NCBI RefSeq assembly: GCF_006345805.1
Contig: NC_043004.1
Coordinates: 27,714,001 to 27,778,000 of the forward strand
Origin: Octopus sinensis
Taxonomy: Eukaryota
Reading direction: 5' to 3'
Length of the DNA stretch: 64,000 nt
Below are positions 1-64,000 of this stretch, piece after piece; position 1 is the first letter of the stretch; every line of letters starts with the position of its first letter. The position numbers were made by a program, and so were the translations under genes. Below the pieces are notes generated by a model. That model had not been told where the DNA came from and did not search any database. It worked only from the letters and a program-made list of their open reading frames with translations.

Positions 1-1712
1 GGCAAGATATGCTAACTTGGAACACCAATGGTCATCACTCAAACATTCTACAAAGTCTTTCAGGTTTTCTTGCAAACAAAAGGTCAATAACTCTTCTCTT
101 AATTCGTAAAAACGAGACTATACTTTTCCCCTTGACAACCATCGTATTTCTGTGTGCTGGATTAAGGTGGAATGGTCTGCTTCCATACCCACACAAAGTT
201 TCGCAAACTATCGACATTTAAGTGACCTCATTTTGAAGTAATTATCTATTTTCACTACCATATCCAATACAGATTTTAGTTCAGGTCCAAGAGTTTTAGC
301 AACTAGTGCTTCTCTATGAATGAAACATTTGGATTCTGTTTTTGTGCGATTGGGACAAAGCCTTTAAGACATCCTGTCATTGCAGGGGCACCATCTGTAC
401 AAATACCAACACAGTTTTTCCAGTTCTATCCACAATACTCTAAATATGAATTTAAAACATCAAATACATCTTGTCCTTTTCTTGTTTCTGGCAACTCTTT
501 GCAACACAGGATGTCTTCTACAATAGCTTCATCATTGCTTCTTGTCCTTGTCATTCAACTTGAACTTTTTGGCAAACATAGAAACTTGCCTTTTATTAAA
601 TGCCAATTCTCTTTTGAAATATTGTTCTTTTTTGCCTGACAACTCTGGATGTTTAGTCGTTAAGTGTCGTTTCAGTTTGGCTGGTGCCATAGCACTATTA
701 GCCAGCTTCTCCCCAGAAATAGTACACAAAGGTTAAGGGCAGTTTGGGTTTCCAGTCCAAGTAAATCCCAGAGCTATGTAGTTTTCACAATATTGACGAA
801 CTTTTAGTTGCAGGGTATTTCCATCATTTCTTGGTAATTTCGATGAGGCAGCATTACTTGCAGTGGCTGCAGCTTCAACAGACTGCCTCAGACCCTGTGT
901 CTCTTCATATGTATCTAACTTACGTTTTTTCAGAAAGCAGTAAGCAGAATGGTATATATATATATATAGATATATATATATATAATATATATAATATATA
1001 AAAGCAAACCAAATAGTGGCAGGACAAAATGATCTTTAAAGTGTAGCAAGTTTAATGATGTAAAATTTAGCTATTTTTATTAATGTTTTTTTAGTAATAG
1101 GTATTTGATTATATTTAAACAATATGCATATAATAATAAAATAGATTTTCGGATTTGAATTTAAAATGTCGTTTATTTGTTCATTGTTCTAATTCAGAAA
1201 TTTGTAAGGAACTAATAGTTATGCATATTTACATATCTTATAATTTAGTATCAGTTTCCCTATTTCTTTTTTTATTCTACATATGTAATTCAACTCTCTT
1301 TCGAATTTTTTAATCTTGACATTTCACCAAATATTAATAGACGTCATACAAGAAAAAGATTTTACAAAAACGCCTTTTAAAAAGCTAAAGATCTTTTAAA
1401 AGGCATATTAACAACAACACCTAAATGGCTTACACAGTTAAAATGTTTCTTCCAAATATAGTCACTCGTATTTTACAAAAGAAAACTAAACCATCATCTA
1501 AGTTGGCATGCAACTCGTAGATGTGCACGTACATGTACACACCAAGGATGAGGGTCATCTACGCTGGTGTGCAAATCGTAGATGTACACATAGGCCTAAC
1601 ATGTACATAGATATCTGCACAGGAGAATTAAAAATTACTGTCGTTTAGCATTTATGTAACTTCTTGTGGAACCCCTGGACTGTACTGGCAGAACCCTGGT
1701 TGAAAACCACTG
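1..1712 (-). mobile_element. hAT (Charlie-type) DNA transposon, internally deleted transposase pseudogene, runs off window start
   Basis: Minus-strand translations: GEKLANSAMAPAKLKRHLTTKHPEL (532-729), WKNCVGICTDGAPAMTG, IHREALVAKTL and HTEIRWLSRGKV*; stops and frameshifts present. The terminus reads CAGTGGTTTTCAACC on the - strand starting at 1712, flanked by ATCTAGAC (1713-1720), the NTCTAGAN target typical of Charlie elements. Confidence 0.88.
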
Positions 1713-2105
1713 ATCTAGACAGAGCAACATTTATTGGTTTAATGTTGCTTTCAAGTTCTACATTCAAATTTGTAACAGATTTAGAAGGCATGGTCTAAAA
1801 CTGGCAATTAAGAAACAAAGATAAAAGATTATTGAAATATACTCCAGGAAAATCTGAATTGATTTAGCAATTTAATTTATGGTTCAAATTTAGACACCAA
1901 AGTAATGTGAGGTTTCTACAGACACAGTGGTGTTAGGAAGTGTAATTAAAAAGACATTAAAATAAATAGCTGATTTATCCTCAGTTAAGGAGACAAACAA
2001 AAGGATTTCATCAACCACCAACATTAATCATTGACTTTCACGACCTCATACCCAATGTGCATGTCAATGTATATATGTCTGTGTGTGTGTGTGTATATAT
2101 ATATA

Positions 2106-2334
2106 CTTCTTTACTACCCACAAGGGGCTAAACACAGAGGGGACAAACAAGGACAGACAAAGAGATTAAGTCGATTACATCAACCCCAGTGCGTAACTGG
2201 TACTTAATTTATCGACCCCGAAAGGATGAAAGGCAAAGTCGACCTCGGCAGAATTAGAACTCGAAACGTAACTATAGACGAAATACAGCTACGCATTTCG
2301 CCCGGCGTGCTAACGTTTCTGCCAGCTCGCCGCC
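2106..2334 (-). mobile_element. tRNA-derived SINE with Nin/Deu-like core, CpG-intact (young) copy
   Basis: Minus strand has a tRNA-like head (GGCGGCGAGCTGGCAGAAACGTTAGC...TCGAGTTCTAATTC) followed by GCCTTTCATCCTTTCGGGGTCGATAAATTAAGTACCAG; related decayed copies at 6641-6795, 42110-42400 and 43205-43600. Confidence 0.75.
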
Positions 2335-2921
2335 TATATACACACACACACACACATGCAAGTCGTCAAGTCCTATTGTTGTCTAAGAAGTGGGATTCAG
2401 TGACCCCTGCCACCAATCTGGCATAAATCTGAACTGTGTTGCATCTAATCATCTTCTCAATCAGTTGTATTTGAACTCTTTATGCTGTTATCATAACTTG
2501 GTCTTTCAGTTTGTTATCCCTGCTATTGCTTCACTCTGAAGCAGCTCTCTTGTTCTTGTTAACAACACTCTAGCTATTCTGGAAGTTATTGGCTATGATA
2601 TCTGCTTGTACTCCCTCATTGACTATAAACCAGTGACTGGTATATGGTCTCTTTAACAACATTTTCACAATTGCATTAAGTATACCTGGTGGTGGCGTTG
2701 CTGCTGCATTCCTTTCCTTTTGCTTTTCATCTCTTCGGGGATGAAAGGCAAAGTTTGACTTCACAGTGTCGATAAAATATAATAGCAGTTGACTGCATCA
2801 ACTTGTGCTTTCCCAACTAAATTGCCATCCTTCTGCTTAAGTCCGAAAAATTTATTATTACCACTGTTTCTGTTGTTATTTCATTATTGTCATATTTACA
2901 ATTATTTTTTTCCTGTTGCAG

Positions 2922-3044
2922 GATAATCACAGATACTATAAGTCGTTAATCATTCAAGAGGAACTCAATAAGCACTGGATAAACATGGATGATGGGCCAT
3001 TCAGTAACCACAGAGTTTTATCTAACAATCACAGAGTGGCTGCT
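2922..3044 (+). CDS. PLXDC2: PLXDC-like exon A (123 nt, phase 0-0)
   Basis: ttcctgttgcAG acceptor, GTAAGT donor; DNHRYYKSLIIQEELNKHWINMDDGPFSNHRVLSNNHRVAA resembles PLXDC DHNYY...LWVN...ILSNTHRQAA. Confidence 0.88.
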
Positions 3045-6000
3045 GTAAGTGTTATTTAAAGATCTCTTTGTTCTTTTACATTAAAAATCAAAATATATTA
3101 GGTGTTTCAGAAAGCCTTAAGCTTGTTTTCTTTCATGATATATGAAAGCTGTTGTATGGTTTTGGTTTAATTGTTTGAGTGTGTGTGTGTGTGTGTGTGT
3201 GATTAGGCTGAAATTTATATGTGTCAGTAAAGATTAATCAACTCAAATACTTTCTACCTGTAAAATACATAGTTAGACTTTGGTGTAATAAAGATGGTTT
3301 AGCATAGCTGTCAAATGAAGTGTTAGATATCTTAAGACCTGATCCCTTGTGTTACTTCAAGCATTTGGTTTTTCAATGTAGCTATTTCTATAATTTCGTA
3401 GACATTTGCAGTAATAGTTTTTAGTTAAATCTATTTTTTGTTTCCATTTATATTTCTTTTTTTCTATTCTGTTATTAGTTTGACAGCCAATATCTTGCGT
3501 GTCCTTAGAATTATGCATTAACAACTGTCTCCCCTTTTCACAGTGGATCCAAAACAATTTGCAAAATATATTAACAAGGCTTTATAGAATGTGAAACAAA
3601 GTTGTATTAAGTCTGACAATTTTAATTTGTTTAAATACCTTTTCTATAGATAGTTTTCATTTGATTTCTTTCTTCACCAGAAACATAATTCTTAGATTAA
3701 AATCAGGATAGTTTCTAATCTCTGGAATATAATGATTCCTTGAGTCATCGAGAAATTCCCCCTCTGATGGTCCTAGATTTACTTGAAACAGCTGCCAAAT
3801 CTCTCTCGTATCACTTTTTTTTTTTACTTAAAAAAAGATATCGTCTCACAGAATGATATAGGCTTAGATACACCATCAGCTAAAAAACAAAGAAATGGTC
3901 CTAGTTGGAATGCTTTGGCTGGCCATATATCTGTTGTTAACATTTTGCAAATATGTTCAGTACAAACGAAGATTTTATTTCCATATAGAATTGACACATT
4001 ATAGGTTTTAATTTTTGCGGTTTAGAATTGCTTTAGGTTCAGCTAGTTATCATTTTCTGAACATGTCTTATATTAGAGCAACTGCCTCACACAACACAAA
4101 ATATTTTAATCTGAAATTTATTTTCATTGGCTGAGAAAAATAAGTAAATTAAGAAAATCTCTCTCCAATTAATCTCATCTGCCTTAATGAAGAAAGAGCA
4201 TGTTTCATAATATGGTCTCTTCATATAGCCTTTCATTATGAGCAAGAATATACGTGAACTGTACTCTGTGTTCATTGACATTATCTCTCATTTACCTCTA
4301 CAAACATCAGTCTATCTAACTGACCTCTATTAATAATCTTCAAGTACTCTCTGGCCATTATTCTAGCTGACCTCTAATCTCTTACCCTGTCAATCTGTTA
4401 CTGACCCCCTACAAATAGTGTCTTGTTATAATTCTAAATGTAAGTTTAAGACCTGTGCAGAAATGCTGTTTAAAAGAAAATATTGTTTACAAATTATTTT
4501 AAGATTGTTGAGCTGTTAAATTTATAAACATGTTTTATAAAAATTTATATCTTTTCATTTCTCAGCCAGTGAAAATAAATTTCAAATTTAAATTTTTTGG
4601 ACATACTGTAGTGAATTTAACCATAGCTACTGGAGGTAAGTGAAGTTTTCTCTTACTGTTTTGTTATTATTTTACGATTCTAGACATCATATCTGCTGAT
4701 GACTTTTCATTGAATCAGTGACAGTCATAACTTCTTTGTACACATTCCTTTATGCATTTCCCCACACCCACTTTTGCTGGGTTTGGACTAGGAAATTTTT
4801 CTTTTAATGCAGTCATCAACATTCATGTCAGTTTGAAGGTGATCGCAAAATATATTGAGTAAATGATGGGAATAAGTGGTTGGTGTAGAAAATCTGAACT
4901 GAGAAATCTAGTTTATTCTATTATTTACAACTATTTTGGGTATATGTACATTCATATATGTTTGTGTGTTTGTGTTTATGTGTGTGCACACGTCTATGGT
5001 AGGTGTATGCAGTTGAATCAAAAGATACTTCATAACTCAAGTTACTCAGAAAAAGAAAATATTGTTTCAATGAAATCATGTTGATCTCACCGATAATTTT
5101 AAATCTATATATCATCAGCATATTTATTCATTCAGAAACCTCTTTAAACCCCCCTTGAAGCAGAACTCACTAGCCCTCTCAAGCTATCTCGACCCCAGGA
5201 CTTATTGTTTGTAAGTCTAGTACTTATTCTGTCGGTCTCTTTTGCCAACCTGCTAAGTTACGGGGACATAACACACAATCGACATCAATTGTCAAGCGAT
5301 GGTGGTGGGGGGAAAAACACAAATATATACATACATGCATATATATATATATATATGGTAGGCTTCTTTCAGTTTCTCTCTATCAAATCCAAATATTTTA
5401 TGATGGTTATTAAAAATATGTTTTTTTTTATCTTTCCACATTATCGTGTTATCTGCTTTATCATTTAAGATTATTAATTTACTTGATCTTAGTATTTCAC
5501 CCTATCGTATCATCTCATATTACCATTTACATTATAATATCATTTTGTATCATATTATCACTTTGTTTAAAAATTACTATATGGCTGTCTAATTTTATAC
5601 CTCTATATTATAATGCTATCAACTCATATAAATACTTTACCCTTGCTACTCATTGTTACATAACTGACATAAGATTCAATAATTATATAATGTTCATGAT
5701 AGATCTATAATTATTTCTCAGATAAGTACTATTATGAACCACATAAGTATATACTTCTCATCACTGACTCATAAAAGTAATCCTAAATATTAATGACTTG
5801 TAGGCACAAGGTATTTCGTTATGCAACCATAATATGCTACAAAGTATATTAAACATTTTTATAAGTCAATACCATGTACTACTGTGTTAGCAGTGCACTT
5901 AAATTACATGATATGTAGAGATGACCTTAACAGTAATTCTAAACTCTGTACAGATATATAGACCAGGAATCTGACGTCAATTTTGTACTCCTTTATTTTA

Positions 6001-9000
6001 ATGTAGTTAATTATGTTAAATTATTCTATGGAACCTGGTGCAGCCCTTGGCCTTACCAGTTCCTGTCAAGCCTTACCAGCATGGAAAATATATGTTAAGT
6101 GATGATGATGATGATATACCTATCAAATGCTGAAATATTGTAATCAAGGAATATATAGGTTTCACATTTTGGCACAAGGCCAGCAAGTTAGGTGCAGGAG
6201 TGGCTGTGTGGGAAGAAGCTTGCTAACCAGCCACATGGTTCCGGGTTCAGTCCCACTCATGGCATCTTTGGCAAGTGTCTTCTGCTATAGCCTCGGGCCG
6301 ACCAAAGCCTTGTGAGTGGATTTGGTAGACGGAAACTGAAAGAAGCCTGTCGTATACATGTGTATATATGTATGTGTGTGTATATGTTTGTGTGTGTATA
6401 TGTTTGTGTGTCTGTGTTTGTCCGTCTAGCATTGCTTGACAACCGATGCTGGTGTGTTTACGTCCCCGTCACTTAGCGGTTCGTCAAAAGAGACCGATAG
6501 AATAAGTACTGGGCTTACAAAGAATAAGTCCCGGGGTCGATTTGCTCGACTAAAGGCGGTGCTCCAGCATAGTCGCAGTCAAATGACTGAAACAAGTAAA
6601 AGAGTAAAAGAGAGAGAGAGAGAGAGGAGGGTAAGCAAACTACATCGACTCCAGTGTTCAGCTAGTAATTTATTGACTATGAAAAGATGAAAGGCAAAGT
6701 CAACCTTGGTGAAATTTGAACTTAGAACAGAAAGGCAGACAGAATGCTGCTAAGCATTTTGCCCGGCATGTTAACGATTCTGCTAGTTCACTGCCTTAAA
6801 TCATAGAATATATTAGCATCTTTGTGTCACTACGATCCACAGTATTTATTTAGTAAGTGACCTCAGTATAAATATTAGGTGTTTTTTTGTTGTTTTTATA
6901 TATATATATATATATATATATTCTAATTTGGTCTCTCTGACACACTTTCTGGGCCACCTTGACAGCAATATAACATTTTGACTGAAAAAAGAATTACATC
7001 ATTTGGATTTAGTTATAGACTCTAAAGTTCTTATTTCTTAGGAATATAGTTCTACATATATTTCTGGATAATAATAATCTCTTGTTGTTATGATTTTTGA
7101 CAGTTTATGTCAGGATAAATGTGTTCAATATTCTTTTGGTGGCTTTCTATATAAGTGTTTTAGTGTGACTGTGTGGAGAAATGCTGTTCTGCATCCTATA
7201 CCATTTAGTTACATAGAGATGGCTGTACTGTTATCAACTAAAGAAATGTGTGTATATGTATATGCATGTTTTCCTTGCTGGTATGGGTTGGACAAAGAAT
7301 TTTTTTTTCTCCATATGTATGTATGTATTTACACCTGCACACATGTATAAATATTTGTGTGTAAAATAAGCACAACGACTGTGAAACTTATATATATCTA
7401 CAATCTCTGTGTCTTTACCTATATATGTGTATATATATGTATGCATGGATACTAAAATAATGTATGTATGCTTGCATGTATGTGTGTGTGTATGTATGCA
7501 TGCATGCATGTTTGTGTATGCATGCATGCGTGTGTGTATGTTTGTATTCTATATATTCATGTGTTTGTGTGTTTTTATGTGTCTGCATGTGTGTGTGTAC
7601 CTCTGTCTCTTTGTGTGTGTGTATGGGGTCTTTTTGTAACTATGTACTGTGTCTGTATGTATGGATGTGTATCCCCACATGTGTGGATGTGTGTCTCCAT
7701 ATGTTTCCTTGTGTGAAGTGAGTTGTGTGTGTATATATATGGTCATGTGTTTCAGTCTCCATTTGCGTATGTGTGCTTCTCTGTTCATATAGCCTAAGAA
7801 CATATCCGTCTGTATGGCTATCTGTTTACATTCATATCCATATACCTACATACATGAGCATATACATATACACATATACAGATACTCACACATACATCTA
7901 TCTACATAACAACCCACTACCTATTTTACTCTACCTGTATAAACTGTGGGTATGGGGGTATGATATCTACTACGTATATTTCCTATTTTGTACTGGGGGT
8001 GTTTCATTTATGAGGACGTACTCCTGTATTTGTCTGAGTGTTGGGTCCTTTGGGTGCTTGGATAAAATGCTGATGTCAAGTTGACCCAGGTTGCCTCCAT
8101 GTTTGGTCCTTGGCATGTTGGTATAGTATGGAGGACTGTTTTTTGTCATCATATTGTCTCAAATGTTCATTTAGTCGTTCTGCAATACTCCTAGATGTCT
8201 CCCCTATGTATGTCATGTTCATGTCTTTACAAGCACCTTCTATGCATTTTATGCTGTAGACTACATTTCGAGTTCTACAGTTAAAGCTAGTTCTAATCCT
8301 ACATACCATGCAGTTATCATTGGTGCATATGGTATTCTCAAAGGGGTACGTCCTACACAGTTGTGATCTGACGGAGTTCCCTGGCCTTTCAACAATCTTA
8401 ATGTTGAGTTCGGTCTCCTTTGCAGCTTTCTTAAATCTACGAGCTAGTTCTCTATGGGCTGTGGCCTCTACAAACATCACTCCTTGATATTTGTTGGTTT
8501 TATATCACGTGTTCACCTTGTTTGCTTTGTCACAAGTTCTTGTTTCTATATCTAGGGCAGGTACCACTGGTATCATTACATATAATGTTATCTAACTTCT
8601 TTCTAGCACCCCTGTATACTCAAACCCTATCTTTTTTATCATATCCAGAGAATTGCTTATGGTGCATGAAGTTCTGTACCTTCGTTTCATAGGGTTTGCA
8701 TAGTGGGGACACATTGTTCATTATCCTAAGTCTGCTATCAATATATTAATTTTCATCTTGTGTGACAAAGCTGAGTTCTTGCGAACAACATATTTCGAAA
8801 CTAACTTTTATCTTTACTAAATTAACCTTTGAGACTCACAATTTGCTTCCATGTTAGAAACTCCTCTTCCTCATGCTTTGTTGAGATCATCAACATGTTT
8901 GATTTGTTATGGACAGCTAGCCATGAACTCTCATAAACAGAAGTGGACTGAGGAATATTAAATTCCTTGTTGGATCTGTTGATGAATCACTTTTCTGATA

Positions 9001-10585
9001 CAAACATGCTCATTGGTTGAACTGTCCCTGCTCCTAGTTTTCTTGGCTACCAGCAGACTACAAAACTTGGTACCCTGTTAAAGGATTTTCAAAATCAGCG
9101 AGTGCTTTATATAATGTGTTGTTCTTGACAAAAAGCTTTTGTTACCCAAAGAGGGGGATATTCATGGTTTCATTGAAGTTATCTTCCTGATTAACTCGGC
9201 TATAGCTGCCTACCATTTGTCTGATTGGGGCCATCAATCGTATGCCTTTCTCCTTGCTTCATTCGAAAACTTCTTTGTTCCTCTTTTATCAGTTCATGGT
9301 GATACTGCTCTTCCAGTAATTAGGGATAATTGCTCCCAGCATTATTTGAATGTCTGAAACACATTTCCCTTGGGCACAGGTTCTGTATCTTATCAATTAT
9401 CCTTGATACCCCCCTTGCTTTCCTAGGTTTCATATCTTTAACCCTTTTCTATTCATTTTATTCTGTCAAATGTAGTGCTCATTTATTCACATTATTTTGA
9501 ACAAATTATGCATTATTTTGTAGCTTTGAGATTTTGATGATATGATTTTTTTAAGCCTTAGAATGACATTGTAAGGTAGGTGTGATGTGCCAGATCCAGC
9601 CAGTTTGAACATAAAACAGGTAGAATATTTGTACCAGATATAGTTGTTTTAAATACAAAAGGCATGCAACAGCTGGGTCTGCTTTTAGTAACCTGTCTTT
9701 TGGCCACAGTTTTTCTCATTCAACAACATCTCATATGTACTCACACATGCACGTGCAGTAGTCCAGGCTTAAATGTGGTTGGTGGTCAGAAATGAAGCCA
9801 GCCATGGAAATTATGCTAGAAATGATTCCAATCCAAAATGGAAAAAGTTGACTTAAAACGATAAGATGATGATGATGGTGGTGGTGATGATGTTAAAGCT
9901 GGTTGTGGTGGTGAAGATAGTGATGGTGATTATGATAATAGTACTCTCACTTTTATATTTTAATTGGGAAAATACAATTCTAATTACCTTATAAATTATG
10001 GTATTATTAATTCATCATACTAATAATTTTATGAATTCTGTTATTACTTTCTATCCAATTCAACAAGTTCTCCTTCTGTCCAGTTATTACTTGACCAATC
10101 CTCCACTAGAGAATTCCACATGAGCCAATAGAAAGCATCAATTCACTTGAAATACTCTATAAAACTACTTTTAAATATTAAACAGACTTAGCATCTCACA
10201 TTAGTATCATGGTGATATGATCTGATTTAATGATTAAATTAGATATTTTTTATTAATATTTTTAAAATATTTTCTGAGTTTATTGTCTATTTTCTCTTGG
10301 TTTGATTTTTATTTTATTTTTTCATATATATACTCAAACTTTGGGTTAATATTAAAAATAAGATTAATTAAAATAAAAATTAATAATGGCTTTGCCAACC
10401 ACTCTTGCTCATACCCAATATCGTTTGACTTTTTATGCGTATGTTCAAAATTACTTGCCAACTATATTTGATTTCTTAAAGTACCTTGACAAACGAATCT
10501 TGACATGGAAACTCTGAAACTAGATAAAATCAATAACATTGATGATACATGTGTGCACACACACTCACATACACATGTGTATATA

Positions 10586-10629
<44 letters not shown>

Positions 10630-13600
10630 CAGAAAGTAAAGGAGAGAAGACTTCTTAATTGTTTGTTTAAATTGATTCACTGTGTTAGATGTAGAAAATG
10701 TGATACCCAGTGTTGAGTGGAATTATTCCAGACTATGGTTTTGATGATTAATAAGGCTAAAATGTTTACTCACTCTATGCAGTGTACTGCACTTAACGCA
10801 ATAATTCAACTGGTGATAAGTGCTTTATATGAGTTTATTTACTTGTCTTCCTTTATATATATATATATATATATACACACACATATATATTATTAAGCTA
10901 TGTTCTGTTTGTGTTGGTCTTGTTATTAAATGTCCTTCTTGTCAAGCTATCATTTCATCTGAGATTTATACAAAACTATTCAAAGGAGTTAATTAACTCC
11001 TTTGAAATTGTTCTCAAGTCTTTACATCTTTCTGAAGTTGCTTAAAGGGCCATTTTGGTCGACTGAAACTAGTTCATAGAAATAAATACATTCAAAGTGG
11101 TTAGAATGGCTGGTTGAAACTGGTTTGTAACAATTTTTTTTCTTATACTGGAGATAGTGGCTGAGTGGAAATGGTTTGTAGACGTTTTTTTCCTGGTGTT
11201 TAGTGGCTGGTTGAAACTAATTTATGATAGTTTTTTTTAAGAGTAATGGGCAGATGAAACTAATTTATATCAGTATTTAATTTGTTTTCACACACACCAT
11301 ATACATAATGTTTTCCTATATATATATATGTGAGTGTGTGTGTGTATTCATTTGCCAATGACTCCTCATTCAGTTTCTCTATCTTTCTTTCATCTCCCTC
11401 TATTTCTTCCTCTTTCTCTTCTCTCTTTTCTCTTCATCCACTAAATTTATCACTGTATTGATATATTTACTTTTATAGGTTTTCTTTACATGAGTCCATT
11501 TTTACACAAATGGCTAACAGCAACACAGTACATTGCACCTCTCATGGCAAACTTTGATACCTCCATTGGTAAAGGTTCAGAAATAAGAATCCTCGATACT
11601 GGTAAGCTTTCTTTTTTATTTTATTTTTTATTTTCAGAATTAAAATTATTTTTTATTCAAATATCAATAGGAGTAGACCAGAAAGTCAAATTGCTTCTGA
11701 AATAGATTTCTGTTCTTTCACATTTGCCAGTTTTCAATATTAACTATAGATATCCTAATTATCTATTTGAAGGAAGCTTCTACAAGCTAATAAAGGAAAT
11801 AATCTATATATTCAGTAATTTTCCTCTAAATTCTTTTGTTACTGATATCTAAGTATATACATTATGTCTATGATGAGGAACATTTATCTAAAGATAAATG
11901 TATTTTAACATAAGGTATAACTCCCTGGAAAAGTTACCTTGTATGTAGACAAGACTCTTTGATTGTTCAGCTACTAACTCTCTATGATAAGAAATAACAA
12001 AAAAAGAAAAGAAAAGCACATTCCATGAATTTCTTCCAGACTGTAATTGTTTTCCATCTAAGAGAACGTCTTGCTTCATAAAATGTTCAATATATCTCAG
12101 GTTATGTCATGCTAGCAATTTCTAAAAAGAATGAAATAGTACTGTACATTATTACTGCTGACTAGAAAATTTAAGCACTCCATAATAAATAAACAAAAAT
12201 CAAATAAAAGAAAAATATATAATGCATCTCTTTTCTTATTCTTTAATTTCAAATTCAAAATTTCTAATCCCACCAGACATGAAGAAATGATTATCTCCCT
12301 AGCAGACAGTTATTACAATAACAACGTGCTTTCATCTGCTTGTTACATAGTGTGTTGGCTAAAATGTATTAGGACTACATGTTTGTTCATTATTTTTAAG
12401 ACAGTCTAATTTGAGAAAGATTTGGCTTCTATATTTGGAAACTCATGTGACTTTAAATGTTCTCTTGTAGACTTGTGAATTCAATGTTGATTCATTGATA
12501 ATGAAGTTCAAAATTGATTTCTCAATTTCTCAGTTAAACCCAAAGCTGGAAATCTAATTCAGAGTCTTTAAAATAAAGACAGGAGTCTGATGACATGAGG
12601 TCAAACCTTAGTCATTCTGTTGTACTCCTGGACAAGATACAAGAAAACTGTTGTGTTTTGGGATCAAATATGTTTGATCTTTCTCTATGGTAACAGTCAC
12701 AGTGTTTGGTAGTTGTCAGTTGCAGGGCAGGGATCAAACTGTAGAAACATTTACTCCAACTATGTGACTACATTTACTAAAGAATAGAAAAAATGGTTGT
12801 TGTTACATTGAGACTCTCCTTTTTAAAATCTGTTGGACAGACAACAACTGCTACATCAAATAGTTCTTGTCATGGTTCAGCTCTGATCCAGACATGGCCA
12901 TCGTTTCTTTTGACTCAGTGTATTTAAGATTATATACCCAAAATGTCCCTTTTCTTTGGAGAGAGAGAGAATTGTCTACTATTTTGAACAAGTTAGCTGA
13001 CCTGTAGAGGATCTCTCATTGTTTCATACTTCATGTTTGAAAGGTTGTCAATAAGAAAGGTGTCCAGCTTTGAAACAATTGGCTTTAATATGTAAAGGGC
13101 CAAAATTATCAACTAGCCACTAGTATGGAAGAAACGGATAGCTAAAGCAACCAACTCTGTTTAAATCATTCAAAATATTTGCCTTAGACGTATTTAAATT
13201 TTTTTTTATAAAAACAACAGCAGCAAATTAACCAATTAGGATTTTAAATTAACAACCATAATGAATTTTTGTGATAAAGTTAATGTGTAGGATTTAGTCA
13301 CCTATACCATTATCATTGATTTATTAGCAACAATTTGTAAATTTTCTCCACTAATTAGCAACATTGTATAAATCTTCAAAAGTTAGCCCTGATTTATTAG
13401 CAACACTGTTCAAATCTTCACGTGTCACAGCAGTTTTGTATTGTATATTGAACTTGTCCCTTATTTCATGATTTGGTTTATTCAACTGAAATATTAGATA
13501 AATATGTATATTAGGTGTAGGCATAGGAGTGGCTGTGTGGTAACTAGCTTGCTTACCAACCACATGGTTCCAGGTTCAGTCTCACTGTGTGGCACCTTGG

Positions 13601-16600
13601 GCAAGTGTCTTCTGCTATAGCCTCAGGCTGACCAAAGCCTTGGGAGTGGATTTAGTTGATGGAAACTGAAAGAAGCCCATCGTATAATGTGTGTGTGTGT
13701 GTGTGTGTGTATGTTTGTCCCCCCACCATCGCTTGACAACCGATGCTGGTGTGTTAATGTCCCCATAACTTTGCGGTTCGGCGAAAGAGACCAATAGAAT
13801 AAGTACTAGGCTTACAAAGAATAAGTCCTGGGGGTCGACTTGCTCGACTAAAAGGCAGTGTTCCAGCATGGCCACAGTCAAATGACTGGAGCAAGGAAAA
13901 GAGAGATATTACCTCTCATCAACATTGTTCTGGTTTCTCCTTTCTTTTCTATGGATATTTTACTAAGAAGCACTTCAATGAAATATGAAGATCAAAACAA
14001 ACTATTCATGCTTCCTAAATATATCTTTAGTTAAAAAAAAATTATTTAAAATTTAGTTTGTTTGTGTATCAACTTAATATTGAATTTTTTTTATATTGGT
14101 TTCTTTTGCTAAATTTAACAGACTTAAAATCTACCTTAAAACTATTGTGGTTTAAAATTTAGGTCAAACAGTGATTTGGTAAAAGGAAATTAAGATATTC
14201 CATTTGAATGTTACTATTGGATTCTGAAAACAAATGGACTGTATTGATCTAATGCATTTTATTAATTTCTGTTTTTAGTTTTTTATATTTCACTTCTCTT
14301 TGTTTCATTAGCAAGAAATGAAATTTTTGTTTTAATAAAACAGACATTCACTGCCATTTCTTTTTCCTTTTTTCACCAAATCTAATGGTCATTTTAAATT
14401 CGTTCCTAAGGTATTTTTCACTCTCTAGGTTGGCTCTGTATCTGCATCTAGAACCTCTCCAGGGTACTTGCTGGGGCAAAGTTTCTGTGGAAGGCCAACA
14501 GTTGCATGTTCTGCATATCTTCCTTCTTCAAACAACCACTGTTGTCAAAGGGAAAGGCAAGGACCATCACAACTTAGCGTCGGTGTTGTTGGTGAACTCA
14601 GAATGTAAAACAGCTGGAACAACCACCACAATGCAGTTTGTCAAAGAATCTAATGATTCTGTCAATACCCTGAATTAAGTATATTATAAATAATATTCTT
14701 CAAATAATTAATAATTATAATTATTCAAATAATTATTAATTATATTCTTCAGTTGGATGGCTGCCTTTCACTCTACTACTGCTCTTGATCAATACCAGTG
14801 TATGTGGATTCTCTTTGAAACCATGCTGTTTCATCAGCTTGTTACATCTCCTTTTAAATAATGCATGTAAATTATCTCTTGTTGATTAGTTAAGGAATTC
14901 CAAGATTTTTGTGTTGACCTTGTACAGCTGTTCTTTTGATGCTGTGGAGATCTGAACCCTGAGGTGTGGTCTCCAAATAATGTTACCATATTCAGAGTAA
15001 CTTAGAGAGAATACTGGAGACTGGGTCTTTGTTTGTGAACAACTTTAAATTTCATTTGTGAATCAATGTGAATCACTAAATTTATTCTATGGGGGAATCC
15101 AAAGTATGAGCACCTGACAAAGACACTGATTCCTTTGACATGAATGCATGCATGTTGCAAGGTAATATGCTTGCCCCATTTCTTTAACATTTCTGTTGAC
15201 AAACTTAGAGAACTCAGCTTTACTCTAATAAAATCCATCTCTCCTTGTCATCCAGCTGCAACAATAACAAATTCTGTTGATATTACTGTGTTAGCATGAT
15301 ATATAATCTCATGATTTACCACCTTTCTACATGACCTTGAGCAAGTGTCAACTACTATAGCCCAGGGTCAACCAAAGTGTTGTGGGTAGATTTTGTAGAT
15401 AGAAATTGAAAGAAGCTCACGATGCGTATATGTTTGCATGCATGTAGTGGTGGTATGTTTTTATGCATATATGTATGCATGTGTGTGTGTGAGTGTATGT
15501 GTATCTTTGTATGTATGCATATATATCTATATATATTTATATACATATGTAGGTGAAATAAAGATCAGAGATACTTTGCTCATGCAGAAACTGCAGGAGC
15601 TACTCAGAGGTTTTGCAAGCTGTTCTAACTCCTTTGCAATGCTGGAAACCTTTCCATTTCATCAGTAAACGTCTCAACATCACAAGCAGGTTTCAACCCT
15701 TAGCCTGTACTTCACCTAACAGGGTCAGTGAGAACTGAGCTAGACTTCACCTATGGAAGGGTTCTACTTGCAATCTCTTATCAACTATAGCCATCTTGAG
15801 CTAGTTCCATCTGCTGTGCCTATTTTCTTGATGGCTTTCTTTGGTTTTCTGGCTTCTGGGCCTCCCTTCTATTCTGAAGGAAATAGTTCACTATTCCAGA
15901 TGCAAAATAATGACAGCCAACTTCAGTTGTGAATGAGACCACATGGCAGCCCTTGATCAGAGCCTTGTTGACTAATTCCTGAGATTTCGATTTACTTATC
16001 TGGTGAGAAATATTGAGTCTACCCTCCCTGGGTGCTGTGAGTTCAACTGCAATGATTGTTTTTGTATTCTTTGAGAGTAGGAACATGTCTGTTTGAAGTG
16101 ATGCTACCAAAATCTCTTCTGGGAATTCAAGTTTACCCCTTGCATCACCCCGCCTGAGGTTGACTACAAAACAGAAAATGGTCCCCTACACTTTTTCTTT
16201 GGGAGCTTGTCACTTTCATTTAGAAATTTGGTACCCTTTGATGTGGTAACTAGTGTTTATTAGCTGCCACCCTTTGCAGATCAGTCCACTTGACAATTTC
16301 TGCTAGAACCTTGTCATGTCTCCACTTGTATTGGCCTTCTCCCAGTGCCCTATGGAATCCAGTCAAAATGGGGTTCAGGGTGCAGAGTTGCCCTGCACTC
16401 TGCACTCATATTCTAAGGTTGTTTCAGGTTGCCAAGAGGTCAGTGACTACAAAGAAGGAAGCATGGACAATCTTCTCAGATCAGTGCTCCAGAGTTCCTT
16501 TCAGGACAGTGGATGTTGAAGTGCCTGGACCCACTGTATCCATTGACCCTGATGGCCAAACCTTACTGTCTTCAGCTGGCAATCCTCCTCAGTTGAATCA

Positions 16601-19600
16601 CAGATCCTTTGCATTATAAGTTCTCTCCTACCTCTGGTATTTTCCACCTCTTGGTGCTATAATTGCCAAGTTGTCGCCATCATTGACCCACAACTCCAAC
16701 AATCTCTTGGTGTTTCCAGTATGTCTCTACTTCCTTCACAGTTTCCTGAGCTTTCCATTTTCTGCCACACTTTATGGTCAGGTTTACGTGTTTGACTTTC
16801 TTATCCCCAGACAGAAACAATGTGGTGATTGTTTTTTGCCTTTGTAGCTTTGATTTTCCCCACCACTGATGAAATTGGTAGGTGGAGCCTTGTACAGATT
16901 GACTGAGTTGGAATTTGTGGGAACATCCAGCCATCTTTGCATGAACTTCCTTCACAACCTTTCCATTGTCTCAACCCAAGTTATAGAGAAGTCCTAAAGC
17001 AAAAATGGCTGCTGCAGTATGGGTGTGATACCATATTGGAAGCATGACACTTTGAACCTTCCAAGTAACTGACTTTTATCAACTGCCCTCAGCCAGGTGC
17101 CTAGTATGGTTTTGGTGTCTTCAGCATTGCTAATATCCTTAAGAGTATGATCATAACTTTTTCCAAGGCAACAGACACCTATTTTTCTTGAATTGTCGGT
17201 ATCCTTGGGCCCTGAATTCTGGTGTCATTTGTTAGCTTTCTTTTAAGGATATACAGGCTCTGAGATTTTGCTTGAGGTATGAAAGGTGAATATATATTCA
17301 TTTAATGACATCCTTAGGATTACAGCCTTTTCATGTAGTATTAATTTCAGTGTGGAAGTTATGCTTACATGTTTGCATTAATGTGTATGCTTGGTATTAA
17401 GCAATACAATTTTATATTCACAAATTGATGGAATTAAAAAAAAGCTAGCTCATGAGATCACCAGATTGTAGTGATTACACCAATGATCAACTAAGTGTGT
17501 GTGTGTGTGTTTGTATGTGTCCAACTGTCTCTTTGCTTTGACATTGGGCAGCAATTGTAAGCTAGTGTCACTGTCATGCAAGAGGTGTTTTTTGTTTCCA
17601 GTCTCCCATATAATCACAATTGGGCATTGTGAAATATTACCTTACTTAGAAACAGATGAGGGTTGGTGATGAGAATTGCATCCAGTTATACGAAATCTGT
17701 CTGATCCATGCAAATCTGGAAAAGCAGATGTTCCATATGTATTACGTGGTTGATAATATTTTCAACCAAGACGTTACCACCCAGTCACCCTACAATGGTC
17801 CATATCAAGTCATACATCTGGGAGATAAAACATTCCAACTCCTAATTTGCAGACGACAAGACACAGTCTCCATCGATAGAATGAAACCAGCCCATCTCGA
17901 TACTGACAGCCCTGTTCAAGTAGCCCTGCCACCAAACAGGGAGCATCCTTGACAGATCACACCAATCCTTGACGAGGAACAGTCACCAAAGAATCAAGTA
18001 ACCACACGCATGGGCAGGACAATTAAAATGCCTTCCTATTTCCAATCACAGTCAACAGTTCTGGTGGGGGAGCTATGTAGGGCAGGATTTGTGACAGACG
18101 AACTGTAGACAGGAACTTCACTGTGGACAAGCTAGGAAGTTGGTCAGCAGCAAAAGGGACTTCCGGTAGGAGAAAAAAAAACCCCAAAAGAACGTCAACA
18201 GTGTGTGTTAAATGAATCTGAATGAACTAAACAGAAATAACTGGTGACTTTAGCCCTGATGTACATAAAGTAATAAACCTTTGATAAATGTTTTCTCATC
18301 TCCACTAGCTTGTTTGTGTATAGCTTAACAAAGCTATAATCCTATATTTTAGCTGATAATTATACACACTATCTAAAGTCTCAATTTAACTGTCTTTCAC
18401 CAAGACATCTTTAGTTCAAAATCAACATTGCTGTCTCATTTTTGTTTTGTTTTGTTAGTTGAGATGAAAGGACGGTGAATACAGCCTGTTTTTTTTTTGT
18501 TTTTTTTTTGGTTTTTTTTGTTTTATTCTCTAGTTACTTCAGAATGGCATTGATCAATACTTTGGTGGGTTTTACACATATGGTTACAAATGTCAGAATT
18601 AAACACAGTTAGTTAAGAAGAACATTAAATCTTTGTGCAATTTGAGAAGTGAATTTGCTTGATATGTAGGATAATAGTCAGAAATTAATAGTCTTCGCTT
18701 AGCTGCAAACAATGAGTGCAAGAATCTGCCAAATAAGAGAGATCCAGTATTTCAGATGTAAAAAAAAACATGTGTAGTTAGTAGAAGAATTCAGTATTTT
18801 CTGATCCATCACCTACTTTGATGGTTTACTAGCTATAAATGGCTGTTCCTCTTTCTTTAGTCGTCTGATTAATGTTGGATCTCGTTGAAAATTAAAGCAA
18901 TTTCTCAAGAATCTTTAAAGATGCATAAGGCAGTTGGTATGAAGCATAAAAGTTGAAGTGTGCAAGAGAAATTACTGTATCGTTTTTGGTCAGTGATACA
19001 TATAGACATTGTTTGGTGGTGGTGGTGGTGGTGGGGCAGTTCTTGTGCAGCTGTTATTTGAAGAGTACTTATTGTCAAAGAACAGGGAAGGGGACTGGAA
19101 AGACCCTACAGAGTCGATGGAAAAGAGTTGGTTGGTAAACAATGTTGTGTGGTCAAGATATCTAATCAAAGCCCAGTATAGAAAACTAGAAATTAAAACG
19201 TTGATGCAGTATACTGCTTACTAATTTCTAGAAGTAACTTTAGGGCCTAATTGATAAGGCTTTAATTACCATTATGCATTATACATTTCTCTATCATTTT
19301 GTTGGGATTATAGAGAAGCCTAGTAACATTTTCATGTAGAGATTTATATATTTGTACACAGATCGACCTTTAATGGGTGTATTTCGTAAGTAATTAGTAA
19401 TGTGGTATAATGAGCAGTAAAACTATTTACACTGCAAATTTCAATTTTAGATATATGTTTTCTCAGAAATTAGCATGCGGCATGTTTTTGATATGAAGAA
19501 ATCGATCTTACAACATATATTTAAGGTTTATTGGTTAAGTAGAGTTAATAGATCACCAGACAAAATGCTTTACAGTATTTACTCTTTTCTCTTAATGTTT

Positions 19601-22600
19601 TAAGTTCAAATCTAAAGATAAACTTAGTTTTGGGAATAAGCTCCACCACTACTAACTTGGTCACCTAAGTAACGGAAAGTGTCTACTATTTCTAAGGATC
19701 TCCACTTCCAATAAATACGTTAGAACGGAGCTGTTAACATGGTGTTTAAGGAATTTAGCTTTGCCATTTTTCTTTATTTCTTTCAATCTCATTTCTTCTC
19801 TATTTCTAATATCATCATCTGATAATGTGGGCATCTGTATCGTATTAAACATATTTAGCATTGTGAATGTGTATGGTCTACTAATGAAGATGATGCCCTC
19901 GTGATTATAATGTTATAGTTGGATATCTGAATTTGAGTGGTGCATTATGTCCTTGAGCAAGGTATTTCACATTGCACCAGTTGATTCAGCTGAAAATGAG
20001 TCCCAACTAAGTTCTGAAGCTGCCCTCTCATTCTTCAACTGCCACTTCCTCTATGTTCCGCAGGGTGGGAAGGCAGAGAGGGTGTCTATGTCTGCTGGAA
20101 CTGCATAGGGACAGTCTGAAATAGAGAAAACATGGCACTTGTTATCAGGTTATACTCCACTTGTAAGTGACTAAGTTATGGGCAGTAGTTTTTGACTTTT
20201 AGCCTTACATATAACAGTGTTTGCTTTTGTCTTCAAATCCAGGATTCACTGTTTCTTATTTAATTAACTTGCCAATAACCTTCCCAACAGCTTGACATTT
20301 CTTTGAACATTCAGTTATTTCATGTGTGTGTGCGGATGCACGTGTGAATAGAGTTTACAACACAATGGTTTTATTGTCAAGGTCAAACCGTGACTGTCAC
20401 TTAAAAGATTTTCCTGTTGTTCTAAATTATTGTAATGTCATTTATTATTATTATACTATCAAGTCAGTGATACTCTCTCAACCAATTTTTATTACTATAA
20501 AACTACACTAATGTTTCGTTTTGGGATTTGGTTTGCAAGATTCTTTATATGAGTTCGTGTGTTGAAGCATATTCTGTTGTGTCTGGGGAGAGTCACTCTC
20601 TTTTAGTGCCTTATAGTCAAGACTATTGAAAAGGTTGCAAGACACAATGAACATTTTAGAAAATAAAAATAAGAAATAAGTGGAAATTTTACCGGTGAGT
20701 GTGTTAAATAATAAGGCACTAAAAGAGAATGACTCTCCCCAGACACAGCAGAATACCCTATCTTCAATCATTTATTTTTATTTTAAATTATTTTCTTTCT
20801 AAACTTTAATATTTAATAATACTAACAGAAACACTGCCCCCTGAGTGGTTTTCTGTTAGTCGCTAATTTATATTTACACATTTGATTCTCAAGTTGTGTA
20901 ATTATTCTAAGTTACATCTAATTTCCCTTTGTATCCTTTATTCATCAATAACTAAATGTAGAATAGGAAGCACTCAGAGACTTAAAATTTGCGAGGAAAT
21001 CAAATATTATATTAACTCATCTTAGCTGTGTAAAAGTCCTTGGTTTATCATATAGATACATATCAGATGATTTCATAATTTGCATGATGGTGAACTAGAT
21101 TGCACACCTGGGATTTTTACCAATACATGTATTGGTAAAAATCACAGGGAAAAACTTATTGTTGGTTGAAATACATGTGATTGTATAACTGTTATTTGCT
21201 CTGCATTACTTTTTGTATCAAGTACAGTACAATCTCCTGTTACAGTACATAAGGTTATTGATAGAAAATGAGATACAAGGTGGTATCAGTAAGTTCCTGG
21301 ACTAGTTACGTTTTATTAAGGAAATAACTTATTTACCAAAGTTTTGACATCTCATTTGAAATAGTTACTGGTCCCAGAAGAGGGTGTGGAAGCAATACCA
21401 TATTGTCTTTTGGTGATAAAATCGAGTGAGGAGAGCTTGGTGACAGAGTGCATTGTCATCATGAAACATCCAATTCTTCGCGCATCACAGATCTGGTTGC
21501 TTTTGCTGAATGTCCTCTCTCAAATGTTTCAAGACATTGCAGTAGAACTCGCAATCGATGCTCTGGCCCTAGGGGACAAATTCTCAATACACAACACCAT
21601 GGATGTCAAAAAGCAATGAGCATACCTTCGATTGAGCTGTGACTCTATTGTACCTTTTGAAGTGCCTGTGTCACTTGAAGCATTGCGTATGACTTATTGC
21701 CTCATCACTGTATGCTTGCTAAAGCATGCTCAATGTCTCTGTAACAGATTTCCCAAGTTTAGCACAAAATTTCATGTTGGCTTTTTGTTCCAACTTCCTT
21801 TCCATGATAAAAATCGCAGACTACAGCATACATGTGATCACAAAAACACAAATTTTGCAACTTGCAAAGTAAACACAGCTATGTCACTTAGCACACTGCC
21901 TCATGAAGCACACTGCTAGTTCTCACTGTGTGCTGCAGAAGTAGTCCAGGATATCACCTTGTGAGTTTATATTTGGTAATATTGACATAAGTAAATTAAA
22001 ACACCTTTTCATCTTCAAAAACACTTTGCAGATTTGATGCGAAATTAAACTTATAATTTGGAGAAATGTTTTTACTGATATATCTTGAAAGTAGCATCAT
22101 GATGCCTGAGAGAGAAAGAGAAAAGTTAGATCACAGCATTAAAAAACACGATATCACATTAAATTCAAATAAGAATTTTTTTAATTGAAATCTTCAATAA
22201 ATATAAGTTCATTGAGGACTATAATTTGATAAAAATATTAAAATTGGAATTTTTAAGAATTTACTAGACAGTTTAGTCTTTAATAATTGCCTTTATTTTT
22301 TAGTAAAAATTATTTCAAACTAATTAATAAGCAATGTTCTTTATTGTAGTAAAGCTGAATATCTCATTTTAGATTATCTTTTTTATTTTTTTATTTTATT
22401 TATATATTTATATATTTATTTATATATTTATATAACGCTTTGGCGTTAGGAAGGGCATCCAGCTGTAGAAACACTGCCAGATAAGACTGGAGCCTGGTGC
22501 AGCCTTCTGGCTTCCCAGATCCCCGGTCGAACCGTCCAACCCATGCTAGCATGGAGAACGGACGTTAAACGATGATGATGATGATGATGATGATTATAAT

Positions 22601-25600
22601 TTTCCAATATTTTGTTACTTTTTCAGAAAACATGTTTGTAGTTCATTGGAAAAATGTTCATCTCCACGATCAGAAGTCATCGAAAGGTGAGGATGAATTT
22701 TCATTTTGTTTTTCTTTTTAAATATACCCATGAAATATGTCACAAAGAATATAATCTTTTAGAGCGAGACAAAATTGTAACTTTAATTTATTCATGTAAA
22801 GCTTTAGTGTAATTATGACCCATATATATTTTCTTTGTCACAATATTTATCTATCACTTCAACATTTAAATTTAATTTGTCAAAATATTTTCGTTGCTTT
22901 GAGACCATGACCTGTTCACTGACAAAGCTTCGTACTGCATCTCCTGAGATGCACCTTCCACGCTGCAATTGTTTTCGTTCCAACACACGATCTCAGATCA
23001 AGTCACTTGCTATGCAAGTACATCTCTGTAATATCTAAATACTCTGTCAGAAAAGAGTCTTATTTGGTTAGTGTTTCTTACAATCACAAGTAATTTCCAT
23101 TTATGAAGAGAGGAAATAGTTCTATTGTTGCCATTAAATGAAATGTCTTACATTGTTAAAATCTTAATGGCAGTAAACCAAAAAGAGGTCTGCAAAGACT
23201 GCTCTTATAAAGAATGCATTTGTATTACCTCTGAACTTCAAAACATTTTGGATTTAAAGAAATTATTTTCATACACAGATTAGATCTGTGTATGAGCTGG
23301 TGCCATGTAAAAAGCACTCAGTCCACTATGTAGGGTGGTTGGTGTAAAAACCATGTCAAAACAGACACAAAAGCCTGGTGTCGTCTGATGCCTGGCTGGC
23401 TCCTGTCAAACTGTCCAACCCATGCCAGTATGGAAGGCAGGCATTAAACGATGATGATGATGAACTCGTGTGTGGAATTTTGTAGAGTGAGAAATTTTAC
23501 ACATCTATTAGTAATAAAGTAATATGATGTTAATTCAGGTGCTTTATAAAAATAAAAAATCTCCAGATGCTAGTGTAGTCATAGCTGTGTGCTTAAGAAG
23601 CTTACTTTGTTATCCTATAGATTTTAGTTCAATCATACAGGCCAGCACTTTGGGAAAATGTCTTTTACTATAACTCTGGGCCAACCAGTGCCCTGTGAGT
23701 GAATTTGGTAAGCAGAAACACTGTGGAAGCCTGTTGTGAATACATATGTATGTACATGCATACGAACATACAAACAAACAAATTAGGATAATATAACACA
23801 AAGATAGAGGATAACAGGCTTTAATAGTTGATCACATTTGCTTGTCACTGCACACCAACTTTAGTTGGTGTTTATATTTATATACCATTATAGAAGATTA
23901 TTTTTTATAATTACTGTATAGTTGAATGCTGCTCAGCAACAGCCATGTGTGGGTACTTCATCAAGGCAGAATATAATTGATTCCTATTGGATTTTTCTGG
24001 GTACATGTGTGTCTTTGTATATGTCCCTTCCTACTATTGCTTGACTACTGGTGTTGGTTTGTTTATGTCCTCATAACTTAGCAGTTTAGCAAAAGAGACT
24101 GATAGAATAAATACCAGATTGTAAAAAGCTATAAGTACTGGAGTCGATTTGGTTGACTACACCATTCAAGGTTGTGCCCCAGCATGGTCACAGTACACTG
24201 ACTGAGAAAGTAAGAAAAATGTTACACTTCATCTTTATTTATTGGAATTAAAATGAAGTTATTTCAACACCTTACAAATTCCAATGCATACTTAAAGAAC
24301 CATTTTCTATAGATCAGTTAGCATGGTGTAGTAATCAAGCTGAAAATAAAGGCTCCACATTATAATATTATAATATTAACTAGCTGATATGTTTAAGACA
24401 TTTAGAAGGCTAACTGTTGATGATAGTACTTAGACATTCTAAATTATGTTAGTAAATCCTCCTTTATTATGGTGTCTGCCCTTAAGAAAACTTAAGGCTC
24501 CCGTTCAGTGGCCTAAAAATGTAAGGTGTCTTTGAATAGCCTAACTGAGATGGGATGACATTTACTAACAAACATTTGGTTACCATCAATGTTCCCTAAT
24601 ATATCAATGACCTATAAACTTGTCTTCCAATCATTTCACATTTGCATGCTGATGTTAATAACTTTTAGGCAATGTCTTAAGCCAAAAATTACTTTGAAGT
24701 GACTTCAAATTGAGTGGACCCTATCACTTATGAAGTTTGATTTCATTTTATGCAAAATCTTAAAACATCTTGAAATACTATAACATTACAAAAATATATG
24801 GATCTTTTCGGTTTGACCGGCAGTTTTTTAAAATAATTTCCACATAACTAAACACTTTTAAACTTCGTATACTGGTAGAATGTGTTTATAAAACATCTTT
24901 TTCTCTTAGCTTTATTGAGAAAATTCTATAGTTTGTAAGATATTTGTTGTTTTTTTTTTCTTCAATTTCTGCAATTTCAACCAATCAATGAAAGGTGAAA
25001 ACATTCTGTGCCGTATGAATATGTCCCTCGTTTAAGAAACAGATTGGGTTTATTTACATTTCTGAAGAAAAAAAAAGATACCCTTCCTCCCCACCCCTAA
25101 CACTAACCCTAACTAACCCAAGCCCTAAAGCAGATTGAAATGCAATAGATCGATACTAGGGTCATAATTATGGGTGACAATTTCATATGACACCGCTAGA
25201 AAAAACGGCCGTTCAAACCGAAAAGATCCAAATTTACTCTTATATAACATTATTAAGTAATTAAGATGCACAACTTAAATATTCCCTCCTGATATAAATC
25301 TCTTATACAAGGAATACAGCTGAACAACTGAATAGTGTCAGAAAGTTTCTGTTTATACTGTACTGTTTATTTTCAATCAATGCATTCATATAAATGTTGT
25401 ATTACAGTTCTTGTGAGTTAACTATTTTAAGGCTTGAGTCTGTTGCTAGTGATGCAGCCATATTGAAGTTTATGAAGCATAAAATAGATAGCACAGGGCT
25501 ACATTAAATGTACTTTTTTTCTTTTGTGTTTCTAAATATATATTGTAGATTTAAATGACAAGGATTGATAAAGTGCTGACAACAGGAATTTTGTTTTCTC

Positions 25601-27358
25601 TTTACAGATGATTCCTTTAATTTCCAAGTGATTTTACTGAAAAATGGCACAATAAAATTTGTATATAAAAAGGTGATCATTCAAAGTTTGTTTGTACAGT
25701 TAAATTTTAATTTAGAATTCATTATCATAGTTTTGTGTGTTAATTAAGCCAGCAATATAGGAAGATTTTACAGTTGAAGACAACCATGGATAAGTATGGT
25801 ATATCTAAATAATAGTCTTGCTGTAAAAATTGGTTGGTGTTAAGAACCAAATTAATGAGAGAGACACAGAGAAAGCTGGAGATTTAAGACCCTTAGATTA
25901 CTTCATTTAATCACTGATAAATCAATACATCTTGGAACAAAAATGATTACAAGGCCATATTGTGAATTATTTATTTCTTTAGGGGTTAATCAGAGGAGGA
26001 GGAGGAGGTGTAGTCATAAAGGCTTCCGAATTGAATGGAGGAAATAATCCTGAGCTTGCAATTGAGTGAACTTTGCTACAGGCACATCCACTCAAGGACC
26101 AGCTGGTGGTCATGTTAAACTGGGCAACAAATTAAATTCACGACTGATATAGTCGTTAACTTGGATTTCAAATTTAAGCAGTCCTCATAGCTGTACTAAA
26201 TATATTTATAAAGAAAATCCCTTACACTGCATTGTTAGTGATAAACTTTTATTTAAGATACATGATACTGTTTTCCCTTATCGTTTTACAAGAAATCAAT
26301 TTAATTTCTACTTCCAGTTACCAATATCTCCTTATTTTATCAGTTCACAAAACCATCCTGTAAAAATAGGATTGTCCGATGCATATTACATTGACAAAAA
26401 GGGTGACAGTGGTAAGTTTACATTCATGTCAATTATCTAATATTTATTTTGCATGAGAGTCATGATAAATGGAGTGAGTTCACTGTTCTTCATCAAATGC
26501 ATCAATTAATAGATAACTTCAGAAGAATACTTCTGTCAGGCTTTGAGTATCAACTAACCGTTCATCATATACATAGTAATAGTAGTAGTTGTAGGAGGAG
26601 GAGGAAGCTACATTGTCACTATGTATCTGTGTGAAATATAGTTCTTCTGAGTGTAAATATTGTGAGCAGTGAGGTGGATGGAACTGCATAAGATGTACAG
26701 GGTGTCCACAAAGTCTGGGTACATGGGGATTAACAATACTTTAAGAAATTATTATTTCTTATGTTTAATTGTTTATGTTATGATTTTATTTACTCCATGT
26801 ACCCAGACTTTGTGGACACCCTGTATAACCTAATTCTATATAAAAATTATTTTTTACCTTTTGATCACAAACAATTTGTGTTTTAGAGCACCTTAGTTAG
26901 ATATGTACAGGTCAAACAATTCAAGAGCACAATTTTGTTTAACTTTGGTCTCATAGCATTGGTTCTGTTAGACTCCTGTATGCTGTGCCTGTTCAACATC
27001 CCAATAATGTGAACCTAGTTGCTCCTCTTGCTAGTGTTCATTTGAAGGTGTTAAAGCTAATAATGTAATAAGTTTAAAATTGAAAGTGAAATACTGCAGA
27101 AAAGGCATTGTAATGAGTCCTGAACTGAAAAAAAGTTTAGACAAACAAGACATTAGAGATTACAGGTTCTCAATCATAAACTTTACAAAACTAGAATCTA
27201 AAATTATCCTCTCTTAAAACTGTGGGCTTGTTCATGTAGCTGAGTAAGCAATACCTGTGATGTTCTGTGTAAATGTTTATAGATAACATTGTTTGCCTGT
27301 CCACTACACAGCAAAACATAAATATACAGTGGTGATGTGTGTGCGCTCACACACACAA

Positions 27359-27397
<39 letters not shown>

Positions 27398-30300
27398 ATG
27401 GAGTATTTGAGGACATATTGGGTAATATAATAAAACAACTCTAATCTAGCAAAAACCAAATGTATGTTTATAGCAATTTGTGTACATGTTCTCAGTAAGC
27501 TTTCTTATAAGAATTATTTTATCAGTCTGCCACTGGCTTCAATGACTGCTTTGATGCAAGACTGGAATTGGTGACATGCCTGTTCTAAATGGTCTTCATT
27601 CATTTCAAAGTCACCTGAAGAACAGCTTCAGTGAAGCTATGGTCTTGTAGGGATGTCGATTAGTCTCCCTTTCAACAATGCTCCAAACATTTTAGTCCAT
27701 GGGATTTGAATCCAGTAAGTTTGGAGGACACAAGTTTCATGTTACATGATCATAAAGATTGTCTAACTTCTATTCAGGGGTTACATGGACTTGGTGGGAA
27801 AGTGCTGAGCTCTGTTGAAACACATATGGCCTTCCACTGCATACTTCATCCATCCAGGATTTAACAACTGTCTCCAGCACCTCATTGTATCCAGCAGCAT
27901 TAATTCTAAGAAGTTGTGGAGGGATGTGAGTTGGCATGAAATGACTTTAATTATTCACTATTCCTAAAAAAAACAATCATAGTTACTAGCAACTTAGTGT
28001 GCATCACTCTGGAAACATTTGTAATTTCCCCTGTTAGACTTTTGATCTTGATCAAACTTTTATTCCTCAAAGAGGAACCAAAGCAGGTCAGGTTTGTGAA
28101 GATTTTTAACCTTGTTCAGTAATCACTTGATATAGATCAGATAGTTTGCCTGTGTCATTACAGACATGAAGTGGCCTCCCCTCAGTACATGTGACTTGTT
28201 TTCAATGCCCTCATGCACAGCAGTTCTCATAATCTACTGCATCACCAGAAGATCTTTATTGATTACCCTTATTGATTTTCTAGGATCATCATCAATAATG
28301 TTTTGAGCCTTTTGGATGAATTGCAGTGTCCCTATTGTGTCCAAACGTTTAGAATCTTATTTTTGTCTTTAATACAGCTGTATTGTTCTTGCTGGAAGCT
28401 TCCTTTTTCATCCAAACTATGTATAGAACAAAGATCTTGCCACATTTAGAAAGTTGGCAATTTATAAACTGCTTTGTTTCACACTCATGTGGCAACAATG
28501 GGTGCATGTCTTTTCATTTCCTGTGTTAGCATTTTATCTGCCATGAAGGATCTGAAAGAAATAAAAGCTTTGTAATTGGTTTGAAGAGAGTAATATACTG
28601 ATAATTAGGTTTCCTCAAGTACCCTTTGCACTCTGTATATTTGAGAGAGACTAGATTATACAGATCTCATAAAAATTTGATTGACTTAGATGAACTGAGG
28701 CAGCACATTCTTAGTTCATCATAATTAGTTATTTAATCATTGAGGGCATACAGTGATTCAGCAGGTAATCTCACAAGCATGCTTGTGTGTGTAAATATTC
28801 TCATTTCATATCCCTTTTCTATGGTGGTAAATTTGGATGAGCCATAACAATACAAGTTCACTCTTATCCAGAGTTATTGCTCTCACAGTTGGTTCAGGAG
28901 TCCATGTCTTGTTTGTAATTGATAAATTTGGTCAACTGGATGTCCATCCTATCATGTTCACTTTAAAAGACATTTACCCAAAGTGTCATACAGTAGAATT
29001 GAACCTAGAACCATATGGTTTTGGAACAGACTTCTTAATCCCCATGAAATAGATAGCACTAATATAATATGAGCAGTGATTCCCTTCTGTTATGAAGATA
29101 CAAGAAATACATCCAATATCTTTTTATCTTATGAATATGTTCAAATAATTGTTTAATCATAAAATCTGTACTCTTCTGACATTTTATGTGGATACAGACA
29201 TGAATTTTAACACTTTCCTTGCCATATTTTTAATTAAATATGTGTTTCACTTAATTGTGAAGATAACCAGGCATTTGGAGGGGTTTAGTAAACTAGCTAT
29301 TTCATTTTTTTTAACAGAAGATTGTCCCATAAAATGAGAATGAATGATTTTATTTTAGATAAGAAGAGAAAAGTTTTGGATCAGAATTAGGAGTGGATTA
29401 ATTTAGAATGCTCTTATGGAGCTACAGCTTAATATGAAGCTGGGGGTGAGAGATTTATATTTTTTAGCATGTATTGGCAGCTAAGTATTAGTAAAATTTA
29501 AAAACTTTTTGTTATTTTCATATTCTTTTAGGTATTGTCCGAATAATTTATGAATACCACAGAGTTACAATTGATAAGGCAAAAATAAGACAAAGAACCG
29601 TTGTGATACTTACTCCACTCCCAAGTAAGTCTGTTAACTTTTACTTTATTTGTTTTGGCTTTTTGTAATTATTGTCTCATTTTAGCAAACTTGATTCGTT
29701 TCCTTTACATTTGTATGTCACCTTTGTGTCTGTAAAGTGTATCTTGAAACCACTCTGAAGAAAATTCTCATTGTGTTGGTGTGAAACTTAGTTACCTTTG
29801 GGTTGGTGATGGAAGTTGTTTTACTAATTCTTTCCTCTGGGCATTGGTGATGCAAGAATTTGAAATCCATCCATATTGAGATTATCACATTAGATTGAAT
29901 TAAGTAATGGCTTACAGCACTAAAGGCTCTTCTAACCTGTGTTAGAAGTGAATCCTATGATAAATATAACGATGGACTAAGTTATTGATATAGCAATTTA
30001 GTCAAGATCCAATAGTAATCATGACTTATACCCTTAGGAAACATACTTAGTTCTTGCATAATTTAGTATTTCATCTCTTTTCTTTTTACTATTCAATTAA
30101 TCCTGTTGATGGAAGTTTCATCACTTGGTCCAAAGTCACCTCTCACAATACTACTTTGCCTGTCCTGTAGAGGGATCTTATCTGGCAAGTTATACTTGGT
30201 GATATCACAGCTGCTGGTGCCACAGAAAAATCACCCAGTACAAATTGTAAAGTGGTTGGCATTAGGGAGGGCATCCAGCCATAGAGACCATGCCCGTGCA

Positions 30301-32397
30301 GACAGCATAGCTTGGCACAGTTTTCTGACTTGCCAGCTGCTGTCACACCATCCAACCCATACCAGCATGATAGAAAGACATTTAATGATGATAATGATTA
30401 ATTCTTTACTTGACAAGCAATCACATAATTAATTTCATTGGCAATCACACAGTATAGAACATAATGTATTAGGTATTTTTTACTATTCTTTATTCCTCCT
30501 TTCAGGATTGTTTATTTATTTGTTTCTTTGTTTTGTTGAAACACGTTTTGAGAGTACATGATGAAGAAAAGAGACTATTGTAATTTTGAACCTTCTTATC
30601 ATATGTTAACAACTACCATGTACTATCTTGTATATAGAACCATATTTAGCCTTGTTAGGATGGTGTAACATTAAAAGCACGACATAATGCCAATAACCGA
30701 GACCTCTAGCATTATGTCATTCTTCAGAAGACCCATCAAACTGAGCAAAATGGCAGATGTGGCTGATACTGGAGTCACGCAAATGGCACCTATTCCAGTG
30801 GCATGTAAAAGCACCCATTACACTCTCTGAGTGGTTGACATTAGGAAGGGCATCTAGCCATAGAAAACCATGCCAAATCAGACTGGAGAATGGTGCAGCT
30901 TTCCAGCTTACTAGCCCTGGTCAAACTGTCCAACCCATACCAGCATGAACAACGGACGTTAAATGATGATATTGATAATGATATAAAATATATTGAATCA
31001 TTGTAAAAAAAAAAATGGCATAATCATAGCTGGAATATCCTTATCTTAGGCCTGCTGATCCGGGGCTTACCTGAGATTATCAGCAACAGTAACTGTCTAT
31101 TGTAAGGGCGCAGTAATGATATTTAAATTGCTGTTGTTTGGTTCCAGGATAAGCCTCAATGAGTAGACTTTTGATCAAAATACCCCACCATTGACTTTCC
31201 TATCTTTCTTATAGATATTTTAAACTATATTATCTAATGTACCTGATCCTTACGTAAGACAGCAGGGTGTGATTTACAACTCCATTGGGACTTCCCTGTT
31301 GGGATTAATTGTTTTTCATTGATATTTTTCAGGTAGTGCCTATAAACTTCAGCTGTCAAGGGGATCAACGATGGGAGAGACATTGTTCACGTCCCACTTG
31401 TTTTTAATGATACAAGTGGTACAGAATGATATGTCCATAGCTAGGAATTGAAACCATGCCCTATTCTTGATGATTTTGATGGGATAGCACCTTAGTGGCC
31501 CTTACTAATATTACTGGAATTCTTGCTCTGGTCCTTGGGTGGAATTGAGTGTGGCACTACAACGTGATGTTGGGTAGTGTTCCTCAATAGTGTCTCATTA
31601 CCGTTGGACGGTTCAAGATTTTGAGAGTGATGTACCTTTTTATTAACACACTGATCTGTGCAAGATGATAATATAAAGTTTTGATCCTTCAACCAAAATG
31701 GTCACTTATTAACTTGGTCATTTGTGATTCTCACTGTAACATATCTTTAATACACACTGTAGTACACAAGTTCACATCACTTGTCTCTAAGTCTGCAGTG
31801 ATAGCTCAGTCATGGGAACCACCATTAATACATTAAAAGTTCTTAGTTTATCTGATGAGATTTGATCTCAAAACATAAAGCAGTGATAGTACTGGGAATT
31901 CTTTAGTCTGATTAGCAACCAGCTTTGGTCATTCACTCTGTAAGAAATAGCAGTCAAATCTTTCCTCAGACTACTATCTTGAGACAAAAATACATTGAAT
32001 AATATAGTCTTACTTGCACTATACTTGTAAGTAATAACTGGAATAACTTTGATTATAAGCCTGCTCAAGCCTGGGCTAAACAACAACTAATGTGAATATA
32101 TATAGACAGATTGAATTAATGAAATGTATGAAGCCCATTGTTAATGATATTTCTACAAAATAATTGATATGTATTTGTTTCTTGTTAGCCATTAATTATT
32201 ATCCTAGTAATTTTTTATTTATTGGTTAATATTTTTTTTTTCTTCTTTGCCTAGCCTGTAACCTTGCTGAAGATTGCCAAACATGTTTCACTCAGAAAAG
32301 CAACTTTTCCTGTAGATGGTGTTCAACTTTGCAACGGTGTTCCAATGGTATAGACTGGCACAGACAGTCATGGATTGCAAATAACTGTAATAGTGTT
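2922..32397 (+). CDS. PLXDC2: Plexin domain-containing protein (PLXDC1/PLXDC2-like), 8 internal exons, partial at both ends
   Basis: Exons 2922-3044, 4566-4635, 11479-11601, 22627-22686, 25608-25672, 26318-26411, 29532-29624, 32255-32397 all have GT-AG flanks and compatible phases; total 771 nt = 257 codons with no stop. Motifs LTATQYIAPLMANFD, NHPVKIGLSDA, IYEYHRV, LTPLPTC and the PSI cysteine pattern match PLXDC as I recall it. An invertebrate gene is probably co-orthologous to PLXDC1 and PLXDC2. Confidence 0.93.
4566..4635 (+). CDS. PLXDC2: PLXDC-like exon B (70 nt, phase 0-1)
   Basis: tttctcAG acceptor, GTAAGT donor; PVKINFKFKFFGHTVVNLTIATG(G) matches the RVNLSFDFPFYGH...ITVATGG pattern. 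Confidence 0.92.
5110..5390 (-). mobile_element. Octopus-type tRNA-derived SINE (second family), 5'-truncated
   Basis: Reverse complement of the 6191-6625 family (gaccccaggacttattg...ggcttctttcagttt). Confidence 0.75.
6191..6625 (+). mobile_element. Full-length tRNA-derived SINE with internal (TA/TG)n tract and (GA)n tail
   Basis: Head GGAGTGGCTGTGTGG...GGTTCCGGGTTCAGTCCC (A/B-box-like), body ccaaagccttgtgagtggatttggtagacggaaactgaaagaagc, 3' end gtcaaatgactgaaacaagtaaaagag; closely related to 13521-13905. Confidence 0.85.
6900..7900. repeat. Compound (TA)n/(TG)n/(CATG)-rich microsatellite region
   Basis: Visible dinucleotide and mixed runs at 6896-6921 and about 7230-7900; the ORFs here are low-complexity artefacts. 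Confidence 0.8.
7960..9400 (-). mobile_element. Penelope-like retroelement remnant (GIY-YIG endonuclease plus decayed RT)
   Basis: ORF 8076-8480(-) CRTRNVVYSIKC...YIGETSRSIAERLNEH is a GIY-YIG motif; the C-terminal ILSKHPKDPTLRQIQEYVLI continues in another frame (7970-8152). Upstream reading is broken by stops. Confidence 0.82.
9480..9665 (-). mobile_element. Partial copy of the piggyBac-type MITE seen at 38561-38781
   Basis: gccagatccagccagtttgaacataaaacaggtagaata is the reverse complement of that element's interior. Confidence 0.6.
11107..11275. repeat. Degenerate minisatellite, about 4 units of 45-50 bp
   Basis: Recurring tggctggttgaaact(g/a)(g/a)ttt...ttttttt motif. Confidence 0.55.
11479..11601 (+). 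CDS. PLXDC2: PLXDC-like exon C (123 nt, phase 1-1)
   Basis: ttttatAG acceptor, GTAAGC donor; (G)FLYMSPFLHKWLTATQYIAPLMANFDTSIGKGSEIRILDT, containing the hallmark LTATQYIAPLMANFD. Confidence 0.95.
13521..13905 (+). mobile_element. Full-length tRNA-derived SINE (same family as 6191-6625)
   Basis: Same head, body and tail motifs with internal (TG)n. Confidence 0.85.
14750..15240 (-). mobile_element. CR1/L2-like LINE RT 3' fragment, decayed
   Basis: Minus-strand NLVIHIDSQMKF (cf. DLGVxIDxxLxF) and SEYGNIIWRPHL (cf. LEYxxxVWSPHL). Confidence 0.5.
15665..17300 (-). mobile_element. HERO-like (R2/NeSL group) non-LTR retrotransposon remnant with restriction-like endonuclease
   Basis: Minus-strand KCGRKWKAQETVKEVETYWKHQEIVG, ALGEGQYKWRHDKVL and TDMFLLSKNTKTIIAVELTAPREGR...EVGC match the RLE-type C-terminal motifs (WRHD, PD..E..P, EVG); frameshifted. 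Confidence 0.72.
17745..18265 (+). mobile_element. Gypsy LTR retrotransposon 3' fragment (integrase C-terminus, PPT, start of 3' LTR)
   Basis: PYNGPYQVI..GDKTFQL...QDTVSIDRMKPAH in ORF 17656-17952; purine tract ctggtgggggag at 18061-18072 followed by TGTAGGG at 18076. The LTR right end is approximate. Confidence 0.72.
21276..21961 (-). mobile_element. Internally deleted mariner (DD34D-like) element
   Basis: Minus-strand KNWMFHDDNALCHQAL (mariner HDNA motif); imperfect TIRs caaggtggtatcagtaagttcctggact at left and caaggtgatatc------ctggact (reverse complement) at right. Confidence 0.68.
22438..22592 (+). mobile_element. SINE/LINE 3' tail family ending in (GAT)n
   Basis: ggcgttaggaagggcatccagc...ccaacccatgctagcatggagaacggacgttaaac(gat)n; related copies near 6040-6115, 23300-23462, 30255-30390, 30800-30980 and inverted near 34740-34900, 40490-40700, 44340-44440. 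Confidence 0.7.
22627..22686 (+). CDS. PLXDC2: PLXDC-like exon D (60 nt, phase 1-1)
   Basis: ttttcAG acceptor, GTGAGG donor; (E)NMFVVHWKNVHLHDQKSSK matches the LVVQWDHVHLQD pattern. Confidence 0.9.
24800..25229. mobile_element. 430-bp MITE with 17-bp perfect (about 30-bp imperfect) TIRs
   Basis: GGATCTTTTCGGTTTGA at 24800 and its exact reverse complement ending at 25229; no clear TSD. Confidence 0.78.
25608..25672 (+). CDS. PLXDC2: PLXDC-like exon E (65 nt, phase 1-0)
   Basis: ttctctttacAG acceptor, GTGATC donor; (D)DSFNFQVILLKNGTIKFVYKK matches the [20 protein letters not shown] pattern. Confidence 0.88.
26318..26411 (+). CDS. PLXDC2: PLXDC-like exon F (94 nt, phase 0-1)
   Basis: cttccAG acceptor, GTAAGT donor; LPISPYFISSQNHPVKIGLSDAYYIDKKGDS(G). 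Confidence 0.93.
26698..26823. mobile_element. 126-bp Tc1/mariner-type MITE
   Basis: Perfect 29-bp TIRs CAGGGTGTCCACAAAGTCTGGGTACATGG / reverse complement, with TA on both sides (26696-97, 26824-25). Confidence 0.9.
27530..28560 (-). mobile_element. Decayed maT (DD37D-like) mariner transposase remnant
   Basis: Minus-strand AAGYNEVLETVVKSWMDEVCSGRPYVFQQSSA...CPPNLLDSNPMD*NVWSIVERE; several stops. Confidence 0.68.
29532..29624 (+). CDS. PLXDC2: PLXDC-like exon G (93 nt, phase 1-1)
   Basis: ttcttttAG acceptor, GTAAGT donor; (G)IVRIIYEYHRVTIDKAKIRQRTVVILTPLP. Confidence 0.92.
32255..32397 (+). CDS. PLXDC2: PLXDC-like exon H, PSI domain (143 nt, phase 1-0)
   Basis: tctttgcctAG acceptor, GTAAGT donor; (T)CNLAEDCQTCFTQKSNFSCRWCSTLQRCSNGIDWHRQSWIANNCNSV has the C..CxxC..CxWC..C..W..C PSI pattern. 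Confidence 0.94.
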
Positions 32398-33239
32398 GTA
32401 AGTTGAGACTATTTTTCTACCGTGTATGTGTCACTGAAATTTAATGTCTTCACAGAATCAAAATTCGAGCATTTCTGTGGATCAAGACATTAGCAGGGAT
32501 CTGTGAATATGTGCATCAGTGTGTGCATGTATGCAGGTGTATGTGCGAATATTCTTGCGCTCATCAAATGGATGAATATGTTCCTTTGGTACATGATTGT
32601 GTACAGTTTATGTATGTGTATTTGTAATATACACATACATATGACTGTATACATTCAATGCTTTACAAATTTTTATTGTATTACAAATCAGTTGTATTTG
32701 GAGAATGTGAAATTGCTTTGTTTTTTTCTATTCTTGGCATTTCTAAGATTTTATGAAAATCTGTTATGTAGCCCATTTGTACCTATGATAGCAGGTACAA
32801 ATGAAAATCATACTCTGGTTATTAGAGCTGTAAGTTTCTCATCATTATGTAGATGTTCTTTCCTTCAACTTTTGGTGACACATTTGTATCTGCTAGGCAG
32901 CCGACTGTTATAACAGTGCATAATTTTTTATCTGTTGTCCCACAGAGCAATATCTAGTTTTGGTGTTTACACTAGAGTGCTGTTTTTTTTATTGGAAAAA
33001 CACTAGTAATATTTAGTTTTTAAAAGTGTGGAAAAATTTTGATTCTGGTGTACCTTTGGTACTCCTACCAGGAAATACTTCATGCAGATAGCTTTGTAGT
33101 TGGTTTTAGTGACAGTATCAAGTCTCATGGAAAGGTAGTACCTTGTAGAAATTTTTGGAGAGCCTGCTGATGATGTGGGTAATATCTTCTACACTGGAGT
33201 GACACAATCAAGATTTTAGATACCTCTAAATCTCCATGT

Positions 33240-33697
33240 TGTGGATTCTTAGAAGCATTGAGATAATTCTCTTTTTTTTCATTGTTCCTTCAATTTGAAT
33301 TAATTTTCCAGTGCCTTTAGCATAAAAATAGCTCCACAACATTATGCTGCCTCCACTATGTTTGATGGTAGGATTAATATTCTTCAGATTGTAGGCTTCT
33401 CCTCTTTCCCTCCAAACAGTTGCTCTATTATTGTGACTGAATAACTTAAGTTTAGACCACAGAACAGATTGCCAAAATCATTCAAGCTCCTTCAGAAAGT
33501 TCCCAGTAAACTTCAGATGAGCAGTTAAGTGCTTCTTCTTCAACAATGATGGCATGTCTTCAAGCCACTGATATTTAGAGTTCAAGTAGTTGTTGACCCT
33601 CACATGAACTCCTATAGCTGTCAAATTGGCATTCATCAATGCAGTTGTTATCTTACGATCATTGTTCTGCAGAGATCTTCTTTTTTTCTGCATCCAT
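33240..33697 (-). mobile_element. Tc1 (DD34E-type) transposase fragment
   Basis: Minus-strand FWQSVLWS--KLKLFSHNNRATVWRERGEAYNLKNINPTIKHSGGSIMLW matches the Tc1 VLWSDE...PTVKHGGGS motif, with the first catalytic D deleted. Confidence 0.8.
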
Positions 33698-34146
33698 TTT
33701 CATTTTCCAACAAATTGTCTGGCAACAGGACTCTGCACCATGCCACACAAGCAGGAGAACCCAATCATGGCTGTCAGACAATTTTTGTGACCATATCACC
33801 CCTAACATCTGGCCACCTAACTCCCCAAACTGCAACCCCCTTGATTATTATGTGTGGGGTGCAGTTGAGTGAGAGCCCCAAAAAACGCTTTGTAATACCA
33901 AAGATGAACTGATTATGGCAGCATTCACCAACTTAAACAAGGAGACCTTCCAGAAGAGTTGCAGGAGATTCCGAAGTCGTCTGGAGACTGTGTTTGAAGC
34001 CAATGGCGATTTTATTGAATAAATTTACTCTTTAGTATTTCGAGATAATTTTTATGTAATTTTGGTAAATATATCTGTTAAAATGAGATGTCAGTGTTAT
34101 TTTCAATTTTGCATAATTTAGATGACAATATATTCATCGTACCCTG
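33698..34146 (+). mobile_element. maT/mariner 3' fragment ending at a TIR-like end plus TA
   Basis: WQQDSAPCHTSRRTQSWL...WPPNSPNCNPLDYYVWGAVE (ORF 33639-33872); ends ...catcgtaccctg|TA. Confidence 0.8.
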
Positions 34147-36344
34147 TATATGTGTATATACATCTATCTATCTAAATATCCGTCCGTCCGTCCGTCCATC
34201 CATCCATCCATCCATCCATCTATCTATCTATCTATCTATCCGTCCATCCATCTATATATGTGTGTGTGTGTGTGTGTGTATGTATACATATATATGTATA
34301 TATACTTAACATGTGTACATGTATGTTAAATCTATATGTGAGTGTGTCAATGTAATGCAGGTGAATAAGTTGTAACATTGCCTGCAAGATTCAAATGCAG
34401 CATCTGTAAAAACTGTGTAAATTTGCATTAGGTTAAACATTGCTCTTATTTGCATCAGCTAATATTTCATCAAATCTACTTAATTTAGATTTTTGGTGTA
34501 AGTCAGTGTGAACAGCTGACACATCTATTGATGAAGCTGTGTTGTCTCTGTCTCTACCTCCTACATTTTGCTGTCTTACATCACCAGAATTATAAGATAT
34601 TTATCTTCCAGAACAAAACATCCATTTCAACATACTTTGATTATCTCAACTGCTGCAGCATATTTACTGTAATTCTCAGCCTGAAATCTAACCTGTGTTC
34701 TTGTTACATTTCCTGCTAGTCTTTTGTTTGCACCTCATATCATCATCATCATCATTATCATTATCATTTAACATCCATGTTCCAGTTGGCATGAGCTGGA
34801 TAATTTGACAGGATCCATTAAGTCTGAGAACTGCATTGTGCTCAAGTGTCTACTTTGGCATGGTTTACTATAGTTGGGTGCCTTTATTAATGCCAACACT
34901 TTTCCGTATATGAACTGTAAATGGTCAATTTAGAATATCTCATTCTTCTACTCCTTACAAAAAAAAAAATGTATACCGTGTTTCACTTTCTGTTGAGAAA
35001 TGTGTTACATTGATATATAACCTCCTCAAAACGTAATTTAACCCTTACTCTTTTGCACCTCCCAGCCTGTTTCATCTTTTTAAAATTCTTTGTATGCATT
35101 TGTATTTTTATTTATTTAATTTTACACTGCCTCTTACCTAAGTACATATCTCCTGTGTGTAGCATTATCTCGTAATCTTTCAGATTATTTAATGTGTCTT
35201 CTTTTTTCTGTCTGATATGATAAAGAAACACAGAATTACAGGTTTATTGTTTAACTTCACTCACTCTTCCACACTTTCTTGTTGCACAGAATGTAAATGA
35301 ATTAAAGAGAAGCACATTCATTACAATAAATTTTGTTTACTGTATCATTTGTTTTTGGCTCCAATGTTAGTCTCTCTGGCTGGATATTTAATAGATAACC
35401 ACCTGGTTGATTGATTTGCTAAGATTGATGTTAGAAATAACCTACCAATTTGAACCAATTCAAACTGCAAATGTCATGGACACTTGGTTGTCTTGTTCCT
35501 TAGTGACACTGTTGTACTGTCTCTGTCAACTATAACTTCAGACCAACGTCACTGGCTTTTCATAGAATGGTGCTTTTCACAGAATGGTGCTTATAATCAG
35601 TCACAATACCTGGCTTATACTTGATTCTCTATCAACCTTCCATATTTCCAATTTGCTTGCTGAATACATCAGTTCATATGTTCATATATTCTCTTCAGTA
35701 TCAATAATATTAATATGCTACCTTGTTCTTTTTGTACTTACCTGTGGTATGTGTCACACTTACTTCAAAGGAAGAAGTGAGTGGCAAAGCGAATACCCCT
35801 AACTACTGAGCCATGCACCTTCACTCTCTTAAGAAAAGGAGTGAAACGATAGAGAAAGAAAGCGTCAGTCATTCACAAGGACAGACTGAAATACGATTGA
35901 TCTTTTCAAGCTTCTTTATTTTTAACAATGAAGAAGAGGGAAAGACTTTTAGTAATGAATAGAGAGAAAGTCTTTCAGGTGTTTACATTTATATTCTGGA
36001 AGTTCTAGAATGATCGACTGTTAGTTCTCTCTTCTTTCCCCAACCCCTGGTACTTATCGCCTTCTTTCATAGTTCTTTGTCTTTTAGTTAGGGAGAAAGA
36101 GCATGCTTTTTTTTTTTTTCAGGCTTGTTTAACATTTTCTCTACAAACTACAAACAAGCCCCGCTCCCTTCCTTTTTTTTTTCCATACAAAAACTAATGC
36201 AAATTTCAAACAGGATATAGCTGTGAAAAGAGCCCAGAAAATTAGGTAATAGCACCCTACAAAATAGGTGGGGGAGAAAAAAGTTGCCAACAGGTGGCTA
36301 TACGAAATTCAGCTCTATACTTTAAAGAGTGTAGACTATAGTAG

Positions 36345-36680
36345 ACTATAGCCTCGAGCCGACCAGAGCCTCGTGAGTGAATTTGGTAGACGGAAACTGA
36401 AAGAAGCCTGTCATATATGTGTGTGTGTGTGTGTGTGTGTACATGTATATATTATTTTTTTTTAGTGTGTGTGTTTGAGTGTGTATTTGTCCCACCAGCA
36501 CCACCATTATTTGACAACTGATGTTAGTGTGTTTGCATCCTTGTAACTTAGCTGTTCAACAGAAGAGACTGATAGAATAAGCACCAGGCTTACAGGGACT
36601 AAGTTCAGGGGTCGATTTCTTTGACTATAGAGCGGTACTCCAGCATGGCTACCATCAAATGACTGAAACAAATGACAGAA
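36345..36680 (+). mobile_element. 5'-truncated tRNA-derived SINE (6191 family)
   Basis: ctatagcctcgagccgaccagagcctcgtgagtgaatttggtagacggaaactgaaagaagc body and 3' motifs. Confidence 0.75.
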
Positions 36681-38560
36681 TACCAGATGAACGTTCCATA
36701 ATACTGAACAAAGAAGGTTCTTTGAATATGTACAATGTATTTTAAGACTAAATAGTAATTCTATTTACATTTGCATAACTGCAGTTTTACACTTCTTTTT
36801 ATATTCTGTAACTGTCACAGAATATTTCTCACGGCACCAACAATTTACAGAAGCTTACTTTGTTTCCATGAATTTTTCACAGGCCCAGCTAGTTTATATG
36901 ATTATATAAATTTCCCCATTCCTGAGATACTAAATTGTCAAGATATGCAGTTCTCATCCTGGTTTGAAATAAAGACCATGAGTAATAACAGCTTGCCACT
37001 ATAGCAGTATTGACTTCATGCTGTGACTATATCTTAGAACAGTCCAGCAGACTGACTTACAGGAAGAGGAAGTGTTTGTAGGTATCCTTAGGATCTACCA
37101 GAGGAAGTCTATTCTGGTACCACCTTGAGAGAATATGTTCTGAGGCATGCAATTACTACTAGGACACTATTTTCCACTTTATTATCTTAGTAGGTAGGAC
37201 TTAATCTGTGCTCCCTTCTCCTCTCTCCCTCTTATTTCAGCTGCTTCACTGTTACTTCCAGTCATTCATACTATCTTAGATAAACTATGCCAAAATTAGT
37301 TTTTAATTTTAGGTAATATTACCTTGTGTTAAATCCTGATTTAATATCTATATTCCGTGCTAGCATTGGTTAGATGATTTAACAATATCCGACAGGTCCA
37401 AAAACTGCATCATGTTCCTATGTCAACATTCACATGATTTCTATGACTCAGCCATTTTACAATATGTACTGAGTGCTTTTTCTATGCACTCACACTTGTG
37501 ATGTTGCTATGCAGCTAGGAGAACTTAAGATCCTCTTTGACCAAGTGGAACTTCAGTGTGTTAGGAGATGAGAGTTTAAAGTATGAGAGAAAGTGGCTAG
37601 AACAGAACACATCTTTTACTGTAGGGGAGCAATATGACTGCACTCATTACAGAAAAGCGGGTGAGAGAGACAACAATAGTGTTGATGAAGTGCCAGGGTT
37701 GGCCTTTAAAATGTCTGTGGTAAGTAGAAGTGAGTGGAGAAAAGAGAACAAGGTTACAGGTACAACCTAGCTGTTCTGTCATTCTAAAGGAAAAAGAAAA
37801 TATAAATTATTTCTTCACCCTAAGTAGTGTCACCAAAATGTAGCCGGGTCTTTATACATCAAAGAAATAATTTTTGTACAGTCTTTGATATATCAGCAAC
37901 ATTTATTTTTTGTGTGAGTTGAAACACTGAATCATTTAAGTGGATGAGTCAAGACAGAGAATCAATCAGGTTTGAGAATGAGTCAAGATGATGGAGAAGT
38001 CTTGTTGGTGAATGAATCAAATTAGTGAATCGTATTTGTTTCATTTATGGAATAAATCACAACCTTCTGCTTTAAGAAAAAAAAAATACATTAGGTAATG
38101 TCATTATCATCATCGTTATTTTAATGTCCACTTTTCCATGCTTGTGTGGAGAAGATGACATTTCTTGAGGCAGATTTTCTATGGTTAGATTCCCTTTCTC
38201 TCACCAATCCTTACCTGTTTTCAAGCATAGTTTACATCTCCATGTGACTAGACATGTTTTTGCAGAACATTAGAAACAAATGACACTCATTTACAGCAAT
38301 CACACACTTTCAAGACAAGGAGTCACAAATGTACACACACATATGTATGTATGTATGTACATAGGTATGACAGGCTTCTTTTAGTTTCTGTCTACTTTCA
38401 GTTTCAATCTACTCACAAGGCTTTGGTTTGCGCAGGTGCTTCGCAGTGAGACTGAACTAAAAACCATGTGGTTGGGAAGCAAACTTCTTAACCATGCCTG
38501 CATCTATATAATGTAGCCCTGAATGTGCACAATTACAGGCTGATCAATTCTGAACTTTAA

Positions 38561-38781
38561 CCCTTTAGCATTTAAACCGGCCATATCTGGCCAAAAGCAT
38601 TCTGCCTGTTTTATGTTCAAACTGGCCAGATCTGGTCTCTCACACTGACCCTACAATATTGTTTTAAAAGTTAACAGCTACCTCATCAAAATCTCAAAAC
38701 TACAAGATAATGCCTGATTAGTTCAAAACAATGTGAATGAAAAAGCATTAATTTTAGCAGAATAATGTGAACACTAAAGGG
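38561..38781. mobile_element. piggyBac-type MITE (221 bp)
   Basis: TTAA on both flanks (38557-60, 38782-85); termini CCCTTTAG...CTAAAGGG. Confidence 0.85.
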
Positions 38782-41700
38782 TTAATCCTATGTCTGGTGT
38801 AAAACAATTGTGATCATAACAATATCATATGTACTAATATTGTACTAAAGTGAATTATATTGGTTCTGAACATTTCTCACAGCTGTACAAAACAGTGTCC
38901 CATGTAAAAATCCTCATCATCATAACTACTGTCAACATTTTGTTTTACTAAGAAAAAATATGGCCATGTTTTTGTCTCCCCAGCCAGTTATTTTTGTGTG
39001 GTGGATATCAACAATTTTGAGAAAGTCAAAACCACAAATCAAATTTAATTCTCTGTTGAAATTATTTTTGTCTTTTAAATTTATTTATTTATTTATTTTA
39101 TGAAGGAATATCATCTTTATTTTTTTTGTAAACATCTGCTTTTTTTTTTTTTTGCTTTTTTGGGGGTCATTAAAAACCATTTTCTTATTTCAAGGTATTT
39201 TTGTTGTTATTTTAGCTAAACAGCTGCTCAAGTATGTTTTCGAAGGATGTCGTTCAAGCACAGTATCTATAGGCTTAGAAATGGAAAACCATGGTAAAAT
39301 AGGTTCCTCTTTAGAATGTTTTGTTTAGCTCTTTTTTTTTTTTCCAACTCTAGTCAAGCTATTGTGATGCTTTCAACTGAATTGGCTTTACATTGTTTTA
39401 TTCTGTCTCTTTGATTTCTCTACCAAAGAAAATTCTAGTGACGATTTCTCAGTGAAACTCCTCCCTCTCTAAAATAACAAAAGTGAATGCTGACTAACAA
39501 ACAATTAGCATCTTGTTAGATAAAGGCTCTGGAAATGTCATTGGCCTGCTTTATATATGCATCTCCTCCTCACATAAAATCTGTTGCATGGTCTGTTTTT
39601 ATTTATTTATTTATTTATTTTTAATTTTTCTTTTTTTCTTTTTTTGTTTTGCACTTCTTTTAGTTTTTAGAACTAAATTCTTCTCTGATCTTTTTAGGTT
39701 GGAATTCTTTGTAATTCTTGAATTACAGAGTTTTTAGATAATAATGCTTGAAAGTCAGTTATTTTCTCTTCCTCATCACACTTTCATATGAAGTTTGCCT
39801 AGGTCTATGAATTAACGCATTTTACCTCCTCCTGCTCTCCTTCATTCTCTCCCTTCCTCTCTTCCCCAGTTTATCTCAAATACTGACTCAGCCAGTGTCT
39901 AAAATTGGTGAATATTTTCTCATTTCTCCCACATTATCCTACCATCTTGACTGTCTCCCTTCGTTCTATGAAAACCTAATTAATTTTTGGTCTGTTATGT
40001 TTCTGATTCCACCTGGATTGTTTGACAATACTAGTTTCATTATATATTTAGATAATTATCTCTAGATTAATAATAATTGGGAACATTTCATTATATTTGT
40101 ATTACATCAAAATTTCTATCTAAAACCTATATACATCGTGTGTGTGTGTAGATGGAATTCATATACATTTGATAAGCATGTATTCAGCATTACTGTGCAG
40201 ATATCATGGCTAAATGATAAGATAACATGAATAAACAAACAGATGCTTCACTAATTAGAAAAGAAGATCAGTTTGTCTGTTTCTGTCCCTTTCTGTATTG
40301 CCCAAATAACAAAGGATATATCTTATGTCTCTCAGTAAACAAACTTTTACTAGTGTGATGTTTATAAAACATGTTGTATATGTATGGCTTCTCTGCATAA
40401 CATCTTGTGTTGTATTTGTAGTTTTTAATTTTAGAGGCTGTCAACCTTCTACCATTATGTAAATATGTTTATGTTAGCTGTAGATGAGTTACATTCATCA
40501 TCACTATCATCAGTGTTTAATGTCCTCCTTCCATGCTGGCATAGGTAGGATGGTTTGACAGGAGCTGGCCAGGCAGAAGCCTGCACCAGACTTCTGTGTC
40601 TGTTTTGACATAGTTTTTATGGCTGGGTACCCTTCCTATCACCAGCCACCCCCACAAAGCAGGCTGAGTGCTTTTTACATAGCACCAGCAGAGATAAGAT
40701 CAGTTTTGGCGTGATCTTTACAGATCAATACCCTTCCAAATGCCAACCACTTTGCAGTGTGGATGCTTAAGTGGTACCTGCACTGGCAGGGTCACCAAGT
40801 AACTTTGCAAGACAAGGAATCTTTGAGAGGGGAGGGAGCATTGGAGGAGGTAATCTTGCATCATTTAATGAATGGTTAGAGTATGATTGAGAGACTAAAA
40901 CAGGTGTCTTGCTGTAGAGAGAAGGAGAGAGTTATAACCATGAAGAAGGCAGGAACAAGTGTGCTGATGTAAAGGAGATACATGGTTACCTAACCAAAAG
41001 TAAGAGCAAGAGGGGGGAGAGAGAGTGATCAAGAATGAAGGCAGAAACAGGTGTGCTGCTGTAGTGGAGATTCCTGGTTACCCAGCCAGAGGTATGAGCA
41101 AATGAAAAGAGAGAGTGTGTGTGTGAGAGAGACAGACAACAAGAGTGAAAGAGAAAGCAGGAAAGAGATGGTGGTAAAGTGTCGGGATATACTCACAAGG
41201 AATGGAGAGCAGAGCAAAGATGGGATGGCAGAGTAAGGAAGGAAGAAATAAATAGTGGCAGTTGCCAGGACATAGCCCCTAAGAATGGAGGTCATAATAC
41301 ACATGGCCAGGAATTGCCAAGAGGCATGAGTAGGGAGTACTTGTTCTAAACAAAGTTGTTGGGTTAATTCTGTGTAGTTAATCACTGTTTCAAGCATGTC
41401 TCTTTTTAGCAAATTCTGAAATTCTAAATCTTCACTTCATATCCACCAGGAAGGTTGAAATGATCACAGCCACAAAATATCAGTTTAAAGATATTATTTG
41501 ATCATATGTCATCTGAAGTGAATATACCCAATATCAAAAGATAACTGTAGAGACAACCACAACAACCTCTGTTGAAGCAACCACTGCAATAGTTTCTATT
41601 AGAGCAATTACAATAAGTGGTTGCTTGTCAAAACACCAAAACAGCAACAACAACTTTTATCAAGATTACCCCACCTTTTATTGGCAAAACAACAACAAAG

Positions 41701-43416
41701 TCACTGTTATCGCTACTGAATATATTGCAATCTGTCTGCAGTTCATAGTTGTTATTAGATGTTGCGAATGTGCTGCAAAGCTGTGTAATTAAGGAAACAA
41801 ATGACATGTTCTATAAGCAGGTTAACCACTAACAGCTTGTCTCACCACTTATGTAATTTCCCTGATCAATTATTATATTTGCTTCAGTTCAAGCAACACA
41901 GTTGACCAACAAAACACTAAAACCCAGTACATGCATCTCTTAATGATGCCCATGCACTCTACTACTCTGTGTTATTGCCTTCTGATCCAATATATTATAA
42001 TTCTTTACAATGTTCTGATTAAATTAGGATGTACTAATTAATTTCAACCTTGTAGGGTTGGTAGGGCATTGGACAAAATACCTTGGAATATTTAGTTATA
42101 TTTTCTTAAGTGGTGACCTGCAGAATTGTTAGCATACTGGGTAAAATGCATAACAGCATTTCGTCTGTTTTCACATTCTGAGTTCAAATTCTGCTGAAGC
42201 CGACATACTGGGGTTGATGTAATCGACTTATCCCCTCCCTGAAATCGCCTTGTACCAAAATTTGTAATAATATTTAATTACATGTTGTTACATTCTGAGT
42301 TCAAATCTGACCAGGGTTAACTTTGCCTTTTATCTTTTTGAAGTCAGTAAAGTACAAGTAATGGAACCAACTGAAAATAAACTGTACCTTCCCTCACAAT
42401 GTCTTTGTCTTCAGTATTCCAACTTATTTCTTAACAAATGGCTTTGCTCTAGTTTATGATAAATTTATTTAATAATGTGAAAATTATTTACAGTAGCCTA
42501 ACTAATTCATGTTTATAAATATGTTTTGTGACACCAAATGTCCCAACTGAAGGAATAAAGCAAGAAACGTTAGAAGATTTACTTCAGACTGAGTTTGAGG
42601 TGAAGAACTATTAGGTTTTCATTTGTTTTTGAGATTGAGATGAAGTGTTAGTTTCCCTTTACATTGGTTCCTTACAAGGATAAATTCTTATTTCTGAGAA
42701 ATGTTTTAGAGTGAAAAGAAAACCTAACGTGAGGCCTGTAGGTGTGTGAACAAATACTTGAATTCCTTTTTGTCACAGTTGCTTAGGTTTCTTTTACAAG
42801 GAAAGAACCATAGGTCAGAGTATTACTTTTCATCACAAGATGGTCCTTCATCAAAGAATTGAAGGGTCTTGCAATGAACTTTAGTTATTTCTTTGCCTGG
42901 CATATTAACGTATTTGACTTTCAAAAGTCTGGCGTCAACTAGGACCATTGCTAAATTATCTCTACTACTTCTAGTAATTAACTATAATTAACTATAAATA
43001 CTTCATGACTTCCAATCCCCTTACATTTTGTTCTCTTTTGCTTATTACTTCCTGAAGATAATTCTTATTTCTGCATCTCTTATAAGTTTTGTTGTTTATT
43101 TTGTTGATTGTAGTAATACTTGTAGTTGTATAGTAATTACTAGTAGCAGTAGTAATGGTAGTAGTAGATTTATAGTTATTATAGTTGTAGTTGTTATTAG
43201 GGTGATGCACTGACAGAATTGTTAGAGCATCAGACAAAATATTTTGTGGTATTTCCTCTAGCTCTTAATGTTCTGACTTCAAATTCCACTTTGGTGTCAA
43301 AGAAAAAAAAAAGAAGTACCAGTCAAGTACTGGGGTTAATGTTATTAGCTAACTCTGTTCAAAATTGCTTACCTTGTGCCCAAATCATTGTTGTCATCAT
43401 CATCACCACCACCATT

Positions 43417-43448
<32 letters not shown>

Positions 43449-43687
43449 TTGGGTGGTGGATTTGGCAAAATCATTAAAACATCAGAAATTATATTGTTAT
43501 ATTCTGAGTTCAAATCCCACCAAATCTAATTTTATCTTTCATCCTTCTGGGGTTTATAAAATAAAGTGTCACTCAAGCACCGGTATCAGTATAATTTGAC
43601 TAGTCCCCCTACCTAAGATGCATCCTGCTATTTGTATGATTTGGCCATGTTGGATCCTGTGTATTGTGTTTTCTTCATGCAGCTGAG

Positions 43688-43900
43688 AGCTCATGTTGGT
43701 CAGCCACATGTCACATGGCCACAGCAAATGGGACTTGAACTCAGAGTATAACAATATCATTTCTGATGTTTTAATGATTGTTGGTATTTGCTTGGGTCAT
43801 TCCAGGCAATTCTCTGAACAGTGTCCCTGCCAGTCCCCATCTCTGGAAATACTTCCTCATCTGCTGTGGCCATGTGACATGTGGCTGACCAACATGAGCT
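43688..43900. repeat. Perfect 39-bp inverted repeat with 135-bp spacer
   Basis: agctcatgttggtcagccacatgtcacatggccacagca (43688-43726) is the exact reverse complement of 43862-43900. Confidence 0.9.
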
Positions 43901-46048
43901 GTCATCTGTTTTGGAGACTCAGAAAGCAGTAGGGTTATAGATGCTGACCTTTTCTTTTTGATTAAACAGTAAAAAACTGAGTTTGCAGTTGTATGCTGCA
44001 CACAGGTGAAGATAGTTACAAGGAGAGACGGTGTGAGAAGAGGACTGTGAGGACCAGTAGAATTAATGGTCATTGAAGCTATTGAGTTTGATGTGAGAGA
44101 GAGAGAGAGGGTTGGATGGAAGTCAAATAATTTTGGTGTAGAAGGCAAAATTAGAAGAATGTGGAGAAGAGAAACTTTGAGCTTGAGTTTAACACCATCA
44201 TGTAGCCCTTAGGTGCCTTTACTCATGCCCCCTTTATTGCATGTATTTAAACATATTTTCTGGTCTATATCAATTTCAGATCCTGCATAGTGTCATGGGC
44301 ATTGTTGTTTCTCTTCTAATTAAGCAATGATGAGGATGATAATAATAATTAAATGGACATCTTCCTTGCTGTCATGGGTTAGATGGTCTAACAGGATCTG
44401 AAGGGTCAGAAGATTATATTGTGCTCCAATGTCTGCTTTAGGGTAGTTTTCATGCTTGGATTTCCTCTCTAATGCTAACCACTTTATACAGAGTACTAGA
44501 CACTGTTATGGTACCAACCCTAGTGGGGTTACTTGGAGCTTGCAAGACTAAAAGGAGAAGGGAGGGGATGTAATAGTTCTTGAGAGGGTAATGTTTGCAA
44601 AGTGGAACAGAATTATTGTTGTGAGAAAGCATTAGTGGAAAGAGTAATAAAGTAGACACTATTAAGGGAGTGTGGAAGGAGCAAGAGAAAGGAGGAAGGG
44701 ATGGTGAAAAAAGAAGGGATAAAGTGGTAAGATAAGGTGGGTTGTGTAGAAGGGTCCAGGACTATTCCACTCTGTAATGGCAATCATGGGTGAAAGGTAT
44801 GATGAAAGGAAACATGAAAGAGGGTGAGATAAGGGTGGTGAGAGTCGTGAGAGAAAGATTAAAAGAAAGGTGTGAAGACCATGGAGTATTCTAGATGGGG
44901 AGAAATTATAGGGAGTATTGAGAAGGTGGTGAAGCTGTGGAGAGAGATAATGAGAGAAAATAGAGCAAAGGATGGGGGAGCAGTGGGGAAGTGCAATGAA
45001 AGAATTGAAAGAATGAAAAGATGGATGGTATCACAGAGGGAGGAAAGAAAAGAGGAGTATGAAGAAATGAATGGCGAAGTGAATGGTATATAAGTGTAGA
45101 CACCAACTTAAAAGTGCTAGAAAGTAAAGTGTGTGGGCTTGACAATAAAGATAGGTTTCAAGATAGACCAGTAAGGTTTATAGTTCTATGGCCCTACATT
45201 ATAGAGAGTTTGCTATATCAGTATCCAACAGACTAATTGCCATACAGGATGTTTTATAGTCTCTATTTTGCCATCACACCATTTCAGGTTCAAATCACTT
45301 CAAAATTGCCTTTAGTCACAAAGCAAAGACATTTTTAGGATAAAACAAAACATCATAAGTGTGTTGAATTAGGAATGACTTTGGGCTAAGCATTTGCCAT
45401 ATTAATTTTTCCTCAAGTGAAAGTACCAAATACTTTCTAGATGGTGAACCCATTTTCATTAATTTTATTCCCAATATGTGCTCCAGCCTGGCCTTACACT
45501 TCATGACTTAACTGAACTAAACAACTAACACTTTGATACTGTTTCTGCTGTTTCTAGGAATACCACATCTACTGCTGCTGTTACTACTATTCTACAACCA
45601 CCACCATCACCACCTCCTCCACCACTGCTGATACTTCCTACCACCACTACCACTCCCCCTACCATAAACATCATCACTACAACCACTTCAACCACCCAGC
45701 TACTGCAACTGTCACTACATTACTATCAGTCAATGAGGCCTTTGTGTGGTTACTTGGCTCACTAGAGATAGATAAAATTTCCTTCAGATCATATCCTACC
45801 ATCTTAGGAAAGAAACACCGGTGGGTTTTGGGTTGATTGTGTACCTAGTAGGATATAGAAGACAGGATTGGCATGCCTAAAATGTCTTCCTTGGACTACG
45901 TAACAACTGTTATAATCTCTCCTTTCTCACAAGAAGTTGGTGGTGAATCTAATATATAAATACTAATGTTAAATGTCACTGGTGGCAAAGCAGCACACCG
46001 GTTTATTTTAGAGAGATTAGTAATAGTAGCAGTGAGAAATAACACACA

Positions 46049-46050
<2 letters not shown>

Positions 46051-46106
<56 letters not shown>

Positions 46107-46107
46107 C
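46051..46107. repeat. (CT)n(CTAT)n microsatellite
   Basis: Visible directly. Confidence 0.9.
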
Positions 46108-46335
46108 AACCTGTGTCAGTCTTGTGTGTAAAATAGCCAGGAACTGAGCAACTTGATTATTATTATTCTGATCTGATTATATTTTTTATATATTAGTGTG
46201 TCTAGTGATGAGTGGATGTATATGTATGTGCCAGCTACTTCTACTGTGTGTGGGTGTGTGTTAGACGTGATAAAATTTAGCAAATCTTTTCATTTAGCTA
46301 TCGTTAAAATCATATATATATATATATATATTTGT

Positions 46336-46549
46336 CACCTAAATGTGGCTAACCCTTAAGGGTTGATGCTACTGTAGCTTGTAGCCCCAGGAAGACTTCT
46401 CCTCCAGCTGGCTGTTGACACACTTTCTGTGCCCTATCAGTATTTGCAAAGGGCACAGATAGTGTGTCAATAGCCAGCTGGAGGAGATGTCTTCCTGGAG
46501 CTACAAGCCACAGTAGCATCAACCCTTAAGGGTTAGCCCCATTTAGGTG
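46336..46549. mobile_element. Foldback MITE: 100-bp arms, 94/100 complementary, 14-nt loop
   Basis: 46336-46435 versus the reverse complement of 46450-46549 shows 6 mismatches and no gaps; left flank is (TA)n. Confidence 0.88.
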
Positions 46550-46669
46550 GAAAATATACTTTACGATGTTGTGCAGCTATTGTTTATACCTTGCTCAGAG
46601 ATTTATTATTACTTGTTTCCACTTTTTTGAGATCAGTGACTTTTCCTCGCTGGAAAAAGTATATATATA

Positions 46670-49600
46670 TTTGCATTGAGAACCACTTCCCATCGCCAAC
46701 CGGTGGTTGTCACTCTTCTGCGTTCAGCTGCTGTTGCTTTGTGAGTTTATTTGGTTAATGTTTTTTTGTTGTTGATTATTTGTTGAAATTGTTACATTTG
46801 AGCTCCTGTTGAAATTGAACGGTTGTCATCATTGACAAAAATGTTCGCCCTATGGGGCGGAAAATTGTTTTTGCACAACTTGTTGGACTGTTTTGTACCC
46901 GTTGCAAGGTTAAAAAAAAAAAAAATTCTGTCATTTTGACAAAAAATATCTACGCTTCTTTCTGGAATACAGAGGCCATTTGTAAAAATGGAATTAAACC
47001 TATTTTCAAATATTGACTTTCTGTACTCAAACGAGGACTTCCCAGCAATGAAAGGAAATAACCAAGTTTCTAATCAGGAAGAAAAGAAAAAACCCAGTTT
47101 CTCTACTGCTGTTGGTGGTAACTTTTGTGAATTGGAGGTGTCCAAGGAACAACTATTTAAGTTTAGAAACCTTATTTTAAAAAGTGGCAATGAAACAAAA
47201 CTGTTGCCACCACAGAATATGTTACAAAACTTAACTGCCAGAATGATAGTCTATAAGATATATAACTGGAAAGAGAAAAGAATTATGTCGGTGAAGAACG
47301 AGGTGGTAGAAAAGTGCCTCACCCCCATTTGGGGGAAAAATCACCTATGTCAGTCAAGGAGCAAGAAGCGCCACTGTTGAGGCACAATTTGAGAACGCTA
47401 AAACAGCAAAGGAAGTAACCACCCAAACATTAAAAATGAAGAAGTAATTTTGCTCCCAACCTACCTAGGCCGGAGAACTGCAAAAATAACTATAGAGGCT
47501 ATACCAGCTGGTTACGACATAACGTAGATGGTGGCGGCTGTAATTTACGATGCAGAGGAGGAGATAACAATACTCCAGATGAGAAAGAAAGACACTCTAA
47601 ACTGGAAAAGCCAAACACTTGAGATGGTGGTTCAAGCCTCAAATGACGTGCTTGAATCGAGGCCAGACCGCATTTTTATAGGGGAGGGACTGAATGCAAG
47701 AGTATTAGACGAAGGACGTAGACCCAATGTTTTAAATGTGGAGAAAAAGGGCACGTCCGGTTGGATTGCGAAAAAATAAAAAACAACAAAAAAAGACTGA
47801 AGTCCCTCCCCAAAAAGAAAGGAACAAGAAAGTGTTTGAAAGTGTCACAGGAAAAGCAGGAGAAAGGAACAAACAAAACGTAGAAAAAGCACAACAGAAG
47901 GAAGCCGAAGAGGAAATGGAATTTAGACAGTAACTTCACATAAAAGAAAGAAAGCCCGTGTCCCAGACTCCCCTTTCCTGACAAAGAAAACATCTACACA
48001 AAATGCAAGCTCACAGAAAAACTCCCCAGTCCATCCCCAAGTCGAAACCCAACACCAACCCCCACCCCTAAAAAAAAAAGCACTTGGAGAAAGGATTGTG
48101 AAGTACAATGAGAAAAATGAGTTTCTAGCGAGAGTATTAACTGTGCATCATAAATCATATATTCTTCAGCCAATACAAAATATGCCTCCAAATATACGGC
48201 CGGCCATCAAGGAAAGAAGCAGACCTATTTGAACAATCTAAAGTGAGATACCTGCAGTACATACAAGATGTTAGCCAAGAGATGGCCAACAAAAGACTTG
48301 GGCTTAGCCCAGCAGCTACACCAGTAGCTACACCTCAGAAAGGAACGGAGTGGGAGGTTGGTGAATTCGTGCAGCCCCTCCCCAAACTTGAAATGTAAGT
48401 TTCTTTATTTTCACCATGGAGATTAAGTTAGGGTGTATAAATGTTTGTAGCCTGGGGTCGAGATGGAAGCAAACTTGTCTCCTCGATGACCTCAGGTCAC
48501 TAGAAATAGATGTATGTGTGGTGACTGAGTCCAAGTTGAATGGGCTACAGGCGTTCTCAACTCTTCTAAATGGCTATGAGAAATTCATTTCTCCTAGTCG
48601 ATTGGGAGGCGAGGGCATGGTGGTGTTGTTCAGGAAAAGCTTGGATGTACAGGAAAGTACAGTCCTTCTGGACCCAGAAGTTAGGCTAGTCATCCTAGAT
48701 GTGACACATGCAAGTAAGCAGTCCTTCAGGTTGATAGTGGTCTATGCTCCTAAAGAGTGTAGACAAGCTGGTTTTTTCAAGACCTGGAGAGCTTTTTGGT
48801 GACGTCAAAAACTCTAGTTTTAGTTGGAGACTTTAACACTGTTCTTGACGCATGGGTGTATAGTGTTGGCTCAACCAATAGAAGGGGAAATACTAGGAAG
48901 CTATAACCTAGTAGACCATTGTAGATTGGATGAGCCGCTCATTCCACAGTGGATGTGGATTAATAACGACAGTTCACACAGATCTTATTTAGATAGGATA
49001 TTTGTTAGAGAAAGAGATAGGAAAACATTTAGTTGTCCACGCTTTTGTTGTGTCCTTTACATGGCTCACAAATTTGTGACGTGTTAAGTGTCATAGACAG
49101 GGACCAGGGTACAGGAAGATGAACAAGTCTGTTTTGACTTGTAAAGTCTTCCATATCCAGGTTAAGGAGTTAGTGCAGATGGCATTATGTGGCACCATCA
49201 TTAATAATAGATGGTGGTGCACCCTCAAGCGAGCCATTCGTTCTGAGTCTCTTAGATTTAGTAACCAGCTAAGTTTAGAGAAGTCAAGAATAGAAGGGTA
49301 TCTAATTAAGGAATTAGAAGAGGCTATGGAATCTGGCTCTTCATCCAGAATGATGGCAGTGAGAGTGGTTTCCTTCTGTCATTTCAAAGCCAAACACGAA
49401 GGATGTAGAGTCAGGGCTAGGTTACATGCAATGAGTAGAGAAGGTATTAATGTTGCCGAATGGGCACGTCATGTGGAGAGCAGGAGAGGCAGAAAAGCCT
49501 CTATAAAGTTTTTGATTGATGAGCAGGGGAGTACGATGCAAAAGGCTTTTCACCAACATTTCGCCCGATTGTTTGGGGGGAGCAGGTTGCTGGACCATGG

Positions 49601-50685
49601 GGAGTCCCTAAAGGACTTCCTTCCCGGCAGGCCACAACTCTTGGCACGGGAGACAGACTGTTGTGAAGGGTCGATTACAGCTGTGGAAGTCAAGGAGGTG
49701 CTGGCTGAATGTGCTGGGGACAAGTCGCCGGGGTTGGATGGTCTCCACTATGAATTTTATCGTAGCATACCAGATTTGTTCAGACACTTGCTGGCCTGCG
49801 TCTACACAAACTGGCAGCCGAATGGGAGGATTCCTAGTTCTGTGAGTCAGAGAGTGGTGACGCTGATCAGAAAAGACCCGAGCAAGGGAGCTCGTATTAG
49901 TACCTTTAGGCCCATAACTCTATTCAATGTAGAGTTAAAGATCTTCGCCAAGATGTTAGTAAAAAGGTTGACACATGTTATGGAGAAACTTGTAGGGAGG
50001 GTTCAGACATGTGCCATTCCAGGTAGGTCAATCCAAGACAATCTTCATCTCTTATGTTACACCTTAGACAGGGTGGGTAAAAGTACCCGGTAAAGGTGGG
50101 GCATCAAACCCACAGTCCAAATAAACAGTTTTTTGGTAACGTCAAAAAACTCTAGTTTTAGTTGGAGACTTTAACACTGTTCTTGACGCATGGGTGTATA
50201 GTGTTGGCTCAACCAATAGAAGGAGAAATACTAGGAAGCTATAACCTAGTAGACCATTCTAGACTGGATGAGCCGCTCATTCCACAGTGGATGTGGATTA
50301 ATAACGACAGTTCACACAGATCTTATTTAGATAGGATATTTGTCAGAGCAGTTTGAGATCAAGCGCTTGGTCTCTGCTTCTGTATGTACTGATTCTTGAG
50401 CCATTGCTGCAGAGGTTGGAGAGTTTGGAGGGCATCCCCAATGAAACCGGATGTGGTAAGTCTGTTTCTGCATATGCTGACGACGTCACCATCACTGTGT
50501 CCAATGTAGCTCAGCTACCTTGTGTAGAAGATGCAATCAAAGGATACGAGGTGGCGGCAGGGGCAAACGTTAACAAGGACAGGTTCATCGGCTTACAACA
50601 CGGCTCCTGGAGTGGCATGATGATACCGTCCAGTGTCCCACAACACTGGACAGAAGGTCCTGTTAAGTTGCTTGTGCTGTTTCTT
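46670..50685 (+). mobile_element. Tx1/L1-clade LINE, near full 5' part, inactive (ORF1 with zinc knuckle; ORF2 APE endonuclease plus RT), 3' truncated
   Basis: ORF1 from ATG 46988, with CFKCGEKGHVRLDC (CCHC-like knuckle) near 47727-47768; ORF2 from 48416 MEIKLGCINV...DVCVVTESKL (APE), DKSPGLDGL, FRPITLFNVELKIFAK and AYADDVT (RT); multiple stops and frameshifts. Confidence 0.88.
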
Positions 50686-53600
50686 TCTTTAGACAGTAGT
50701 ACCTTGCATTGTAGAGAGTAGTATCTCTGAGATAGTACATCTCTCATAGTTAAATGTTTTTATCAAATGTATAGCATGCATAACTAGTTAATGAAAGGTC
50801 CTTTGATATCTGAATTACTCAACCTCCTGCTGCTTTTGAACTCAGAACACTAAAAGACACAACTAAATATCATAAGAAATCAATTAGTTCTCCAATTCTG
50901 TCAATCCAGCAAACAAATTGCTGTAGTTTTGCCAATTACCATTGTTTCAAATTACCTTAGAGGATGCAGTCTTTAAACTTAGTTAGGTAAACTGCAAATT
51001 GTTATTTATTTGAAAGGGTTGACATCAAAGAACTTGTTTCTGTGGAATATATTCTCTGAAACAGTCCTTTCAGAAGTACTAAAACACAATACAACGGCTG
51101 TAGAGACTATGTAGTGTATAAAATAATGTCTTGTACTACTGTTAATGTACATAAGTCAGCCTGTCTGACAAATGGGTTTCATATTTAATATGATAGGCTG
51201 AGAGTACCTGATAGAATGTTCTGTAGAGTGTGGTTGCACTGAGATTATCCATGCAATTTACAGATTAAAACTCCATCAAAAGATCTGATCACCTTATTGA
51301 ATTTTTGTTTCTTAAACTAGCTGCCTTTAAGTATGAAATTCATTTCCCATCACCTCTTGTCTTTATCTTCCAAAAATTTCAATCATCCGTGTTTGAGTTA
51401 TCACCCCTGCTTGGTGTGTTTAAATTTAAAATACTCTGAGTGGGTTTTTATTGGCCAGTTGCATTGAAATAATTAACAGACTGAAGTTTTTCCAATTCAT
51501 TCTATTAAACTGGTGAAAATCTATTGCACTAAATTTCACTTAGAGTTACTAATTGTGTGAGGGACATTAACCATTATAAACAATTGTTCTAATAATTTTC
51601 AAACCACTCTCCTCGGCCACCACTGTCACCATCTTCCATCATAAGTGGATATTAACAGTATTTCTCTCTAACTTTTACTGTTACATTCTCTTCCTATAAG
51701 TAATTATTACATATTCCTGTTAAGTCTTTAAATCAATGAACTCTTGAGACATATATGAAATGTTCATTAAAGTCTCATTCTGTCTTTCTCTATCTTTCCA
51801 TTCACTATTCCCCAGTCTGTCTATGATACAAATTAATGCTGAACATAACAAATGTCTAACGGCTTTCTCTATTGTGAATCATCTATCTTATCCTCTTTAA
51901 TTTCATTGATTACATCCCCTAATATGTTGCAGTACATTCAACGTATTTCTTGATTGTTATTGTTCATATTGTCCCCCAGCGTATCCTATCTCCAGTGCAG
52001 CTGCTATCAGTGCCTTATACAAAAAACATGCATTACTCAAAGATCAATTCTTTTAATACCATCCTGTGTCCCATCTCCTATATTTCCATACATTACTTGA
52101 TACAGTATACTGTATGGTCCCTAGAACAGAGTGAAGTACCTTACTGGCTGCTGGCAGACATGTGATTGGTCAGTTTTGGGCCATAGATATGTTTGGACAC
52201 AAAAGTTGAGGTCACTTGCTGTAAACAACTGCTGTTCACATACTTATGGCCATTGTTGTAATCACTTTTGTTCTTATCATCATTTGATGTCATGGTTATC
52301 ATCATAGTCATTACATTAGTTATGTAATTTATTTTTAATACTAACACAAATTTAGCAGTGGCTGTAGTTAGTCAATTGAATTGACATCACTACTTAACTA
52401 GCACGTTATTTTATCAACACCAGATCTTAGATAAATGAAAGATATGGCAGACTTACCCACTGTTTTTATACTATGATAGCGAACCAACTGAGTACTCTGG
52501 GATTCAGTGCTTGTGTCTCATTTGAGATCTCTCAGCTACTGAATATTTCCTTCTCATTATGAAGGAACTGATGAATACTTCTGAATCACTTCCACACATT
52601 ACATTTACTTCTTTTGTATATTCAGTTATGAAATTGATGTCTTTATAGGAAAATGTTCCAAAAAATACTTGTATGATTCTTACAGTGGCCTTGCACAAAG
52701 GAGCCTCTTTTTTGTCACTTCTTGATCTCTAGAAATAACATCCAAATTTTCCACATACCATATCTAACTATTTGAACCCCTGGGTATGCTTCAACAGGTG
52801 TAATTTCATTTCAGTATGTCCCTGAGAGGCACAAAAGCAAGTGGTCATATGGTTTTATGTTTACAGCTGAAAATAATTCTGTGTCTACCAATTAGTTGAG
52901 CCATAAAAAACAAAAACATGCAACTAACTGCTTTTCTGTCTGCTCGGGACATAATCAAACAACGTCACACCTGCTAAAGCATATTCACAAGTTCAAAGGA
53001 TTAAAAAAGAAGACATATTATTTAATGCTGACCCAGATTCTGAGGTCATGTCTGGAATGCTTTTGATAGTAAGTCTGCTCAATTAAGGCTGTCCTTGGGC
53101 TAAACAGAGCATATTTTAAGTAAATACTGAAAGTGAGCAGTAGGTGTTGATTAAATGAATTATCACTGTGACAATTTAGAAAAATATATACATACAAGTG
53201 TGTGTGTACAAATACATACCTGTCTGTCTACACACACGCATGCACATTCATAACTACATATATATATATATACAATCCTTCCTTTTATCACTCTAGCTTT
53301 CATGCACCTAAAGCTGGTCTCTCACTCACTCTCTCCTCTTCTCACTCCCACTGTTTTGCACTACCAGTGTCACTAAGGATAGCAGTGGTTCTCTTTGGCT
53401 TACCACACATTGCAAAGAATACCACAGGACTTGTCTGACTCTCTCCTCAACACCCTACAGCTCCCTCACTCCCACTTATCACCCTAATTCTCACCATTTT
53501 TACTATACATTTAAGAGATCTCACCAGACCTGCATGTACCTCATATGCTCCAATTATATGTCCCACTAGCTATATCAACATCCATTGTTCACTCACTATT

Positions 53601-54036
53601 TACCCATCTCTCTCTCTCTCCACTGTACTCTCCGTTGCTGCTGTTACAATAAAATGCAACCTGTACATTCTACTAAGTATGGGCTTATGAAAACCCTTTA
53701 GTCTCATCATGGAAAGCATAGCAACCTCTCTAGTGCTGGTTCCATGGCAAATCCACTTAGTACTGTCTGTCAAGTGGCTGTTAATCAGAAGGATACCCAG
53801 CCTTAGAAACCAAGCAAAAAATTACACTCACAAGCAACATGTGGTCCTCTGACCAATCTAGCCAATCTAGTGAAACAGAAATGACCCATCCAATTCTTGA
53901 TGTTCCACACACACACACACACACGCATGCACACAGGGAATGTCATGCATTTATACAGTTGTAGTGCCATTAGGCCAACAGATAGTATTATTTACAACAT
54001 TAGTTCTGACTGTTCTCTGAGTTTAAATCCTGTTTC

Positions 54037-54071
<35 letters not shown>

Positions 54072-54144
54072 TCTATCATAAGCTGTAGCAGATAGATAGC
54101 ATCAGCAATAGAAGAACCAATCAAATTAGTGATAGGTATCAGTA

Positions 54145-54180
<36 letters not shown>

Positions 54181-54186
<6 letters not shown>

Positions 54187-55198
54187 ATGATGATGATGAT
54201 GATGATATATGAGTGAAAATATTTTATGTGGTTAGATGATTTAGCATCTATTTTTCATCATATTGGCAAAGGGAATTTTTTCTTTTTGCCTTTATTTATA
54301 TCTATATATGTATGTGTATGGATATATAGACAAGCATCGAAGTGCCATGATAGATTAAATATTTTTAGAAACGGAGGAAATCTCTAATTTCCTTCATTTC
54401 TAAATACATATAATCATCATTTACTCTCCACATTTCTGCTTGCATGGGTTAGACAGAAAAGTTGAGGTAAATCTTCTAGAGCCAGATTCTCTTCCTGTAA
54501 CAAAACACTCACCTGTTTTCAAGCGAATTTCTCTTTGGTCGGACATGTTTTCCATGGGAGACTAGAAATGAACAACATTGTATGATAGTGATGCTTCTTT
54601 TACAATCATCACATAATATCAAGACTAGGGCCCACACACATTACATACACACACGTATATATACATACATACATACATCATATATATATATATAATATAT
54701 ATATATATGATGATGATGATGATGATGATATATGAGTGAAAATATTTTATGTGGTTAGATGATTTAGCATCTATTTTTCATCATATTGGCAAAGGGAATT
54801 TTTTCTTTTTGCCTTTATTTATATCTATATATGTATGTGTATGGATATATAGACAAGCATCGAAGTGCCATGATAGATTAAATATTTTTAGAAACGGAGG
54901 AAATCTCTAATTTCCTTCATTTCTAAATACATATAATCATCATTTACTCTCCACATTTCTGCTTGCATGGGTTAGACAGAAAAGTTGAGGTAAATCTTCT
55001 AGAGCCAGATTCTCTTCCTGTAACAAAACACTCACCTGTTTTCAAGCGAATTTCTCTTTGGTCGGACATGTTTTCCATGGGAGACTAGAAATGAACAACA
55101 TTGTATGATAGTGATGCTTCTTTTACAATCATCACATAATATCAAGACTAGGGCCCACACACATTACATACACACACGTATATATACATACATACATA

Positions 55199-55230
<32 letters not shown>
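54181..55230. repeat. Direct tandem duplication, 523-bp core period, bounded by (TA)n/(GAT)n
   Basis: 54211 onward equals 54734 onward; I saw differences only in microsatellite length ((GAT)8 versus (GAT)7). Confidence 0.92.
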
Positions 55231-55242
<12 letters not shown>

Positions 55243-55272
55243 TTTGAGATGGTAATTTTTTTCTTTTTTTTT

Positions 55273-55563
55273 TGCCAAATAAAGACATGCATTATATATT
55301 CGTTCTTCACTCATTTATTATTGTTCTTATTTTATCTTACACTCTTTGTCTGGAAATCTTTCATCACACATCTGTGACCACTTCAGTGGCCTTTTCCATC
55401 CAGAGTGGACTAAGTGGAGCAGGAAGATACATGTGGATGAAAAGGGTTACTGAAGAGGTCACAAATATGTGATGAAAGATTTCCAGACAATGGACATGAG
55501 ATAAAACAAGAACAATAACAAATGAGAGAAAAGCAAATATATAGTGCATGTGTTTATATGGCA
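55273..55563. repeat. Ungapped inverted repeat, 130-bp arms (108/130), 31-nt loop
   Basis: 55273-55402 versus the reverse complement of 55434-55563; also visible as two ORFs on opposite strands sharing MHYIF...LEIFHH. Confidence 0.9.
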
Positions 55564-55654
55564 GTGGGTGGGGTGACCATCCCAAAATATAACAGTATCT
55601 GTTTCAATACATGGTTTCATGTCAGAAGTCTTTCAGCACAAATTCATAAACGTA

Positions 55655-55688
<34 letters not shown>

Positions 55689-57208
55689 TTCAGTAAGTTA
55701 AAAAGCATATAAATCCACAAACAAATGGAAATTAGACACAGAAGGTCATCAAATCCTCATTAGTTATTGGCCAGAGGGTCATACACAATTTCATGCCTTC
55801 AACAATAATATTGTCCCCCCCCCCCACCTGATGGTGCTGACAGCAAGAAGCTGCCAGGAAATGGCAAGCCAACAAACAAGGGACCAAACATGGCAGAAAG
55901 TGAATAAACAAATATGCATTACAGGAAGTAAACATACAGACATGAAATAAATGCTATTGAAGTGGAGACTGTCGTTAGATGGATGAGGGACAAAGATAAG
56001 AACAAATGAGAGACAAAATGTGAACATATGAACAAACTGAAATAAATGAGCAGAATACAGCGTTAGGGCCAGACATGAGACAAAAATGTGGTTAACACCA
56101 GGAGGAGTATCCTAAAGGATGAGAAGCAGTGAAATGGGTTGTGTCATGTGTCAGTAGTAGGCAGGAGAAAAGTGATAGAGGGCACAGAGAGAGAGAGAGA
56201 GCAGAGAAATAAGGGGAAGGCAAATGGCAGGAACAGAAGTGTAGAGAGGTGGAGGGGAGACAGAGAGAGGGTGAAAGGGAAAAAGGATAGGATAGGAATA
56301 TGATGTATAAAAATATAAAAACATTTATTCTAAACAAAATAAGGATCACACATATACACATACAATGGGCTTCTTTCAGTTTCTATATACCGAATCCACT
56401 TTCAATGCTTTGTTGGTCCCAAAGCTATAGTAGGAGACATTTGCCCAAAGTGCCTTGCAGTGGGACTAAACCTAAAACCACATGGCTACGTGTGCATGTG
56501 TGTGTGTGTATGGCCAGTGACTAGAACTGAGTGTATGTGTTAAAAGTGACGTAATTATATGCAAGAACCATATTAAGTAATTAAAAAAACCACAAAGCTG
56601 TTCATTAATTTTTGTTTATTTCGTGATATATCAGTATATTCATTCTATAAATGTGACATAATCAGTGATAGTCTTGCTGCAACTGTTTGAAAGTTAACGA
56701 CAAGTTCTTACACGACTTGGGGTTTATTGCTTTTGTTGATCACATATATCAGTCTGTATAGTAAGACAACAGGGTCACACCTGCCCTTTAGTAGGCGAGG
56801 ATGGGAAGGTGAAGGAGGAGGATGAAATACTGTAACTGAATGAATTAAAACCTAGTTTAAGTGGGGGAAGGAAAGCTGTATATTTGTCATGTATGTAAAC
56901 TGGTGTCATCTGCCTTCAAGAAATAAATGCAAAGTGAATTTAACAGGTTTTTCATCTTTTTAAATTTGCTAATAAAGCCATGCCACAATACAAATGCTGT
57001 ATAATATGCATGTGTTTGTATAATAAAATTTAAATACATCATCATCATTTAAAGTGCACTCTCCATGATGATTTTGGATTGGACAGCTTGACTGGGTCTG
57101 CTGAGTTGAAGGACCTTGTTACACACCAGTGTTTGTTTTGACATGTCAGGGTTTCGCTGACTTACGAAACAATTGTGAAGTTCAAACTTTTGCCTGGAGT
57201 ATCAGCAG

Positions 57209-57240
<32 letters not shown>

Positions 57241-57679
57241 CATACATACACATACGGATATCTGTGTTTGTGTGTGTTTGCATGTGTAAATCACACATAC
57301 ACATATATGTATTATATATGAAACACGTATACTTATAATAAGCAGCAGAAACCTGCTCAGTGTGGTGGTCTTGTGAGTTCATTCAATACTGACAGAATAT
57401 TACTGTCAAATTTAGCTCTGTCAGCAGAGAGAGGCAAACAAACACACATGCTGTGTACACATATACATAACATAAACACACATGCACACACACACACATT
57501 CGGTCTTTAATGTTATACAATAGAAAGAATAATATTTGCCTTCTCGCTTTTGGAAATTGTGTGTTGATTACTTGTATGACACTAGTTGTTTACTTTTGAT
57601 TTTTATGAGGTGCTGGAAATTCTCTAATATTAGATTTGTAACTATTTTGGTGAATTGTATTTCTGTTATCTTCTACTTG

Positions 57680-58000
57680 TTTTGGGCATTAGACTTCGGC
57701 CATGCTGGGGCTTCACCTTTAAGAACTTTCAGTCAAATGAATTGACCCCTGAATTCTTTTGTTAAGCCTGATGCTTTTTCTATCACTCCTTTGCCCAAGC
57801 CCCTAGATTATGGGGACATAAACACACTGGTTGTCAAGCAGTGGTGGAGGACAAACACGCATACTAAGACACACACACACACACATATTTATATATATAT
57901 ATTTATACACATGACAGGCTTCTTTCAGTTTCTGTCTACTAAATCCATTCACAAGGCTTTGGTCGACCTGAGGCTATAATACAAGACACTTGCTTAAATG
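57680..58000 (-). mobile_element. tRNA-derived SINE (6191 family), decayed
   Basis: ggccatgctggggc...ggcttctttcagtttctgtctactaaatccattcacaaggctttggtcgacctgaggctat, the reverse complement of the family; smaller pieces at 23590-23760, 38360-38500 and 56360-56490. Confidence 0.7.
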
Positions 58001-58930
58001 AATGCGGAATCCTGTGGTTGTTACCACATCACCACGCTGCACACATACATTGTGTCACATAAGCAAATTGGGTATTACATAAATATATTAAGCCTTTCAT
58101 CTTCTCGAGGCTCTTATTCTCTATTATACGTGTATTTTCCATCACTCTGATGTAAATCTATTATCTAGGTCAGATATATTACCAAATATGATGAATATTA
58201 TTTTCAGAATTTTCAACATAAACAATGAAACCTGTAAAATATCTCTAAATTCGATGGCTCAATTAGTTTCATGAAAATGTTGTATGAACTGTAAATAAGC
58301 AATAAATATTATGATTTGTAAAATAAGAATAAGCAATACAGGGTGTCCCAACTGAAAGTAGTGTTGAAATTTGGTTTCATTTTTTAAGAATTTTAAGCAT
58401 TCAAAGTATGAGTTCATTGTATTGGGACACACTAATTAAATATGTTCTGGAATCAAAAATTTTAACTGGAAAAATGCAGAATTATCGGAGTTATGGGCAT
58501 TGAAAGTGTACATGCATCAAGAAAGTGCAATAATAAGGTTTAGCAGTTCAAAACTGTGAGTAGCGAAATGCAGAATTAGGTTTGCTGATCATGAGAATTA
58601 AATATTGATCGCTTAATTAAAAACTAACAACTGTAAGTGCAGGTGCTATTAGTTATTTTCCGTGAGTGTTTTAAAAAAAATATTGTGCAGGTGCTATGGG
58701 TTATTTCCCTTGGATGTTTTAAAAAATAAATTAGTTATATGAGGTAGATATAAAGAACCCTTCCAGGGGCCGTATTGTTGATTCTTTTCAACAATCTAAG
58801 TATGTCATGAGGTTTCCAGCCATGAGTTCTACTCACGTGTCAAGTTTCATCAAAACCAATAAAACGATGTGGGTGGGGTTAGCTAACAACGCCGCAAACA
58901 AGCACACACCAATTTTCTACATATGTAGTA

Positions 58931-59926
58931 TGTGCTTGTATGTGTGCACGTAACAATTTCTACAGCTTATCCGAATGAACAGAGAAAGAAGTACACAAAT
59001 TATATTTGACATGCCTGTCATAAACGTTGGTTTTGTTTTTTCACTTTAAAGGTAAACGATTGTGATATAAGTGATTACCTTACTGTCAATTCATTGGATT
59101 AATCCCAACAAAATATTACAAGTTTAGCCACTAGCTCAGCACCTATGTTTGTGTTCTTCACTCCAACATAATAAAAACTTTAACATACTTCCAAAATGGG
59201 ACTTAATCCATGTGTATCCACATGCTTATATGTGCATGTGTGGCTGGTGCACAAGAATAATACTTACAGAAATGGACTTGTGCAATGTTACACCTCTGAA
59301 TTTTTTCTAATTGCGATAATGAATCAAGGAGTTTAGTTGTTACTGCTTAAATTAATTTCCCTTGCATTTGCTCTCTTTTCCAATATTCAATTAAAAGAGA
59401 AAATATGTTGTTACCAACAATGTTAAAACATTAGTAACTTGATCAATCTGTCATTGAATAAGGATTTTAATTTCATTTGCTATACATTTTGCTATCATTT
59501 ATATGGAGATTTGCAAGTGTGGCATATAAAAACAACTTATTTTAATAGAAATTTTATGAGTACATTTCCGTAAATGTTTTTCTTGTGCACTACCCCTCCC
59601 ATGCACACACACACATACACACTTGCACATATACGCATGTGGATACATATAGATTAAGTCCCATTTTGGAAGTATGTTAAAGTTTTTGTTATTTTGGAAT
59701 GAAGAACACAAACATAGGTGCTGAGCTAGTGGCTAAACTTGTATTTTGTTTGGATTTATCCAATGAATTGACAGCGAAATAATTGCTTCTATCAAAATCG
59801 TTTGCCTTTAATGCAAAAAAAAAAACAATCTATACGACAGGTATGTAAAATATATTTTGTGTACTTCTTTCTCTGTTCATTCAGTTAAACTGTAGAAATT
59901 GTTACACGTGCGCACCCACAAGCACA
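58931..59926. mobile_element. About 1-kb foldback element with arms of about 310 bp
   Basis: 58931-59240 matches the reverse complement of about 59615-59926 (e.g. aagtttagccactagctcagcacctatgtttgtgttcttca); spacer about 370 bp. Confidence 0.82.
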
Positions 59927-60249
59927 AAAATTCTCTGGACATTTAGCTGTTATTTTTAGCATATCAAGTTTCGTGGTGAGGGCTTCACATGCCATGGTCC
60001 TTTTGTTCTTTCACTATAAATCTATGCATGCAGAAACAGACAAAGCAGCCGTTCATTTTCACTTTTAGACAGCAGCATGGGGTGTGGATCAATTTTGAAG
60101 TTTTTCATAAAAAATTTGAAATTAAAATTCGTTTCCCCCACCATATTCTTAATCTTCGTATTCTACCATTTAGATTGAAAAAAGATTTCTAAAAAACTTA
60201 AGAAGTAGAAGAGGGGAAGGCTTGGCGTAACCATCGATAGGCATTCACA

Positions 60250-60540
60250 CATAAAAAAAAGGAATGCTCTAGGTCGAGTTTATACAGTCCACCCCAAAAA
60301 CTTTGAATGCTATCCTGATCAGCTGTGTATTAATAATCGAATAATATCTTGAATTTCTTGGGAAATTCTTTTCTATAGCTTCATGAAACTGATGAGGGAG
60401 GTTGGATTTGATCAGCTTACCATATGGAATTATTAACCAAACAGTTTTGCTAGGACATACCTTGCTATTAGGGTAATTATCTTTAAAAGTTCTCGATGTA
60501 CCTTTATGATATAAAAAGGGTCTTAAATAAAATTATCTCC
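60250..60540 (-). mobile_element. Possible Penelope-like RT-to-endonuclease linker fragment
   Basis: Minus-strand VWLIIPYGKLIKSNLPHQFHEAIEKNFPRNSRYYSIINTQLIRIAF resembles the W..PY.K..K.N...F...I.K.FP...Y..I.N pattern I recall from Penelope-like ORFs; not verified by search. Confidence 0.35.
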
Positions 60541-61111
60541 CTTATGCTGCAGATTTACATTACTCGATTTGGTGTTGTTATTCGAAATAAAATATCATTA
60601 ATATCATTATAACTCGATTTCATGTCCTGATTAATAATGCATTTATTGTTGCAAACATTGGCAGAAACATACCTTTAGTCCCTATCAGTGATTTGTACCA
60701 TTCTATAAAATTTGACCTTTGACTTTCTTCTTCCTTTTCACTTCCACTAAATATATCTACTTCCATGCCTTTAAGATTTATTCCTATTCACCTATCACTC
60801 TATATCTCTCCACTATTAGTTTTCTGCGAATTTCTTTCTTTCTACTCCTTCTCTTTCTTTGACATTATATCTACTAATGGTTTTTAAAAATAACTTACTA
60901 GCATTCTCTTCATCATATACCCAGTCATCAAATTCAATTAAAATGTCTTATTGATGTGTTTGGTTTCTTTCTTTCCCTGATGAGAAGATTGCATTATTTT
61001 ACACCATTTTATTCCTTATGGAAAAATACTGTTTTCTTTGAAACATGTCGGAAGTAAAAAGATTTGAATCACAACTGTATTTAAAACCATTTATTTATAT
61101 ATATATGTATG

Positions 61112-61197
<86 letters not shown>

Positions 61198-61232
61198 GTA
61201 AATGTAATATTTGACAATTATTCGGTAGCCAT

Positions 61233-61294
61233 GATAAAACTCTGAGCTTCGGATGCCGAGGTTTGAAATCCACGCCGCCATCTATTCAGTTATC
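61233..61294 (-). ncRNA. Degenerate type I hammerhead-ribozyme-like motif
   Basis: GAUAA-CUGAAUA-GAUG...CAUC-C-GAAG-CUCAGAG-UU-UUAUC: stems I, II and III can form; the core differs from CUGANGA/GAAA at two positions. Confidence 0.5.
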
Positions 61295-61502
61295 CGTCCA
61301 TTGGAAAAAATGCTATGAAAATGACCCCTATATATATATATATATTTGTGTATGTATATGTATATATATTTGTATATGTGTATATATATGTGTGTGTGTA
61401 TATATGTATAAATAGATACGGATATAGATATATATGTATATATATATATATTTGTATGTGTGTATGTATATATGTGTGTATGTATATGTGTGTGTGCATA
61501 CA

Positions 61503-61534
<32 letters not shown>

Positions 61535-61605
61535 AATATTAGGGAGTATATCCAAACTTACAGGGAAAAATTAGATATAGGATTAAATCAAATTTCACAG
61601 TATAA

Positions 61606-62101
61606 ATATAAATTAAATTAGAGATAAAACCACTATTAGGCAACTCAGTGATAGACATAAACCAAAACATAAAAAACACAAAATGAATATAATAAATATA
61701 ATATATAATATATATGAAATTTAAAACTTTAAATTATTAAAATTTAAATTTATAAATTTTTATATTTGTTAATTTTTAAATTTTTAAACGTTTAATTTTT
61801 TTTATATAACTAACTAAAAAGTATAAAAAAGTTAAATATTTAACTTTTTTATACTTTTTGGTTAGTTATATAAAAAAAATTTTAAGTTTAAGAATTTTTT
61901 AATTTAAAAATTTTTTAATTTTAAAATTTAAAGATATAAATTTAAAATTTAAAATCTTAATAATTTAATTTTTAAATTTTATATTTTATATATATTATAT
62001 ATTATATTAATTATATTTATTTTTTGTTTTTATGTTTTGGTTTATGTCTATCACTGTTTGAGTTGCCTAATAGTGGTTTTATCTCTAATTTAATTTATAT
62101 A
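61606..62101. repeat. AT-rich zero-spacer palindrome centred at 61837/61838
   Basis: Inner 42 bp per arm have 1 mismatch and the outer ~65 bp are near-identical (one 4-bp indel); the intervening A/T-dominated parts match poorly. Confidence 0.85.
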
Positions 62102-62149
62102 TATATATATGTATGTATGTATGTATGTATATGTATTTGTATATGGATG

Positions 62150-63400
62150 TTTCCAAAAGAGATTTCTAACATTGATTCTTCATACTTTGCTGGTAGTTTA
62201 CAAGCATAAATTTCTGAAGATATGAAATTAATGCTTGTATATAGTGTGTGGTGAATTTATGGAAAGAAGTCCCATAAAATACATCAATTTATTGAAAAAT
62301 GGGGGAGACAAATTGTTAAATTATATAAGAAGTTTAATTCTTGCCGACAATCATTTCGTACAGAGATATAATAATAATAATAAGGCAAATTCATGATTGA
62401 ATTAGATTAAATTAAATGAATTAAATATATCAATGTAATCTTCAGTGCAGGATGTATAAGCGAAAATACAATGAAAATAGCAGAAAAATTTAATCTAGGA
62501 GATTAATAGTTTTATCCTTGTGAGAAAGAGATGTGAGTTATGTTTGGATATTTGATCATAACTAACGGTTATAATGGTTATCTAACAATATAAGTAAAGA
62601 GGTATCAGAGATGTTCCCTGTATAGATTTGTATGGAAATAAAAAATTCTAACTTCAAATAAGTTGCATAGGGCAAAAATATGTATTAGAAATGTCCAATG
62701 GAAAGACACTTCTAGGTTTGAATTGAAATATGGACTGACTGTTAAAATCATTACATAGTATGATGTATTTTTAAGAAAATTTTCAATACATAAGAATGAA
62801 GTTTATTGTGAGGAGATGGTATATAAAGAGCTAATACTATATAGTTAACATAAACAAATGGTAGGAGAAATAAAGATGTAAAAAGGGTTAAAGATGGAAT
62901 ATGATGTATAAAAGGGACTTATGTTTGCAGAAAAACTAATATTCGTTATTATGTATTAAATATAATGTAGAAAAATATGTAAAGACAGAAAAATAGTTAT
63001 TAATACTACCAATACAATATTACAGGCTTGGTGTGACTATAAAGATGGAAAAAGTGAAATTGAAACAGGGAATAAAGATTGGAATACGAAAAAAAAAAAT
63101 GTGGGGGAGATAAATGAGCTGGGAAGTAGAAGAGTAAATATATATGTAAAAAGTTTATTTTATAGAAGTATTGATGTGTTAAGTTATATACAGTAGATGT
63201 ATTTTGCTATAAATAAAAATTTATTTTAGAGGTAATAATCTAGCTTAGTATTATGTGAGAAGGATATGTAATGGTAGTAGGGTCATAGTGGTATTCAGGT
63301 TATAAGGGTGTGGTGCCAGTTATGAATATGAAAAAAGATACGAGCAGGAGGGTGCACATAAGTGAATAAAAATTTATAGATAATATAGGAGAACAATAAT
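62150..63400 (-). mobile_element. Possible highly decayed Penelope-like RT
   Basis: Only faint minus-strand motifs (PYATYL..LE; PNI...TINLLD) with many stops; + strand strongly C-depleted. Confidence 0.28.
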
Positions 63401-63419
63401 CTAATAGGGAGAAGAGTGT

Positions 63420-63442
63420 ATGTATATGTGTGTGTGTATATA

Positions 63443-63486
<44 letters not shown>

Positions 63487-63706
63487 AATATGTGTATGTA
63501 TGTGTATGTATATATGTATGTGTGTATGTATATATATATATGTGTGTGTGTATTTATGTGTGTATATGTATGTGTATTTATGTGTGTATATGTATGTGTA
63601 TTTATGTGTGTATGTATATGTATGTGTATATATGTGTGTATATGTATGTATATATATGTGTGTGTATGTATATGTGTATATATATGTATGTATTTATGTA
63701 TATGTG

Positions 63707-63743
<37 letters not shown>
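63420..63743. repeat. Compound (TA)n/(TG)n microsatellite with a 24-bp higher-order unit
   Basis: tatttatgtgtgtatatgtatgtg repeated about 2.5 times inside dinucleotide runs; similar tracts at 61096-61200 and 61330-61535. Confidence 0.85.
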
Positions 63744-63747
<4 letters not shown>

Positions 63748-64000
63748 AATACAATGATCACACGCTACACACGTTCCTTGCAAGCACTGTTGTAAACATT
63801 GAAAATGAGGTAGAATGTTAAAACTTAATGCGCATGCATAGCGGAGTCTAATGTCAATCTGTGCCAAGCTCCTTCACTCTGCGTGCTTTAGAATTGTTAC
63901 TATGGCAACTGTCCGGATACTTATTGATCAGACCTTGTATGTATAGGAATAAATGTGTGTTTTTGTGTGTGACTAGATTCCACATGTTTTCTGTGCCAAT

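What the first reader, a model, noticed from the sequence alone, without database searches (positions are those of the whole stretch)
4097..4599. Intronic inverted copy of exon B plus its acceptor: candidate ADAR editing-complementary sequence (K-to-R recoding at 4585)
Seen: 4097-4138 is the reverse complement of 4558-4599 at 38/42 positions with no gaps, about 420 nt upstream in the same pre-mRNA. The four non-identities give one G:U wobble (G4569), two U:U and one A:C mismatch (A4585 opposite C4111). A4585 is the middle base of the AAA Lys codon 4584-4586, so A-to-I would read AGA (Arg). The duplex also buries the acceptor AG (4564-65) and other A-rich codons (K, I, N, K). Established: ADARs prefer A opposite C in dsRNA, exon/intron ECS duplexes drive recoding (e.g. 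GRIA2 Q/R), and coleoid cephalopods recode extensively. Inference: this is a functional editing and/or splice-control stem; skipping this 70-nt exon would frameshift. I found no comparable match for any other exon.
Basis: partly seen in the sequence, partly recalled or inferred. Interest (0 to 1): 0.85.

Follow-up and report, generated by a model that had tools for sequence, protein, structure and literature searches.

The report
Inverted copy of an octopus exon junction
An octopus plexin-domain gene has a 42-base backwards copy of one exon's start in the intron just upstream, which should fold the unspliced RNA into a strong stem that RNA-editing enzymes could act on. The copy is young, drifts like ordinary intron DNA, and no RNA data could be reached to show editing.

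Summary
Shuffled sequence never exceeds 31/42.

The window is Octopus sinensis. The gene is a PLXDC1/2 (plexin domain-containing) orthologue, and 4566-4635 is a genuine 70-nt coding exon. The stem is predicted with pair probability about 1.0 for a 27-bp core (duplex about -43 kcal/mol). It covers the acceptor AG.

O. bimaculoides keeps the arm (39/42). It carries a genomic G (AGA, Arg) exactly where O. sinensis has A4585 opposite C4111. That is the pattern often seen at edited sites. It is also what one ordinary exon substitution after the duplication would produce.

Evidence against a selected function:
- The arm is no better conserved than the surrounding intron (90.5% against 89.5%).
- All four arm changes since the species split break base pairs.
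- Argonauta has no copy.
- K/R is conservative at a variable residue.
- No transcript evidence was reachable.

Best reading: a young, locally generated inverted micro-duplication, probably from template switching. It creates a plausible but probably incidental ADAR substrate. Functional K-to-R recoding or splice control is unproven.

The parts
4097..4138 (+). Intronic arm: a reverse-complement copy of the last 8 nt of intron A-B plus the first 34 nt of exon B
   Evidence: Unique in the 2.7-Gb genome. Present in O. bimaculoides at L002 41993-42034.
4139..4557 (+). 419-nt loop between the arms. It holds the likely branch-point region and most of the polypyrimidine tract
   Evidence: An indel around 4400-4449 makes the loop 468 nt in O. 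bimaculoides.
4558..4599 (+). Exon-side arm: TTTCTCAG (the end of the pyrimidine tract plus acceptor AG 4564-65), then codons 1-11 and the first base of codon 12 of exon B
4112..4138 (+). 5' strand of the uninterrupted 27-bp core helix. It pairs with 4558-4584 and includes one G:U at 4127/4569
   Evidence: Pair probabilities 0.95-1.00 over 4112-4136, falling to 0.93 and 0.73 at the last two pairs, when the whole intron is folded. The helix is present in both the MFE and the centroid structure.
4585..4585 (+). A opposite C4111, the middle base of Lys codon 7 (AAA). A-to-I here would read Arg. O. bimaculoides has a genomic G at this position
4111..4111 (+). C in the intronic arm opposite A4585. 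It is C in both Octopus species
4566..4635 (+). Exon B (70 nt) of the PLXDC1/2 orthologue. It encodes PVKINFKFKFFGHTVVNLTIATG plus the first base of a Gly codon that exon C completes. This is the start of the weakly matching nidogen-like region
2922..3044 (+). Exon A, the upstream exon. Intron A-B is 3045-4565
11479..11601 (+). Exon C, the downstream exon

Best explanation
A 42-nt stretch spanning the 3' splice site and the first 34 nt of exon B of the Octopus PLXDC1/2-like gene was copied in reverse-complement orientation into the same intron, about 420 nt upstream.

**Origin and age.** The copy arose in the Octopus lineage after its split from Argonauta and shortly before O. sinensis and O. 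bimaculoides diverged. The most likely mechanism is a short replication template-switch event. This step is inferred.

**Evolution since.** The intronic copy has drifted at the neutral intron rate. This step is shown.

**Structure.** In the pre-mRNA the two copies are predicted to form a very stable stem with a 27-bp perfect core, flanked by an A:C mismatch and two U:U mismatches. The stem encloses the acceptor AG. This step is computed.

**Likely consequence.** Such a duplex is a competent ADAR substrate. In ADAR-rich octopus neural tissue it is likely to be edited at several exon adenosines: K3, I4, N5, K7, K9 and possibly the acceptor A4564. This step is inferred and not shown.

**The A:C mismatch.** The simplest account of A4585 opposite C4111 is ordinary divergence between the two copies. 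There are two equally parsimonious routes:
- exon G>A in the O. sinensis lineage; or
- arm T>C before the species split, followed by exon A>G in O. bimaculoides.

Any editing is therefore most likely a by-product of the duplication, not a selected recoding or splicing device.
For: **The repeat is real.** It has sharp ends and lies far beyond chance. The arm is single-copy in the genome, so it is not a transposon family. It is present in an independent assembly of a second species, so it is not an assembly artefact.

**The exon is the ancestral copy.** It is conserved in Argonauta, decapodiforms and other molluscs. The Argonauta 72-kb locus has no inverted copy; its best match is 12 nt.

**The arm drifts neutrally.**
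- Arm identity between O. sinensis and O. bimaculoides is 38/42. The intron as a whole is 1361/1521 (89.5%).
- 70% of 42-nt intron windows are at least as conserved as the arm.
- The four arm differences are all lineage-specific and each breaks a pair. One shared C>T leaves a G:U wobble.
- Exon B is no more conserved than the other exons.

**The stem is stable.**
- The MFE and centroid structures both contain it, with z = -3.3.
- Pair probability is about 1.0 for the core.
- Duplex energy is -42.6 kcal/mol in O. sinensis and -47.9 kcal/mol in O. bimaculoides.

**Editing is possible in principle.** ADAR-type deaminase domains are present in the genome.

**The mechanism has precedent.** Template switching is a documented source of new hairpins (PMC8794818, PMC10710096).
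Against: - The comparison rests on two Octopus lineages and 42 positions, so purifying selection on the arm cannot be excluded statistically.
- The only exon-B difference between the species falls exactly at the A:C position. There O. bimaculoides has G paired with C. This A/G interchange is the pattern reported for edited sites (PMC8382921). Under one of the two equally parsimonious histories it is a compensatory U:A > C:A > C:G series.
- A stem that buries an acceptor has been tolerated in both lineages without being destroyed. Weak selection is one possible reason.
Confidence: 0.6

Rival explanations
1. Selected editing-complementary sequence. On this view the arm exists to present A4585 opposite C to ADAR, so that a regulated fraction of PLXDC-like protein carries Arg in place of Lys at residue 7 of exon B.
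For: - The A:C mismatch sits directly next to a 27-bp helix.
- The arm and C4111 are retained in two species.
- O. bimaculoides encodes Arg (AGA) at this codon in its genome. Arg is therefore tolerated, and the A/G interchange typical of edited sites is present (PMC8382921).
Against: - The arm is conserved only at background level, with no compensatory change since the species split.
- The arm is absent from Argonauta.
- The residue is variable across animals: K, N or R in the aligned sequences.
- K>R is conservative.
- A near-perfect A/U-rich 42-bp duplex predicts promiscuous editing, not site-selective editing.
- No RNA evidence was found.
Confidence: 0.15
2. Splice-control stem. On this view the helix sequesters the acceptor AG and the last 8 nt of the pyrimidine tract. 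That would slow or reduce inclusion of exon B. Skipping shifts the frame and would lead to decay of the mRNA, so the stem would tune expression. Editing of A4564 could also abolish the acceptor.
For: - AG 4564-65 and 4558-4563 lie within pairs of probability 0.73-1.0.
- The exon is 70 nt, so skipping it shifts the frame.
- A4564 is in a C-A-G context with the 3' G that ADAR favours.
Against: - Every annotated isoform in O. vulgaris, O. sinensis and O. bimaculoides contains exon B. The only annotated skip removes exons E+F in frame.
- The arm drifts neutrally.
- There are no data on exon inclusion.
Confidence: 0.1
3. Inert relic. The duplication is real, but in vivo the stem is prevented or unwound by co-transcriptional spliceosome assembly, helicases or low expression. 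It would then be neither edited nor relevant to splicing.
For: - The arm evolves neutrally.
- No octopus transcript of this gene turned up among 5.8 billion clustered proteins that include run assemblies. This is compatible with low expression.
Against: - The upstream arm is already transcribed when the acceptor emerges.
- The predicted duplex is very stable.
- Octopus neural tissue edits extensively (PMC8382921, PMC9989829).
Confidence: 0.15

Closest known systems
Exon-intron editing-complementary-sequence duplexes of ADAR targets (mammalian GRIA2 Q/R and R/G sites, Drosophila intronic ECSs). From established knowledge.
   Same: An intronic sequence pairs with exon sequence of the same pre-mRNA to form a duplex longer than 20 bp. 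The candidate adenosine lies opposite C. Editing would have to precede splicing.
   Different: - The classical ECSs are conserved well above the intron background, and their editing has been demonstrated.
- Here the arm is upstream, not downstream, and it is young.
- It drifts neutrally, and no editing has been shown.
ADAR2 (ADARB1) self-editing at a 3' splice site. From established knowledge.
   Same: The duplex involves a 3' splice-site region, so editing and acceptor choice are physically coupled.
   Different: In ADAR2, editing creates an acceptor (AA to AI). Here editing of A4564 would destroy the normal acceptor. No alternative product is known.
Hairpins created by short replication template switches (PMC8794818, PMC10710096)
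   Same: A reverse-complement copy of nearby sequence appears in one step, with sharp ends and no transposon features. This creates a long, perfect stem de novo.
   Different: - The described cases are mostly short-loop hairpins in rRNA and new miRNA genes.
- Here the loop is 419 nt and the copied template is a splice junction plus coding sequence.
- The ancestral, copy-free intron could not be aligned, so the event itself was not reconstructed.
Cephalopod recoding sites and their A/G interchange between species: the harm-permitting or restorative model against the adaptive model (PMC8382921)
   Same: The candidate A in one species is a genomic G in a sister species.
   Different: - Editing at this site is not documented.
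- Across coleoids the ancestral codon is AAA, so Arg is not clearly the ancestral residue.
- The direction of change within Octopus is unresolved.

Membership tests
ADAR exon-intron ECS duplex | Intramolecular duplex of at least about 20 bp between the target exon and intron sequence of the same pre-mRNA | tested here: met
   42 nt at 38/42 with a 27-bp uninterrupted core. Pair probability is about 1.0 with the whole intron folded.
ADAR exon-intron ECS duplex | A-to-G difference between RNA and genomic DNA at the target adenosine | not testable with these tools
   No octopus transcript-derived sequences of this gene were found. The stored part of the O. bimaculoides recoding table has no plexin-domain row, but the file is cut.
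ADAR exon-intron ECS duplex | ADAR enzymes encoded by the organism | tested here: met
   17 exon-level matches to PF02137 (A_deamin) at several loci of G000. Which of them are ADAR and which ADAT/ADAD was not resolved.
ADAR exon-intron ECS duplex | For functional ECSs: the complementary arm is conserved above the intron background, or pairing is kept through compensatory change | tested here: not met
   Arm 38/42 (90.5%) against intron 89.5%. 70% of 42-nt intron windows are at least as conserved. All four changes since the species split break pairs. The one possible compensatory series, 4111/4585, is ambiguous.
ADAR exon-intron ECS duplex | Favourable local context of the target (A opposite C, suitable neighbouring bases) | tested here: met
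   A4585 lies opposite C4111 with 5' A and 3' A. The 3' neighbour is not the preferred G.
Template-switch-derived inverted repeat | Reverse-complement copy of nearby sequence on the same strand, with sharp ends | tested here: met
   The copy lies 419 nt away, and complementarity stops abruptly at both ends.
Template-switch-derived inverted repeat | Not a member of a dispersed repeat or transposon family | tested here: met
   The only genome-wide match of 4040-4200 is the region itself. The tool warns that repeat counts are lower bounds.
Template-switch-derived inverted repeat | An outgroup shows the pre-event sequence at the orthologous spot | tested here: inconclusive
   Argonauta has no inverted copy in its 72-kb locus. 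Its intron does not align with the Octopus intron, so the pre-event state is not seen.
Splice-site-sequestering stem | Splice-site nucleotides are base-paired in a stable helix | tested here: met
   AG 4564-65 and 4558-4563 are paired with probability 0.73-1.0.
Splice-site-sequestering stem | Altered exon inclusion that depends on the stem | not testable with these tools
   All annotated isoforms include exon B. No junction counts are available.

The most novel reading that the evidence does not exclude
This may be a datable birth of a cephalopod recoding site. One template-switch event would have turned a splice junction into its own editing-complementary sequence in the Octopus ancestor. The resulting duplex would then make A/G interchange at codon 7 nearly neutral: edited A in O. 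sinensis and O. vulgaris, hard-wired G in O. bimaculoides. That would be a concrete mechanism by which coleoid genomes acquire editing sites and then trade them against genomic G.
Probability: 0.2. Interest if true: 0.6.

Novelty: new member of a known kind. Interest (0 to 1): 0.4.

Why it matters
Coleoid cephalopods recode tens of thousands of sites, yet how the required double-stranded structures arise is poorly documented. Most work has been transcriptome-based and has pointed to exon-internal structure.

A clean, unique exon/intron inverted duplication gives a simple, testable case of how an ADAR substrate can appear in one mutational step. Its age is bracketed by three genomes, and the sister species has a genomic G at the mismatch.

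If the site is edited, the locus could help separate the harm-permitting, hard-wiring and adaptive views at a single well-defined site. If it is not edited, the locus shows that a 42-bp stem over an acceptor can be tolerated for millions of years.

Tried and rejected
**Chance match.** Rejected by shuffles.

**Transposon or MITE arm.** Rejected, because the arm is single-copy in the genome.

**Assembly artefact.** Rejected, because the same inverted repeat is in the independent O. bimaculoides assembly.

**Apparent second copy of exons A and B, 10 kb upstream in O. bimaculoides.** This was my own error. The file L002.fa holds both the L002 and L003 records, and those hits are the Argonauta exons.

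**Restorative editing of codon 9.** Codon 9 is K in Octopus and R in Argonauta, decapodiforms and other molluscs. I considered that the stem had permitted this change.

**Transcript evidence.**
- Three protein searches at different query lengths found no octopus RNA-derived fragments.
- The decapodiform run assemblies show no variation in exon B.

**Published site tables.**
- Liscovitch-Brauer 2017 is not held.
- A search aimed at Birk 2023 found nothing relevant.
- The stored part of Table S5 of PMC9989829 has no plexin-domain entry, and the file is cut.

**O. vulgaris DNA.** Not obtainable. For one product the gene range was too long, and the other product is not on record.

**Rfam.** No known RNA family in the window.

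Full report
**1. The observation**

The inverted repeat is there exactly as described.
- The repeat finder gives arms 4097-4138 and 4558-4599, 42 nt, 90% complementary, 419 nt apart.
- A base-by-base check finds four non-Watson-Crick positions: T4102/T4594, T4107/T4589, C4111/A4585 and the wobble T4127/G4569. Complementarity stops abruptly at both ends.
- In twelve dinucleotide-preserving shuffles that kept local composition, the best inverted 42-mer within 2 kb reached only 28-31 matches. The match is homology, not chance.
- Inverted repeats as such are common in this window. About eight other structures reach at least 38/42, mostly 50-133 nt and repeat-like.
- This is the only one that involves an exon. 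No other exon has an inverted match longer than 14 nt.

**2. Where we are**

The window is G000:C8:27714001-27778000 of a 2.72-Gb assembly in 13,516 contigs. Contig C8 has the same length, 107,269,306 bases, as the contig carrying an Octopus sinensis RefSeq protein that the window encodes at 100% identity.

The plus strand carries a plexin domain-containing protein 1/2 (PLXDC1/2) orthologue. Eight exons with canonical splice sites lie in the window:

| Exon | Coordinates |
|---|---|
| A | 2922-3044 |
| B | 4566-4635 |
| C | 11479-11601 |
| D | 22627-22686 |
| E | 25608-25672 |
| F | 26318-26411 |
| G | 29532-29624 |
| H | 32255-32397 |

One search corrects the end of exon H from my first model.

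Exon B encodes PVKINFKFKFFGHTVVNLTIATG(G). This is the conserved F-x-F-x-F-[FY]-G-H ...

**3. The structure**

- Folding 4060-4660 puts the long-range stem in both the MFE and the centroid structure (z = -3.3).
- With the whole intron included (1.66-1.78 kb), the pairs 4112-4136 have probability 0.95-1.00 and the last two pairs (4137, 4138) 0.93 and 0.73. The outer segments have 0.26-0.78, apart from the outermost pair at 0.08.
- The isolated duplex is -42.6 kcal/mol. The O. bimaculoides version is -47.9 kcal/mol.
- The helix contains the acceptor AG (A4564:U4132, G4565:C4131) and the last six pyrimidine-tract bases.
- Fifteen adenosines on the exon-side arm lie in the stem. Editing them would give K3E/R, I4V/M, N5D/S, K7E/R and K9E/R, plus silent changes at P1, K3, K7 and K9, and loss of the acceptor at A4564.
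- Only A4585 is opposite C.
- The genome has several loci with ADAR-type deaminase domains.

**4. Comparative evidence**

*O. bimaculoides (locus L002).* Intron A-B aligns over its whole length.
- The arm is present (L002 41993-42034) and pairs with its exon at 39/42.
- Arm identity between the species is 38/42 (90.5%). The intron overall is 89.5%, and 70% of 42-nt intron windows are at least as conserved as the arm.
- I used the exon copy to polarise the changes in the arm:

| Lineage | Arm change | Effect on pairing |
|---|---|---|
| O. sinensis | 4102 (A>T) | breaks a pair |
| O. sinensis | 4107 (A>T) | breaks a pair |
| O. bimaculoides | position equivalent to 4101 (A>C) | breaks a pair |
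| O. bimaculoides | position equivalent to 4126 (A>T) | breaks a pair |
| Shared, before the split | 4127 (C>T) | leaves a G:U wobble |

- This is the pattern of neutral decay, at about the background rate.
- It dates the duplication to not long before the two species diverged.
- Exon B (69/70 identical) is not unusually conserved compared with the other exons. Exon E is 65/65 and exon H 130/132.

*Argonauta hians (locus L003).*
- Exon B is conserved (33867-33938).
- There is no inverted copy anywhere in the 72-kb locus; the best minus-strand match is 12 nt.
- The intron is not alignable with the Octopus intron.

The arm is therefore an innovation of the Octopus lineage, derived from the exon and not the reverse.

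**5. The A:C position**

The single exon-B difference between the two Octopus species is 4585. O. sinensis (and the O. vulgaris protein) has AAA, Lys. O. bimaculoides has a genomic AGA, Arg. The arm has C in both species. Argonauta and two decapodiform transcripts have AAA.

Two histories need two steps each:
- (a) The exon was AAA at the time of the duplication. The arm changed T>C before the split, and the exon then changed A>G in O. bimaculoides.
- (b) The exon had become AGA before the duplication, so the arm's C is a faithful record. The exon then changed G>A in the O. sinensis/vulgaris lineage.

Both fit the A/G interchange known at edited sites, as discussed in PMC8382921. Both also fit plain K/R toggling at a tolerant residue, since this position is K, N or R across animals. 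The mismatch therefore does not need to be designed. It is what one substitution in either copy produces. An additional Octopodidae outgroup would decide between the two histories.

Codon 9 is K in Octopus and R everywhere else. It is AAA in the arm copy too, so that change predates the stem.

**6. Evidence for editing itself**

None could be reached.
- Three protein searches tuned to full-length, mid-length and short spliced fragments returned only genome-derived Octopus proteins.
- Decapodiform run assemblies are invariant in exon B.
- The stored, truncated recoding table for O. bimaculoides in PMC9989829 has no plexin-domain entry.
- The main cephalopod editing-site papers could not be reached. 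Liscovitch-Brauer 2017 is not held, and a keyword search aimed at Birk 2023 found nothing relevant.

**7. Interpretation**

The best-supported account is a young, local inverted micro-duplication, of the kind short replication template switches produce (PMC8794818, PMC10710096). It happened to copy a splice junction plus coding sequence. It thereby created, in one step, a strong exon/intron duplex.

That duplex is a credible ADAR substrate. Because it is long, nearly perfect and A/U-rich, I expect several sites edited at modest levels and not one selective site. This is inference.

Nothing in the comparative data shows that selection maintains the arm. The claims of functional K-to-R recoding or splice control remain hypotheses with modest probability.

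**8. Comparison with known systems**

- It works like the classical exon/intron ECS duplexes such as GRIA2 and the Drosophila targets.
- Because it covers a 3' splice site, it also recalls ADAR2 self-editing.
- It fails the conservation hallmark of functional ECSs, and the defining RNA-DNA difference is untested.
- Its likely origin matches template-switch hairpins, although the pre-event sequence could not be seen.

**9. Verdict**

- As a candidate it is a new member of a known kind.
- Interest is moderate. It would rise if RNA-seq showed editing, because the locus would then document the birth of a cephalopod editing site and its A/G trade-off between sister species.

Noticed in passing
window 8076-8504 (- strand), in intron B-C: A 142-aa open frame with a GIY-YIG nuclease domain (PF01541, E = 6.8e-5, just above the cut-off). 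It looks like a remnant of a Penelope-like or other GIY-YIG mobile element inside the intron.
   Followed up: partly
window 4286-4376: Three copies of a 15-nt motif (TCTAACTGACCTCTA and variants), spaced 29 and 47 nt apart, inside the loop between the two arms. Its significance is unknown.
   Followed up: no
window 46327-46558, 55273-55563, 59110-59750, 61598-62108: Long near-perfect inverted repeats with arms of 47-133 nt at 83-98% complementarity. Some have loops of only 14-31 nt. They look like foldback or MITE-like elements. No PLXDC exon was found beyond 32397, so they may or may not lie in the same transcript. If transcribed they would form much longer dsRNA than the exon B stem.
   Followed up: no
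window 5189-5391 and 6317-6540: An inverted pair of repeat units (83 nt at 87% and 75 nt at 81%) flanked by TG/CA-rich microsatellite, in intron B-C. This is probably two copies of a dispersed element in opposite orientation.
   Followed up: no
window 25608-25672 and 26318-26411 (exons E and F): One annotated O. vulgaris isoform (P0004) lacks exactly exons E+F, which together are 159 nt and in frame. This looks like annotated alternative splicing of the nidogen-like region.
   Followed up: no
L004-L007 (decapodiform transcript assemblies); proteins P0005 and P0125-P0128: Members of one transcript cluster differ at the last residue...ESEA against ...ESET. Thr to Ala is an ACN>GCN change, i.e. 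A-to-G. It could be an editing site or a polymorphism in the decapodiform orthologue.
   Followed up: no
window 4590-4592: Codon 9 of exon B is AAA (Lys) in Octopus. It is Arg (AGG or CGG) in Argonauta and the two decapodiform transcripts, and Arg in the bivalve and gastropod proteins aligned. A4591 is A:U-paired in the stem, so editing would restore the widespread Arg. However, the Lys predates the stem.
   Followed up: yes
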